Assembly: GCF_000143415.4 (NCBI RefSeq)
Contig: NW_003314273.1
Location: 2,604,719 to 2,668,718, forward strand
Length of the DNA stretch: 64,000 nt
Source of the DNA: Selaginella moellendorffii
Taxonomy: Eukaryota > Plantae > Lycopodiophyta
Reading direction: 5' to 3'
In this document: positions 1 to 64,000 of the stretch, piece by piece
Layout: the number at the start of each line of letters is the position of its first letter
Position numbering within the stretch: position 1 is the first letter of the stretch
Position numbers and translations under genes: made by a program
Notes under the pieces: generated by a model
What the model saw: only the letters and a program-made list of their open reading frames with translations
Told to the model about the DNA's origin: nothing
Database searches by the model: none

Positions 1-3000
1 GCATTGTAGTAGCTTTGACTGGATTCTCAATAGTGGTCCATTATGCAAAGCTTAAGTTGGTTCCTTGTTCCTTGAGGGTTTGCCCATAAGGTGTTGGAAA
101 AAAGTTATAGCGTTCATTTGCTATAGCTCATCGGTTGTTCTGTTAGCACTTGGAGTAGATTATTGGATGGAGAAAGTGTGTAGTTGAAACATTGACATCG
201 CTAGCACTTGTGTTAGTGGAAGTGGCATAGTTATTTCGAGTGATGAGGAATTTTCCTTAAACCTTGATTTTCCATGTCATTTTTCTTGTTAGTGTATTAA
301 GCTTCACATTAGATCTTGAGAATGATTGAAGAAGAGTGTTAGTGCAATATGGATATCTGAAGATATGGTCTTCTTGTTCAAGCCTTGGATGTTCCATTTG
401 CATTTTACGGATGTCGGTGTTGAAAGAATGGGCAGAAAGATGTTCGAGGCTTAAGCATACTATGGGTCATGAGAATTGGTGTCAAAGTGAACCTATGTGA
501 AGTTGTTGGTAGGAGGAAGTTGGTTGAGTCTTGAGAGTTTGCATTCCTAGACTGAGAGTCATTCTTTCTCTGGGATGGAAAATTTTCCACAAATTTTTTT
601 AGACTTTTCCAATGGCTGATCTGTTATCACTTTGCTCGAAAACCATTCCATTTTCGTAAGCCAGTACAAATTAGTGAATGGGTTGGAGTTAACTTCGGTT
701 GGCTTAGACCTTAGTAGGTAGTTTGTATGATGCGGCCCGAAAGGGATGTTGACTTTTGAAGCTAAAGCAATTGAGTTGGATAGAGTCTGGAGTTGATGTA
801 GAAAAGTGGCCATTGCATTTTTCTAGAAAGGTGACCCTTGTGCCTTTCTTTTGTAGCATTGTGCTTGGTGGCAAGTTGCATTTTGCATTTTGTTAGACTC
901 TATGAGAGTAATAGGCTTACTAGCTTCGGTCTAGGTCTGACGATAAGCTTATCCGCCGAAGAGCCAGAAGGCTATGTTTGTGGGCTACAGCCTCGATCAC
1001 AAAGCCTATCGTCTCTGGAATCCAATCACGAAGCAGGAGATCCTGAGCAGAGATGTGGTTTTCAACGAGAATTCGTTTCTTCCTTAGTGAGCTCTCACTG
1101 ATCTTGACTTGGTCTTGGTGGCCCTGCGCCTTGGCTGAGGATGGTGATGTCCAACTTAGTTGTTCGAGGTTGAGATGTTGGTACCCGTATTATAGCTTTG
1201 TTTATGAGGAGGTTGTGTACCGATATGAGTCCATCTCATGGTCTTCACTTTAGTTTCGACTTAGTGTTGATTATGTGTAGCTAGCCTCTTCAAGGCATGC
1301 TCAGACCTATTGACTAGATGTGTTGGTGAGCTTATCGCGGTTGAGTTGGATTTGAGTGGTCATTTAGTTTATGCTTGTCCATGAAACTTTATCTCATACC
1401 TAGGGTATTACGTTTATATTGGACAAGTGTATGACTAAATGACATGAGTTTAGTGTTTGGGTCTTGTGAAGGCAGGTTGAAAGAGTGATTGTTAGTTGCT
1501 TTGCGACTAGTGATTGCTTGTAGACTTTGTCAAAGATTGTTAATACTTGCTTCACTCGATGATGATTTAACGGTGATGGGTTTGCTTTACCAGATGGTGT
1601 TGCGGAAGATCGTGTCGTTAGACTTACATGGGTTTTCCATGTTGGCAAATTGACTCTACTTCTGTCGATATCATTTGGTTGCGTTTAGTTAGTGGTGTTG
1701 GATTTCATTGAGTCTTGGATGTGGTGATTCACTCCTTGATGAAGTGTTATCTGTAACTGAGTATTGTTGAAGGATTGGTCTCGGATACTGAGTTAAGTAT
1801 CTTCGACCTTGGTTAGCTTAGTTGCTAGAGAGTTTTAAGTGGTGATTTACTTTTGCTTTCTTCTAGCTTTGTTATAGTGTTGATGGCATTGAAGTGATGC
1901 CTTATCATTGATATTATTGATATTGGGATTCAAGTGAGATGAGATGTCTCCCTTTAGGATTGATATTGAGTTTCATTAGTCTCGATGAAGATAGTGTTGA
2001 TGTTTTGGCTATGGCTTTGTGTTATTAGCATTTGTGCAATTGCTAGTTAGCAACTATGTTGACGTTCAAATGAACTGAAAGACAAGTTTGAGTTAGTTGT
2101 GTTTTAGACGAGATTATTTAGTAGGGGTTAAGCTTTGGCTTTTCCTTGAAAAGTGATTCAGTTGTGGACTATGCTAACTCCACAAGTGGAAGAGTTAGTG
2201 ATCGATATTGGAATGTTTGAATCCTTATTAGATTTGAATTGGAATATATCAATCATTGATGATTCTTCTTGTGCTTGTTATGAAGTGAGTTACGTCTTGT
2301 TATAAATGGATTCATGGAGGATCGTTTAGTGATCACTTGTTGAGCATAACTTCGTTATGTTTAGCTTTTGGATTGATGCAGATATACTCTTCATTAGCTT
2401 TGGCATTATGAAGTTTAGCTTATGGATGTGTTGAGGAGGATATTGTGGGTTGTACCATGGTTTCTTCTTTACCATTGAAATTGGTTCATGCAAAACTTGT
2501 GATCATTGTTATGCAAGACTTGGCTATAGACTTCTTCGAGCTTTTGGTTCTTTGAGTTTTATGCTTATTGTTCCATTTGTTAGAAGTTATTGGGGAAGGC
2601 ATTTTAGCTCATTAGCTTCGCTATTGAAATTGGTTTTTGCATTTAGCAATCATTGGTGATGATTGACTACCATTTAAGATAATTGATTATCCTTGTCAAA
2701 AGGTTTGCTTGATTATTGTTGATATAGGATGAATTGCCATTCTTCAGGATGGTGGCTTCCTTCTTTGACGATGATTATGCATCTCTCTTTTGATGGGATG
2801 ATTAATGATCTTTCATGATAGTTAGTTGTTCTCTTTGATGGCTTTTGGCTTTTCGCAATACCACATGTTCTTTGTGGTTCGCTTTGGATTGGTCTTTTGG
2901 GTTTGAGACATCTAGTAGGATGTTGCTGACACTTGTTTGAGCAACTCTAGTTCCTTGGTATTGTTGACCGGGATCTATTCGGATTGGCTTTTGTGATAGT

Positions 3001-3965
3001 TGGCATGAATGGGTGTTTGTTGGTCTTACCACATTCATTCTATTGTGTTGATTGTTGCTTGAGTTAGTTCTGATAGATTGGGATGTTATTTCCTTCAGGT
3101 GATACATTCGCGAGCATCTTGCTTACTAATCAATGATACTTTGTGTTCTTGAGTTATCTTTTGTAAGTTGTTTGGCATTCTGTCTGCAATCTTTAATAGT
3201 TAAACTTTATCATTGAGTTAACTTGATGATCTACTTGCTATTGAATTTTGTTTGATGGTGAATCCTATGTTTACCAACTATGATGATCTTGGTGGTTCCT
3301 GCACTATTATACTGGTTTATCGGATAATAACTTGCTTAGAATACTTTTGTGTTCTAATCTAAGATATATTCACTGATAATTAAGACTCTAAGATATCATT
3401 GTCTATGACTTTGATATTGTCCATTTATTGATCTTTGAACTTGGGCCAGTATAGGCAGACTGGTTTCAGCACTTCGTGTGCATGGTGAAATCTCTAGTCA
3501 TGGGGTAGCTACTATCGACTAGTCACATAACCCGCCTCTTTGTCGATGTTCCTTATTCTGTTAAAAGGGCGTGACCATGTAAACAACTCTAACTGCCTGT
3601 TTACAGTAGTCTATCTAAACCTTACCGACAGGTTTGGTTTCTTTGCTCAGGAGGGTTGGGGCCTCTAGCTCCTCTCTCTATGTCTCTGCAGGCAGGGCAT
3701 ATCACACTTTTGTAAGCTGGATGACAACCAGAGCAGCAAGGGTGGCTGACTCTATTGGTCATTTCCTTGTCGACGACGGCCGGAAGGTGTCTGAGCTGGT
3801 AGCGCATCCGCGTTAGACAAAGAGGTTGCTCCCTAACTCATTTAAGTTGGTGCATTTCTCACATAGTGTGAGTACCGTGAACTTTTTCTGGAGTTGTTTC
3901 CTTGGCGGTATTCTAGACTCGAGTATGCATCAACGAGGATGTCGATCTTCCCAAGGGGGGGAGAG

Positions 3966-5111
3966 TGTCGCAAATGTGACTTCGGGTATCGAAAGTTACC
4001 TGTCAGCTAGTCCTTATGGACACTCTTACCTTACTGCCACGATGGCAGGAGGTCGGTATTGCTGGACCCATTATCAGTTTCCCACTTGAGCTAGTTGAGA
4101 AACTGGTCAATGACCATGAACTTAGATTGGATAAACATAAGGTAGGAACCCTATGTGTTTCTTGCTGAGCTTACTCGGCCTGGTTTGAGAAACTTGAGTC
4201 ATTGGCTTGCACTTGCTAGTATCAAGAACCCCCGTGATATTGAGATTGGTCCCTCAATATCGCTAGATGATAGCTTACCATGTTTGCCAAACACCCTCGC
4301 TATCATGCCCTTTGTGTTGGTCTCATTTCGGTCCCAAATGCTATTTATGGAAAGCGTCCAGATTTGCTCATTTGGCATATCTACGGAATGTAGAGATCGT
4401 ACTGAACACAATGGTGTTCGTCCCGTGTCCAAATTCGCAATCTAGGGACATTCCATATTTAGTAAGTTTCGAGCTTGTCCCAGAGACTAACTTCTGATAC
4501 TAAGGGAGGCTTGGGGTGAAAGCCCAAAGCGTGTGTTCCTCAAGAAGGGGGGCCTGTGGGGGGTTCCAAATGTATAGTAGGGATAGTGGGTAGGTCGGGC
4601 ATGGCTGACCAACCTGAGGCATAGTTTAGCTCCCGCTTGCGTGCCTGTCCTTGGTTCTGCGTCCGGCTTGGGTCTAAGCCCAAGTTCCATTCCATGCTAG
4701 CTGGTGGAGTACCCATGTCCTCACGTTAGGCCACTGGTATGCCGAAATAGCGCCAGACTCCGTTTGGCTCCATTTTGCGTGCTGGTCCTAGCATTGGGAT
4801 GTTGGTTGCTCCAGGACTGTTCCAAGTCGCTCCGGACTCCTGTCCCTTCGCTCCTTGGGCTTTATGCTCGGGAGTTGCTCCGTGGTTCAGTTCCGTCACT
4901 CCTTGGTTCCATGCTTGGGAGTTTGGCACCGTTCCTTCGTTCAGTGGCCCAAGGCCTTGAACCTCGGGTTCCTGTGGACACGTGGCATGGACATGTGGCA
5001 TGTGACATGTGGCATCTGTCACGTGGCATAAAGAGGGTTTAGGTTCCGCTTCGTGGTGTTATCCTATGGTAAATCACCATAGGATAAAGGGTCAAAACCA
5101 CATGCGTTACA
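3966..5111 (+). repeat. 3' LTR of copy 1 (~1.15 kb)
   Basis: TG...CA ends, PPT immediately upstream, aligns with LTRs at 32951-34067 and 38510-39640. Confidence 0.9.
4976..5029 (+). promoter_or_regulatory. Tandem ABRE/G-box array in LTR (GGACACGTGGC plus three related units)
   Basis: ggACACGTGGCat-ggACATGTGGCat-gtgACATGTGGCat-ctgtCACGTGGCat. The first unit is identical to the wheat Em1a ABRE. Function is untested. Confidence 0.6.
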
Positions 5112-5429
5112 TTTGCTCTCTTCTCATATTTCTAACAAGTTTGTTGTTCCAACATTTGTAGATTTTCTAGACGAGGATTCTATGCCATCAGCAATTGCTA
5201 TACTGACATTCAGTGTCCACAAGGTGCAGAGCAAGATTTACCTTCTTTTGATGAAGTTTGCAAAACTCAAAAACTTGAGCCATGGATTCAAAAGTTTCGA
5301 GATGGGTTCGAGAATCTTGCATCACTTGCTAATGACTTGCCATTTCAGCATTTACATTCTTAATATTACCTTGAAGACGTCCTTCTTTATTTTATTGGGC
5401 TGAATTCTGATGATCATTTATGGCTGGTG

Positions 5430-6600
5430 GTGCTTTTAATCTTTATTCCACAATTTCTGCATGCCTACCATGGTTCTTCTATTCTAGGTAAGTATATGGG
5501 ACATCATCATATGACTGAGAAGTTATCCAAATCTTTCTATTGGCCGGAGATGTAATGTGATGTTATTCAGTATGTGTGTAGTTGTGTTTAGTACCAAACT
5601 CATAATGCTCCCCCTTATGTTACAGAAGGACGGTTGGAGTCAATTACAGTTTTCTATCATCTTATAGGACCTTTTCCAAGATTGACTACTGCCAATGAGT
5701 ATTTTATTATTATTTTTGACTATTTAATTTGTTAGATGGAAGTTGGTACTCTTGTTAGTGCCTTTGCAACTACTGTTAGATACTTCCTCCTCAATCGAGT
5801 GGTGTTCCAACATTCTTACCTTGAGTGGATTCTTTTGAATAATGGTCCCATACTTATGGTTGAGGCATTTCATGTTTTGACATCTTGGACTTTCACAAGT
5901 GCTTATCATCCATATTTAGATAGTTTGGTGGAATGGCTAGTTCGAACATTCAAAGGGATGATCGTGAAATATATGAACTTTTAGCATTCGGATTGGGATG
6001 GTTATTTGCCGTCTCTTCAGTATGCATATGTCACAAGGGTGTAGAGTTCTATTGGTGCTTTACCATATAAACTATTATATAGTCATGATTTAATATTACC
6101 AATGGAGTTGGGTTTACTTTTGTAATTGCCACAAAATGCCAATGCTAGGTCGTGGGATCAATATTTAATGAGCATTCTTCCACTTGTTTGAGTAGAGTCT
6201 ACCAAATATATAGGCCACATATAAGTGAGATAACAATAGTGCTACAACTCCAATCATCGTTCATTTGCAAAGTACAAAGTGGATAACTTAGCGTTAGTCC
6301 ATTTCCCCTATTTTATGGTACATGATTTATCTAAGGGGCTCTTTGCTCAATGAAAAGGACCGTATTATGTGTTGCAGCAAGTTGAACTGCAAGTCTACAA
6401 TGTTCAACATAACATCCAACAGGCCAATCCTCCAAAAATTGTGCATATGCAGCAATTAAAACACTTCATATAAAGGGATCAAGAATAACTAATACCACCT
6501 ACAAATCCACCAATGCCTCTTTCTTATGTTTCTCTAAATCTTGGCCCATCTACGAGAGAACTCTGATGGTCTTCTATCATTTCGAGAGGAGGGGATGATG
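5430..6600 (+). mobile_element. Degenerate Ty3/gypsy integrase remnant ending in a PPT
   Basis: Broken translation shows zinc-binding H..H..FYWPEM..CV, IGPFP and AYHPYLDSLVEWLVRTFK (cf. AYHPQTDGLVER). Purine tract GAGAGGAGGGGA-TG at ~6584-6597. Related to the minus-strand remnant at 56150-57400. Confidence 0.75.
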
Positions 6601-6604
6601 TGAA

Positions 6605-7235
6605 TATAAAACTATATATTATCCTCTAAGTTAAAAGGATGTCTATAACAGCAGCTATGTAAACCTAAAAGCTAAGTCATTAAACTTCTGAAAATAATGT
6701 TATTGAGCTCTCCACATTGAAGGGCATAAAAATTGTTCTAGCTATTTAAAAACTGGAGACTTCATAAAAAATTTATTAGAACAATCTCAATAGAATAAAG
6801 ACTAAAGGGTAAAAGGCCATAATGGCAACACCATTATCATGGTGGGTAATGGCTAAGATATTAACATTAATATTTATTGCTATGTAATCTAGACAAGCAC
6901 TTAGCCTTATTAGGTGCTACCCTTAGTATTCATAGAATTAAAGACAAATCAGTCATAAAAAAGAAATTGTATAAAAACTATAAAAAAAATAAAGGAAACC
7001 ATGTTGCTGTTTTGGCATAACAAATTCTTCAGTAATATAGTTGCCTTCTATGGTTAATTCTCTTAGAATGCATCATTTTTATTGACTCTTTGCTCTTGAA
7101 AAACTTAACATTCCCAATTTTCTCTTCAGAATAAAGTATTCAAACATTCTTAAGCAAGTAATTATCATTAGCAAACACAAACTTTAAAATATAATCATGC
7201 AGTTTCCAACATAATAAAAATAAATAATGTATTTC
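6605..7235 (+). repeat. AT-rich dispersed repeat, inverted homologue of 44810-45490
   Basis: Long colinear reverse-complement match, e.g. gctaagtcattaaacttctgaaaataat versus attattttcagaagtttaatgacttagc. Confidence 0.85.
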
Positions 7236-9268
7236 TACTGTGAGTGCATAGGGAATACAAAAAATGTGCATATTAATTAACCCAAAAACCATAGCTTATA
7301 TACAGGAGTAAGTAGTCAAGATTAAAACCAATCCGACAGTTACCAAAATCCCACTACGCTAATATTAATACATAGCATTTTAGCCATACACTTGGCAAAA
7401 CATCATCAACTCTTGGGTGACTACTAACTTTTCAACTTCCAACTCAACAACTATTAGTGGATGAGCTTGAGTTACAATTTGTAGTAACTGCCTTCTTCAT
7501 TGAGACTGATTAACATGAAGGCAAAGCATTGTCTACTAAAAGTGGCGGATAGTGTGCCTCCTACCTTTGCATGGTGATAGCAAATGTTTCCAAGTTGTAG
7601 GGGGAATCTGGTGAGCCTAGAGACTCTGTTTACATTTCAACATACTTAACCTATGAGTCGAGGACACCTAAGATGATCTCTGTTCCCACACCCTGTTTAT
7701 TCACTATAGTGACTGGCTCAATCGTATATAAGCACCCCTATCCAGAAGATCCAAGCCCCGTGCCTCCCTACCAACCATGTTGTTGCAAGAGTTGATCACT
7801 CTTGAACTGTCCTATCCACAGATGTGAGCAAGCAATCCACTCCTCATTCTCGTTGACACCAATATGATCATCTATGAAATCATGTGGTCCTGAGAAGTGA
7901 ATGAGCTTCACTAAATCTGCCGGAGCTTTTCCTTTCTGATCTCGCTTGTTTTTGCACCAATTGTACATGGCTTGTGCTGAAAAACTTGTTGTTGTGGAGG
8001 CCAAGGAGTAGGTGTGGAAACAATAGCATAGTTTCCCCATGCCATATATATTCTTGCTTTGCTCTGTAATGTTCCTTATCATGACCATAAAACTGACAAA
8101 ACTCATATTGGGGTGAATACCAGATGTTGACATTTGCATTGTCTAAGTAACCTCATGTTGGTGGAATTTGGTTATAGCCCTACTCCTAAGCAGCATCAAC
8201 TGTTCCTTGGCCTTGGCCATGGCCAGCCTGTTGTTGCCTCAATGAAGTTGTCTCTATTTCTATCCGATTCAACCTTTTGGTCATCTTCTGTTGACTTTGC
8301 TTGAAAGTGCCATCAGAGAGCATCTAAGTAGAGGAAGGAGTAAATCTCTACCAATACATTGTGTGACAGTCCTCCTCATACACCGTTGTTCTTTTCTAAG
8401 GCAATCTCTTGTGTTCTTAAGTGATAGCATATTGCATAACTTTGTCCAGCTTCTTTAAGCACTTCCCACAAACTTTGTGAGCAAAAATAGATGCATACAA
8501 TTCATATACACCTTTACCACCTGAGCTCCATTACACTATATGTTCATGCTCTCACACTTATGAATATATTATTTGAAGTAGATATGATGCTCATAGATGG
8601 ACTTTTGCAATTGCATCTTGTATGCATTAAGCTTAGCCATAATGAAATAAAATCTGTGAATTAGCTCAAATCACTGCACTAAACACTAGAAATATCAAAT
8701 CACTTTAAGATATCTTGATGACCAAATATTCACTTGCATGCAGCTCATTCCATCACCAAATTAATCAAGAAAACACTTTCTAAACAGCTCAAGACCAAAT
8801 GCCTCCACCCATATACCATTTACAAATGCAAAACAGATCCAACAGGAAATAAAGGCAAGAACATGACATCAAAATCCTCAAATCCCTACACAAACCTAGC
8901 CATTTTGGATTTATTGGGTAGATTATAATGTGGCACCTCTTTTACAACAAAAATAAGCTCAATCCACTCTATATCCTGCAAGAATTCTTACTCCAAAGTC
9001 CATACATTAAATCACCCAAAACTTCAACTTTTAGCTTCCATTCCTCTGGGATGTTCCAGATTCAAAGGGTGAACAAGCCAAGAAGAGGACCTGGAAACCC
9101 TAAAATACACTATATACTATAAAATATGCTTGACATATTCCCATACACAAGCCATGATACAGCCTTGAAGCTCTCTCCATTTCATTCAGCAGTATCCTGT
9201 GATGCTTCGTACGAATGACTAATGTCTATAAGCAAGAAAAGACTTACCAAGAGCAATGAAGGTAAGAC

Positions 9269-11806
9269 CCGTGTTATGAACACGGCCGGGATCCCGGCCG
9301 TGTTCACCGTGTTTCACGAACACGGCCATGGGTCGTGTTCCCACGGCCGTGTTCGTGAACAGTGGTCCGTGTTACTAACACGGACCACTGTTCAGAATAT
9401 TCTCGCGCGGAATATTCTGGTTTTAGGGCGCACGGCATCACACGACAATCCAGCCAGGGCGCACCATTTCAGGGCACAGCAGCAGCAATCCAAGGCAAAC
9501 AAGCATGGCGCAGCAATCCAGCATACTGCGAAAGCATCCTTCTTCGCGATGGTGGGATGAGGTAAGTGTTCTTGAGAGCAGGGGGCATGGCCACAAATTA
9601 TGGTCATGCAAATACTGCCCAATGGTGAACAAACTGAGTGGTGTTGATCGTGTGCGAGCTCATCTGTTAGGAGAAGGCCCAGGCAGCAAGGATATTGTGA
9701 GTTGTCCTCTCATCCCAGGTAACAAGAAAGCGGATCTGCTCAATATGCAAAAGGTTATTGATTCCGAGAAAGGGGCAAGGGGGAAGAAACGGCCGAATGA
9801 ATCTGGTGGTGCTTCTATGAGAATGGATGGCAATGTCCAAGGATTTCCACTGGTGGTATCATCCCAGTCAAGTGGAAGTGGCTGCAGTTCCCTGTTTTTT
9901 AGCAAACAGAGTCAAGTCCATATTGTTGATTCGATGGATCCTGAGCGGAAGAACCGAGTTGATGTGGCTATCGGAAGATTTTTCTGGAATGAACACATTC
10001 CATTTGTCAAGGCTCGGTCACCTTACTTCCTCAACATGATACAGGAAGTTGCCAGGCATGGTGTGCCTTATGCACCACCAAAATATGATGATCTCCGGGA
10101 TAAGCTTTTGGTGAAAGAGAAACGATTCATTGACATTGAGATGGCGTCCTTGAGGAAGCAGTGGGAGCAGAGGGGTGCAACCATATGCGCAGACGGGTGG
10201 GCAGATAGGAGGAATCGGCATATCATGGGGCTTGTGGCATATAGTCAAGGACGAGGAGCTTTTTTGAAGGCTATCGACATTTCCTTAACAGGAAAAACAG
10301 CTGAAAATACTCTGCGCTGCTGGGAAGAAGGCATTAACATTGTAGGTGCAGAGAACGTTGTCATGGTTGTGACCGATGGGGAAAATGCAAACAGAGCAGC
10401 AGCAGCACTTTTGCAATAGAGGTACCCGAAAATTCAATGGGCAGCATGTTTTGCCCATTGCTTGAACAATGCCTTGAAAGACTTCGGTGTACTTCCATGG
10501 ATGGCAACACTTCTGGAGCGTGGAAAGTCTTTGGTGATCTTCGTTAGAAACCACTCTCATATAGTGGCACTGTTGGCGGAGTTTACTCACAAGTGATTGC
10601 TGCGTTATTGTGATACCAGGTTCGGCTACAACTTCATTATGATGGAGAGGCTGGTGGAGCTCTGAGAAGCTTTACAACAGATGTTCGTATGCCCTGCGTA
10701 CAGAGCAAGGCCTGAGTCGAAGTCGAGAGCAGGAAGGGACAGTTATGCAACGGTTTTTGATGACAGTTTCTGGCAACAGGTTAAGGACATGCTAGAGGTG
10801 TCCAAGGATGTTATGCTGCTTCTTCGTGTTGTGGACGGTGATATACCTGCGATTGGAAAGATATATGAGTGCATGAACAGGTTGGATGCAAGTTTAGAGG
10901 AAGGACAGTCGGATTATGGCAGGTACAGGGAACTTCATCAGATCATGTCTAATAGGTGGCATGAGTATCACTCGCTCATGCACTCGGTGGCGTACATGTT
11001 GGACCCCGAGTTTCAGGAGTATGAAAAACATGCTAACAGAGAGGTCATGAAGGACTGGAATGCTTATCTGCTGGCCATGTTTACATCCAGTGAGAGGGAT
11101 GTGATACGTGATGAGCTTTTAACTTACCGGAGGATAGGAGGCATTTTCAACTCATATGATGCTAAGGCTGATCGCACTAAGAGGGGAGCTGTACGTTGGT
11201 GGGAGGATTATGGTTATGAAACTCCAGCTCTTCAGAAGTTGGCCATTCGAGTTCTAAGTCAGGCATGCTCGTCGTCCTCGGTAGAGAGATTGTTCAGTAC
11301 TTTCGAGCATGTTTCTTCAAAAAAGAGGAACAGACTTACCATGGACAGGACAGCGGATCTGGTTTTTGTGGCTTGCAACACCAGGTTGTTAACCTGCAAA
11401 AATGATCGTGATTACGACAAGTTTGTAAGCTACAAAGTCCTGGAGACAGTTCCTCATCCTGAAGACGAGCTTGAGTCAGGACAGGAAGAGGAAGATGGAG
11501 ATGATGTCGAAGATCGTGAGGTCGAAGATCATGAGGTTGAAGATGACGATGAGATGCAGGATATTTGAGTAGTTTAAAAGTGTGAAGTAGTTTATGTGCA
11601 AATAAAAATATTAAGAATAATATAATAAAATATAGCATATTCCTATAATAATATAATAAGAAATAGAATATAATTTTTAAATAACATATTCTTAGAATAT
11701 TCAGTAGAATATTCGTGAGCCATCGTGGGCCGTGATCGTGTTCCGTGTTCGGGTTCCTGAAATCTGAGGCTTGTGTTCGTGTTCCGTGTTCGTGTTCGTA
11801 ACTATG
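9269..11806 (+). mobile_element. hAT DNA transposon (2538 bp)
   Basis: Perfect 8-bp TSD GGTAAGAC at 9261-9268 and 11807-11814. Imperfect TIRs CCGTGTTATGAACACG / CATAGTTACGAACACG. Subterminal CGTGTT repeats. Confidence 0.95.
9505..11568 (+). pseudogene. hAT transposase (BED finger, DUF659-like region, C-terminal dimerization domain) with three in-frame stops
   Basis: WSCKYC..RVRAHL, TICADGW, VVTDG, CFAHCLN, WWEDYG..PALQKLAIRVLSQACSSSSVERLFS. One reading frame, broken by TAG (10417) and two TGA (~10594, ~10663). Confidence 0.9.
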
Positions 11807-12580
11807 GGTAAGACCTCGACTTCCACTTGACAAGGTAATGCTTCATCAGCTCTTCTTCTGCCTTCTTGCCTTCCTCCGTCTTCCTTCTCCGTGAGAGTGC
11901 ATGAAACTCCTGTTAGTGCTTCCCTCCCAATACCAATAATCTGAGAATTTACTTAGCGGCTCCTAAGTAATTACATAATGCCAGTATGAGAAACGAAAGA
12001 CATTCGTGCACACTAACACAACAAAGCAGGGCATCTCGAGCTACTTTGCCACCACACTTGCAAATGGTGCAAAAATCTTTCCTCACCGCCCCATCCAGCT
12101 CCATCTCCCCACGAAATACGATGCCTTCCTCCCTGGACGAAAACCTAGAACTAAAAAACAATGGAAGAAATATGAATGCCATACCTTCCAGCTCGATTGG
12201 GATCCAGAAGCTGTGATGGATCGGAGGTTTTTATTGGTGTTAAACAAAATCTTTGCCAGTTTACTTTTACACTTACCTAATACCCAATCTGGCATGGCGT
12301 TTTAGGAGGACGTAGATGCGTTGATCTCGTGCTTGATCGCCTCGCCCCTTGACACCAAACCGCGTCTCGCTCTGGATGGTTCAAGAAGCCCGCAAGTCCA
12401 CTCGGTGGTGAATGAAAAGATGCAGAAACCTCTGTTGGAACCTCGGACTCCATCGCGATGGTTCTAAACGTTTCTGAGGTACTATGAAAGAGCAGATGAT
12501 TTACCAACCAGTTTGGTTCAAGAACTCGGAGTAGTTCAACAAACATAACTTTTTTAAACTTCTAATGCCACGAACATGCA

Positions 12581-14305
12581 TCACATTTTACCGAGTACAA
12601 GTGGCACTCCATGGATAGGCTTCAAGCCAAACTTCATCGCAGGATTATGGCGGTAGTTCGGTGAAAGCCGGAACGAGAATCGCTGTAGTATCATAGCCAG
12701 AATGACTTTGGCTTCGATCATCGCAAACGACTGGCCCACGCACACCCGCGGCCCAAACGAAAACGGCATGAAAGCATTTGGATGCTTGCACGCGCTTGAG
12801 ATCCCATCTTTGAAGCGATCTGGATTGAATTGTCCTGCATCTTCTCCCCAGAGCTCCTTATCCTGATGCAATCCAACGATTGGAAACGACACAGATACTC
12901 CTTTTGGAATGTGTAAAACTTGCAGCCAACACTCCTCCACACACTCCCTGGTCATCTCGTTTACTGGTGGATACAGCCGCAGAGTTTCGTAAAGGATCAT
13001 TCCCACCTGTTCAAGAATCAAGAAGTTAAGTTTTGGAATTAGGAGATATTGATCGACTTACGAGCTTGAGCCTGCTGACACTCTCGCCATCAGGAATATC
13101 ATTGCCACATACTTCGTGTACCTCAGCACGGGCGCGTTCTTGCCATTCAGGATAGCCTCCCAGTAACATCAAAGTCCAGGTTAGTAAGGTGGCTGTGGTC
13201 TCATGCCCCGCAATGTAGAATGTCTTGCATTCCTCTATCAGATCCCTGCTTGTGAAATTACTCCTGCTGTCACACTCCTTTAGCATCAGTCCGAGTAAGT
13301 CATTCCCGTATGTATTGCTCCCCCCTGACTTCACTGAGTTCCGACGCTCGTCTATGATCCCAGTGATCAGAGAATCCAACTCCTGATGAAGCTTCCACAG
13401 TTGGAGGTTGATTGGAAGTGGGAGAAACCTGTAAGCAAGTGAATATGATTCAGTTCAATAGATGATCCAGCATACCTAAAGCCTGGAATCCAGGAAAAGC
13501 TGACGAGTTTGGGCACTAGCTCTGGGATTTTCTTGGACAATATCTCGAAAACTCTCTGGCCTTTGAGATAGCTAGTTCCAAATGCTGTATGGGAGATAAC
13601 GTCTCCTGTGAGCTTACGCACCTCTCCAGAGATTTCAATCTCGGGATTCTGCTCCATCGTAGCTTCACATTGATCAAGCATGCGAGATGCACACCCTGCG
13701 ATTGTACTGGTCATTTGCTGTTTACAGGAGTATCAGAAACACTTATCAGCCAGATTTCATGAGAAGATAATAGTATGAATACCCACTTTAATACGTTCAT
13801 GAAAGAATGCTGGTGCTACGAGTCGGCGGTGATGACTCCACTCCTCTCCAGTAACAGAAACTAATCCACCACCAAGGAACAAGTTCGCCAACCGCAGCCC
13901 GGCCTCCGATTTATCAAACTGAGAAAACTTTTTAGACAAAACCTCCCTTACGATCTCAGGCTCCGAGACCAATATCCTTGGCTCAGTTCTCCACCAGAAC
14001 ACAAATCTCTTCCCTGGACCATGATCATCAGGAACGAAGCTTTGAGATTCATCAGGGATGACAAGAACATACCATATTGCTTCCGCCATTTGAGCAACGC
14101 AGGATGTACCCGATGGAAAATGTCGTGGCTGAAACTTTCCATGTCGTGATCCTTGATGGCGCTCCTCATGTTCTGGATTTCAGGTATTTGGCCTACCATG
14201 AATCGGGGTGGAGGCCCCTGAATGCCCTCCTTCTTGAGCTGCACGGCGATCGCCCTGGGGCGCCACCAGTAGACCGTCACGAATCACCATAGCGCTGCAG
14301 TGCAT
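12581..14305 (-). pseudogene. Cytochrome P450 (CYP72 clan) copy 1, probable pseudogene
   Basis: AGHETT, ETLRLYPP, PDRF and FSFGPRVCVG motifs; five exons. Compared with copy 2, it has a 38-bp frameshifting deletion just after the ATG (loses the membrane anchor) and CGA>TGA at codon R19. Confidence 0.85.
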
Positions 14306-14470
14306 TTCCTGGACTAAGGGTAAAATCTGTGGGAGTGGGCGAGCCAAGCAGATGGATACAAATAAGGATCCATCCCTAAGAAACTACTTGGAACTTGTAG
14401 CGTTACACTGTTACTCATTGATTTGTGGTGTGGTTCCTCACTCTTCAATGATATTGGACGACATCGCAAG

Positions 14471-17400
14471 TGTTACACGACACACCTCACCACGTGTCCA
14501 TTAGGGTTTTCCTGTTCTGTCCGCTAGTGCGGTGCGCTTTGATCCCGATTTGTCTCATGGTATCGGAGCTGGGATAGCGCTATGGAAGGAAAGCCATCCA
14601 TCCGCGAGTTTGATGGAGAAGGGTTTGAGGGATTCAAGATCCATCTTGAATCCTATCTCTTGTTTCATGGTTTGTTGGGGATTGTAGATGGGACAGAGTC
14701 ATCACTGGCTCCAGGCTCTAGCGCTGCTGAGGTGCGTGATTGGAACCTTCGGGATTCCAAGGCTAGAGGGAGTATTGCAATGTGCTTGTCCTCAAATGTT
14801 CTCTTTGCTGCCCCATCGATTCCAAAGTCCACTGCGGCAGAGCTTTGGAAGTGGCTGAGTGACACTTATGGCACCAAGAGTGAAATGGATGTCTTCAACA
14901 TCCATTCACAAATGGATTCCTTGAGGCTAGAGGAAAATGGCAGTATCCAGACTCACACTGCCAAGCTCCAGGGCTTCTTCACACAACTTGCAGCTGCTGG
15001 GGCGAAGCACTGTCTCACGGATGAGCAGCAGAGGCTGCGGCTCTACAGGTCCTTGCCAGCGAGCTGGAAGAATGCAGTTGAGAGCCTGCTTCTCCAACCA
15101 GGGATGACTTGGGCAGATGCCGTGAGGAGTCTTCGCAACATTGAGGCCATGCGAAGCGAGAGAGCTGAAATACCACAGGCTATGTATGCTTCGCAGGCTT
15201 CTGGTGATGCCCAGGTGGCAAAACCGCATGCAGCTGCAAATGCCCAGAAAGGGCAAAATTCCGTGGCATCTGGGCGTGCCAAGCCCAGACTTGCTAAGAA
15301 TCAGTGTGCTCGCTGCTTGGCGATGGGCCATTGGGCTCGAGATTGCCCTGCTCCCAAGCCTGTCAAGCGACTAGCTACGTTGGCAAAAGCTAATTTGCTT
15401 GAGCGTGATGGAATTGCTACTGCAAATGAGGCTGTTGAGGAGCTCTACAACGCAGAGGCAATTGCCGCACCAAGCCGGTGGCTCTTAGACTCTGGTTGTA
15501 CTAATCTTATGAGCAATAAGAAGAGTCTTTTTGAGTGTTATCAGCCGAGCATTGGAAAACGTGGTGTTCATTTAGGTGACAATACCACCATCCCTGTGGA
15601 CGGCATCGGGCAATTCCAGCTCTCACTCGATCATGGGAGGACCATGGCCTTTGATGGTGCCATGCATGTTTCCACCTTGCGACGAAACTTAATGTCCGTC
15701 GCCAAGCTATGTGATCAAAATGCGGTGGTAGTCTTTGATGCAAAGGGAGTCTCTTTAGTTGACTCTAGCGACTTTCATATGCTTGGTACACAGTTGCTTC
15801 GTGGGTCACGCATTGGGGACTTGTATGAGATTACTGCTGTCGACCCAATTCAGGCCTTTCAGACTGTGGAGGCAGATTCTCGTGCGGAGCTTTGGCATAA
15901 AAGACTTGGTCATGTTCATTACTAATCTCTTCAACGGATGAAATCCCAAGATATCGTTACTGGATTGGATTTCCGACATATCCCATCTACATTTTGTGAA
16001 GCTTGTGTTTTAGGCAAGCATCACCGCCGGAACTTCTCACCGAGTAAGCATCGAGCACTTGGACTTCTGGACTTAGTCCATTCTGATCTTTGTGGCCCCA
16101 TGGACGTGCCAAGCCATGATGGCGCAAGATATTTCATCACATTCATTGATGACTATAGCCGTCAAACATGCATCCACTTCTTGATGCGTAAGAGTGATGC
16201 AGTTGCTGCCTTTCAAACGTACAAGGCGTACGTTGAAAACCTCCTTGGTCAAAAGATAAAAGCTCTTCGAGTTGATGGTGGTGGCGAATACCTCAACAAT
16301 GAGCTTCGGGGCATCTGTCGTGATGTAGGCATACGACTGCAAGCTACAGCCCGCTACACCCCCCAGCAAAATGGTGTTGCAGAAAGGAAGAATCGTACTC
16401 TTGTCAATGCTGCTCGTGCTTTGTTAGCTGATGCACATCTTGACAAGATGTTTTGGCAAGAGGCCATAGCCACAGCAATGCATGTACAAAATCGCCTTGC
16501 CACGGCTGCTTTGGATGGAAAAACCCCTGAGGCATTTTGGACAGGTTCTACTCCTGATGTGTCCCACTTTCGGGTCTTTGGTTGTGCAGCATACGCATAT
16601 ACCCCTGATCAACTTCGGAAAAAGCTAGATCCCAAGAGTAAAAAATTCATCTTCGTGGGATATGCATAGGACGACACTATCGGGAGAAAAGCTTACAAGT
16701 TGTGGGATCTTGCCTCTCACAAGGCTATTGTAAGCACAGATGTCATGTTCAATGAAGACGACTTTCCCATGCGTACAGAGGCTCTTCAAGATCCTTCTTT
16801 TATTGCTGAGACTCGACTTGTTCCTTTGATCCCACTTATGGGAGATGGTCCACTCTTGCCTCCGCCTCAAGATCCTATTTATGAGTTGCCACCAGAGATT
16901 CCATTGGGGAATCCTCCACTTCTGGACATGCTTGAACCAGCTGATGCTCCTCTAGTTGAGGACAGGCCTCCGACACCTCCACCACCTTGTCGACGTCGTG
17001 GCATGCCTGATCCGATGCCAGTTCTTGATCACCCCCGGGAACGTCGGCCCTCGTTAAAAGTCCGGGAAAATGCTGAAGCAGATGCTGCAGAGCTTGATGA
17101 CTTTTGTGGCCTTATTGACATCGGCATCCCCATGACCTATGATGAGGCTATCTCAGGACCTGAGGCTTCATCTTGGATGGAAGCTATTGCGGAAGAAGTT
17201 TCTTCCATTCGGGCTAATGGAACTTATGTTCCAGTTGATTCAGCGCCACCGGGACGACGTGTTTTGGATCCAAAATGGATTTTTTCCAAAAAGTATGGGA
17301 AAGATGGCCAGGTTGTACGTTATAAGGCACGGTTGATTGTTCGTGGTTTTCGCCAAGTCCATGGCCTTGACTACGATGAAACATTCTCACCGGTTGTAAA

Positions 17401-18777
17401 AATGGCCAGCCTCCGTACTCTTGTTGCCCTTGCGGCTGCTCGCAAATGGCAAGTCCACCATATGGATGTCAAAACTGCATTTCTGAATGGGGATTTGCAA
17501 GAGGACATCTATATGCATATACCTCCTGGTTTTGAGGACGATGTTGCCCCTGGTGGCCCTATATGGCAATTGCGGAAAGCTTTGTATGGCTTAAAACAGA
17601 GCTCTCGTATTTGGTATCAAAAATTTGATGCCACCCTACGTGCTCAAGGCTTTCGTCGCTGTCATGCTGATCACAATGTGTATGTCAATGGTCATGCTGA
17701 GCGCATGGTTATTGTGGCCCTCTACGTTGATGATTTGCTCATCATGGGTGATGACAACGATGCCATTGCTGCTCTGAAAGATGCTCTCAGCCAGCAATTC
17801 CAGATGAAGGACCTTGGCCGAGTCTCCTACTTTCTTGGCTTTGAAGTCACACGTGATCCTGATTCTGGTGGCTACATGCTTAGCCAACGACGTAAAGTCG
17901 AAGTCTTGCTGGATCGGTTTGGTATGCGTGATTGCCACCCCGTCAAGACCCCGATGGTTGTTGGTGCTATCGACCTCACAGTTGAGCAGTCTGGTGAGCC
18001 TCTACCCACTGGGACTCCCTATCGGCATCTCATTGGTTGCCTCACATATTTGGCCCTGATGACTCGCCCCGACATCACATATGCAACTATTGCCTTGAGT
18101 CAGTACAACACATCACCAACCACCATACATTGGCAAGCTGCCAAGCGTATCGTGAGATACCTCCGGGGCACTATGGACTATGGCATTGCTTATTCAGGGG
18201 GTGATGCATCATTAGCATGCTACACAGATGCTAGTTTTGCCAACAACAAAGGTCATCGCTCGACTTCTGGCATTTGCCTTTCCTTCTCAGGAGGTGCCAT
18301 CACGTGGGCCTCCAAGCGACAATCTGTGGTGGCCCTTTCTAGTGCAGAGGCGGAGTACATCGCACTCACTACTGGTAGCAGGGATGTGGTCTGGGCTCGA
18401 GGGTTACTTGCTGAGCTGGGATGTGCACAAGCTGGCCCCACTACTTCTTGGTGTGACAACCGAAGCAGCATTGCTATGTCCAAGAACCCCGTCCACCATG
18501 CCCGCTCGAAGCACATTGAAGTCCAATTTCACTATGTGCGTGAGTTGGTTGACGGTGGCACCCTCGCCGTCCAACATCTTGGGACACAGGATATGCCAGC
18601 CGATCTTCTCACTAAGCCGTTGGGGCCACACCAGTTTCAGCTCCTATGTGACAGATTTGGTTTGGTGAGTGGCTTCGGTTTGGGGGGGAGTGTTACACGA
18701 CACACCTCGCCACGTGTCCATTAGGGTTTTCCTGTTCTATCCGCTAGCGCGGTGCGCTTTGATCCCGATTTGTCTCA
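14471..18777 (+). mobile_element. Full-length Ty1/copia retrotransposon (4307 bp)
   Basis: 87-bp LTRs at 14471-14557 and 18691-18777 (3 differences). PBS TGGTATCGGAGC (tRNA-iMet) at 14558-14569. PPT GGGGGGGAG before 18691. TSD GCAAG on both sides. Confidence 0.97.
14582..18724 (+). pseudogene. Copia gag-pol (CCHC knuckle, protease, integrase, RT, RNase H) with two in-frame stops
   Basis: CARCLAMGHWARDC, WLLDSG, HKRLGH..CEAC, HSDLCGP, NGVAERKNR, MDVKTAFLNG, LYVDD, YTDAS, SAEAEY. One frame, with TAA at 15923 and TAG at 16667. Confidence 0.95.
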
Positions 18778-21399
18778 GCAAGTACGTCAAATTCAAACTA
18801 GAGTTTTTAACTGTTTATAATACTGTTTTGATATGGATACGCTCAGTATACATATTTTTCTAGCCATTGGATTGAAACAGCATAGTTTAAACTATAGCCA
18901 TCAATCGGCATTGTGGAATAGATAGGACTGCCACAGTGGATCACACTAGTTTGGGCTTACATTGCTTCACCAGCCACTGCACAATAGAAACTACCCCTGC
19001 AAAATCCTCTGAATTGAAAAGAGATGAAAAACATATATCTTAGATGTACCTTAACATTGCATTTACCAACAGGAATCGACGTCCATTAATGGCTTCTCTC
19101 ACCCGTGGGGTGTCGCTCAGATGGCAGGGATCATCAGGGCAGAGTTACACGCTGGGCCTCAAGAGCGTAGTGGAGCATCGCAACTGGGTTGAAAGTGTGA
19201 TGGGATCACCAAGAAGACGATCATCCTCCCAGACAGTGACAATGATCACCACCATCCACAACAGTGCAAAGTCTTCGACGGTGATGAGTAAGAGTGGCAA
19301 ACACAGAGTGGCAGCCACAGGGAAAGAATGCTTTCAATACAACTAAGACAGGATTCATTGTCTAAAACAATTATATATGTTTTAACAATGAATCATTGGA
19401 CATATGAAAGTGAGTCATTGAAAAACAAAGTAGTTTTTCATGTAAACTGCAAGTACTTCTAGGAGATGTCCACAACACAGGTTGAGCTTGGTATTATACT
19501 CTCTAGACAGGTCCTTGGAAACTAGAACCATCCAGTCTGGTCAAGTCTCATTGCATATAGTCAATGAGTGTTTTCTAAAGCACCACCTAAGCACTATTGT
19601 TCTTGAGGAATGAAAACTTCATAACAAGCTGTAGATGTGAGCAATCTAGTAGAATTCTTTTTCAAGCCCAACAATTCAGTTTCCAGCACAAAAACCCTTA
19701 GTGTTCAAAAACACAGCACAATGATTTTAAGTGTTGTAAATTGTTTAAAACCTAAAATTTAATCCAAAACTTTTATATAAAAAAGAAAAGTATTTTAAGA
19801 ATGACAATAGATTGGATGTTGTATTTTTAATAAATTTTTCCATTTTCACAAAATAATCAAACTTAATTGATAATAGCAAGTTGTCATTCAGACTTTGGTA
19901 AACTGTTAACCTATTGTGACAAGTGTGAAAATTCATTTGTGTTAACATTTTGATTTTGAGATGATACTAAATCTAATCTGGCATTGGAATATATACATTT
20001 TTACATTATCAAGAAAAGTCAATGTAGCTTCTTCATCAAAACTCAAAACATGCCATGCTAAATTTATTCTTTATAATTTGAATAAATGTAAAATGCTTGT
20101 CGTTTTTTTGGAAGTTATGATATGCATTACATATTTGCTTTAATACATCAATTATAACATTTTGTACTTCGTGAAAGATAATAGCATTAGCTACAATCAC
20201 ACCATCAACATCCACTACAATATATATCTTTCTAATCGAGTTTTATGCAACACAAAATAATTTAATATTAAAAATAAAGTACCATATTATATGTAAAGAG
20301 TTATTTTTTAATAAAAATTTAATTAATTATTTTACAAATAATGATTAAATATAATATTGCAATTTTTTTCTTAATATAAAAGATAACTAAAGATAAATAT
20401 AATCAGATATTTTATCTGTAGATCAGGGATAGAGTAGTCAGTAAAAAATAATCACTTCAACATTTTGGATAAGTTCATTTTAAGTTTTTCAATATTATAA
20501 ATGTAGTTACACAACATACAAAGTTAATTATGCAAAAGTAAAGATGTTTATAATATTGCAACCTGAAAGTGTAAATCTTAGTCTTTGCAACTATAGTACT
20601 TGAATATATGCATTCTTCATATGTTGTGAATAAATCTTAACTCAAAATTAATCAAGATAACTTTTGTGTGTGGAAGCAGCTCATATAAACCAAGTACGAC
20701 ATCATTGCTATATCTGCACCGAAGTATTGGGCCAAAACTTACTTGGCTTGATTTTCAAATATATTTATTTCTTTTTAAAGTATCTGTTACATTATAACCT
20801 AATCTAAGTACATTTTAATCGTTAGATAATATGCTAGAATATCCAAGTATATTCTAAATGTATTGGAAATTTTTGTAGAACCCGAAAGTTCACTGATAAT
20901 CTATCATAATAAGGAGGAGTTGCCAAACTCTCTAGGCACTAGATCCAGCCAATGACAACTGTTTGATGGGGGTGTAATTGTAAAGGGGTTATTTTTTTAA
21001 CCACGTGTTGGCGAATAATCATGCTAATGTTTGCTCTCGGCCAATGGGAGGCGGCAAAACTGCATGGCAGCCCTTGCCACTGCTGCTGATTTGCAATCCA
21101 AATCTGAGGCACTGTGTCAATGCCACTGGAACAAACCACGTCTTGGTACTGTTTGTGTCCACGCTTTCTAATGTGTCCATTCTACTTTCTTTTCTTCTTC
21201 TCGAACGCTTAGTTTTGGCCATTTGCATCTAGAACACTTCAACTCTTGGTGTCTTTTCTTTCTGTTTTCGTTCTTTTCTTGATTTGGTTTTTGTGATACT
21301 TTGTGGTGTCTTTGCTCCCAAGAACCCCATCGCAAGTTTTCACTTTCTTATGCTCTCAACTTAACAGTTTTTTTTTCTTTTCTAGTTTTTCTTTCTGCA

Positions 21400-22540
21400 G
21401 GAGAAATACTGGCAACGAGACCATGATGCTCAAATCTCAAAGCTATTCCCTGTGGGTCTGATGCCTCTACGGAGCAAAAGACCAAGAAGTGGTATGTCTA
21501 GCTTTGCTTTGACAATCTTAAACACTCACTCGGCATTTTTTCATTCTGTTCTTCTTTTCCTAGATGAATATTTGAACCAAGAAGCAGAGAATGCAAAGAC
21601 ATTGTCTCTGTGACAGCACGTCATGTCCCCACCATGCTTCCAGGACCCTTTTTTTAACACTGATGTGTTTCCTGAGAGAGCTCTTACCGAGTGATCAGTT
21701 CTCTTGTCGAGTGATCGGTTCGTCAGGAAGCTCTTCCCGAGTGATCAGTTTGTCACTATATTCAAGAAACTATGGTATTGATTTGGCAAATTTTTCTCTT
21801 TGCAGGAGGAAAGCATTGAGAGAAGGTCAGGCACTTTCGTGTCTTGGTGAGTTGGCTTTTTTCTTTCAGTATTACCACTGGCTTCCTCAAAACTTATCCA
21901 GCTTCCAGGTTACCATGAAAATGTAGTGCACTACTTCTCTTCATGGTTTGAGAATGACTTTTTATGTATCCAAATGGAGCTGTGCGAGATGAATCTACGA
22001 GACGAGATGGATATTCATGGAGAAGAAGCTGACTGAGGTGATGTTTCAAGTAAGCAGCTCAATTGTGTTCTTTTCTTAGTTTGTCATGCATGACAGCTCT
22101 TAAATACTTTGAAGCACTTACACTCACATGGCCTCACTCACCTGGACGTGAAGCCCAACAAGATCTACATCCAGAATTGTGTCTACAAGATTGGCAACTT
22201 AGGCCTTGCCAATCGAATTGATGGAACCATTTCCATCAAGGATGGCAACTTGAGATATCTCCGGATGGAGCTCATTAACGATGATCACAGCCACCTCGAC
22301 AAATCTGACATGTTTTCCCTGGGGGCGACATTCTACGAGCTTGCGAGATACTCACCACCACCAGCATCTAGAACATTATATCAAGCCATCTACCAGGGAA
22401 AGCTTGCTCTTCTTCCTGGATTCTCTCTTGCATTCTAGAGCTTGATCAAGTCTCTGATGCATCCAACAGCAAAAAATCACCTCTTGGCTGCTCAAGCTCT
22501 CAAGAACACGCTCTTCAAGAAGTCCTCCAATAATAAGGAG
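21400..22540 (+). pseudogene. WEE1: WEE1-like kinase captured with its introns inside Helitron 1
   Basis: LRSKRPR, HVMSPPCF.DPF, RRKALREGQALSCLG|YHENVVHYFSSWFEN..CIQMELC, HLDVKPNKIYI, HLDKSDMFSLGATFYEL and GKLALLPGFS are all WEE1-type motifs. DFG is changed to NLG, the ATP-binding loop is missing, and there is a stop at 22436. Confidence 0.85.
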
Positions 22541-22989
22541 GAAGTGCTGATGTTTGCTCCCGGCAGCCAAACCACGTGGGGCGAGAGAAGAAGGCGCTGT
22601 GACATGTGTCATGCAAATGTGTTGACTATGACTATGTTTGTTGCTTGTCTTGTCGAGCAAAAAAGCTATTGCGAATTTTGCATGTACTCAATAACGTGGC
22701 AAAAATTAAGCAGGCCTTTGGGCCAACGGTTATGATTAACCCAAAGTTAATCAATTGCTTCATTTAGGATCTCTCTCTCCGATGGTACCGGCAGCTAGTG
22801 ATTCTAATATGGGGTCTCAAAACCATGTAGATTACAATTACCAGCCATTGCCAGATGATGTTTCTTTGTAGTAGCAACAAGTTCTAGGTGATGTAGAGAT
22901 GAATGGAGAGAGTAGTGAACCAGGTTTGTGTATAGTGCACCTGAATTTGGAGCTGAACTCCAAGCCCATTGTGCTACAAAACGAGAGTC

Positions 22990-24539
22990 TGTTACAATCC
23001 CACGAGCACCAGCTCCCCATTTCTAGCACCTGCACGCAAATTGGTGTCAGATGGAGTCTAGCACAATTTTGGTATACCGGTGGCCTAACGCGAAGAGGAG
23101 GGTACCTCACCGACTAGAGTAGCGTGGAGCTTGGGCTTAGACCCAAGCCGGATGTAAAATAAGGAGCAACACAGCCCAGCGGGAGCCAAACTAATGTCTT
23201 AAGTGGTCAAACATGCATTCCAACCACTATTTCTACTATACATCTGGAACCCCTCACTGTAGTGCACTTTATCTCTCTCCCCTTAAGCCAACTGGAAAAG
23301 GGGCAATTGCTTGATGAGAGAGCCCTTAGTGGCTATTTTATCCCCATTTATCCCCCAAGGTTCCAAGGATCCACGGTGACAGTATATCCAAATTTCATCC
23401 CATGATCACATGGGCTACACTCACCCCCCCTTCAGAAATGTCAATGTCCTCATTGACTATTGACTAACAACCCCTACTGAGCCAAGGGGAACCAGCACCT
23501 CCATTTCCGCACTCAATCTACCAATTCTTCCATTGTGTAGACCAGCTATTCCATGTGAGGCAACTAGTCATCCACCCGTACCGCAGTCCCACGGTGGATA
23601 CCTTCGTCCGTGGATACTCCACACAAGAGGAAGGACGTACGCGGATGCCCAATACATACGATTTCAAATTTTTAGGGGTAGGAATATACCTTGCTCAAGG
23701 GTATATTATACTTTTAAGTAGCCACTAATCAATGGGAATCGAACCCGTGCCATTTGCTCCGATACCAACTGTAGCGCACCTTATCTCTCTCCCCTTAAGC
23801 CAACTGGAAAAGGGGCAATTGCTTGATGAGAGAGCCCTTAGTGGCTATTTTATCCCCATTTATCCCCCAAGGTTCCAAGGATCCACGGTGACAGTATATC
23901 CAAATCTCATCCTATGATCACATGCGCTACACCCTCATAGCGCCCCCCCCCCCTTCCCCTTGAGGAACACACGCTTCGGGCTTTCATCCCAAGCCTCCCT
24001 TAGTATTAGGAGTTAGTCTTTGGGACAAGCTCAAAATTTACTAAATATGGAATGGCGCTAGATTGCGAATTTGGACACGGGACAAACACCATTGTGTTTA
24101 GGACAATCTCTACATTTTGTAGATATGCCAAATGAGCAAATCTAGACACTTTCTATAATTAGCATTTGGGACCAAAATGAAACTCACACAAAAGGCGTGA
24201 TAGCGAGGGTGTTTGGCAGACACGGTAAGTTATCATCCAGCAATATTGAGAAACTAGTCTCAACACGCGAGGATTCTTGCCAAGCCAGTGCAAGACAAAG
24301 CAAAAAAGAACTAACAAGCCGGGCCAAGTATGCTTAGCTAAATAGACACTTAGGAATTCCTTCCTTATGCTCATCCGGCTAAGTACAGATGCTAAGTCCA
24401 ATTTACTAACACTTGGACAAGAGGGGCTAATGAAGGGAACTAGCAGTACTGACCTCCTGCCGTCGTGGCAGTAAGGAAAGAGTGCCCGTAAGAACTGGCC
24501 AACAAGTATCTTTCAATACTTGAAGTCACATTTACAACA
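22990..24539 (-). mobile_element. Partial or solo LTR related to the 1.1-kb LTR family, nested in Helitron 1
   Basis: Colinear with 33230-34067 and ends ...gtcacatttacaACA at 24539. Left boundary is uncertain. Confidence 0.75.
23258..23931 (-). mobile_element. TRIM (miniature LTR retrotransposon, 674 bp) nested in the solo LTR
   Basis: 162-bp direct repeats at 23258-23419 and 23770-23931 with TG..CA ends. PBS (TGGTATCGGAGC on minus) at 23756-23767. PPT at 23420-23430. Flanking CCCTC duplication. Confidence 0.92.
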
Positions 24540-27500
24540 TTGTGTTTATCTTGATAAAGCAAAATCTAATCACTTTTCTTTCCAGAATTTAAGCACCTTA
24601 CACAGCTTAGTGCTTCAACTACTTAGTCTATTCTAATACAGTGTTTTACAGCTTGAGGAATAGGTGTACAAAAAAACTTCAAATAGCCATTATATTTTCA
24701 AAGTCCCTTTGCTATTTTAGCAGGTATTGGCACTTGGCTTTTTTTCTTCTTAAACCTTCTCTATAGCCAGATCCAGGTGTTCAGACACAGACTTCCAGCC
24801 AAGTGCCCCATGGGATTATAGAAGGTATTGCTCAATTTTAGAATATTTTTTTTAGTTATGGGTTTGTAATGAGATTTTTTAGCTAAGCACAAATTATATA
24901 GCATTCTAGACCCTAGCGTATGGAATCTGATTGCCTCTTCTGAGGAAACACAGTATGCATGTGTTTATATTGCAGATCTATAGCTTCATTCAGGTGGTGA
25001 GCCACTTCTTATATATGTATTATCTCGGTATGGCATATTTTCTACAATCTCTGAGGAACTAAAGATAAAATTGTGTTCAGAATTGCACCCTCAACTATTG
25101 TCTTGAAAATTCCTGACGATATGCCTTGGGACCATATACAAAAGCAGCTACACTCTGTCTCATTCATATACAGAAAGAACTTCTTTGGGCTATGTCTTTC
25201 TTGATGTATACCAGCAATTCAAAATGCATGTTTTGTCAATAGGTGCATGGCCATTTCATCCCTGAAAACCCTCAAGCAATTTCTATTTGTTGTGGCTGCC
25301 ATGTTTGCAAAAAGTTTTCTCAAGAAACAAACCCGAGATATTGGTTGATGTCACTATTGTAAGAACAAATGAACATTTTTTCAAACTTTGCAGGGTCATG
25401 GCAAATTCTATCCAGATACTGGACACCCCCAAGATGTTTACATGGAGGACACTTATATAGACCAAGCATATGGTCTCACTCCTGGCCAATTTCTAAGAAT
25501 GTTCACTTCTACTCAAATGCCCGAGGCAATCAAACTTTTGGAGACAAAAAAGCCACCAACAAGCCACTTTTTATTCTTGACTAGTGCCAATCAAAACTTG
25601 CCAAAAGTTATTGTGTTCAAGGCTAATTAAAGTATTGTGCACTTTCATTTTCTGTTCCAGTGTGCTTTCGTTTTCTGTTTGTACAATATATTGTCTATAA
25701 GCTTGCTACATAGTTGTATATGGGATCCATTGTATTATTACAACCTCAAAGTCTCTTGCAAGACTTTCCACCAAAGCAGGCATCCTAATCATCTTAGTGA
25801 CTTCTTTAAAATGTAGGAACATTGGGATTTGGTCAATCATAGATGATAATTCTGGACTACAGACACTGTTGCTTTAAATTTGAAATTGTGTGGTACACAA
25901 TTTAACTTGGTGCCTACACCATTTCTAACGGTACCTATGCTTTTGCTTAACTAGCAAAAGAATGAACATCTATCTTGCTTACAAGCTATTGACCTTAAGC
26001 TTGGGAGCTTTGTCACTCATTTCTTTGTCACTTGAACTGAGTGGATAATTCTGCATGGTACAAATATAAGGGATTGATAAAATGAATCAAAATACGCACC
26101 TATTTTCAATAAATTCGGCAATGCCAGGTGTAAAGGCTACTCCTCCAACCTGTAAGGTGACTGAGTCATGCTCAATTAGAAAAAAAAAAGAAAGGCTTAC
26201 CAAGAGGATATATGATAAAAACTTCATCTTTAAGTACTACATACAACTGGATGGCTTTCAATAACCATTGATGCAACTGACATATACTTCAAATCTTTCC
26301 CAGTACCAGCTATGTGCATGCAGCATAAGTTATTTGTAAAGCTCAAGGGCCGCCATCAATGAAAATTGTGGCTAAGTTCAAGTGACACATTAGAAATGTC
26401 CCTAAGATTTGATATAGTACATTTGACTTTCTCTATAAACGAGACCATTCATGAGGAGGCATGGATATACTTTGAATAAACCAAGCCTATATACAAACTG
26501 GCTGCTTCCAAATGCTTCCTTTCTATAATCTTCACCATTCTTCAATTTGGCAAAAAACTCCATAGCATTGGTTTTTGTCATAGTCTTATGAATTTTGCAA
26601 GCATTAGCATCAAAGTTCAAATTGACAGCAACAAAGAAAACCTTACATGAGTGATTTAACAAATCTTTTAGTGAAGGGAACTAGCCTTGGTATAGTTTTC
26701 TTCAGAATCTTTGGAATAAGAGTCCAAAACCTACAATGCAAAGAAGTCTCATCATACTGGAAACATGAAACTCTCACATTTTTTCGAAACTCAAAAGCCT
26801 TATAAACTCCTCCTGTATTCTGACGGTTTTTACAAGGGGCCAGTTCCCGTGCCGTTGTTGGACCCATAAAAGACATCTTGCTATGTCCTACAGTTCACGT
26901 GAAGTTAGAAAAGCACATGAACTCATATGATGTACCTCTCCACCATATGCAAGAATTTTCTGACAGACTGATATAGACATTCCATCCTAACAGTAGAAAA
27001 CAATTGTAGTTAAAACAGCGATGAAAATTTTACACAGCCTTGCCTCAATGTAGATTATTAGAAGTGACCTAAGCCCCCATTTAAACTACGCATGCAGATG
27101 AGACATCATTCCCAAATGTAGCTGAAACGCATTCCTACACTTGATGTCATCAAACTAAAGCGTAAGGAAGCTGGAGAAGAGGTACATGGTGTACAACTAC
27201 AGACTCAATTTCCCTTCGCCTGTGTGCCTGGCTCGATCCTGTGTTGCTGCTGGTGCTGCTAGAGTGCTTGATCCTCTAAAAAATCTAGATCAGATTGCAA
27301 GGAAACCTTCGTTGCCAAAGATCTAGAGGGGGATTGAAATCCATGGCGCTCTTGTGGTCGATCCATCGCTGCCGATCACAATTTCCATGCCTTGGATCAG
27401 CTCCACTGTGACTGTCACTTTGTGGCAGCACTGGAGATTCTTGAGCTATAGCAATGACTGATTTGACACCACTACTGCTGTAGCTAAGGTGGCAACAAAC

Positions 27501-27867
27501 CTGGGATTTCCACGGCATCACAAGGCGTTGAATTGCCCAAATGGGCCAGATCCGATCTATATTCGGCACAACATACTTTTTTAGCTTTTGCTTCACATAA
27601 CCCTAAATCTCACAATTAGGTTTTGGGCTTAAGGGCACTACCAAGAATCACAATAGCTTGTAGTAAAAGGTTAGTCTTTCTTCTTAGTTTGTGGCACACC
27701 CTTCTCCAACAAGCAATTGGAAAACCCTAGACAAGCACACATAACCAAGCACATAGTAGGTTTGGGTTTGTTTATATCCTTAGCCTCCACCACATATTAT
27801 ACACTATTTCATATTTCTCTTGTAAATTCAAGTTTGTTTACAAACACGAACTTGCATAAGCTAAATT

Positions 27868-30800
27868 ATGCCTCACCTTTGTCATCTTCTTAGAACTATA
27901 AGAAATACCAATCATTTAGATAAGAATTTCAATACTAACAATTCTGATAAACATCTTGAGTTGCTTCAAATTACTTCAGATCAAAAGGAAATATATACAC
28001 ATCAAAAAATATCCACTACACCATCTCCACCTTCACAAACCACACTAGCAAATCACACTATTTACAAAGATTCATAAATTCCAACTTTTGAAATTGGTTT
28101 TTTATCATCTATTTGTGTTTTTTGTAATGCATCACATTTTAAAAATGAGAACATTGCTATGTATTGTCAACATGGTCAAGTGATATTGCCACCTGTATTA
28201 CCTTTGGCAAATACTTTACTTACGCTTTACAAGCAAAACAAAAACTCTAATTTGAAATCTAATATTAAACACTATAATAGTGCCCTTGCATTTGCATCAA
28301 TAGGTGCTAACATGGACACTTTAAGGGGTAATGTTCCTTATTGCTTTAAAATTCATGGGGAAATTTACCATAGTGTCATGTCATCACATTCTTCTAGTGA
28401 TCAAAGTCCATCTTATGGGCAACTTTATATGCTAGATACACAAGAAGCCATAGATATAAAGCATCAAAACCCATTTAATACAAGTTGCAAGTGAGATTTA
28501 CTATTACATCTTGATACACTCCTTAATCATATTAATCCATATGCACATGCTTATAGAATGATGTATGAAATGGAACAAAAAGAACTTTATGAAGTAGCAA
28601 TTACAAGCTGTCCTTTACGTGGTGTTTATATGTTACTAAGGAATGAAGGAACAGATAATCAACATTATAATATATCACAAACAAATGATGTTGCTATTGT
28701 TTTTGTTAGTGAGAATGGAGAACCTCCACATGGACGTGAAATTTATATATATATCCTATGGTAAATCATTCTAGAAAGATTTCAACACTTGGTGTTAATT
28801 GTGATCCTATGGTTTATCTTTTGATATTTCCTTTTGGTGATAAAGGATGGCATACAAATATTTTGAATATGCGACAATGTCAAACTACATTACTTCTATA
28901 TTATGCATATCATTTATCTAAAAGAGACACACTACAATTAGGTTTCAACCAAATCTTACATGCTGGCAAGCTTACTCAACAATATATTGTTGATGCATAA
29001 TAGGTTTTGGTGGGTATGATAGTAATATAGGTAATTACCTATAATTACCTATATTACTATCATACCCACCAAAAACAATTATGAGTAGAAATGTATACTA
29101 GTCTTATGGATTATGTTGCAAATCATATTTCAAATGAAAATATGAACCCCAGTAAAATTGTTATACTACCTTCAACTTTTGGTGGTGGATCTAAAGCAAT
29201 ACAACAAAATTATCAAGATGCAATGGCAATTGTTGCTCATTACTCAAAACAAGATATTTTCATTACTTTCACTTGCAACTCTAAATGGCTAGAAATTATA
29301 GAAAATTTACATCCAAATGAAAGTCCTGAAGATTGTCCTAATTTTGTCTTTAGAGTTTTCCATATTAAACTTAAAGGAATGTTGAAAGACACAACAAAAA
29401 GATCTGTATTTGGAAAATAGACTAAATAACAAACATACAATTTTTAAAAATAGTTGTCATATGGATAACCATTGGGTTGTACCTTATATCAAGTACTCTT
29501 GTAAAAATATAAGGCTCATATAAATATTGAAATATGTGCAACTATAAAAAGTATTAAATATCTATTTCAATATGTTTATAAAGGCTATGACTGTGCCACT
29601 ATTAAAACCCATTCAACAACTCAACAACATGACAATAGCTTAAACTGGGATGAAATTTCAAGTTTTTTAAATGCATGTTATGTTTTTGCTCTAGAAGCTA
29701 TATGGAGACTTTTCCAATTTAAAATGCATGGCAATTCAACACCTATAATTTGTCTTCCTCTTCATCTAGAAAATTTTCAAAATATCTATTTTATCGAAGG
29801 TAATGAGCAAATTGAACTTCAAAGAGCTAGTTAAAATAGTACTATGTTAACAAAATGGTTTGAATTAAATAGACATGATCCAAATGCAAGGCAATATACG
29901 TATCCTAAAATTCCTTTATATTATATATATAATAAATGCACTCACCAATGACAGATTAGACATCAATAAAATATTATCTTACAAATGTATTTTGTTTCCC
30001 TATCTAATACTAAACTTTATCATTTATGTCTTATATTACTTTACAAAAGAGGGGCTACTTTTTCTAACGATCTAAAAACAGTTCATAATATTTATTTTGA
30101 AATATTTCAACTTATTGCATCTGCTATGGAACTTTAAGCAAATGATATAGAATGGGAAAAATGTTTAAAAGATGCTTGCTCTTTTAAAATGCCACCACAA
30201 TTAAGATAACTATTTGTTTTTTTATGTGTCTTTTATAGTCAAAAACATCCTTATTCCTTGTGGGAAAAATTCAAAAACTCTTTTTCTATAGATTTTATGC
30301 TAACAGATCCATTACTTTGTTATAAGTGTGCTTTATATGATATAAATAAAAAATTCAATCTATATGGAAAATCCAATCAAGACTATAAATCGCCTTTATC
30401 TTATACAAATTTTGATGCAAATAATCATATTAATTTGACATAGTTCATTCATTCTGTAGAACAAAATTTACTTCAGTTTAATGATGAACAATAGATTATA
30501 TATAATGATATCCTTAGCACAATTAAAAATCCAAATGAGAAAAATTGATATATTTTCATTGATAGTCCTAATGGTACTAGTAAAACTTTTCTACTTAACA
30601 CTCTTATACATTCAACTTCTAAACAAAAGTGTAATTAGTATAGCTTGGACAGGTATTGCAAGCACTTTACTGTATAATGGTCAGACATTGCATATAATCT
30701 TTAAACTTCCTGTTCCAATAAATGATTTCTACTTTTGCTATTACAGTTAATAGTGAATCAGGCTAGAAAATTAAAAATGCACATGTGTTAATATGGGATG

Positions 30801-31860
30801 AAATTAGTATGGTTCATACACATGCATTTTCTGCCATTAATTTAGCATTACAAGATATAAAAACAAATGAATTACCTTTTGGAGGAATTGTTATTATTAC
30901 AAGTGGTGACTTAGACAAACACTACTAGTTATTCCACATGGTTATTGAGCACAAATTGTTTCAAATTCAGTAAAAATGAATAGGTTATGGAAAGTTTTTA
31001 GAACACTCACACTAAAAAGGAATATGAGACTAAGTGAAAACAACTCTTTATAGACTGATTGACTTCTTCAAATTGGAAATGGTAATAATTATGTGAATTT
31101 ACCAATTTGCCTTCAAAATCTATTGTATTACCTTACACATGGTAATAATATCCTCTATTGTTGATTTTATTTTCCCATCTCTACAGAATATTTTAGACCC
31201 CTACATTGCATCTAATAGAGTCATACTTACCCCACTTAATGATGATACTTTTCCTACTAATAATGCTATAGTCTCTTCCTTACCTAGTGATATACATATT
31301 TATAAAAGTGTTGACTTTGTTGATACTAAACACCCAAAAGATTTTTCAATTCAATTCTTAAATTCTATTACTCCTAGTCTTCTACTATATAAACTCTTGC
31401 TTAAAGAAGGTATTATCCTTATTCTATTAAGGAATATATGTCCATCGACTGGACTATATAATGGGACACGCCTCATACTTAAACATGCCATCCCAACAGT
31501 TCTAGATGATGAAATTGTATTAGGCCAATTCAAAGGTACACGAGCTTCCATCCATTGAATCACACTCACACCTTCAGACACAAAAATTCCATTAAAATGT
31601 CTAGAAGACAATTTCTAGTGCATTTAGGGTATTGCCTTACAATCTCTGAATGTCAAGGCCAAACATTTGACCAAGTCGGAATACATTTACCACATCCATT
31701 TTTCACCCATAGCCAACTTTATATGGCTTTATCAAGATGCACATCACTAGCAGGATTAGGTATTAAAGTATAGAACACATCACTCCAAGGATAGTTATTC
31801 CCTTTGAGTCCTTCTACTTTCACTATTAACACAATATATAAGGAGGGTTTATATTAAATC
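27868..31860 (+). pseudogene. Helitron Rep/PIF1-helicase, heavily degenerate
   Basis: YNSALAFAS, FKIHGEIYH, YGQLY, DPMVYLLIFPFG..GW, QQYIVDA, ILPSTFGG..QNYQDAMAI, FITFTCN, IAWTGIASTLL..GQTLH, WDEISM, LLRN..GLYNGTRL, QGQT..VG..HSQLYMALSR. Confidence 0.92.
28996..29083. repeat. 42-bp-arm inverted repeat (hairpin) inside the Rep remnant
   Basis: Arms at 28996-29037 and 29042-29083, two mismatches, 4-nt loop CCTA. Confidence 0.95.
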
Positions 31861-33460
31861 CTCCATACATTGTTTGTAGCATTGAAACAAATTTTTGATC
31901 AAGAATGCTGTCCTATTAACAAGCTGTTTTATTTGTTCATTAGACTTAACATTCAAAACAGTATTTGTTAACAAGACAACATATGCTGGGCAAGTGCTAG
32001 TCTATCATAATAAGGAGGGAGTGCCAAAATTTCTGGGCCGCCAGATCCAGCCAATCGTAATCGTCTGATAGGGGGTAACTGTAAAGGGGTTATTTTTTTA
32101 ACCACATCTGTAGCACATGTGGTTTTAACCTTTTATCCTATGGTGATTTACCATAGGATAACACCACGAAGCTGAACTTAAACCCTCTTTATGCCACGTG
32201 ACAGATGCCACATGTCCATAGGAACCCGAGGTTCAAGGCTTTGGGCCACTGAACGAAGGAACGGTGCCAAACTCCCAAGCGTGAAGCTAAAGGGTGATGG
32301 AACCGAACCACGGAGCAACTCCCAAGCATAAAGCCTAAGGAGGGAAGGAACGGGAGCCCGGAGCGACTTGGAACAATCCTGGAGCAACCAACATCCCAAT
32401 GCTAAGACTAGCATGCAAAATGCAGCCAAACGGAGTCTGGCGCTATTTTGGCATACCGGTGGCCTAACGCGAGGATATAGGTACTCCACCAGCTAGCATG
32501 GAATAGAACTTGGGCTTAGACCCAAGCCGGACGTAGAACAAGGACAGGCACGCAAATGGGAGCTAGACTATGCCTCAGGTTGGTTGGCCATGCCCGACCT
32601 ACCCACTATCCCTACTATACATCACTCCAAAGATAGTTATTCCCTTTGAGTCCTTCTACTTTCACTATTAACACAATATATAAGGAGGGTTTATATTAAA
32701 TCCTCCATACATTGTTTGTAGCATTGAAACAAATTTTTGATCAAGAATGCTGTCCTATTAACAAGCTGTTTTATTTGTTCATTAGACTTAACATTCAAAA
32801 CAGTATTTGTTAACAAGACAACATATGCTGGGCAAGTGCTAGTCTATCATAATAAGGAGGGAGTGCCAAACTTTCTGGGCCGCCAGATCCAGCCAATCAT
32901 AATCGTCTGATACGGGGTAACTGTAAAGGGGCTATTTCTTTAACCACATCTGTAGCACACGTGGTTTTAACCCTTTATCCTATGGTGATTTACCATAGGA
33001 TAACACCACGAAGTTGAACTTAAACCCTCTTTATGCCACGTGACAGATGCCACATGTCCATAGGAACCCGAGGTTCAAGGCCTTGGGCCACTGAACGAAG
33101 GAACAGTGCCAAACTCCCAAGCGTGAAGCCAAAGGGTGATGGAACCGAACCACAGAGCAACTCCCGAGCATAAAGCCTAAGGAGGGAAGGAACGGGAGCC
33201 CGGAGCGACTTGGAACAGTCCTGGAGCAACCAGCATCCCAATGCTAGGACTAGCATGCAAAATGGAGCCAAACGGAGTCTGGCGCTATTTTGGCATACCG
33301 GTGGCCTAACGCGAGGATATGGGTACTCCACCAGCTAGCATGGAATAGAACTTGGGCTTAAACCCAAGCCGGACGCAGAACAAGGACAGGCACGCAAACG
33401 GGAGCTAGACTATGCCTCAGGTTGGTCGGCCATGCCCAACCTACCCACTATCCCTACTAT
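31777..33460 (+). repeat. 842-bp tandem duplication spanning the Helitron junction and an LTR end
   Basis: Units at 31777-32618 and 32619-33460, with ACAT microhomology at the breakpoints. Confidence 0.95.
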
Positions 33461-36400
33461 ACATTTGGAACCCCCCACAACCCCCCCTTGAGGAACACAC
33501 GCCTTTGGGCTTTCACCCCAAGCCTTCCTTAGTATCAAGAGTTAGTCTCTGGGACAAGCTCGAAACTTACTAAATATGGAATGTCCCTAGATTGTGAATT
33601 TGGATATGGGACGAACACCATTGTGTTTAGACCGATCTTTACATTCCGTAGATATGCCAAATGAGCAAATCTGGACACTTTCCATAAATAGCATTTGGGA
33701 CCTAAATGAGACTAACACAAAGGGCATGATAGCGAAGGTGTTTGGCAGACACGGTAAGCTATCATATAGCGATATTAAGGGACTAATCTCAATATACGAG
33801 GGTTCTTGTCACTAACAAGTGCAAAACAAAACGAGACGCGAACTCCTTACCAAGCTAAGTATGCTTAGCTAATAACACGTAGGAATTCCATCCTTATGCT
33901 CGTCCGGTCTAAGTACACTCGAAATGCCTAGTTAACTCCACTAGCACAAAAGGGACTGATAAAGGGTCCAGCAATACCGACCTTCTGCCATCGTGGCAGT
34001 AAGGTAAGAGTGTCCGTAAGGACTGGTCGACAAGTAACTTTCGATACCCAAAGTCACATTCGCGACACTCTCCCCCCCTAGGGAAGATCGACGTCCTCGT
34101 CGATGCATATTCGAGTCTAGAATACCGCCAAGGAAACAACTCCAGAAAAAGTTCACAGTACTCACACTATGTGAGAAATGCACCAACTTAAATGAGTTAG
34201 GGGTAACCTTTTTGTATAGCGCGGATGCGCTACCAGCTCAGACACCTTCCGGCCGTCACCGACAAGGAAATGACCAATGGAGTTAGCCACCCTTGCTACT
34301 CTGGGAGTCACCCAGCTTACAAAAGTGTGATACGCCCCTGCCCACAAGGACATAGAGAGAGAAGCTAGAGGCCCTAACCCTCATGAGCAAAGAAACTAAA
34401 CCCGTTCGTAAGGTTTAGATAGACTACTGTAAACAGGCAGTTAGAGTTGTTTACACGGTCACGCCCTTTAACGGAATAAGGAACATCGACAGAGAGGTGG
34501 GTTATGTGACCAGTCGACAGTAGCTACCCCATGACTAGAGATTTCACCATGCACATGAAATGCCGAAGCCAGTCTGCCCATTACTGGCCCAAACGCAAAG
34601 ATCAATAGATGGACAATATCAAAGTCAGAGACAATGATATCTTAGAGACTTAATTATCAGGGAATAAATCTTATATTAGAACACAATAGTATTCCAAGTA
34701 AGTTATCATCCGATAAACCAGTATTATAGTAGATAGGAACTACCAAGATCATCAAACACAGGATTCACTATCTAACAAAATGCAATAGCAAGTGTATCAT
34801 CAAGAAAACTCAATAACCAAACTTAACTATCAAAGATTGCAGATAGAATGCCAAACAACTTACAAAAGGGAACTCAAAGAACACCAAGTATCATCGACAA
34901 GCAAACAAAATGCTCGCGAATGTATCACCCGAAGGAAATAACATCCAAATCTATCAAAACTAACTTGAGCAACAATCAACAGAAGAGAATGAATGCGGTA
35001 AGACTAACAAACACTCATTCTTGCCAACTATCACAAAAGCCAATCTAAATAAATCCCAGCCAACAATACCAAGGAACTCAAGTTGCCTAAGCAAGTGTCA
35101 GTAATATCCTACTGATGTCTCAAACCCAAGAGACCAATCTAAAGCAAACCACAAAGAACATGTGGTATTGCGAAAAGCCAAAAGCTATCAAAGAGAACAA
35201 CTAACTATCATGAAAGATCATCAATTATCCCATAAAAAAGATATGCTAAATCATCGTCAAGCAAGAATCTACCATCCCGAAGAATAGCAAATAATTCCAG
35301 ACCAACAATAATCAAGCAAAACTTTTGATACGGATAATCAACTACCCAAGATGATAGTCAATCATCACCAATGATTGCTAGATGCACATATTAACTTCAT
35401 CGAAGCTAACAAGCCAAAATGTCTTCCTCAACACAAACGTCAATACAGTTGTTAACTAGCAATTGTACAAATGCCAATAACACCAAGCTACAACCAAACC
35501 ATCAACACTATCTCTATCGAGACTAATGAAACTCAATATCAATTCTAAGGATAGACATCTCATCTCACTTGAATCTCAACAACAAGGCATCATTTCAATG
35601 CCATCAACACTAGAACAAAGCTAGAAGAAAGCAAGAGTGAATCACCACTCAAAACTTTTTAGCAACCAAGCTAACCAAAGTCGGAGATACTTTACTCAGT
35701 ATCCGAGACCAATCTCTTAACAATACTCAGTCACAGATAACACTTTCTCAAGGAGTGAATCACCACATCCAAGACTCCATGAAATCCAACACCACGAACT
35801 AAACGCAACCAAATGATATCGACAAAGGTAGAGTCAACATGCCAACATGGAAAACCCATGTAAATCTAACAACACGATCCTCCGCAACCCCATCCAGTAA
35901 AGCAAGCCCATCACTGCTAAATCATCATCAAGTGAAGCAAGTGTCAAAAGCCCTTGACAAAGTCTACAAGCAATCACTAGTCGCAAAGTAATTAATAATC
36001 ACTCTTTTAACTTGCCTTCACAAGACCCAAACACTAAACTCATGCCATCAAGTTATATACTTGTCCAATATAAACATAATACCCCAAGCACGAAATAAAG
36101 GTTCATGGACAAGCACGAACTAAATGACCACTTGAATCCAACTCAACCGTAATAAGCTCACCAACACGTCTAGTCAATAGCTCTGAGCATGCCTTAAAGA
36201 AGCTAGCTATGCATGATCAACACTTAGCCGAAACTAAAGTGAAGACTATGAGACGAACTCATATCAGTACACAACCTCCTCATAGACAAAGCTATAGTAT
36301 GGGTACTAACATCTTAAACTCAAACAACTAAGTTGGATATCACTTTCCTCAGCCAAGGCGTAGGACCACCAAGACCAAGTCAAGATCAGTGAGAGCCCAT

Positions 36401-39400
36401 TACTCTCATAGAGTCTAACGAAATGCAAAGTGTAACTTGCCACCAAGCATAACGCTACAGAAGAAAGGCACAAGAGTCACCCTTCTTAGAAAAGTGCAAT
36501 GGCCACTTTTCTACACTAACTCCAGGCTCTATTCAACTCAATTGCCTTAGCCCCAAAAGTTAACATCCCTTTTGGGCTGCATCATACAAACTCTAACCGA
36601 AGTCAATTCCAACCCTTTCACTAGTTTGTACTGGCTTACGAAAACGGAATGGTTTTCGAGCAAAGTGATCAACAGATCAACCATTGGAAAAGTCTAAGAA
36701 AATTTATGGAAAATTTCCATCCTAGAGAAAAAATGACTCTCAGTCCAAGAATACAAACTTTCAAAACTCAACCAACTTCCTCCTACTAACAACTTCACAT
36801 AGGTTCACCTCAACACAAATTCGCTTGACCCATAGTATGCTTAAGCCTCGAACATCTTTTTGTCCATTCTTTCTACATCCAACACTGACATCCGTAAAAT
36901 GCAAATGGAACATCCAAAGCCTGATCACGAAGACCACATCTTCGGATATCCACATTGCACTAACACTCTTTTTCAACCACTTTCAAGATCCAATGTGAAG
37001 CCAAAACGCTAACAAGAAAAATGACATGGAAAATCAAGCTTTAAGGAAAATTCCTCATCACTCGAATAACAATGTCACTTCCACTAACACAAGTAATAGC
37101 AATGTCAATGCCTCAACCTCACACCTTCTCTATCCAACAATCTACTCCAAGTATTAACGGATAAACCAACAAGCTATAGCAAGTGAATGCTATAACTCTT
37201 TCCAACACGTTACAGGCAAACCCTCAAGGAAACAAGGAACCAACTTAAGCTTAGCATAATGGACCACCATTGAGAATCCTATTAAAGTTACTACAACGCT
37301 ACTTTGTGCAAGTAGACTAGCTTCACCATCAACCACCTTGGGGTTGATCATCGTTTAACCAAGCAACTTCGTAAACACATTGCTCATTATCACTTGGATA
37401 TGATATGGAAATCATAATGACTTGATCATCAATTGAGCAACACCATGAGCAACACCCATGTCATTACTTCAAAGGTTTATGTGACTATCAAGTGTCAACT
37501 CGATTCGACAAAATGCAACATAAATGCCACACTCCACCGATAGAGATTTACAACACTTAACAATACTAACTTTTGTTCACAACACAGACAAGCTCATGCC
37601 ACTCTCTTTCTGACCAATCTCAAAATTAATCCAACACCAAACTACTCGAGGAGCAATAGCAAGGTTCCCCGGAAAAGAATTGAGCATTGCAATCCAAGTC
37701 TTTCAATAGCAAGTCTAGACAAAATGGTATAGTGCTTCACCACTATCCATCCCATAACTCACCATTTGTAAGACCATCATCTCCAAGATGCATCAAGGTA
37801 GGGACTCTTGATTGCATAATATGAACATGAGCAATGAGTTAACACCTCATTGCAAATCATCTCTCCAAGAGAAAATGATTTACGTATTTGATCCTTCGTC
37901 CCCAATGACTCTCTTTTCGGTCTCATCTTTGACTAAACCTCAAGCTTACTTTCGCACTACCTTCAGTTCAATCCAAGAAAAGTTTATGAAAGAGCACGGT
38001 AATGACTACTTGAAGCAATAGACTAATCCCTATAATCTTGATTGATCCACTTGTAATCATGCCTAGGAAGGATCTGCTAGTGCCGTGCTAAACAGCTACG
38101 GACCAGCCTATTTGCCACTCATAGCAAACCCAGAGAAAGTTTACTTTCACTCACGGTACGTGAAACAACTCACGGAACCATTGGAACAACTCATGGAACC
38201 ACCGATAGACTAACATTAATCCTGCCAACTCAAAGTGTAACTTCGAGTTGCTAATGTGCCTCACTCACGAGCCCAAGTGCAAACTCGTACAAATGGAACA
38301 ACTCAAATCCATCCTATGAGCCCAAGAGCAAGCTCACAATATTACAGTACAAAAAGGTAACAAAAACCATACCCAAGGAAAGATTGCGAAGCCTTTGCAC
38401 CAAAACGTGTACCCACTCGGATCATTGTTTTCATCTCTGCATATGCAACGAGACTAATTGCCCAATCTCATTGGATAACACTCGCTGAGACGTATCCTCT
38501 GATACCAAATGTAACGCATGTGGTTTTAACCCTTTATCCTATGGTGATTTACCATAGGATAACACCACGAAGCGGAACCTAAACCCTCTTTATGCCACAT
38601 GATAGATGCTACGTGTCCATGCCACGTGTCCATAAGAACCCGAGGTTCAAGGCCTTGGGCCACTGAACGAAGGAACGGTGCCAAACTCCCAAATGTGAAG
38701 CCAAAGGGTGATGGAACCAAACCACGGAGCAACTCCCGAGCATAAAGCCCAAGGAGCGAAGGAACGGGAGCCCAGAGCGACTTGGAACAGTCTTGGAGCA
38801 ACCAGCATCCCAATGCTAAGACCAGCATGCAAAACGGAGCTAAATGGAGTCTGGCGCTATTTCGGCATATCGGTGGCCTAACGCGAGGATATGGGTACTC
38901 CACCAGCTAGCATGGAATGGAACTTGGGCTTAGATCCAAGCCGGACGCAGAACAAGGACAGGCACGCAAGCGGGAGCTAGACTATGCCTCAAATTGGTCG
39001 GCCATGCCCGACCTACCCACTATCCCTACTATACATTTGGAACCCCCCACAACCCCCCCCTTGAGGAACACACGCCTTTGGGCTTTCACCCCAAGCCTTC
39101 CTTAGTATCAGGAGTTAGTCTTTGGGACAAGCTCGAAATTTACTAAATATGGAATGTCCCTAGGTTGTGAATTTGGATATGGGACGAACACCATTGTGTT
39201 CAGACCGATCTTTACATTCCGTAGATATGCCAAATGAGCAAATCTGGACACTTTCCATAAATAGCATTTGGGACCGAAATAAGACTAACACAAAGGGCAT
39301 GATAGCGAGGGTGTTTGGCAGACACGGTAAACTATCATATAGCGATATTGAGGGACTAATCTCAATACGCGAGGGTTCTTGTCATTAGCAAGTGCAAGAC

Positions 39401-39640
39401 AAAACAAGACAGGAACTCCTTACCAAGCTAAGTATGCTTAGTTAATAACACATAGGAATTCTGTCCTTATACTTATCCGGTCTAAGTACACTCGAAATGC
39501 CCAGTTAACTCCACTAGCATAAGAGGGACTGATAAAGGGTCCAGCAATACCGACCTTCTGCCATCGTGGCAGTAAGGTAAGAGTGTCCATAAGGATTGGT
39601 CGACAGGTAACTTTCGATACCCAAAGTCACATTCGCGACA
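32951..39640 (-). mobile_element. Complete non-autonomous LTR retroelement (LARD-like), copy 2 (6.7 kb)
   Basis: LTRs at 38510-39640 (5') and 32951-34067 (3'). PBS TGGTATCAGAG at 38497-38507. PPT at 34068-34078. TSD ACATC/ACATT (4 of 5). The 4.4-kb interior has no long ORF. Confidence 0.93.
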
Positions 39641-40794
39641 ACATTTTATTGAATAATTGTGCTGATGTTTGCTCTTAGCTGATGGGAGGTGCCAAGCTAT
39701 GTGGGGCAAGAGAAAAAGGCATTGTAACACATGGCACATACAAATGTGTTGACTGTAACTGCACCTATGGCCTGTCGCCTATCATCTGTCGAGTGAATTG
39801 GTTTTTTTTTTTCTAGGGTTTATGAAATGGTGAGACAGCCCTTGCCACTGCTGCCAATTTGCAATCCAAATCTGAGGCACTGTGTCAACACCACTAGAAT
39901 GAGCCATGTCTTGGTACTACTGGTGTCAAGATCTTGCTTCTTGCTTTCTTATGCGAGTTTCATTTTCTCAATGTGCCTATTTAACAGGCTCTTGTATTGC
40001 TTGCTTTGCACTGCTGGGCTGTGTTGCTGCCTCTCTACACACTATAGAACCAAGCTCTGGGGCTGCCTGGATGGTGGAGCCAGGATTTTATCTCCCATTG
40101 CTTCTGCTCACTCGTGCAAGAGTTCCAGCAGCAGAAGGCCGAGAGTGTCAAGTCTATTGTGGTTGATCAAAGTCGGGGTAAGCACAAATTATTTTGTTGT
40201 TCCACCTTCCTCCGGTTGTGCAAAGGCTGGGTGCTAGGGTAGAGAATTGTTGGGGCATAAGCCATGGACAGTAAGTGACAAAAAATGTTGCTGCTGTGGA
40301 TCTGTGGCCCTCCTATATTGCTTATCAATTTTTTTTGGCTCCTGGAAAACTCTTGCAAGGGATTGTGTGGGCACAAGAACAATCGCTTTTAGGGTTCCTG
40401 TGGGGCATGGCTGCTGAGTCTGCTAGTGATTGTACAAAAGATGTTGCTTAGGTGCCAATACCATTGGGCCAAGAATATTGTTTCCTAGCTTGGATACTAT
40501 GATTAAAATTCATTTTGATTTAAACTTGCCTCAATCAGTTAGTATAATTAAGATGGCACTTACCCTGTCTTACAATTTTCTTCTTTATGTATATGTTTAG
40601 TTGATAAATAGAGAAGCTGTACTGATGTATTGATTGGGCAATTACAACATGCTCAAGATGTGGGTTAGCTTAGTCTTAATATAAACAAATTAAACATCTT
40701 CATAAATCTTGCAAATATAGGATATCAGGTTTTGAATTTATAGTTTACATATTAATAACAATTATTTTTTTATTTCTTTTCTTAGTTTTACTTG

Positions 40795-41470
40795 GGTCTG
40801 GGTAGCAGATTAGTGTTCTTAAAATTTTATTGTTCTATATTCTAAGAAAGACACATGGCAAAGTAACTCTTTACTAAATCTATAATACTTAAAATTACAT
40901 TAATTTATTTTGATTCTGTTTCTAGGTGTTTGAGTTTAAGGGTTATATAAAATTTTCTAATTTTAGGTTATGTTTGAGTCTGAGTAATATATTAATGTTC
41001 TTAAATCTTAGTTATATGTTTATTCATATTCCAAGTAAACACATAATATTTAAATGATGCTTCCCTAAATTAATGATAATTAATCTTAGTAGTTCTTCTT
41101 TATATTTCTGAGTCTGGGTAATAATATATTAGTTTTCTTAACATTTTAGGATTCTAAATTTGTTTATATCCCAAATAAAAACATACTTTACATATAACAT
41201 TTAATTAATAAATTTATTTTTTGTAATTCTTATTTTATTGTTTTTCTCTGGAAGTGTACTAAATATATTTCTTCTTATAACTATAAAAAACTCATTCCTA
41301 ACAGTTTTTGTTTTAATTTTTTCTAGGTTGGGTATTAAATTTATTAAAATCTTAGTATTCTAAATATATCCATATTCCTAAGTAATCATGCATATAATAT
41401 CTTTATCAATAATATTTACTTAGTAATTCTTCTTTTACACTTTTAGGAATATATCAGTGTTCTAAATATA
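40795..41470 (+). repeat. Degenerate AT-rich tandem repeats in the 3' part of Helitron 2
   Basis: About four recurrences of gtctgggta...ttcttaaa...tattccaagtaaac-like units. Confidence 0.55.
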
Positions 41471-42459
41471 TAGTCTATGCTATTGTGTGTGTATATATAT
41501 ACATATAAAAATATCAAAAGAAAAAAATTGTATAAAATTACTAATTTTTGTACTCATCCAGCATTTGCTGGGCAATACTAGCAAGTTGTAGCTGAAGAGG
41601 GAAAAACTCTCCTTTAACCACAGCCCCTCCTACTCTGTCTTTGCAGCCAAGGAAATTTTCTTTATCACAACTCCTCCTTGACACCAAAGTTTCACTCGCT
41701 CCAGGTTTCTCTTCTTTACTGCAACTCCTTAGCCTCAAAGTTTGCAGAAGAAGAAGCAGTGCTGAGTGCTAGAGATGGAGGCCCAGGAGCTTGTGTTGCT
41801 CAAGCATAAAGTTTATGGATGGGTATGTCAAGTGAGCGTCCTTTGCAGTGTTGGATATACAAAGCTTGGCTCATGTGGATAGGGTTTTATCCATCCTATT
41901 TTTCTTTAGGGCTGGATTAGCAAATGGACTGCTATGGCAGAGCCTGCTTGGATCTCTCATATGCTGCACAAAAATTTTCCACTCATCTTTGTAGGATGCC
42001 CTAGCTAGGAATAGGTAAGATCTTTTCGTTCTTTCAGAGGAAATTCTATTTTCAGGTTTTGTGCTGGGTTTTAACATGGGAGAAGTTGGCTCTCACAATG
42101 GTAGCCATACTGCCATGGTTAGGCAAGTGCAATTGAAGGCATTCATTTTACCAGCAGTGGATGATTTTCAACTTTTGATTTTATGTAAACACCTCTAGGT
42201 CGGCTGTGAGATCGATGTTGTCCCACCCATAGTCACTGGAGTAGTTCCCAGTGAGAAATTCTTTATGTCTCTTTCTACAACTACAATTCTCTTATATAAA
42301 ACACTGCAGGAAAACTAGAGCTATGTTTCAAGCTGCCATAAAACTCTTTGCCAATGTATTTGTCTTTTGGCTCAGAATTAAATTTTTTAGATAACTTCAC
42401 CTTGCCAACTCACCAGCTTTTTGCTGGGCAATTTCCAGTGCATCTTCTAAGGTTTCCTC

Positions 42460-42750
42460 TTACTCCTGATTTGTGGATCCTCCCTCCTTTCTTCTCTTTC
42501 TCCCCTTTTTTCCTTCTCATCCCTTTGTTTTTTCTTTCCTTAATGCCGATCAGGGTACTCTCATTGGTGAGTGAGTGAGAGAGCTAGACAGGATCCAATC
42601 TTTCTTAGTAGCATCACATCAAGAAGAAAGAGGAAGAAGAAGACATGACTTCTCCAAGGCGATGCTCCATCCTCCTTTAAATGAAGGCGTTTGCTGCCAG
42701 GGATCGATCTACTCACTCACATTGGAGGGACGAGTTCATGAAGAACATCA
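42460..42750 (+). pseudogene. Deleted copy of the ABI5-like gene 5' UTR and first codons
   Basis: Matches 46810-47200 (gagtgagagagctagacagga; agacatg..gatgctccatcctcct; cagggatc..tactcactcacattggag; gacgagttcatgaagaac) with internal deletions. Confidence 0.85.
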
Positions 42751-42799
42751 CTCCTTATGATTACCTTTTAAGAATAGGTTAAGATCATTAGGGTTGCAA

Positions 42800-44348
42800 A
42801 TGAATCAAGAAATTGAAGAGGAGGTGTTGCAGCAGCTGCCGCTGCGCGATGTCTGGTGGATGAGAGCAGTGTGCAAATGGTGGCAGGAATTGATCAACTC
42901 CCCAGTGTTTGGGGCACAGGCAAGCATTCCAGCAGCTGTTCCCATGGTTGGTCCCGACTGCATTCAGCCAGAATCCCGACCACCGCTGAACGCGGTCGGA
43001 CAGCTCTATTTGGTGATTCCGTTCAGTGAAAAAAATGGCGATTGCGCTCGCAGGGGCTAGATTTCTGATGCTGCTGTGGCTATCGCCATCGCCACTGCAT
43101 CTCCACCGCTTTGCTGTTTTCCTACTACTATGGAGCGATCCATCCATCCATGAATGCCCAGTCCAGCAAGCCTACATCAAATCTGACCAAGAGGGCTATA
43201 GCCTATAGGAGCTGCGTGTGTACCGAGCTCTGCAGGGTGACACTCTCCAATTGGTCAGCCTCCACTTTCGATTGAGCGTGGAGCAGCGAGAAGTCTAATG
43301 CTTTGGTTTGGTTTCGTTTAATGCTTTGGTTTTCCTATTTTTATTAATGTGGTTTTATTAAAAATGCTTTTTTTTTATCAAAAAAAATTTGTGAACTGTT
43401 TGGCCATTCAGCATTTTCACAGCTGGTCAATAATCACAGTCAGCCAGTCAGCGTTTGGAACGGTCAAGACCAACCTTAGCTGTTCCTTATGTTCTTGCAG
43501 GCATGTTGTGCGGAAGGATGTTCAAGGGCAACCCATTTAACAAAAGCAATGCCTTCAACTGGATAGAGATGGAAGTGTGCCCACAGGGGAGGTTTCTTAT
43601 AGGAAGTGCTGGTGGATTGCTCTGCTTTTTGAAAGGGAACCAGGTCCTAGTAGGCAATCCACTCACTGGATGCTTTAGAGCGTTGCCAGACCTCAGTCAA
43701 GACTTCAAGGAATACACAGTCTGCTTTGTAAAAAGTTTTGTGAAGAAAAAAAAGTTGAGATCAGAGGTAAGGCGAGTAGTGTCTACACAATGTTTACAAC
43801 AGCTCATGTATACAACTCGAGACTCGGATGCTGGAGGGCTGCTAGCACACCATTGGGATGGTGTCAGTTGGAGAATATGGGGGAAATGGTGGGCAACGCT
43901 ACTTTGTATTTGCTTTGACAAGAATTTGAATGATCCAGGGTATGTCGGTCTCTTCACTTTGGATTTGGAAGGGTTGAGGTTTGAATTAAAGCAGACTTGG
44001 GCATGGGATGAGTGGCTACACAGGAATTATGGTTTATTTGTTTCCTGCCATGGTCAGACAGGTGTGTTGTGCTGCACTCAATTCAAAAACAGCATGCAGC
44101 TATGGTGTATGCAAGGAGAAACAGGTGGTGATGTTGGAGGTGAAAATCTGGCTAAAGGTGTTGGTAAAGTATCCAATGGTATGTTTGAATGGAGCTGTTT
44201 TATTTGTGGAGGAGAAGTCTTTATCTACAACCATTTTGAATTTATCTATTACAGATGCAGTTGCTTTCCCATTTCAGAAAAATTCCAATCTAGCAAATTT
44301 CGTAGAATTTACTCCTTCACTTTTAGTACCATAACTTGTATTACTTAG
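42800..44348 (+). pseudogene. F-box protein gene interrupted by a ~530-bp insertion
   Basis: F-box motif EIEEEVLQQLPLRDVWWMRAVCKWWQELINSP. Downstream FLIGSAGGLLC..VLVGNPLTG..RALP is typical of plant F-box proteins. The two halves join as ...PAAVPYVLAG... if 42946-43475 and a short duplication are removed. Confidence 0.75.
42946..43475. mobile_element. Putative MITE-like insertion in the F-box gene
   Basis: Ends GGTTGGTCCCGAC / GTCAAGACCAACC form an imperfect TIR. AGCTGTTCC recurs on both flanks but not as a clean TSD. Confidence 0.5.
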
Positions 44349-44399
44349 TCTTGTCTATTACTTTTATTTTCCTCCTTGGGCAATTTCACGACAGTGCTA

Positions 44400-44520
44400 G
44401 GCCAAGCGCCCGATACGAATGCGTGAGGTATGCACATCTCTCTCTTTGTTTCTCTTGCTTCTTCTAGGGTTTCCTCCCTAGTGCTCCTGATGCATGCTCT
44501 GGAGCTCCGTGCTGCTTTTT
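44400..44520 (+). repeat. Duplicated fragment of the ABI5-like upstream/5' UTR region
   Basis: gcgcccgat..gaatgcgtgaggtatgc..ttctagggtttcctccc..gctcctgatgcatgctc matches 46640-46785. Confidence 0.85.
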
Positions 44521-44809
44521 TTCTGCAAAAGTTGGAGATTTGATCAAGAGAGAAGCATGCACCTGCAAATGGCTATATCAGTATACAAAATAGTAAAAAA
44601 TGGAGGAATATAATCATGTCAATAATATAGAATACTTACACTTTAGAAAATGTTGTTTCTTTTAATTGTGCTGTTGTTTTTTCTTCCAAATATATGTATT
44701 ATTTCATCTTTAAAAGGAAATAAAATATAACTCTTAGTCAACCTTTTTAGTTTTTAAAGAAATGTCTTGAAGTTCACAACCAATCAGTATTATAAATACA
44801 ATAATGGTA

Positions 44810-45490
44810 AAAATACATTGTTTATTTTTATTATGTTGAAAAGTGCATGATTATATTTTAGAGTTTGTGCTTGCTAATGATAACTACTTGCTTAAGAATG
44901 TTTTAATGCTTTATTCTGAAGAGAAACTTGGGAATATTAAGTTTTTCAAGAGCAAAGAGTCAATAAAAATGATGAATTCTAAGAGAATTAACCATAGAAG
45001 GCAACTATATTACTGAAGAATTTGTTGTGCCAAACAGCAACAAGGTTTCCTTTATTTTTTATAGTTTTTATGCAATTTCTTTTTTATGACTGGTTTGTCT
45101 TTAATTCTATGAATGCTAAGTGTAGCACCTAATAAGGGTAAGTGCTTGTTTAGATTGCATAGCATTGAATATTAATGTTAATATCTTAGCCATTGCACAT
45201 CATGATAAATGGTGGGTAATGGTGTTGCCATTATGGCCTCTTACCCTCTTCAGGTAAGAACTCCTTACTCTATTGAGATTTTTCTAATGAAATTTTTATG
45301 CAGTCTTCAGTTTTCAAAAAGCTAGAACAATTTTTATGCCTTCTAGACTGAGAAAGAAACCATGAGTGTGGAGAGCTCAATAATATTATTTTCAGAAGTT
45401 TAATGACTTAGCTTTTAGGTTTACATAGCTATGTTTGGCATGCTGTTACAGACATCTTTTTAACTTAGAGGATAATATATAATTTTATAT
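44810..45490 (-). repeat. AT-rich dispersed repeat (inverted copy of 6605-7235)
   Basis: Direct reverse-complement alignment by eye. Confidence 0.85.
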
Positions 45491-45769
45491 ATAGAAAGTG
45501 GGAGTTGTAATTTTTCCTAGTGAGATCTAAAGGATGGCAAAATTCCTATTAGAAATATATATAGTCTGATAAATTTTACTTGTTACTTTTGAAGTTCTAG
45601 TCATGAGACAGAATAAAGAACTTCATACCTTTTTGGCCACAGGAATAGTGATAAGTAAAGAAAATTAATAAACTAATTAAATAAAGCGAAAAATCATAGC
45701 CATTAGATTAAAGAATATCCAATATACTTGAACATTCTAAGTATATTCCTTACACGTGAATTAAGTGCC

Positions 45770-46345
45770 ACTGCAGCTGGTGTGTGTGCGGGATGAGAGC
45801 AGTGTGCAAACAGTGATGGGAATTGATCAATTCCCCAGGATTTGCCGTCCAGCAGGCTCAGGCAAGCATCCGCATTTCAAGGAATACAGTCTGGTTCTTG
45901 TGAAGAAAAAAAAGTTGAGGTAAGAAGTGTGTACACATGGTTCACAACAAGTACACGTATACACTCCAGATACCACTTTGCATTTGCTTTACTCACATCA
46001 CTACATCACTACAAAGAAGTTAAATGATCCAGGTCTGATCACTTTGGATTTGAAAGGGTTAAGGATTGGATTGAAGCAGACTTGGCCATGGGATAAGCAG
46101 CTACATAGGAATCATGGTGTATCTGTTGCCTCCAATGGTCAGACAGGTGTGTTGTTCTGCACTCTATTCAAAAGGTGTTGGTGGAGTTTGCAATGCAATT
46201 TGTTTGAATGGAGCTGTTTTCTTTGTGGAGGAGAAGTCTTTCTTTATCTATAACTCATAGTTACTTTCCTATTTCAGAAAGAATCCAAGCTAGAAAAACT
46301 GGTAAAATTTACACCTTCACTATTATTACCATAACTTCTATTTGT
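45770..46345 (+). pseudogene. Second, internally deleted F-box copy
   Basis: ggatgagagcagtgtgcaaa..gaattgatcaa, ttgaagcagacttgg..atggtcagacaggtgtg and gaatggagctgtttt..ggaggagaagtc match 42850-44345, with deletions and frameshifts. Confidence 0.85.
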
Positions 46346-47028
46346 GTGCAAATTCTATTGTTGTACTTAACAGTATTGATAAGATTCATGTAAACACGAA
46401 TAAATGAATGTTCTGTGTTTTTTTTGTTTTTTTTTTAATTTGGTATCTTGTGACTTGTATAGCAAATTATTCAGTTTAATGACGTTACCTTTTAGCAGTT
46501 TGGCTAAGCCACGAGAACGCTTACACTTTTTTTTCCTTTTAAGCTAGATTTACTTGTTTTCCTTTGAAGTACTCTTCTTCTTCCTCGGTAACCCTAATTT
46601 CGCGAGCGAGGCAGGGCAGGAGCTCCAGCGCTGGGCGGTGCGCCCGATGCCGATGCCGCTCACCGATCCCGTCCGGAATGCGTGAGGTATGCGCGTGTCT
46701 TGTCTCTCTTGTTTCTCTCGCCTTCTAGGGTTTCCTCCCGGCTCTTGTGCGCTCCTGATGCATGCTCCGGAGCTCTGCGCTGCCTGTGATCGATGCCCCG
46801 GAGCTCATCTCGTGTGATCTGAGATCCTCCCTCCTTTCTTCTCTTTCTTCCCTTTTTTTCTTCTCGTCCCTTGCTCTTTGGTCTTCTTCCCAGTTTAAAA
46901 AAATCATGCAGCGTTTTTTTCTTTCTTCAGTGCCGATCAAGGCAGTCTCATCGGTGAGTGAGTGAGAGAGCTAGACAGGACTCGGGAGCTCCAATCTTTC
47001 TAAGAAAGAGGAGGAAGAAGAAGAAGAC

Positions 47029-48228
47029 ATGGCTTCTTCCAAGACGATGCTCCATCCTCCTCCAAATGGGGGCGTCGGCCCGCAGCGCTCCGGCCTGGGC
47101 CGCCAGGGATCAATTTACTCGCTCACACTGGAGGAGCTCCAGAATTCAATGCTGGACCAGGGAAAAATCGGCAGCATGAACATGGACGAGTTCATGAAGA
47201 ACGTATGGACGGCCGAGGAGAACCAGGGCGGCGCCGCCAACACCAACACCAGCACCGCCACCTCCACCGCCACCGACAACCCGCCCGCTCCCTCCTCTCT
47301 CCAGCGGCAATCCAGCGTAAGTATCCCTCGAACTCTCAGCCAGAAAACAGTGGACGAGGTGTGGAAGGAGATCCAGGTCCAGAAGCAGCAGCAGCAGCAG
47401 CAAGATCTCTCTTATGGAGAGATGACTTTGGAGGACTTTCTCATCCGGGCCGGGGTGGTGAAGGAGGACACGGATGCTACTTCCGGGGGTGTCGTCCAGG
47501 CAATCGGCCCCCAAGGAACCATACCCAACAGCATCGATTCCATGGCTCAAAATCCAGATTGGTACAACTATCAGGTGAAGCAGCAGCAGCTCATGCACCA
47601 AGCTGCCGATTTCTCGAAAAGGCCGAACTTGATCGTCCCTGCGGGGCATCCCGGCGCGTTTTTCGATGCTCCATACGATGCCGTGCCCAGCAGCCTGGCT
47701 CTCTCCCCCGGGATGGCGACTCCGGAGGCTCCCGGCAAGAAGAGGAGCTTGGATCTCGTCGTGGAGAAGACTGTGGAGAGGCGGCAGAGGAGGATGATCA
47801 AGAACAGGGAGTCGGCGGCGCGGTCACGAGCGAGGAAGCAAGTAAGTCGCACTTTTGACCAAAGAGGCTTTTTTTCTACTCTTTTTTCCTTGTTTTTTTT
47901 GCAGGCTTACACAGTGGAGCTAGAAGCCGAGCTTACGCAGCTCAAGGAAGAAAATACCAGATTGAAGAGATGGCAGGTAAGATTGGATCACTCGTGATCG
48001 ATCCAGACACTAAAGACGATGATGCTTTTCTTTTGATTTTTTAGGCCGAGGAAGCAGAGAGGAGAAGAAAACAGGTAACTTGCATTGCTGGAGAGAGTTT
48101 TACAGCTTTGTTACACCGTGTTTCTGACGCAGATAACCGAGGTTTTCCTGCCAGTAACGCAACAAGATCAGCAGCAGCACGCAAACGCGAGCTCACAAAA
48201 GCTTCAGAGGTGCCGGAGCTTTCCCTGA
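47029..48228 (+). CDS. ABI5: Group A bZIP transcription factor (ABI5/ABF/AREB family), ~336 aa; exons 47029-47841, 47905-47976, 48045-48074, 48133-48228
   Basis: C1 RQGSIYSLTLEELQ and GSMNMDEFMKNVWTAEE; C2 LQRQSS..RTLSQKTVDEVW; C3 GEMTLEDFL; basic region RRQRRMIKNRESAARSRARKQAY; C-terminal RCRSFP. GT-AG introns keep the frame. Exact orthology within the ABI5/ABF family is not resolved. Confidence 0.92.
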
Positions 48229-48869
48229 CTTCCATTTAACTCCACAGGAATCGGGTTGTAAAGTGGGGGTCTCGCTCGCTCCTCAAGCCATCGCAAAGAT
48301 CTTCCCTTGATCTTCCGGGCCTGAGGAAGGAGAGCGAGATCGATCACCACTAAAAACACAGGAAAACGAATAAGGTAAGCAGCAGATCATCCAGCAGCAG
48401 CAGCAGTAGCAGCTCTCATGTACCTCATCAGACACGGCGGCCATGTACATTCGAGTTGGAAGTGCGTGTATCTAAAACAGAAGCAAGGCAAAAGCAGCGG
48501 TTTTCCTTTAGGTGGTTTGTTCGTTCCGAGAGGTTAGTGACGAAGCTGGTTCTTCTAGCATTTGTGAGGATCTGTAGTTTAAAGGAAGCAAGCATTTGTG
48601 AAATCAGACGGAAAAAAAACAAGTGAAATTCTTTTCCAGCTTATCTCTCGATCGATCGCGAAGCGTTTTGTTTCACGTGAAGAAGAAGGAAGTGGTCCAG
48701 CCCAGTCCAGTCCGGCTCTCAATTAAAAGAGAGCTGTGCTTTTGTCTCGCGCGCTCGCAGCGCCGTCGTTGGCCATTTCCACAGGCCAATCATCAGGCGC
48801 TGCAAAATGGTGCCAGCTGAATCCATCGAGCTTTCCGTTGCGAGTTTGGTGTTTTGGTTCCATGTCGAC

Positions 48870-50990
48870 TCAGGGGCTCCATGTGTCCCGCCTCGGACGG
48901 GCCGGATGATCTGAGCTCTCCGGACGCAAGCGGCTTTTAGCGTGTCTGGATTGGATAAGTTTCTCGAGCAAAGCCATCGTAAAATTTACCTGGAGCTTTC
49001 CTCCCACCGCATAGGCACTCGGGGACTTCGCTCTCGCCGGGCGAGAGAGTTTAGTAGCTTGGCTTTTGTTTACCTTGTCCAATATTTCTGCCACCATGTT
49101 TTGCATGACAGTCAAGGTTCTTCTCATGCCGTGAGCCGACTTCAGAGAAGGTCTCCTCTTCAAACAGCTGCCTGACGATCTCCACTACGTCGTCCAGATC
49201 TTGGAGAGAGCACCTTCAGCTTACAATGAATAAACGATTACCGGTGACAGTGAGTAAAACAAGAAAACAAGCATGCCACTATTGGCTTCTCGCCCAACCG
49301 CGAGTTTGGCTGCTGGATTGTCTGCATCTAGATGATCGTTAAGCGCGTAGATTTTTCAATCTAACGAGTGAATTCGAGCGTTGAGCAGACTTGAGACCTC
49401 AAACGTTCGCATTCTCCCTCCGCTTTGAGCAGTGACTGCTCTAGATCATATCTTGATCTCTCAGTGTTGACCCTGGGTTTGTTTTTTATTTCCTTGGCCC
49501 TGTCTTCGCATTCATAAAGGGAAAGCTTTCTACCGACTAAATCTACTTCTCGAGATGTAAAGCCATGGGAGGCAGCAGCACTAAAGGTTTGTGTCCAAAG
49601 CGTAGCGTAGAGAGCGTTCCGGCTGCATTATATGAGCCCGAAGAGCAGCAATAAAGTAGATATTGTCCGTGAGTTTCCACCCTGTGCGGCATAAGATCAA
49701 AAGGACATGAAATTACTGTTAACGCTCGAGAGTTACCAAGGACTCTTGCAAAATCCTCGTCAGCTTTGAGTCATGGTAAGGTAGAGGGAGCCAAGTCAAC
49801 GGGGAGTAAGGGGAGCCAAAACAGTTGACTAAAGAATATTCTGTTACAATAACCAAAGCATTCATCACATTTCCAAGAGCTGAAAGCGATTTATTGATTG
49901 TCTTAGCCTCCGTTAGGAGTTTTCCTTTCCTTCGGTGCATGTTTTCTCAGATCCAGCAAGGTCTACCAGGAACAGCTTTCCGGTTTTCACGCTGCAAAGA
50001 GACGATGATAAATAAGAGACGAAAAGAAGGGAACGTTTCTTTTACCTCGGTTATCAAGAACACACAGTGGCTTCTGCTGCTATTGGCGTTCATATCTGAA
50101 ATGTTAGGAGACACACGCAGCAAGTCTTGTTAAGCCTCGCTCCCACAGCTCTATTCAAGATTCCTGCCTGTGTACTGTGTATAAGCTTTAAGTTAGAATG
50201 GCCAAAGCAGCAATCAATCAATTGTTAGATTGTCACTATAAGCTATCAGCCCTCGAGTTAATCTAGGACGGGCGCTCTCGTCACCTCTGAAGCACCAGCG
50301 ACAAATATTCCGAGTGTTTTATCTTCCTTTACTTGAAGATTGTCCTTGGTCGAGTCCAAAATGTATTAAAGTCTCGAGCAACTTCTATTCTCTCCACCTA
50401 TTCACAAGCGATATAAGAAATATAAAACCTTACCATGGACAGCTTGATGACAAACTCGTACACCGGGTCAGCAGTCTCTATGTACTGGAAAATCCATCGT
50501 GCCACCCTCGGTAGAATTCCCTCTTGGCAATGATCATCAGTGCCCTGAGACGTCTCTCCACGAAATGACCCGTAAGAACAAAGGAGAAAACGCTACCTCC
50601 ATACTGAAAGTCATTGCAGCACCAGTCTAGAAAATAAAACAAAGCGTTGTGATACATGGATAGCTCTCATCGCATGAATGATTCGTGAGAGTACCTGTCA
50701 ACCGTAAAGTTGATGGGATTCATAGCATCTTTGTTTACAATTCCATGAGTAAATCTCAGACATTCGATCAAAACTTACCCTGAACAATGGGAAGCGCGAC
50801 GAAGTCGAAAACATCCGCTTGAGATCTCTGTCTAAAGAAAACCGATCTCTCCTGAATGAAAGCGCGACTGTAAATCGTCCAATGCAGCTGGCGCTTACCT
50901 TGAAATCGAAGGATCGATCGTGCGGGATGCGAATGCGGCTGGATTCGCTCCAGCGCTCGCGATCTCTCAGACATTGCACGAATAAACGAA
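48870..50990 (-). pseudogene. Degenerate duplicate of the kinesin gene
   Basis: Colinear with 52755-55200. The start region is lost, multiple deletions are present, and the DLAGSE region is frameshifted. [12 protein letters not shown] and [15 protein letters not shown] remain. Confidence 0.88.
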
Positions 50991-51232
50991 ACGAAGCAAA
51001 AGAACCATTAGAACAAGACCCCGCCCAACCACGGAAGTGAAGACGCCATTGGAGGCGATGGAAGATGACAGCGACGCAAAAAATGCGTCTCATGCTTCAG
51101 GATTGGCATTCAAAACAGCATATAGATAAATAGTTCATTATTGGTAGCAGTTAGACTTGTATTCTCTGGAGCGCTGCAAGCTTCAAAATCTTTATTACAT
51201 AGTTTGGCATAGCATCATAGTTTGGCAACTCC

Positions 51233-52020
51233 TTAAATGATGCTAAACGCCCCCATGGGCGTGATCCGAACAGAACCGGATGGGCACGTCGAATAGATGA
51301 CACCGATGCCTTTCATATATGATCTGGTACTTGCATATCCAAAGAACGAGACTATGTTGCCTGGTGCCGTTTCGAAGAAAGTGCCGCTCTTCGAATCACC
51401 AAATGGACCATATGTTTTGGTTACACCAGTTTTCATGTTCTTGACATGCACGGTCAGCGAAACAACACCTTCTCCCGCCCCACCAGCACCGCAGGTTTTG
51501 TCTGTTCCAGTTGTACCTGATAACTTGTAAATGTACTCGTCCGAGCTCACAGAGATCTGCAAGAAAGAAATTGATAATGTAAGAAAAACGTTAGCTTAAA
51601 ACAGACCTCGTAGAGTGTGCCTCTCAGACCAGCTTGCGGAGGCGGCTTTGGTAAGCATCCTGAACAGGAGTTCGTTCCATACATTTGAGTCCAAGAAGAA
51701 CCCGAAGGCTTCCACTGAATGGCATCAACCACACAACCGCTGATTATGCGTAGCCCCTCCAGTGGCGTACTCGTAAGACTTCCACTGAAGGGAGTACCAC
51801 CACTAGTAGTACCATATAAAGGAGACTTGCAAGGTGGAGGCGGTGGAGGCGGCGACGAACACCATGGGACTTCGTTGCCACAGTTTCCCCATGGACTACA
51901 GCAGGGGTATGCCTCCGGGCAGTCAGCGTCGGATGAACATGAACCAGGAGGAGGGGGTGATGATGGTGTTGCCGATACCAGCAAACACAGTGCAAAGAGC
52001 GCTAGAGCACGAAGAAGCAT
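51233..52020 (-). CDS. Secreted chimeric lectin: signal peptide, SP4, 6-Cys hevein-like domain, SP7 linker, jacalin-like domain; 245 aa; exons 52020-51607 and 51556-51233
   Basis: Hydrophobic N-terminus; CSSDADCPEAYPCCSPWGNCGNEVPWC; jacalin-type G..GG.PF, IISGCVVDAIQ, EYIYKLSG, VVSL, KTYGPFG, IVSFFG and GIGV. A 50-bp GT-AG intron joins the two ORFs in frame. Confidence 0.85.
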
Positions 52021-52754
52021 GGTTCCAATGACTTATGCAAGTCACAGCAATGCAAGCACACATTTATAGGACTGTAAAGCAGCGACTGATTGTTTTCAGC
52101 AGGCACCGCTGCGTGTTTTCAGACCTGTGGTCCGCCCATGTGATCTCGGCCGCCTCAGTTGGCCTTGTCAGAGATACTTGTCACCATTTTAGATGGACCA
52201 CAGAGGCAAAGCCTAATTTACAAAGTGAACACCACCACCAGGAACACTATTCCTTCTTCAGGTTCCACATGCATGGCTCTGGTCCAAGATTTCGAATCTG
52301 TACGTAATAAGTCGTCCAAAGATACTTGATGTTCAATTGTAAACGAATAAGGTAAGGTAAGCTGTAGTTTTACAGCGAGCAGCCCACGTCCACAGCAATG
52401 ACAGCTCTCATGTATCAGATGCGGCGGCCATGTACATTCGAGTTGGAAGTTCGTGCATCTAAAACAAGAGCAAAGCTGCGGTTTTCCTTTAGGTGGTTTG
52501 TTCGTTCCGACGAAGCTGGTTCTACTAGCATTTGTGGGGATCTCTAAACAAAAGATAAGTGAAATCATTTTCCAACTTATCCTCTCGATCGATCGCGAGC
52601 TCTCAATCAAAACAGTGTGGTGCTTTTGTCTCGCGCTCGCAGCAACGGCATCGTTGGCCATTTCCACCAGCCAATCATCAGGCGCTGCAAAACGTTGCCA
52701 GCTGAATCCATCGAGCTTTCCGTTGCGAGTTTGTTGTTTTGGTTCCATGTCGAC

Positions 52755-55232
52755 TCACGGGCTCCATGTGTCCCGCCTCGGACGGGCCGGATGATCTGAG
52801 CTCTCCGGACGCAAGCGGCTTTTAGCGTGTCTGGATTGAATTGGAAACAAACTTAAGTTTCTCGAGCAAAGCCATCGCAAAACTCTACCTGGAGCTTTCC
52901 TCCCACCGCATCGGCACTCGGGGACTTCGCTCTCGCCGGGCAGCTGCCAAAGCGAGGCCAGAAAAGACATAAAGAAGAGTATAGTAGCTTGGCTTTTCTT
53001 TACCTTGTCCAATATTTCTGCGATCTCGTCCACCGTGTTTTGCATGACAGTCAAGGTTCTTCTCATCTCCTCGTTTAAAACGGCCGTGAGATCGGCATCC
53101 GGCACTTCAGAGAAGTCGCCAAGAAGGCCCTCCTCTTCAAACAGCTGCCTGACGATCTCCACTACGTCGTCCAGATTTGGTGTCTTCTTGGAGAGAGCCA
53201 CCTTCAGCTACGATGGAAAAACACGATTATCACTGCCAGTAAGTAAAAACAACACAAGAAAGAAAGATTACCTTTTCAAGCATGCCACTGCTGGCCTCTC
53301 GCCCAACCGCGAGTTTGGCTGCTGGATTGTCTGCAAAAAAAGCCGTCTAGATGATCGTTAAGCACGTAGATTACTCTATACCTTCTCCAGTTAACGAGTG
53401 AATTCGAGCGTTGAGCATTATGACTTGAGACCTCAAGCGTTCGCATTCTCCCTCCGCTTTGAGGAGTGCCTGCTCTAGATCATATCTTGATCTCTCAGTG
53501 TTGACCCTGGGCTTGTTTTTTATTTCCTTGGCCCTGTCTTCGCATTCATAAAGGCCGGCCCCTTGCTTAAAAATTGGAAAGCTTTTTACCTTAGTCCAAA
53601 GCGTAGCGTAGAGAGCGTTTCGGCTGCATTATATGAGCCCGAAGAGCAGCAACAAAGCAGAGTCGTCCGTGAGTTTCCACCCTGCGCGGCATAAGATCAA
53701 AAGAACATATGAATTTACTGTTAACGCTCGAGAGTTACCAAGGACTCTTGCAAAATCCTCGTCAGCTTTGAGTCACGGTAAGGTACATGGCACGCTTTCT
53801 CTGCGAAAAACGATTGCATTCTTTTGCCAGCCACGAAGATTGCTTACCACAGGTCAAAGCATTTATCACATTTCCAAGAGCTGACAACGATTTGTTGATT
53901 GTCTTAGCCTCCGTTAGGAGCTTTCCTTCGGCGCATGTTTTCTCCACTTTCTCAGATCCAGCAAGGTCTACCAGGAACAACTTTCCGGTTTTCACGCTGC
54001 AAAGAGACGATGATAAATAAGATCTTATCCCTCACGAAAAGAAGGGAGCGCTTCTTCGACCTCCTGTCCTCCGAGTTCGTTTGCTGAATGGTTATCAAGA
54101 ACACACAGTGGCTTCTGCTGCTATTGGCGTTCATATCTGAAATGTTAGGAGACACACGCAGCAAGTCTTGATAAGCCTCAGGATACTCGTCGCTCCCACA
54201 GCTCTGTTCAAGATTCCTGCCTGTGCATAAGCTTAAGTTAGCATGGCCAAAGCAGCAATCAATCAATTGTAGGTACCTTCACAGTCTTGAGCATCTCTTC
54301 CTCCGACTGAAGATAAACCTGTCACTAAGCAATCAGCACTCGAGTTAATCTAAGACGGACGGTCTCCTCACCTCTGAAGCACCAGCGACAAATATTCCGC
54401 GTGTTTTATCTTCCTTTACTTGAAGGTTGTCCTTGGTCGAGTCCAAAAGATCTCTGCATGACAATGACGAAGTATTCAAGTCTCGAGCAACTTCAAAACC
54501 ATCGCAGCCTCGACCTTATTCTCTCCATGTAGATCTCCACCTATTCACAAGCGAATATAAGAAATACAAAACGATATACGAACACCTTACCATGGACAGC
54601 TTGATGATAAACTCGTACACCGGGTCAGCAGTCTCTATGTACTGGAAAATCCATCGTGCCACCCTCGGTAGAATTCCCTCTTGGCCAGGATCATCAGTGC
54701 CCTGCGACATCTCTCCACGAAATGACCCGCAAGAACAGCCGAAATATTACCTCCATACTGAAAGTCTTTCCAGCACCAGTCTAGAAACGAAAAACCAGAG
54801 AAGAAAACAGTGACATGGGTACCTCTCATCGCATGAATGATTCGTGAGAGTACCTGTCCATACGCAAGAACCGTCCCGTTGATGGCATTCATAGCATCTG
54901 CGTTTAAAAATCCAATGAGCAACGAATTAAATCTCACAAAGCGAAGGCAATTGATCAAACCTTACCCTGCACAATTGGAAGGGCGACGAAGTCAAAGACA
55001 TCGCCTTGAGGCGATCCCTCGTTGAAGACCCTGTCAAAAGAAAACCCGATCGCTCCCTCTTTGTCGTCCTGAATGAAATCGCGATTGTAAATCGTCCAAT
55101 GCAGCTGGCGCTCACCTTGAAATCGAAGGATCGATCGTCCAGGATGTGAATGCGGCTAGATTTCGCTCCAGTGCTCGCGATCTCCCGGGAATTGCACGGC
55201 CGGAAGCGAACGCAAACGGAAACACTTGACAT
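52755..55232 (-). CDS. Kinesin-1 (KHC/PSS1-like) motor protein, multi-exon; 3' end approximate
   Basis: [106 protein letters not shown]. Short tail. Confidence 0.85.
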
Positions 55233-56149
55233 TGAGACAAAACCCTATTTCTACTGAAGTACAATTAGTTTAAAGTATTGCCCTAAAATCTATATCTCTT
55301 TTTGTTTGGCTTCCGAGCTCAGTTGGTGGTGCAGCTGGATAATGTCTATCACAGAAGTGGAAGGAACTTATTGATCATGCAAAATAACTCTAGCCCAGTT
55401 TAGCTCTGAATTTTCTTCTAATATTTTTTTAATGGGCTGTAGCTCACCCATTAACTTGATCCAGCCGTTGGCAGCCGTCGGCAGCTGTCGGATCAAGTTA
55501 ATAGAAGAGTACCATGAAAATTGAACAAAGAGAAAAGGAAAAACAAAAGAGCCCTAACTTAAGCAAGTGGTTTGAATTTAAACTAATTTGAAAATTATCA
55601 AAATCCCACTATACAGCATCAAAACCATATAACTAAACCTCATGGTCTAGATTGTATAGAAATGATAGACCAATGGACAGCCAAGATTTAGGATGGCAAT
55701 TCTTGCATTCTTGCTTGATACTCACCTGGAAGGAGGAGTTTCCAGGTAGGGCAAGCACATTCCTGGGCGAGCCAGGCATTAGCCTGGCGAGTGTGTTCGG
55801 GAGGGAATGAGTGAGCCCATGCCTGGTTAATAGGTTGTGGTGAGACTGTTAACAGACACATGGGATAACATTATTCAAGGATGAGAGGGTTCTCTAGAAC
55901 CTGGCAGGTGGCAACCAGGTTCTTGCAAAGAACCTCCTCCTTCTCCTCTTTAGACTTTGAAGTAGTAGTTGTAATTGTTTGATGTTATGCAATTATAACA
56001 CCAATTAAATTTAGTTAATGGTGGGGTTCACAATACATGGTGTAATTTTTTTTCTTTTGCTTGTCTGGCCAAATTTCTTTAATGGGAATCTTAAAGATGA
56101 TGTGTATTATTGGTTTGATCACTTTATAATGAGCAACCAACCTCACATC

Positions 56150-59100
56150 ATCCCCTTCTTTTAGAAGGATAAAAGGTAATTAGGATTATTTAGTGGGTTA
56201 AAATCTAAAGAAACATTAGGAGGAGGCATTGGTGGATTTATAGACAATGTGATTTTTTTAAAATCCTTTTGTACAAAGCATTTAATTGCTATATATACAT
56301 AATTTTTTAAGGATTGGTTTATTAATGTTGTAGTGAATCTCATAATTTGCAATCCAACTTACCACAATATTTGATATGGTCCTTTCTACTGAGCAAGAAG
56401 CCCATTAGACAAACCACATACTATAACATTGAGAAAATGAATTAACACTATATAATTTATTTTATACTTTATAGGTGGACAATGATGAAAGTTGTAGCCC
56501 CATTGTTATCCCACTTATACATAGCCTAAGTGTTCAACAAACTTTATTTAAATAAGTGGGCAAATGCTCATCAAATATTGATCCCAAGACCTAACATTAG
56601 TACCTTATAGTAATCCTAGAGGTAAATTAAACACCATTTTGGCAATATCAAATCATAATTATATAAGAGTTTATATTGTGAAACATCAGTGGAACTCTAT
56701 ACGCTTATGATATTTATATACACAAGAAATAACAAATAACCATCCTAATTCGAATGTTAGAAGTTTGAGATTAGTCAAATGCCTTGTTGACTGGCCGAGA
56801 TTTCGAGGATATCAGTTGGTTCATATATTTCACAAATTTTTTTTTAAGGTTTGAATAAGCCATTCCACTAAACTATTTATTTATGGATGATAAACACTTA
56901 TAAAAATGTGATGTATCCCCAATCAAAACATCAAGATATGAAATACCCCAGACATAAATGCAAGACTATTATCTAAAAGAATCCATTATAAACAAGAATG
57001 TTGAAACACCACTCAATTGAAGAGGAAATACTTAACAATTATTGTACATGCATTGGTAAGAGCATGAAATTCCACTTAATAAGTCAAATAGTCAGAAGGA
57101 ATAATGATGTAGTTATTGCCAGTTGACTATGGCAATGATTCCATTAGATCAAATGCCACCAACTCAAATAGATAGGAAACTGCAATTAACTCTAATTATC
57201 ATTTTGTAATATGAGAGGGAGTATTATAGGTTTCACACCAAATGCAACTATATATATACTAGATAATATTATATTATATATTCTGCTAATAAAAAGACTT
57301 GTGTAGCTTCTTAGTCATACAACAATATTCCATATGCCCACTATGTAAAAGTTATAATAAGCATGGGAAATATGTGGAATAAAGATCAAAGGCACTATTA
57401 GCTATAAATGGTCATTAAGATTAGTCCTCATAAAGTTATAAATGTTGTCACAAAATTATGAGAATATAAATTTTTAAATAATAAATCATTAGCAAATAAT
57501 GTAGAATTCTCAAATCCAGCACAAAGTCTTTGTATCTATGATTTAACCTTTTAAGCCTTATAAACCTCATTAAAAGAAAGTAATTCTAGTTTACGAAACA
57601 CTAAATATTAAATATAGTAACCGTTGATGGTGATGAAGGAAGAAAAAGAGTTTTAGATTTTATTTCTCCAATACAAGATTTTAAATGATCTCTTTTATAA
57701 TCCATATTTGGTACTCCTTTAGGTGTTTTCTAGGATCCATTGGTGCTTGTTGCATGATTATCAGGTATTATCCATATGTGGAAATCCCTGTCATGAAGTG
57801 GTGACGTGATCAAAAGTGATCTTTTGGTGAAGGGGGTTGACAAAGATTTTAGCCTTTCTCTATGCTATTATAAAGTTATTGTATCCAAATTTGGTGGTTA
57901 GTAGTGCACCATCTCTATATGCTTTGTGCTTTAAGAGAAAGAGAGAGGAGAGGGATTTCTATTAACTCTTAATTTTATATTTTTCAAAGAAGTAAGACTT
58001 AAAGAAAGATTATTGCAAAACTAGAAAAGAAAACTTAAATTAAAATCACTCCATACTTCATGCTCTAATGCTTTGTGTCATGAAGGGCTCCTCCTTATAT
58101 AGTCCTTAAAACATAGTTTATGTTTTGTTGTTGATATCATAAAATATTGATGTAGGAAAGGTTAGATTTATATGACTAATATATATTACATAAGAAAATA
58201 TTTTTAAATGGTGGCAGAAATCTTTGCAAGGTTGGAAGGTATGCTTAAATATAAGAGTTATATAAGAAATCATTTTACAAAGATGGTGGAACATAAGGTA
58301 CGTAGAGTGGATAGGTAATAGAATGAATATAAGATATAGAAAAAAAAAGAGTGTTTTTGAGGTTATAAAGAAAAGGTGGTGGTAGAATAGTAAAGTGGTT
58401 GGTAGGGGTATAGGGGGGATGATTTTATCTATATACACCTTGTACATATATATATTTTTGACTTTGAATATGGCATTTTTGGCTGAAGATTCCCATCACA
58501 ATGATATAGGATTCTCATTTAGCAAATCCATTAATCATAGAATAATAAGCTTGTTAGGAATATGAGAAGAGAGCAAAGACGGGAGAGAAGCTTAAGAAAG
58601 GGTGTTAGCATCAATTGTAGAACTCCCCTAGCAATAAATAACATCGAAGCTTCAAAATTCATCAAATAACATGATTGACTAAGTTTTTTTGCTACAATAA
58701 TGAAGTGACTGCAATAATAACATTTAAGAACTATGCAAGTAAACATAAAGCTTTTTGAAACCCTAAATAGCTCTTAGACACTCTTTTTCTATTGCGGAGT
58801 AGTTCACTTATGCTGGTTGCAATGTATGATTGATATATAAGATGAGATGATGCTGACTTCACACACTCGTACTCTCTTACATCAACATACTTTTGAAACT
58901 AATATTGAAAGTATTCATATACAAGATGAAAGGTCAAGTGTAGTAAAACTAAAGTATCCATCAACACCTCTTTGAGATTCATAAATACTCACTCACAATC
59001 CTTGGACAAGGAGAAAGATAATATTAATAACTTCAACAATACTTGCAATATTGAAATGCTACTAGAAATATAATCAATAAAATGACTAAGATATTACATT

Positions 59101-61100
59101 TTGCTAAGGAAGCATTATATATTGGTCACATACTTTAAAGTAAAAAACTTCAAAATAGCTATAAGAATTTGCAAACTTTGGTAAAAAATGTGGCATCCAA
59201 GCTAAGTTATGTCCTTGGACCTAAATATACACTTTAAAACCAACTTTTTGTAACTAATTCAATACTTTGCAAATATCATGGATGTGCTCCTCCCATATCC
59301 TTTTCAAGTGGATCAAGACATTATTGATGAAATTAGTAATCACCTTCAGCATATTACAAAGAACCTCATCTATCATCTGCTAAAAAGTCACGAAAGCTCT
59401 GAACAAATTAAACAACATTACTAATAAAAACTAAATGAGGTATAGAAAATAATTTTGGAAATATCTTCTTTAGCCATTGGTACTTGCCAATACTTAAAAA
59501 TAATATTCAACTTAGTGAACTAACAACTTCTCCCTAAATTATCTACAAGATTAATAATGTAAAGAAGAGAGTACACATCTGGGATTATCACATTATTTAA
59601 TGGTAGTCAACATAAAATTAAATATTCTCATCAAAATTTCTCATAATATAAGGTTTATATACCCAAAGATTCCAAAACTTTTAAATAACACCTTTCTCAA
59701 ACATTTACTTGTAAGGTCTTAATATGTTTTAGTGATCAACACTGAAAAAAAACCTTGATCAGACTAGCATCCCTAGTTAGAATAAGATGACATATTGCAA
59801 TCTTCACCCCACAAAATCAAAGAGATCAACATACTTTTACTTAAGCCAGTCATGCCATAATATAAAGACTGTTTGAGAGGGTGAATAAGAAGGAAACATG
59901 GTAAGAAATAATCAAGAGATTAAAGTAATGGAAGTAGAAGTAGAAGCTAAAAGATAATATAGAATAAAAATGAGAGGAATAAAAGAAATATAAGGAACTA
60001 CAAAGCAAGAGAGAGAAGCCTCAAAATCACATTTGGCATAATTTTGTTGCAACTAATTCATACCAAGGATGAAATCAAAAACTTTACTCAAAACCATTTG
60101 TAATGATTGGAACTCAAACTTAAAATCACCCATATGCACAACTAAACCCACCTAATCCCACATACACATATGTGTATGGCCATTGCCATAGATAATGAAG
60201 ATTAACTTTGTTATACAATTAAATATAGATAGTAACATCTGGCAACAAATTGAGTAATAGAAGATAAACTTAAATATATGTATCAACTAATACAAAGAGG
60301 ATTTTAAAGGATCTCTTGTTATAAATTTGAGCTTGGAAAGTGAATATTGGATGAATTGGTGGCAAGTGAACCCCTTGATAATATTCCTAGAAAAAGGATA
60401 GAGGGGTCATTGACTTATTCACATAAAATCTTTTATTATTTATATAATTCCTTGTTTCTTGTAAAATTTTTAATATCAAGACCTTCCACCATAGTAGTAC
60501 TAATAAAACATTGTTAACACCAAAGCCTCCACCCAAGAAATTAAAGACACTAATCTAGGATCTACTGATAATGCCAATATGTATAGCTAACCTTATCACA
60601 TGCCTAACAATGAACATTACAACTATAATTATATCCTCGTCTATAGGCAACAATATTATCAACTTCCATTAGAATATGATCACCTCCCACAAGAGGAGTT
60701 GAAGCATATTCAACTACAAGTGGGAGAGATGATATCTTATGACATTATGTTAGTGGAAGAGTATTGTTAAAGGTGGTTGGGGCAAGTGTATCCATAAGTC
60801 CCAAAAGATTTTGATGAAGTGTTAGCCACAACATACAAAATTTGATCAGCCCTAACATATTCAGTTCCACATGAAACAATAGACTTTAAAATATATTTAG
60901 CTCCATATGAAACAATAGACTCCGAAATAACTATGCTTGACTTAGATGGCCCTTGATTACGCAATTGCTAAAAAACATCATAATAGTTATTAGTATGTCC
61001 AAATATGCACTTAAAGTTGTATGGGAGTCTATGCTTAAACCATTATTGCAATGCCATCCCTTAAAGATATAAGGGAAACTTGCATAAATACTAAATATCA
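56150..61100 (-). mobile_element. Highly degenerate Ty3/gypsy element remnant
   Basis: PPT-like AAAAGAAGGGGA-TGATGTG (minus) at ~56145-56163. Integrase remnant at 56160-57400 resembles 5430-6600. Faint gag-like (GMALQ.WF..QLRNQG) and protease/RT traces further right. Boundaries are uncertain. Confidence 0.55.
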
Positions 61101-61351
61101 TCCTAAGTGACAATATAATGTTATATATTATTATTAACATTGTGGGATTTTAATAGCCATTAGTTGGTTTCAATCTGGACTAATATATAAACTAGGGTTT
61201 TCTTTCTGCACATTTAGTTTTTAATATAAAATCTAAGTTGTCCACCATAAAAGTTAGGCTGTTAACATTATTTAAATGAAAGCTGAAAATCTCCAAATGA
61301 TATGAGCTGTCCCATAATTAACTAGTGATATAGCAATTGACTAATAAGGTA

Positions 61352-61639
61352 ATGCTTTATTTTGTTAAAGTGGAACTTATTCAGTAAAGTGGGACATTAA
61401 TTAGCATGTGTCCACATGCCATTTCCTAGTACTTAATTAATATTTATTAATATTTCTATCAGTTTTTTAATTTATTTTTTTATATTTCACAATATTATAA
61501 CACAAAATCATATGAAAAGTTTTTAATTTATAAATTATAAAGCTAAAACTTCAATTTTTTATTGTTGTTATAAAAATGGCATGTGGCCACACACCATAAG
61601 TGGGATAATGAAAAGTTCCACTTTAACAAAATAAAGCAT
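61352..61639. mobile_element. MITE-like inverted-repeat element (~290 bp)
   Basis: 27-bp perfect TIR ATGCTTTATTTTGTTAAAGTGGAACTT, an inner IR CCACATGCCATTT/AAATGGCATGTGG, and an AT-rich core. TSD not clear. Confidence 0.75.
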
Positions 61640-62175
61640 AGTATCAAAATCACAAAAGCAAAGAGGGATTTTATATATGGGGTTATTATCCCACATCTAG
61701 CATATGAGGTGTAAATTTTCCATATGCCAAGTCACTCACACTTACTCTTGCCATGAAACACACAACACTTACTCTTGCCACGTGTGTTGAATGTACTCTT
61801 CCAACTTGCGACACTCACCTCCAAGATTGTGGTTTTGGGAACCACAACAGTGAACAGTCTAGAGATAGTTGCAACATTGAACAAACACCTCCCATTGTAG
61901 CATATCTTGGATATTGTACCAAGGGAACCCACCAACAAGGACACCATCCTCATGACAAAGTTGAGCAACATCTTGAAATCATGAGTGGGCTCCACTTAAC
62001 AAAAAAAACAAAGAGACTGTTAGCAATATTGCAATCAAGAACACCCACGAGGCAGCCATCTTGGCTCTGGATCGTTCAAGAAGCCCGCGAGTTCACTTGG
62101 TGGTAGATGCAGAAACCTCTCTTGGAACCTGGGGCTAGTTCACCGAACATAATTTTTTTAAACTTTTAATGCGCA

Positions 62176-63938
62176 TCACATTTTACTGAGTACAAGCGGC
62201 ACTCCATGCATAGGCTTCAAGCCAAACTTCATTGCAGGATTATGGCGGTAGCTTGGTGAAAGCCGGAACAAGAATCGCTGTAGTATCATAGCCAGAATGA
62301 CTTTGGCTTCGATCATCGCAAACGACTGGCCCACGCAAACCCGCGGCCCAAACGAAAACGGCATGAAAGCATTGGGATGCTTGCACGCTCTTGAGATCCC
62401 ATCTTTGAAGCGATCCGGATTGAATTGGCCTGCATCTTCTCCCCAGAGCTCCTTATCCTGATGCAATCCAGCGATTGCAAACGACACAGATACTCCTTTT
62501 GGAACGTGTAAATCTTGCAGCCAAGACTCCTCCACACACTCCCTGGTCACCTCGTTTGCTGGTGGATACAGCCGCAGGGTTTCATAAAGGATCATTCCCA
62601 CCTGTTCAAGAATCAAGAAGTTAAGTTTTGGAATTACGAGATATTGATCGACTTACAAGCTTGAGCCTGCTGACACTCTCGTCATCAGGAATCTCATTGC
62701 CACATACTTCGTGTACCTCAGCACGGGCACGTTCTTGCCATTCAGGATAGCCTCCCAGTAGCATCAAAGTCCAGGTTAGTAAGGTGGCTGTGGTCTCATG
62801 CCCCGCAATGTAGAATGTCTTGCATTCCTCTATCAGATCCCTGCTTGTGAAATTACTGCTGCTGTCACACTCCTTTAGCATCAATCCGAGTAAGTCATTC
62901 CCGTATGTATTGCTCCTCCCTGACTTCACTGAGTTCCGACGCTCGTCTATGATCCCAGTGATCAGAGAATCCAACTCCTGATGAAGCTTCCACAGGCGGA
63001 GGTTGACTGGAAGTGGGAGAAACCTGTAAGCAAGTGATTATGATTCAGTTCAATAGATGATCCAGCATACCTGAAGCCTGGAATCCAGGAAAAGCTGATG
63101 AGTCTGGGCACTAGCTCTGGGACTTTCTTAGACAATATCTCGAAAACTCTCTGCCCTTTGAGATAGCTAGTTCCAAATGCTGTATGGGAGATAACGTCTC
63201 CTGTGAGCTTACGCACCTCTCCAGAGATTTCAATCTCGGGATTCTGCTGTCTCGTAGCTTCCCATTGATCAAGCATGCGAGATGCGCACCCTGCGATTGT
63301 ACCGGTCATTTGCTGTGTACAGGAGAATAAAAAACACTTATCAGCCAGACTTCATTGGAAGATAATAGTATGAATATCCACTTTAATACGTTCATGAAAA
63401 AATGCCGGTGCTACGAGTCGGCGGTGATGACTCCATTCCTCTCCAGTAACAAAAACCAATCCACGACCAAAGAACAAGTTCGCCAACCGCAGCTCGGCCT
63501 CCGATTTATCAAACTGAGACAACTTCTTAGACAAAACCTCCCTTACGATCTCGGGCTCCGAGACCGATATCCTTGGCTCAGTTCCCCACCAGAACACAAA
63601 TCTCTTCCCTGGACCATGATCATCAGAAACGAAACTTTGAGATTCATCAGTGATGACATGAACGTACCATATTGCTTCTGCCATTTGAGCAACGCAGGAT
63701 GTACCCGATGGAAGACGTCGTGGCTGAAACTTTCCATGTCGTGATCCTTGATGGCGCTCCTCATGTTCTGGATTTCAGCTATTTGGCCTACCATGAATCG
63801 GGGTGGAGGCCCCTGAATGCCCTCCTTCTTCAGCTGCGTGGCGATCGCCCTGGGGCGCCACCAGTAGACCGTCACGAATCGCCATAGCACTGCAGTGAAG
63901 AGGATGATGCAAATGCTCAAGATCCATCTCTCTTCCAT
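62176..63938 (-). CDS. Cytochrome P450, CYP72 clan, 510 aa; exons 63938-63668, 63608-63382, 63312-63071, 63023-62657, 62601-62176
   Basis: N-terminal membrane anchor, GI.GPP hinge, AGHETT, ETLRLYPP, PDRF, FSFGPRVCVG. Five GT-AG exons sum to 1533 nt in frame. Confidence 0.93.
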
Positions 63939-64000
63939 ATTTGCTGGACTAAGGGTAAAATGTGTGGGAGATGGGTGAGTGCATTTAAGCCAAGCGGATG

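What the first reader, a model, noticed from the sequence alone, without database searches (positions are those of the whole stretch)
51233..52020. Secreted hevein-like + extensin-type linker + jacalin-like chimeric lectin
Seen: signal peptide, SPPPP, a 6-Cys hevein-type module (CCSPWGNCG, with one aromatic position replaced by N), SPPPPPPP, then a jacalin-like beta-prism domain with extra cysteines and loop insertions. The gene is intact and has one 50-bp intron. Established: hevein domains bind chitin, Ser-Pro(n) runs are hydroxyproline-glycosylated as in solanaceous lectins, and most plant mannose-binding jacalins lack signal peptides. I do not know a characterised plant protein joining these two lectin folds. 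Inference: a dual-specificity apoplastic defence lectin bridging fungal chitin and mannan/galactan. This is the strongest novelty candidate in the window.
Basis: partly seen in the sequence, partly recalled or inferred. Interest (0 to 1): 0.78.

Follow-up and report, generated by a model that had tools for sequence, protein, structure and literature searches.

The report
Secreted hevein-jacalin chimeric lectin, spikemoss
A real, spliced and expressed spikemoss gene encodes a small secreted protein that joins a six-cysteine chitin-lectin (hevein-type) knot to a jacalin-type lectin domain, but key sugar-contact residues are changed in both halves, databases already hold the gene labelled as jacalin only, and this scan has reported a sister copy before.

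Summary
On the minus strand, 52020-51607 and 51556-51233, split by a 50-bp GT-AG intron, encode 245 aa. This equals Selaginella moellendorffii SELMODRAFT_410458 (XP_002969631.1; GL377577.1). RNA-seq reads cross the splice joint and carry letters unique to this copy.

The C-terminal part is a jacalin beta-prism: it passes the Pfam cut-off, and its AlphaFold model matches OsJAC1 and banana lectin. The N-terminal knot misses the Pfam hevein cut-off. It nevertheless belongs to a six-cysteine CBM18 subfamily: an exhaustive search links it to proteins that pass PF00187, an HMM built from those alone scores it 38 bits (shuffles at most 5.7), and the subfamily profile finds wheat germ agglutinin and hevein.

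The proposed dual chitin plus mannan/galactan binding is not supported. The jacalin GxxxD aspartate is a lysine (K220), and one of the hevein aromatics is Asn46.

The layout has a syntenic counterpart, two more intact copies and one broken copy in the same assembly. Published surveys list a paralogue as jacalin only. They report hevein plus jacalin only with a kinase, in Chlamydomonas.

This scan already reported the same kind of gene on other DNA (s1-418396). Verdict: a new variant of known kinds, of moderate interest, with function untested.

The parts
52063..52068 (-). TATAAA box, 43-48 nt upstream of the ATG
   Evidence: Read directly from the sequence. RNA read ends cluster at 52019-52029 (table 6), which fits a start about 30 nt downstream. 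Function is inferred.
51607..52020 (-). Exon 1 (codons 1-138): signal peptide, SP4, hevein-type knot, SP7 linker and the first half of the jacalin domain
   Evidence: Translation. It is 100% identical to P0001 residues 1-138 and is covered by RNA reads.
51970..52020 (-). Predicted signal peptide (res 1-17, ending VSA before TP)
   Evidence: The only hydrophobic 15-mer of the protein, mean Kyte-Doolittle 2.6. The cleavage site is inferred from the -3/-1 rule; no predictor was run.
51946..51960 (-). Ser-Pro4 extensin-type motif (S21-P25)
   Evidence: Sequence. Hydroxylation and arabinosylation are inferred from general knowledge of plant HRGPs.
51859..51939 (-). Six-cysteine hevein-type (CBM18) knot, C28-C54; Asn46 (51883-51885) sits at the second loop-3 aromatic position
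   Evidence: Pfam PF00187 scores 16-19 bits against a cut-off of 27.8. The exhaustive search links it to proteins that pass PF00187. An HMM built from foreign modules only scores it 38.3 bits against at most 5.7 for 5000 shuffles. The subfamily profile hits WGA at 4.5e-21 and hevein at 3.6e-6.
51832..51858 (-). Ser-Ser-Pro7 linker (S55-P63), followed by Cys64
   Evidence: Sequence. It is kept in P0004 and P0005.
51557..51606 (-). 50-bp GT-AG intron, inside the jacalin domain
   Evidence: The joint 51556->51607 appears in two raw RNA-seq runs (30 and 91 reads, 24 and 50 distinct starts) and in two contig runs. The intron is kept, at 48 nt, in the paralogues.
51233..51556 (-). [quoted passage not shown]
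   Evidence: Translation. Pfam Jacalin scores 29.5 bits on this exon alone. A 351-nt RNA contig matches it with no differences (table 8).
51275..51828 (-). Jacalin-type beta-prism domain (res 65-232, interrupted by the intron); Lys220 (51311-51313) replaces the GxxxD aspartate
   Evidence: Pfam PF01419 scores 32.4 bits against a cut-off of 22. The AlphaFold2 model has pLDDT 81. Foldseek against the PDB gives probability 1.00 and TMt 0.78-0.84 to OsJAC1 and banana lectin.
51236..51274 (-). C-terminal tail (res 233-245) ending in the conserved MGAFSII; predicted disordered
   Evidence: pLDDT is below 50 for model residues 174-186. The tail end is identical in P0001, P0004, P0005 and P0002. A role as a vacuolar sorting signal is only an idea.
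51191..51196 (-). AATAAA, 37 nt after the stop codon
   Evidence: Sequence. RNA coverage fades between 51155 and 51205. Function is inferred.

Best explanation
This is an expressed Selaginella moellendorffii gene (SELMODRAFT_410458) for a small chimeric lectin-type protein that enters the secretory pathway. After the signal peptide come a Ser-Pro4 motif, a six-cysteine hevein-type (CBM18) cystine knot, a Ser-Ser-Pro7 spacer, a divergent jacalin beta-prism and a short conserved hydrophobic tail.

Shown here: the gene model, its splicing and transcription, the jacalin fold, and the homology of the knot to hevein/CBM18 modules.

Inferred: the knot is the carbohydrate-binding part. It keeps Ser42, Trp44 and Trp53 of the four GlcNAc-contact positions but has Asn46 in place of the second aromatic, so it probably binds chitin oligomers weakly or with altered preference. 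The proline runs are probably hydroxylated and arabinosylated into stiff spacers, as in solanaceous lectins. The jacalin domain has lost the canonical GxxxD aspartate (Lys220; Arg in sister subfamilies), so it probably does not bind mannose or galactose in the classical way. It may instead serve as a carrier or scaffold, or have a remodelled ligand site. The most likely biological role is as a wall or apoplast (or vacuolar) defence-type protein aimed at chitin-bearing organisms.
For: Gene model.

Splicing and transcription: one search shows the joint in 30 and 91 reads. Letters unique to this copy are read at 51869 (109 reads in X22), 51990 and 51708. One search confirms that those letters distinguish this copy from all paralogues.

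Jacalin: Pfam 32.4 bits against a cut-off of 22; AlphaFold2 pLDDT 81; Foldseek probability 1.00 to solved jacalin-related lectins; the ESM Atlas model also matches jacalin clusters.

Hevein:
- Seven of nine weak PDB hits are hevein-type.
- The exhaustive phmmer search links residues 24-79 to P0007 (E 3e-18), P0008 (1e-12) and P0013 (5e-6). These pass PF00187 with 114, 38.9 and 71 bits.
- The cysteine spacing is identical.
- An HMM built from the foreign modules alone scores it 38.3 bits against at most 5.7 for shuffles.
- The subfamily profile finds WGA, pokeweed lectins, Ac-AMP2 and hevein.

Loss of the jacalin aspartate.

Purifying selection: it is stronger on the knot than on the jacalin part (dN/dS 0.36-0.80 overall). 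All 12 mature cysteines are kept in the intact copies.
Against: - The knot misses the Pfam gathering score.
- Its AlphaFold model is mediocre (pLDDT 68). Fold searches cannot tell hevein from knottin (E at least 0.3, Z about 2.2).
- One aromatic that stacks on GlcNAc is missing, so chitin binding may be weak or lost.
- No binding, localisation, glycosylation or induction data exist.
- There is no W-box within 1 kb upstream.
- dN/dS near 0.7-0.8 between loci, and one broken paralogue, are compatible with partly relaxed constraint.
Confidence: 0.55

Rival explanations
1. Dual-specificity lectin. Both modules bind sugar: the hevein knot binds chitin and the jacalin domain binds a second glycan. 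The protein would then bridge two polymers, for example fungal chitin and another wall glycan. In view of the Asp-to-Lys/Arg change, the second ligand would more plausibly be a non-canonical, possibly anionic glycan than mannan or galactan.
For: Both folds are present on one secreted chain. The basic residue that replaces the GxxxD aspartate is kept across the Selaginella secreted jacalin subfamilies: K in P0001, P0004 and P0005; R in P0003, P0009 and P0011. That looks like a conserved remodelling rather than decay. The Gly-Gly of the first loop is kept.
Against: The canonical GxxxD aspartate and glycine are both replaced, and the loop carries a 2-residue insertion. A published survey finds only one of three jacalin motifs in Selaginella jacalin domains, and the motif it says holds the sugar-binding Asp is not that one (PMC6362431). 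The jacalin part evolves with dN/dS near 1 between loci.
Confidence: 0.15
2. Cargo-carrying precursor of a hevein-like peptide. Prohevein carries a Barwin cargo and Ee-CBP a chitinase cargo. In the same way, this chain would be cut in or after the proline linker, releasing a free 6C hevein-like antimicrobial peptide and a separate jacalin protein.
For: The layout of signal peptide, hevein-like peptide, hinge and C-terminal protein is the described precursor organisation of hevein-like peptides (PMC5374622). The knot has the 6C framework of Ac-AMP2, which is the top PDB hit.
Against: According to that paper, known 6C peptides have cargo-free tails. The hinge is a pure Ser-Pro7 run with no Asn/Asp or dibasic site, and contiguous hydroxyproline is typically protease-resistant (general knowledge). 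Cys64 sits at the end of the linker and needs a partner among the four subfamily-specific cysteines of the jacalin part. That would tie the linker to the cargo (inference).
Confidence: 0.15
3. Neither module binds sugar. The knot would act as a knottin- or WAP-like protease inhibitor or protein-binding module, or the protein would be a structural hydroxyproline-rich wall protein, with the family drifting under weak constraint.
For: Weak Pfam WAP and squash-inhibitor similarities. Knottins tie with hevein folds in the fold searches. Key sugar-contact residues are changed in both modules. There is one broken paralogue and dN/dS reaches 0.8.
Against: The subfamily profile scores hevein-type chains 15 orders of magnitude better than squash inhibitors. 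Ser42, Trp44 and Trp53 are kept. Four intact copies keep all cysteines, and at least two are expressed.
Confidence: 0.1

Closest known systems
6C hevein-like peptides (Ac-AMP2 of Amaranthus caudatus; PDB 1zuv/1mmc)
   Same: Six cysteines with the CC-x5-C-x6-C core, and the CCS-x-W/F-G-x-CG motif. Ac-AMP2 is the top PDB sequence hit of the knot and is hit by the subfamily profile at 5e-7.
   Different: Here the first half reads C-x-S-D-x-D-C-P with x5 spacings. The second loop-3 aromatic is Asn, and the loop-4 aromatic is Trp rather than Tyr. The module carries a large protein cargo, whereas described 6C peptides are cargo-free (PMC5374622).
Cargo-carrying hevein precursors (prohevein with Barwin domain; Ee-CBP and class I chitinases with GH19)
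   Same: Signal peptide, N-terminal hevein module, hinge, then a C-terminal protein.
   Different: The cargo is a jacalin beta-prism. It is not a Barwin/DPBB domain or a chitinase. The 2023 census of ten Selaginella hevein genes lists only chitinase and lytic-transglycosylase partners and does not include this gene.
Solanaceous chitin-binding lectins (potato and tomato lectin: hevein domains plus an extensin-like Ser-Hyp4 domain)
   Same: Hevein-type module(s) joined to Ser-Pro(n) runs in a secreted protein. NCBI's pipeline even names a Selaginella sister protein (P0006) 'chitin-binding lectin 1'.
   Different: There is one knot rather than two to four, the proline runs are very short, and a jacalin domain is present. 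Glycosylation has not been shown here. The comparison rests on general knowledge of those lectins.
Mannose-specific jacalin-related lectins (banana lectin, OsJAC1 lectin domain, Heltuba, Parkia lectin)
   Same: Beta-prism I fold, Pfam PF01419 and a conserved YGPFG core.
   Different: This protein has a signal peptide, two inserted loops (one holding a CxxC) and six extra cysteines. The GxxxD motif is replaced by S-TR-SYM-K. Sequence similarity to plant JRLs is too low for phmmer to detect, apart from Parkia lectin at E 0.004.
Chlamydomonas reinhardtii hevein/jacalin/protein-kinase protein (Van Holle and Van Damme 2019, PMC6362431)
   Same: It is the only published Viridiplantae architecture found here that combines a hevein and a jacalin domain.
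   Different: That protein also carries a kinase domain and is from a green alga. It was listed in a survey, not characterised.
Selaginella jacalin - proline linker - C-terminal Cys-rich module proteins (P0003/P0006, P0011/P0019)
   Same: They share the secreted jacalin subfamily (42% identity, the same CxxC insertion and Arg at the Asp position) and the extensin-type linker.
   Different: The domain order is reversed, and the cysteine module has eight or more Cys with no Pfam match. It is not a hevein knot.

Membership tests
Hevein / CBM18 (Pfam PF00187 Chitin_bind_1) | Scores above the Pfam gathering threshold (27.8 bits) | tested here: not met
   16.4 bits on the whole protein and 18.8 bits on the isolated module, E 0.002-0.011.
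Hevein / CBM18 (Pfam PF00187 Chitin_bind_1) | Significant sequence homology to bona fide members | tested here: met
   The exhaustive phmmer search links residues 24-79 to P0007, P0008 and P0013 (E 3e-18 to 5e-6). These pass PF00187 at 114, 38.9 and 71 bits. An HMM built from those modules alone scores P0001 38.3 bits against at most 5.7 in 5000 shuffles. The subfamily profile hits WGA at 4.5e-21 and hevein at 3.6e-6.
Hevein / CBM18 (Pfam PF00187 Chitin_bind_1) | Cysteine framework with adjacent CC and CC-x5-C-x6-C spacing (cystine knot I-IV, II-V, III-VI) | tested here: met
   C28-x5-C34-x5-C40C41-x5-C47-x6-C54. The framework definition is taken from PMC5374622. The actual disulfide pairing was not testable.
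Hevein / CBM18 (Pfam PF00187 Chitin_bind_1) | Chitin-contact residues: Ser19, aromatic 21, aromatic 23, aromatic 30 (hevein numbering) | tested here: inconclusive
   Ser42, Trp44 and Trp53 are present. Position 23 is Asn46 (Asp in P0005), while all 12 related foreign modules have Tyr, Phe or Trp there. WGA domain 4 also lacks this aromatic, reading WGSCG.
Hevein / CBM18 (Pfam PF00187 Chitin_bind_1) | Hevein fold in a structural comparison | tested here: inconclusive
   The AlphaFold2 model has pLDDT 68. The best Foldseek E is 0.3, with knottins and hevein-type chains mixed. VIA gives Z 2.2-2.3, tied between EETI-II, WGA and SmAMP2.
Hevein / CBM18 (Pfam PF00187 Chitin_bind_1) | Binds chitin or GlcNAc oligomers | not testable with these tools
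   Needs a chitin pull-down, ITC or NMR with recombinant protein.
Jacalin-related lectins (Pfam PF01419) | Scores above the Pfam gathering threshold (22 bits) | tested here: met
   32.4 bits over residues 74-225, covering profile positions 8-136 of 136. Exon 2 alone scores 29.5 bits.
Jacalin-related lectins (Pfam PF01419) | Beta-prism I fold | tested here: met
   AlphaFold2 pLDDT 81 and pTM 0.79. Foldseek against the PDB gives 132 matches at E<=0.001, topped by OsJAC1, banana lectin and horcolin, with probability 1.00 and TMt 0.74-0.84.
Jacalin-related lectins (Pfam PF01419) | GxxxD sugar-binding loop (beta11-beta12), with the aspartate that holds the sugar hydroxyls | tested here: not met
   The phmmer alignment to mannose-binding Parkia lectin places Ser214 at the Gly and Lys220 at the Asp, with a 2-residue insertion. 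MAFFT alignments with canonical domains (GDLLD, GNLMD, GHLID) agree.
Jacalin-related lectins (Pfam PF01419) | Binds mannose- or galactose-type glycans | not testable with these tools
   Needs a glycan array or ITC.
Extensin-type Ser-Hyp(n) glycomodules (as in solanaceous lectins) | Ser followed by 3 or more contiguous Pro in a secreted protein | tested here: met
   S21-PPPP and S55-S56-PPPPPPP lie behind a signal peptide.
Extensin-type Ser-Hyp(n) glycomodules (as in solanaceous lectins) | Prolines hydroxylated and O-arabinosylated | not testable with these tools
   Needs mass spectrometry of the native protein.
Cargo-carrying hevein-like peptide precursors | Proteolytic release of the mature hevein-like peptide from its C-terminal cargo | not testable with these tools
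   The architecture fits, but no processing site is evident in the Ser-Pro7 hinge. Needs proteomics.

The most novel reading that the evidence does not exclude
Selaginella has evolved a lineage-specific family of secreted two-headed lectins. In it, a jacalin beta-prism has had its sugar-site aspartate replaced by a conserved Lys/Arg and recognises a new, possibly anionic glycan such as a uronic-acid-containing wall polymer. Stiff hydroxyproline spacers join this prism to interchangeable cysteine knots: an N-terminal six-Cys hevein knot here, and an unassigned C-terminal knot in sister genes. The protein would thus cross-link pathogen chitin to a second polymer. Such a modular 'knot plus prism' defence toolkit has not been described in any land plant.
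Probability: 0.12. Interest if true: 0.65.

Novelty: new variant of a known kind. Interest (0 to 1): 0.4.

Why it matters
Hevein and jacalin are two of the best-known plant lectin folds, and published plant lectin surveys do not list them together on one small secreted chain in a land plant. In this gene family the hevein half is invisible to standard Pfam thresholds, so the family has been counted only as 'jacalin'. That has two consequences. Domain-architecture censuses undercount cryptic hevein modules. Lycophytes also hold lectin combinations unlike those of seed plants. If binding were shown, the protein would be a compact natural example of a six-cysteine hevein knot carrying a protein cargo, and of a jacalin domain with a remodelled site. 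As it stands, the gene is already in the databases, its family is tiny and confined to one species in the libraries searched, and its function is untested.

Tried and rejected
- Word-index protein search on the knot alone (P0001 region 18-66) found only the protein itself. It was uninformative, because the index needs shared 5-mers.
- The fold of the knot could not be settled. Foldseek and VIA wide cannot separate hevein from knottin at this size.
- Homodimer prediction of the jacalin part gave no verdict. It counts neither for nor against oligomerisation, so the idea that the beta-prism multimerises to give the knot avidity remains pure inference.
- A W-box (TTGACY) scan found none between 52021 and 53048, and the window as a whole has fewer than chance. 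The promoter gives no hint of defence induction.
- The combined alignment A3 mis-placed the N-termini of the jacalin-only rows onto the knot. It was not used for folding. A2 and A4 were folded separately, so the relative position of the two modules and the partner of Cys64 were not modelled.
- Pfam finds nothing in the C-terminal Cys modules of the sister proteins, so the earlier 'CBM1-like' label is not supported by Pfam.
- Horizontal origin could not be resolved. The nearest non-Selaginella jacalin hits are an unnamed eukaryotic metagenome contig, a basidiomycete and a cyanobacterial MAG, at no more than 43% identity over about 95 residues. The gene has a Selaginella-type mini-intron and sits in a syntenic block.
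- Handling of the spliced model: exons were searched separately by reference. The unspliced 157-aa ORF, also searched by reference, returned the database protein P0001, which was used thereafter. No hand-joined sequence was sent to any search tool. In one search the codon columns of the two exons were counted together inside a script, only to compute dN/dS.
Full report
**What is there.** The finding's coordinates hold a minus-strand gene.
- Exon 1 (52020-51607) gives 138 codons and exon 2 (51556-51233) gives 107 codons plus a stop. They are separated by a 50-bp GT..AG intron at 51606-51557.
- I searched the exons separately by reference, and also the unspliced 157-aa ORF by reference. The ORF search returned a database protein, P0001 (245 aa), that is 100% identical to exon 1 followed by exon 2.
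- P0001 is SELMODRAFT_410458 / XP_002969631.1 / UniProt D8RET8 of Selaginella moellendorffii. It is named only 'hypothetical', 'uncharacterized' or 'Jacalin-type lectin domain-containing protein'.
- The window stretch is letter-for-letter GL377577.1:2652951-2659738 of assembly GCA_000143415.2.
- All later work used P0001. No hand-joined sequence was sent to a search tool.

**Is the gene used?** Yes.
- Two raw stranded RNA-seq runs read the joint 51556->51607 (skipping exactly 50 bases, CT..AC on the plus strand) with 30 and 91 reads from 24 and 50 distinct starts. Contigs of two other runs carry the same joint.
- Coverage runs from about 51180 to about 52030.
- A TATAAA lies at 52068-52063 and an AATAAA at 51196-51191, both on the minus strand. 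They fit these ends (inferred).
- In the 5' part of exon 1 most reads carry five other letters. These are the letters of the syntenic copy L004.
- At the three positions where the window differs from every paralogue (51708, 51869, 51990), the window's own letter is read 101, 109 and 49 times in run X22. This copy is therefore itself transcribed.

**The C-terminal domain.**
- Pfam Jacalin (PF01419) scores 32.4 bits against a cut-off of 22 over residues 74-225.
- An AlphaFold2 model of residues 60-245, built on a 13-row alignment, has pLDDT 81 and pTM 0.79 and is all-beta.
- Foldseek against the PDB gives 132 matches at E<=0.001, headed by the OsJAC1 lectin domain, banana lectin, horcolin and Parkia lectin, with probability 1.00 and TMt 0.74-0.84.
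- The ESM Atlas model agrees.

So this is a jacalin-type beta-prism. It differs from canonical members in four ways:
- a 12-residue insertion holding C119-x-x-C122;
- a second glycine-rich insertion with C160;
- further cysteines at 64, 96 and 229;
- a 13-residue tail ending in the conserved MGAFSII. Together with the first insertion (model residues 59-72), the tail is the low-confidence part of the model.

Most important is the sugar loop. The phmmer alignment to the mannose/glucose-specific Parkia lectin puts Ser214 at the Gly and Lys220 at the Asp of the G-x-x-x-D loop, with a two-residue insertion. MAFFT alignments with canonical domains that read GDLLD, GNLMD and GHLID agree. The sister Selaginella subfamilies carry Arg at that position. 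Van Holle and Van Damme (PMC6362431) state that a Leu, a Tyr and an Asp in their jacalin motif M3 are crucial for sugar binding. They also state that only motif M1 is recognisable in Selaginella jacalin domains. Canonical mannose or galactose binding is therefore not supported.

**The N-terminal module.** On its own it fails the Pfam hevein threshold, scoring 16-19 bits against 27.8. Three further lines nevertheless establish homology.
- First, an exhaustive phmmer search of 1.84 billion representatives found only 14 proteins at E<=0.001. Four of them match the knot and not the jacalin part: P0007 (E 3e-18), P0008 (1e-12), P0013 (5e-6) and P0018 (1e-4). The first three pass PF00187 with 114, 38.9 and 71 bits as 6, 2 and 3 repeats. 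All are unnamed proteins from short ENA metagenome contigs, one of them a Tara Oceans scaffold.
- Second, their 12 modules share the exact framework of the Selaginella knot: C-x5-C-x4/5-CC-x5-C-x5/6-C, with C-x-S/T-D/N-x-D/E-C-P and CCS-x-W/F/Y-G. An HMM built from those 12 foreign modules alone scores P0001 at 38.3 bits, P0004 at 37.2 and P0005 at 33.7. The best of 5000 composition-preserving shuffles scores 5.7.
- Third, the subfamily profile finds wheat germ agglutinin (4.5e-21), pokeweed lectins, avenatide, Ac-AMP2 (5e-7), Urtica agglutinin and hevein itself (3.6e-6) among solved structures. Squash inhibitors appear only from 5e-4 upward.

The framework is that of the published '6C hevein-like peptides' (PMC5374622). 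Fold comparison of a mediocre model (pLDDT 68) could not separate hevein from knottin.

Of the four chitin-contact positions, Ser42, Trp44 and Trp53 are present. The second loop-3 aromatic is Asn46 (Asp in P0005), whereas every foreign module has an aromatic there. WGA's fourth domain shows a similar loss, reading WGSCG. From memory, that site is the weak one in WGA.

**Family and genome context.**
- The assembly holds four intact copies and one broken copy.
- L004 (SELMODRAFT_441296, on GL377580.1) is colinear with the window across about 16 kb, with a kinesin gene on one side and a bZIP gene on the other. Identity is 96-97% in those flanks but 93-94% in the lectin gene. It is the counterpart on the other scaffold, most simply the second haplotype.
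- L005 and L006 (441276, two copies 30 kb apart, 99.9% identical) lie about 0.3 Mb away on GL377580.1.
- Their counterpart on the window's scaffold, L007 (410408), has a 3-nt and a 43-nt deletion in exon 1. These uncouple the knot from the jacalin part, and the 184-aa database model starts at an internal ATG.
- The intron is kept in all copies.
- dN/dS is 0.36 between the window and L004 and 0.63-0.80 between loci. The knot is more constrained than the jacalin part.
- More distant Selaginella relatives (P0003/P0006, P0011/P0019) have the same jacalin subfamily first, then a PPPSPPPP-type linker, then a C-terminal cysteine-rich module without a Pfam match. Cysteine knots have therefore been attached to this jacalin subfamily at either end.
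- No protein outside the gene's own 50% cluster matched both modules. The libraries may lack other lycophytes, so this is weak evidence of restriction to the species.

**Literature.**
- A 2023 census of S. moellendorffii hevein genes lists ten, with only chitinase and lytic-transglycosylase partners, and does not include this gene (PMC10378081).
- The 2019 survey lists paralogue 441276 simply as 'Jacalin'.
- That survey reports a hevein plus jacalin combination only for Chlamydomonas, as hevein/jacalin/protein kinase.
- This scan's earlier finding s1-418396 describes the same kind of gene on another piece of this genome, with the same conclusion.

**How it most likely works.**
- Shown: a secretory-pathway protein with a hevein-type knot and a jacalin fold, which is spliced and expressed.
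- Inferred:
  - The knot is the sugar-binding head, probably with weakened or shifted affinity for chitin oligomers.
  - The Ser-Pro4 and Ser-Pro7 runs become arabinosylated hydroxyproline spacers.
  - The jacalin domain, lacking its aspartate, is a carrier, a scaffold or a remodelled binding site.
  - The conserved hydrophobic tail could be a vacuolar sorting signal, so the 'apoplastic' location is open.
- Rivals are a true dual lectin, a processed peptide precursor and a non-lectin protein. Their probabilities and refuting tests are given in the Rival explanations section.
- A homodimer prediction gave no verdict, and the promoter has no W-box.

**Verdict.** This is a new variant built from two known lectin kinds. 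The gene is already in databases under an incomplete label, and the scan has already seen its like. Interest is moderate.

Noticed in passing
window 52525-55440 (-) and 48715-50980 (-): The lectin gene sits between a kinesin gene (553-aa model, Kinesin plus Microtub_bd) and a degraded partial kinesin duplicate that is 79-89% identical to the first. The same arrangement is found at the counterpart locus L004.
   Followed up: partly
window 47029-47997 (+): A bZIP transcription-factor gene (glutamine-rich, with a basic region near residue 251) lies downstream of the lectin gene. It is annotated bZIP_1/bZIP_2 at the counterpart locus.
   Followed up: partly
window 62176-63938 (-): Exons of a cytochrome P450 gene (Pfam p450, 129 bits on one ORF).
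   Followed up: no
L007:9852-10603 (GL377577.1, about 281 kb from this gene): A paralogue broken by a 3-nt and a 43-nt deletion in exon 1. The hevein-knot ORF is still readable upstream, but it is out of frame with the jacalin part. The database model (410408, 184 aa) starts at an internal ATG.
   Followed up: yes
L005 and L006 (GL377580.1:1313778-1334563 and 1343780-1364565): Two copies of the gene 30 kb apart and 99.9% identical, encoding the same protein. This is either a very recent segmental duplication or an assembly duplication.
   Followed up: partly
P0003/P0006 and P0011/P0019 (other Selaginella scaffolds): Sister proteins with the order reversed: jacalin domain, then a PPPSPPPP-type linker, then a C-terminal module of 8 or more cysteines with no Pfam match. 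NCBI names two near-identical copies differently ('galactose-specific lectin' and 'chitin-binding lectin 1').
   Followed up: partly
L001, L002, L003 (ENA metagenome contigs, one from Tara Oceans): Unnamed eukaryotic proteins made of 2 to 6 tandem six-cysteine hevein modules joined by Thr/Pro-rich linkers. They are the closest relatives of the Selaginella knot, and their organisms are unknown.
   Followed up: partly
window 28001-32000 and 56001-60000: Two 4-kb stretches with G+C near 0.30, against 0.40-0.48 elsewhere. They are probably AT-rich repeats or transposon remains.
   Followed up: no
window 51233-52020 versus L004:10001-10786: The lectin gene is more diverged between the two syntenic scaffolds (93-94% identity) than the flanking kinesin and bZIP genes (96-97%). 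It is about as diverged as the intergenic DNA.
   Followed up: partly
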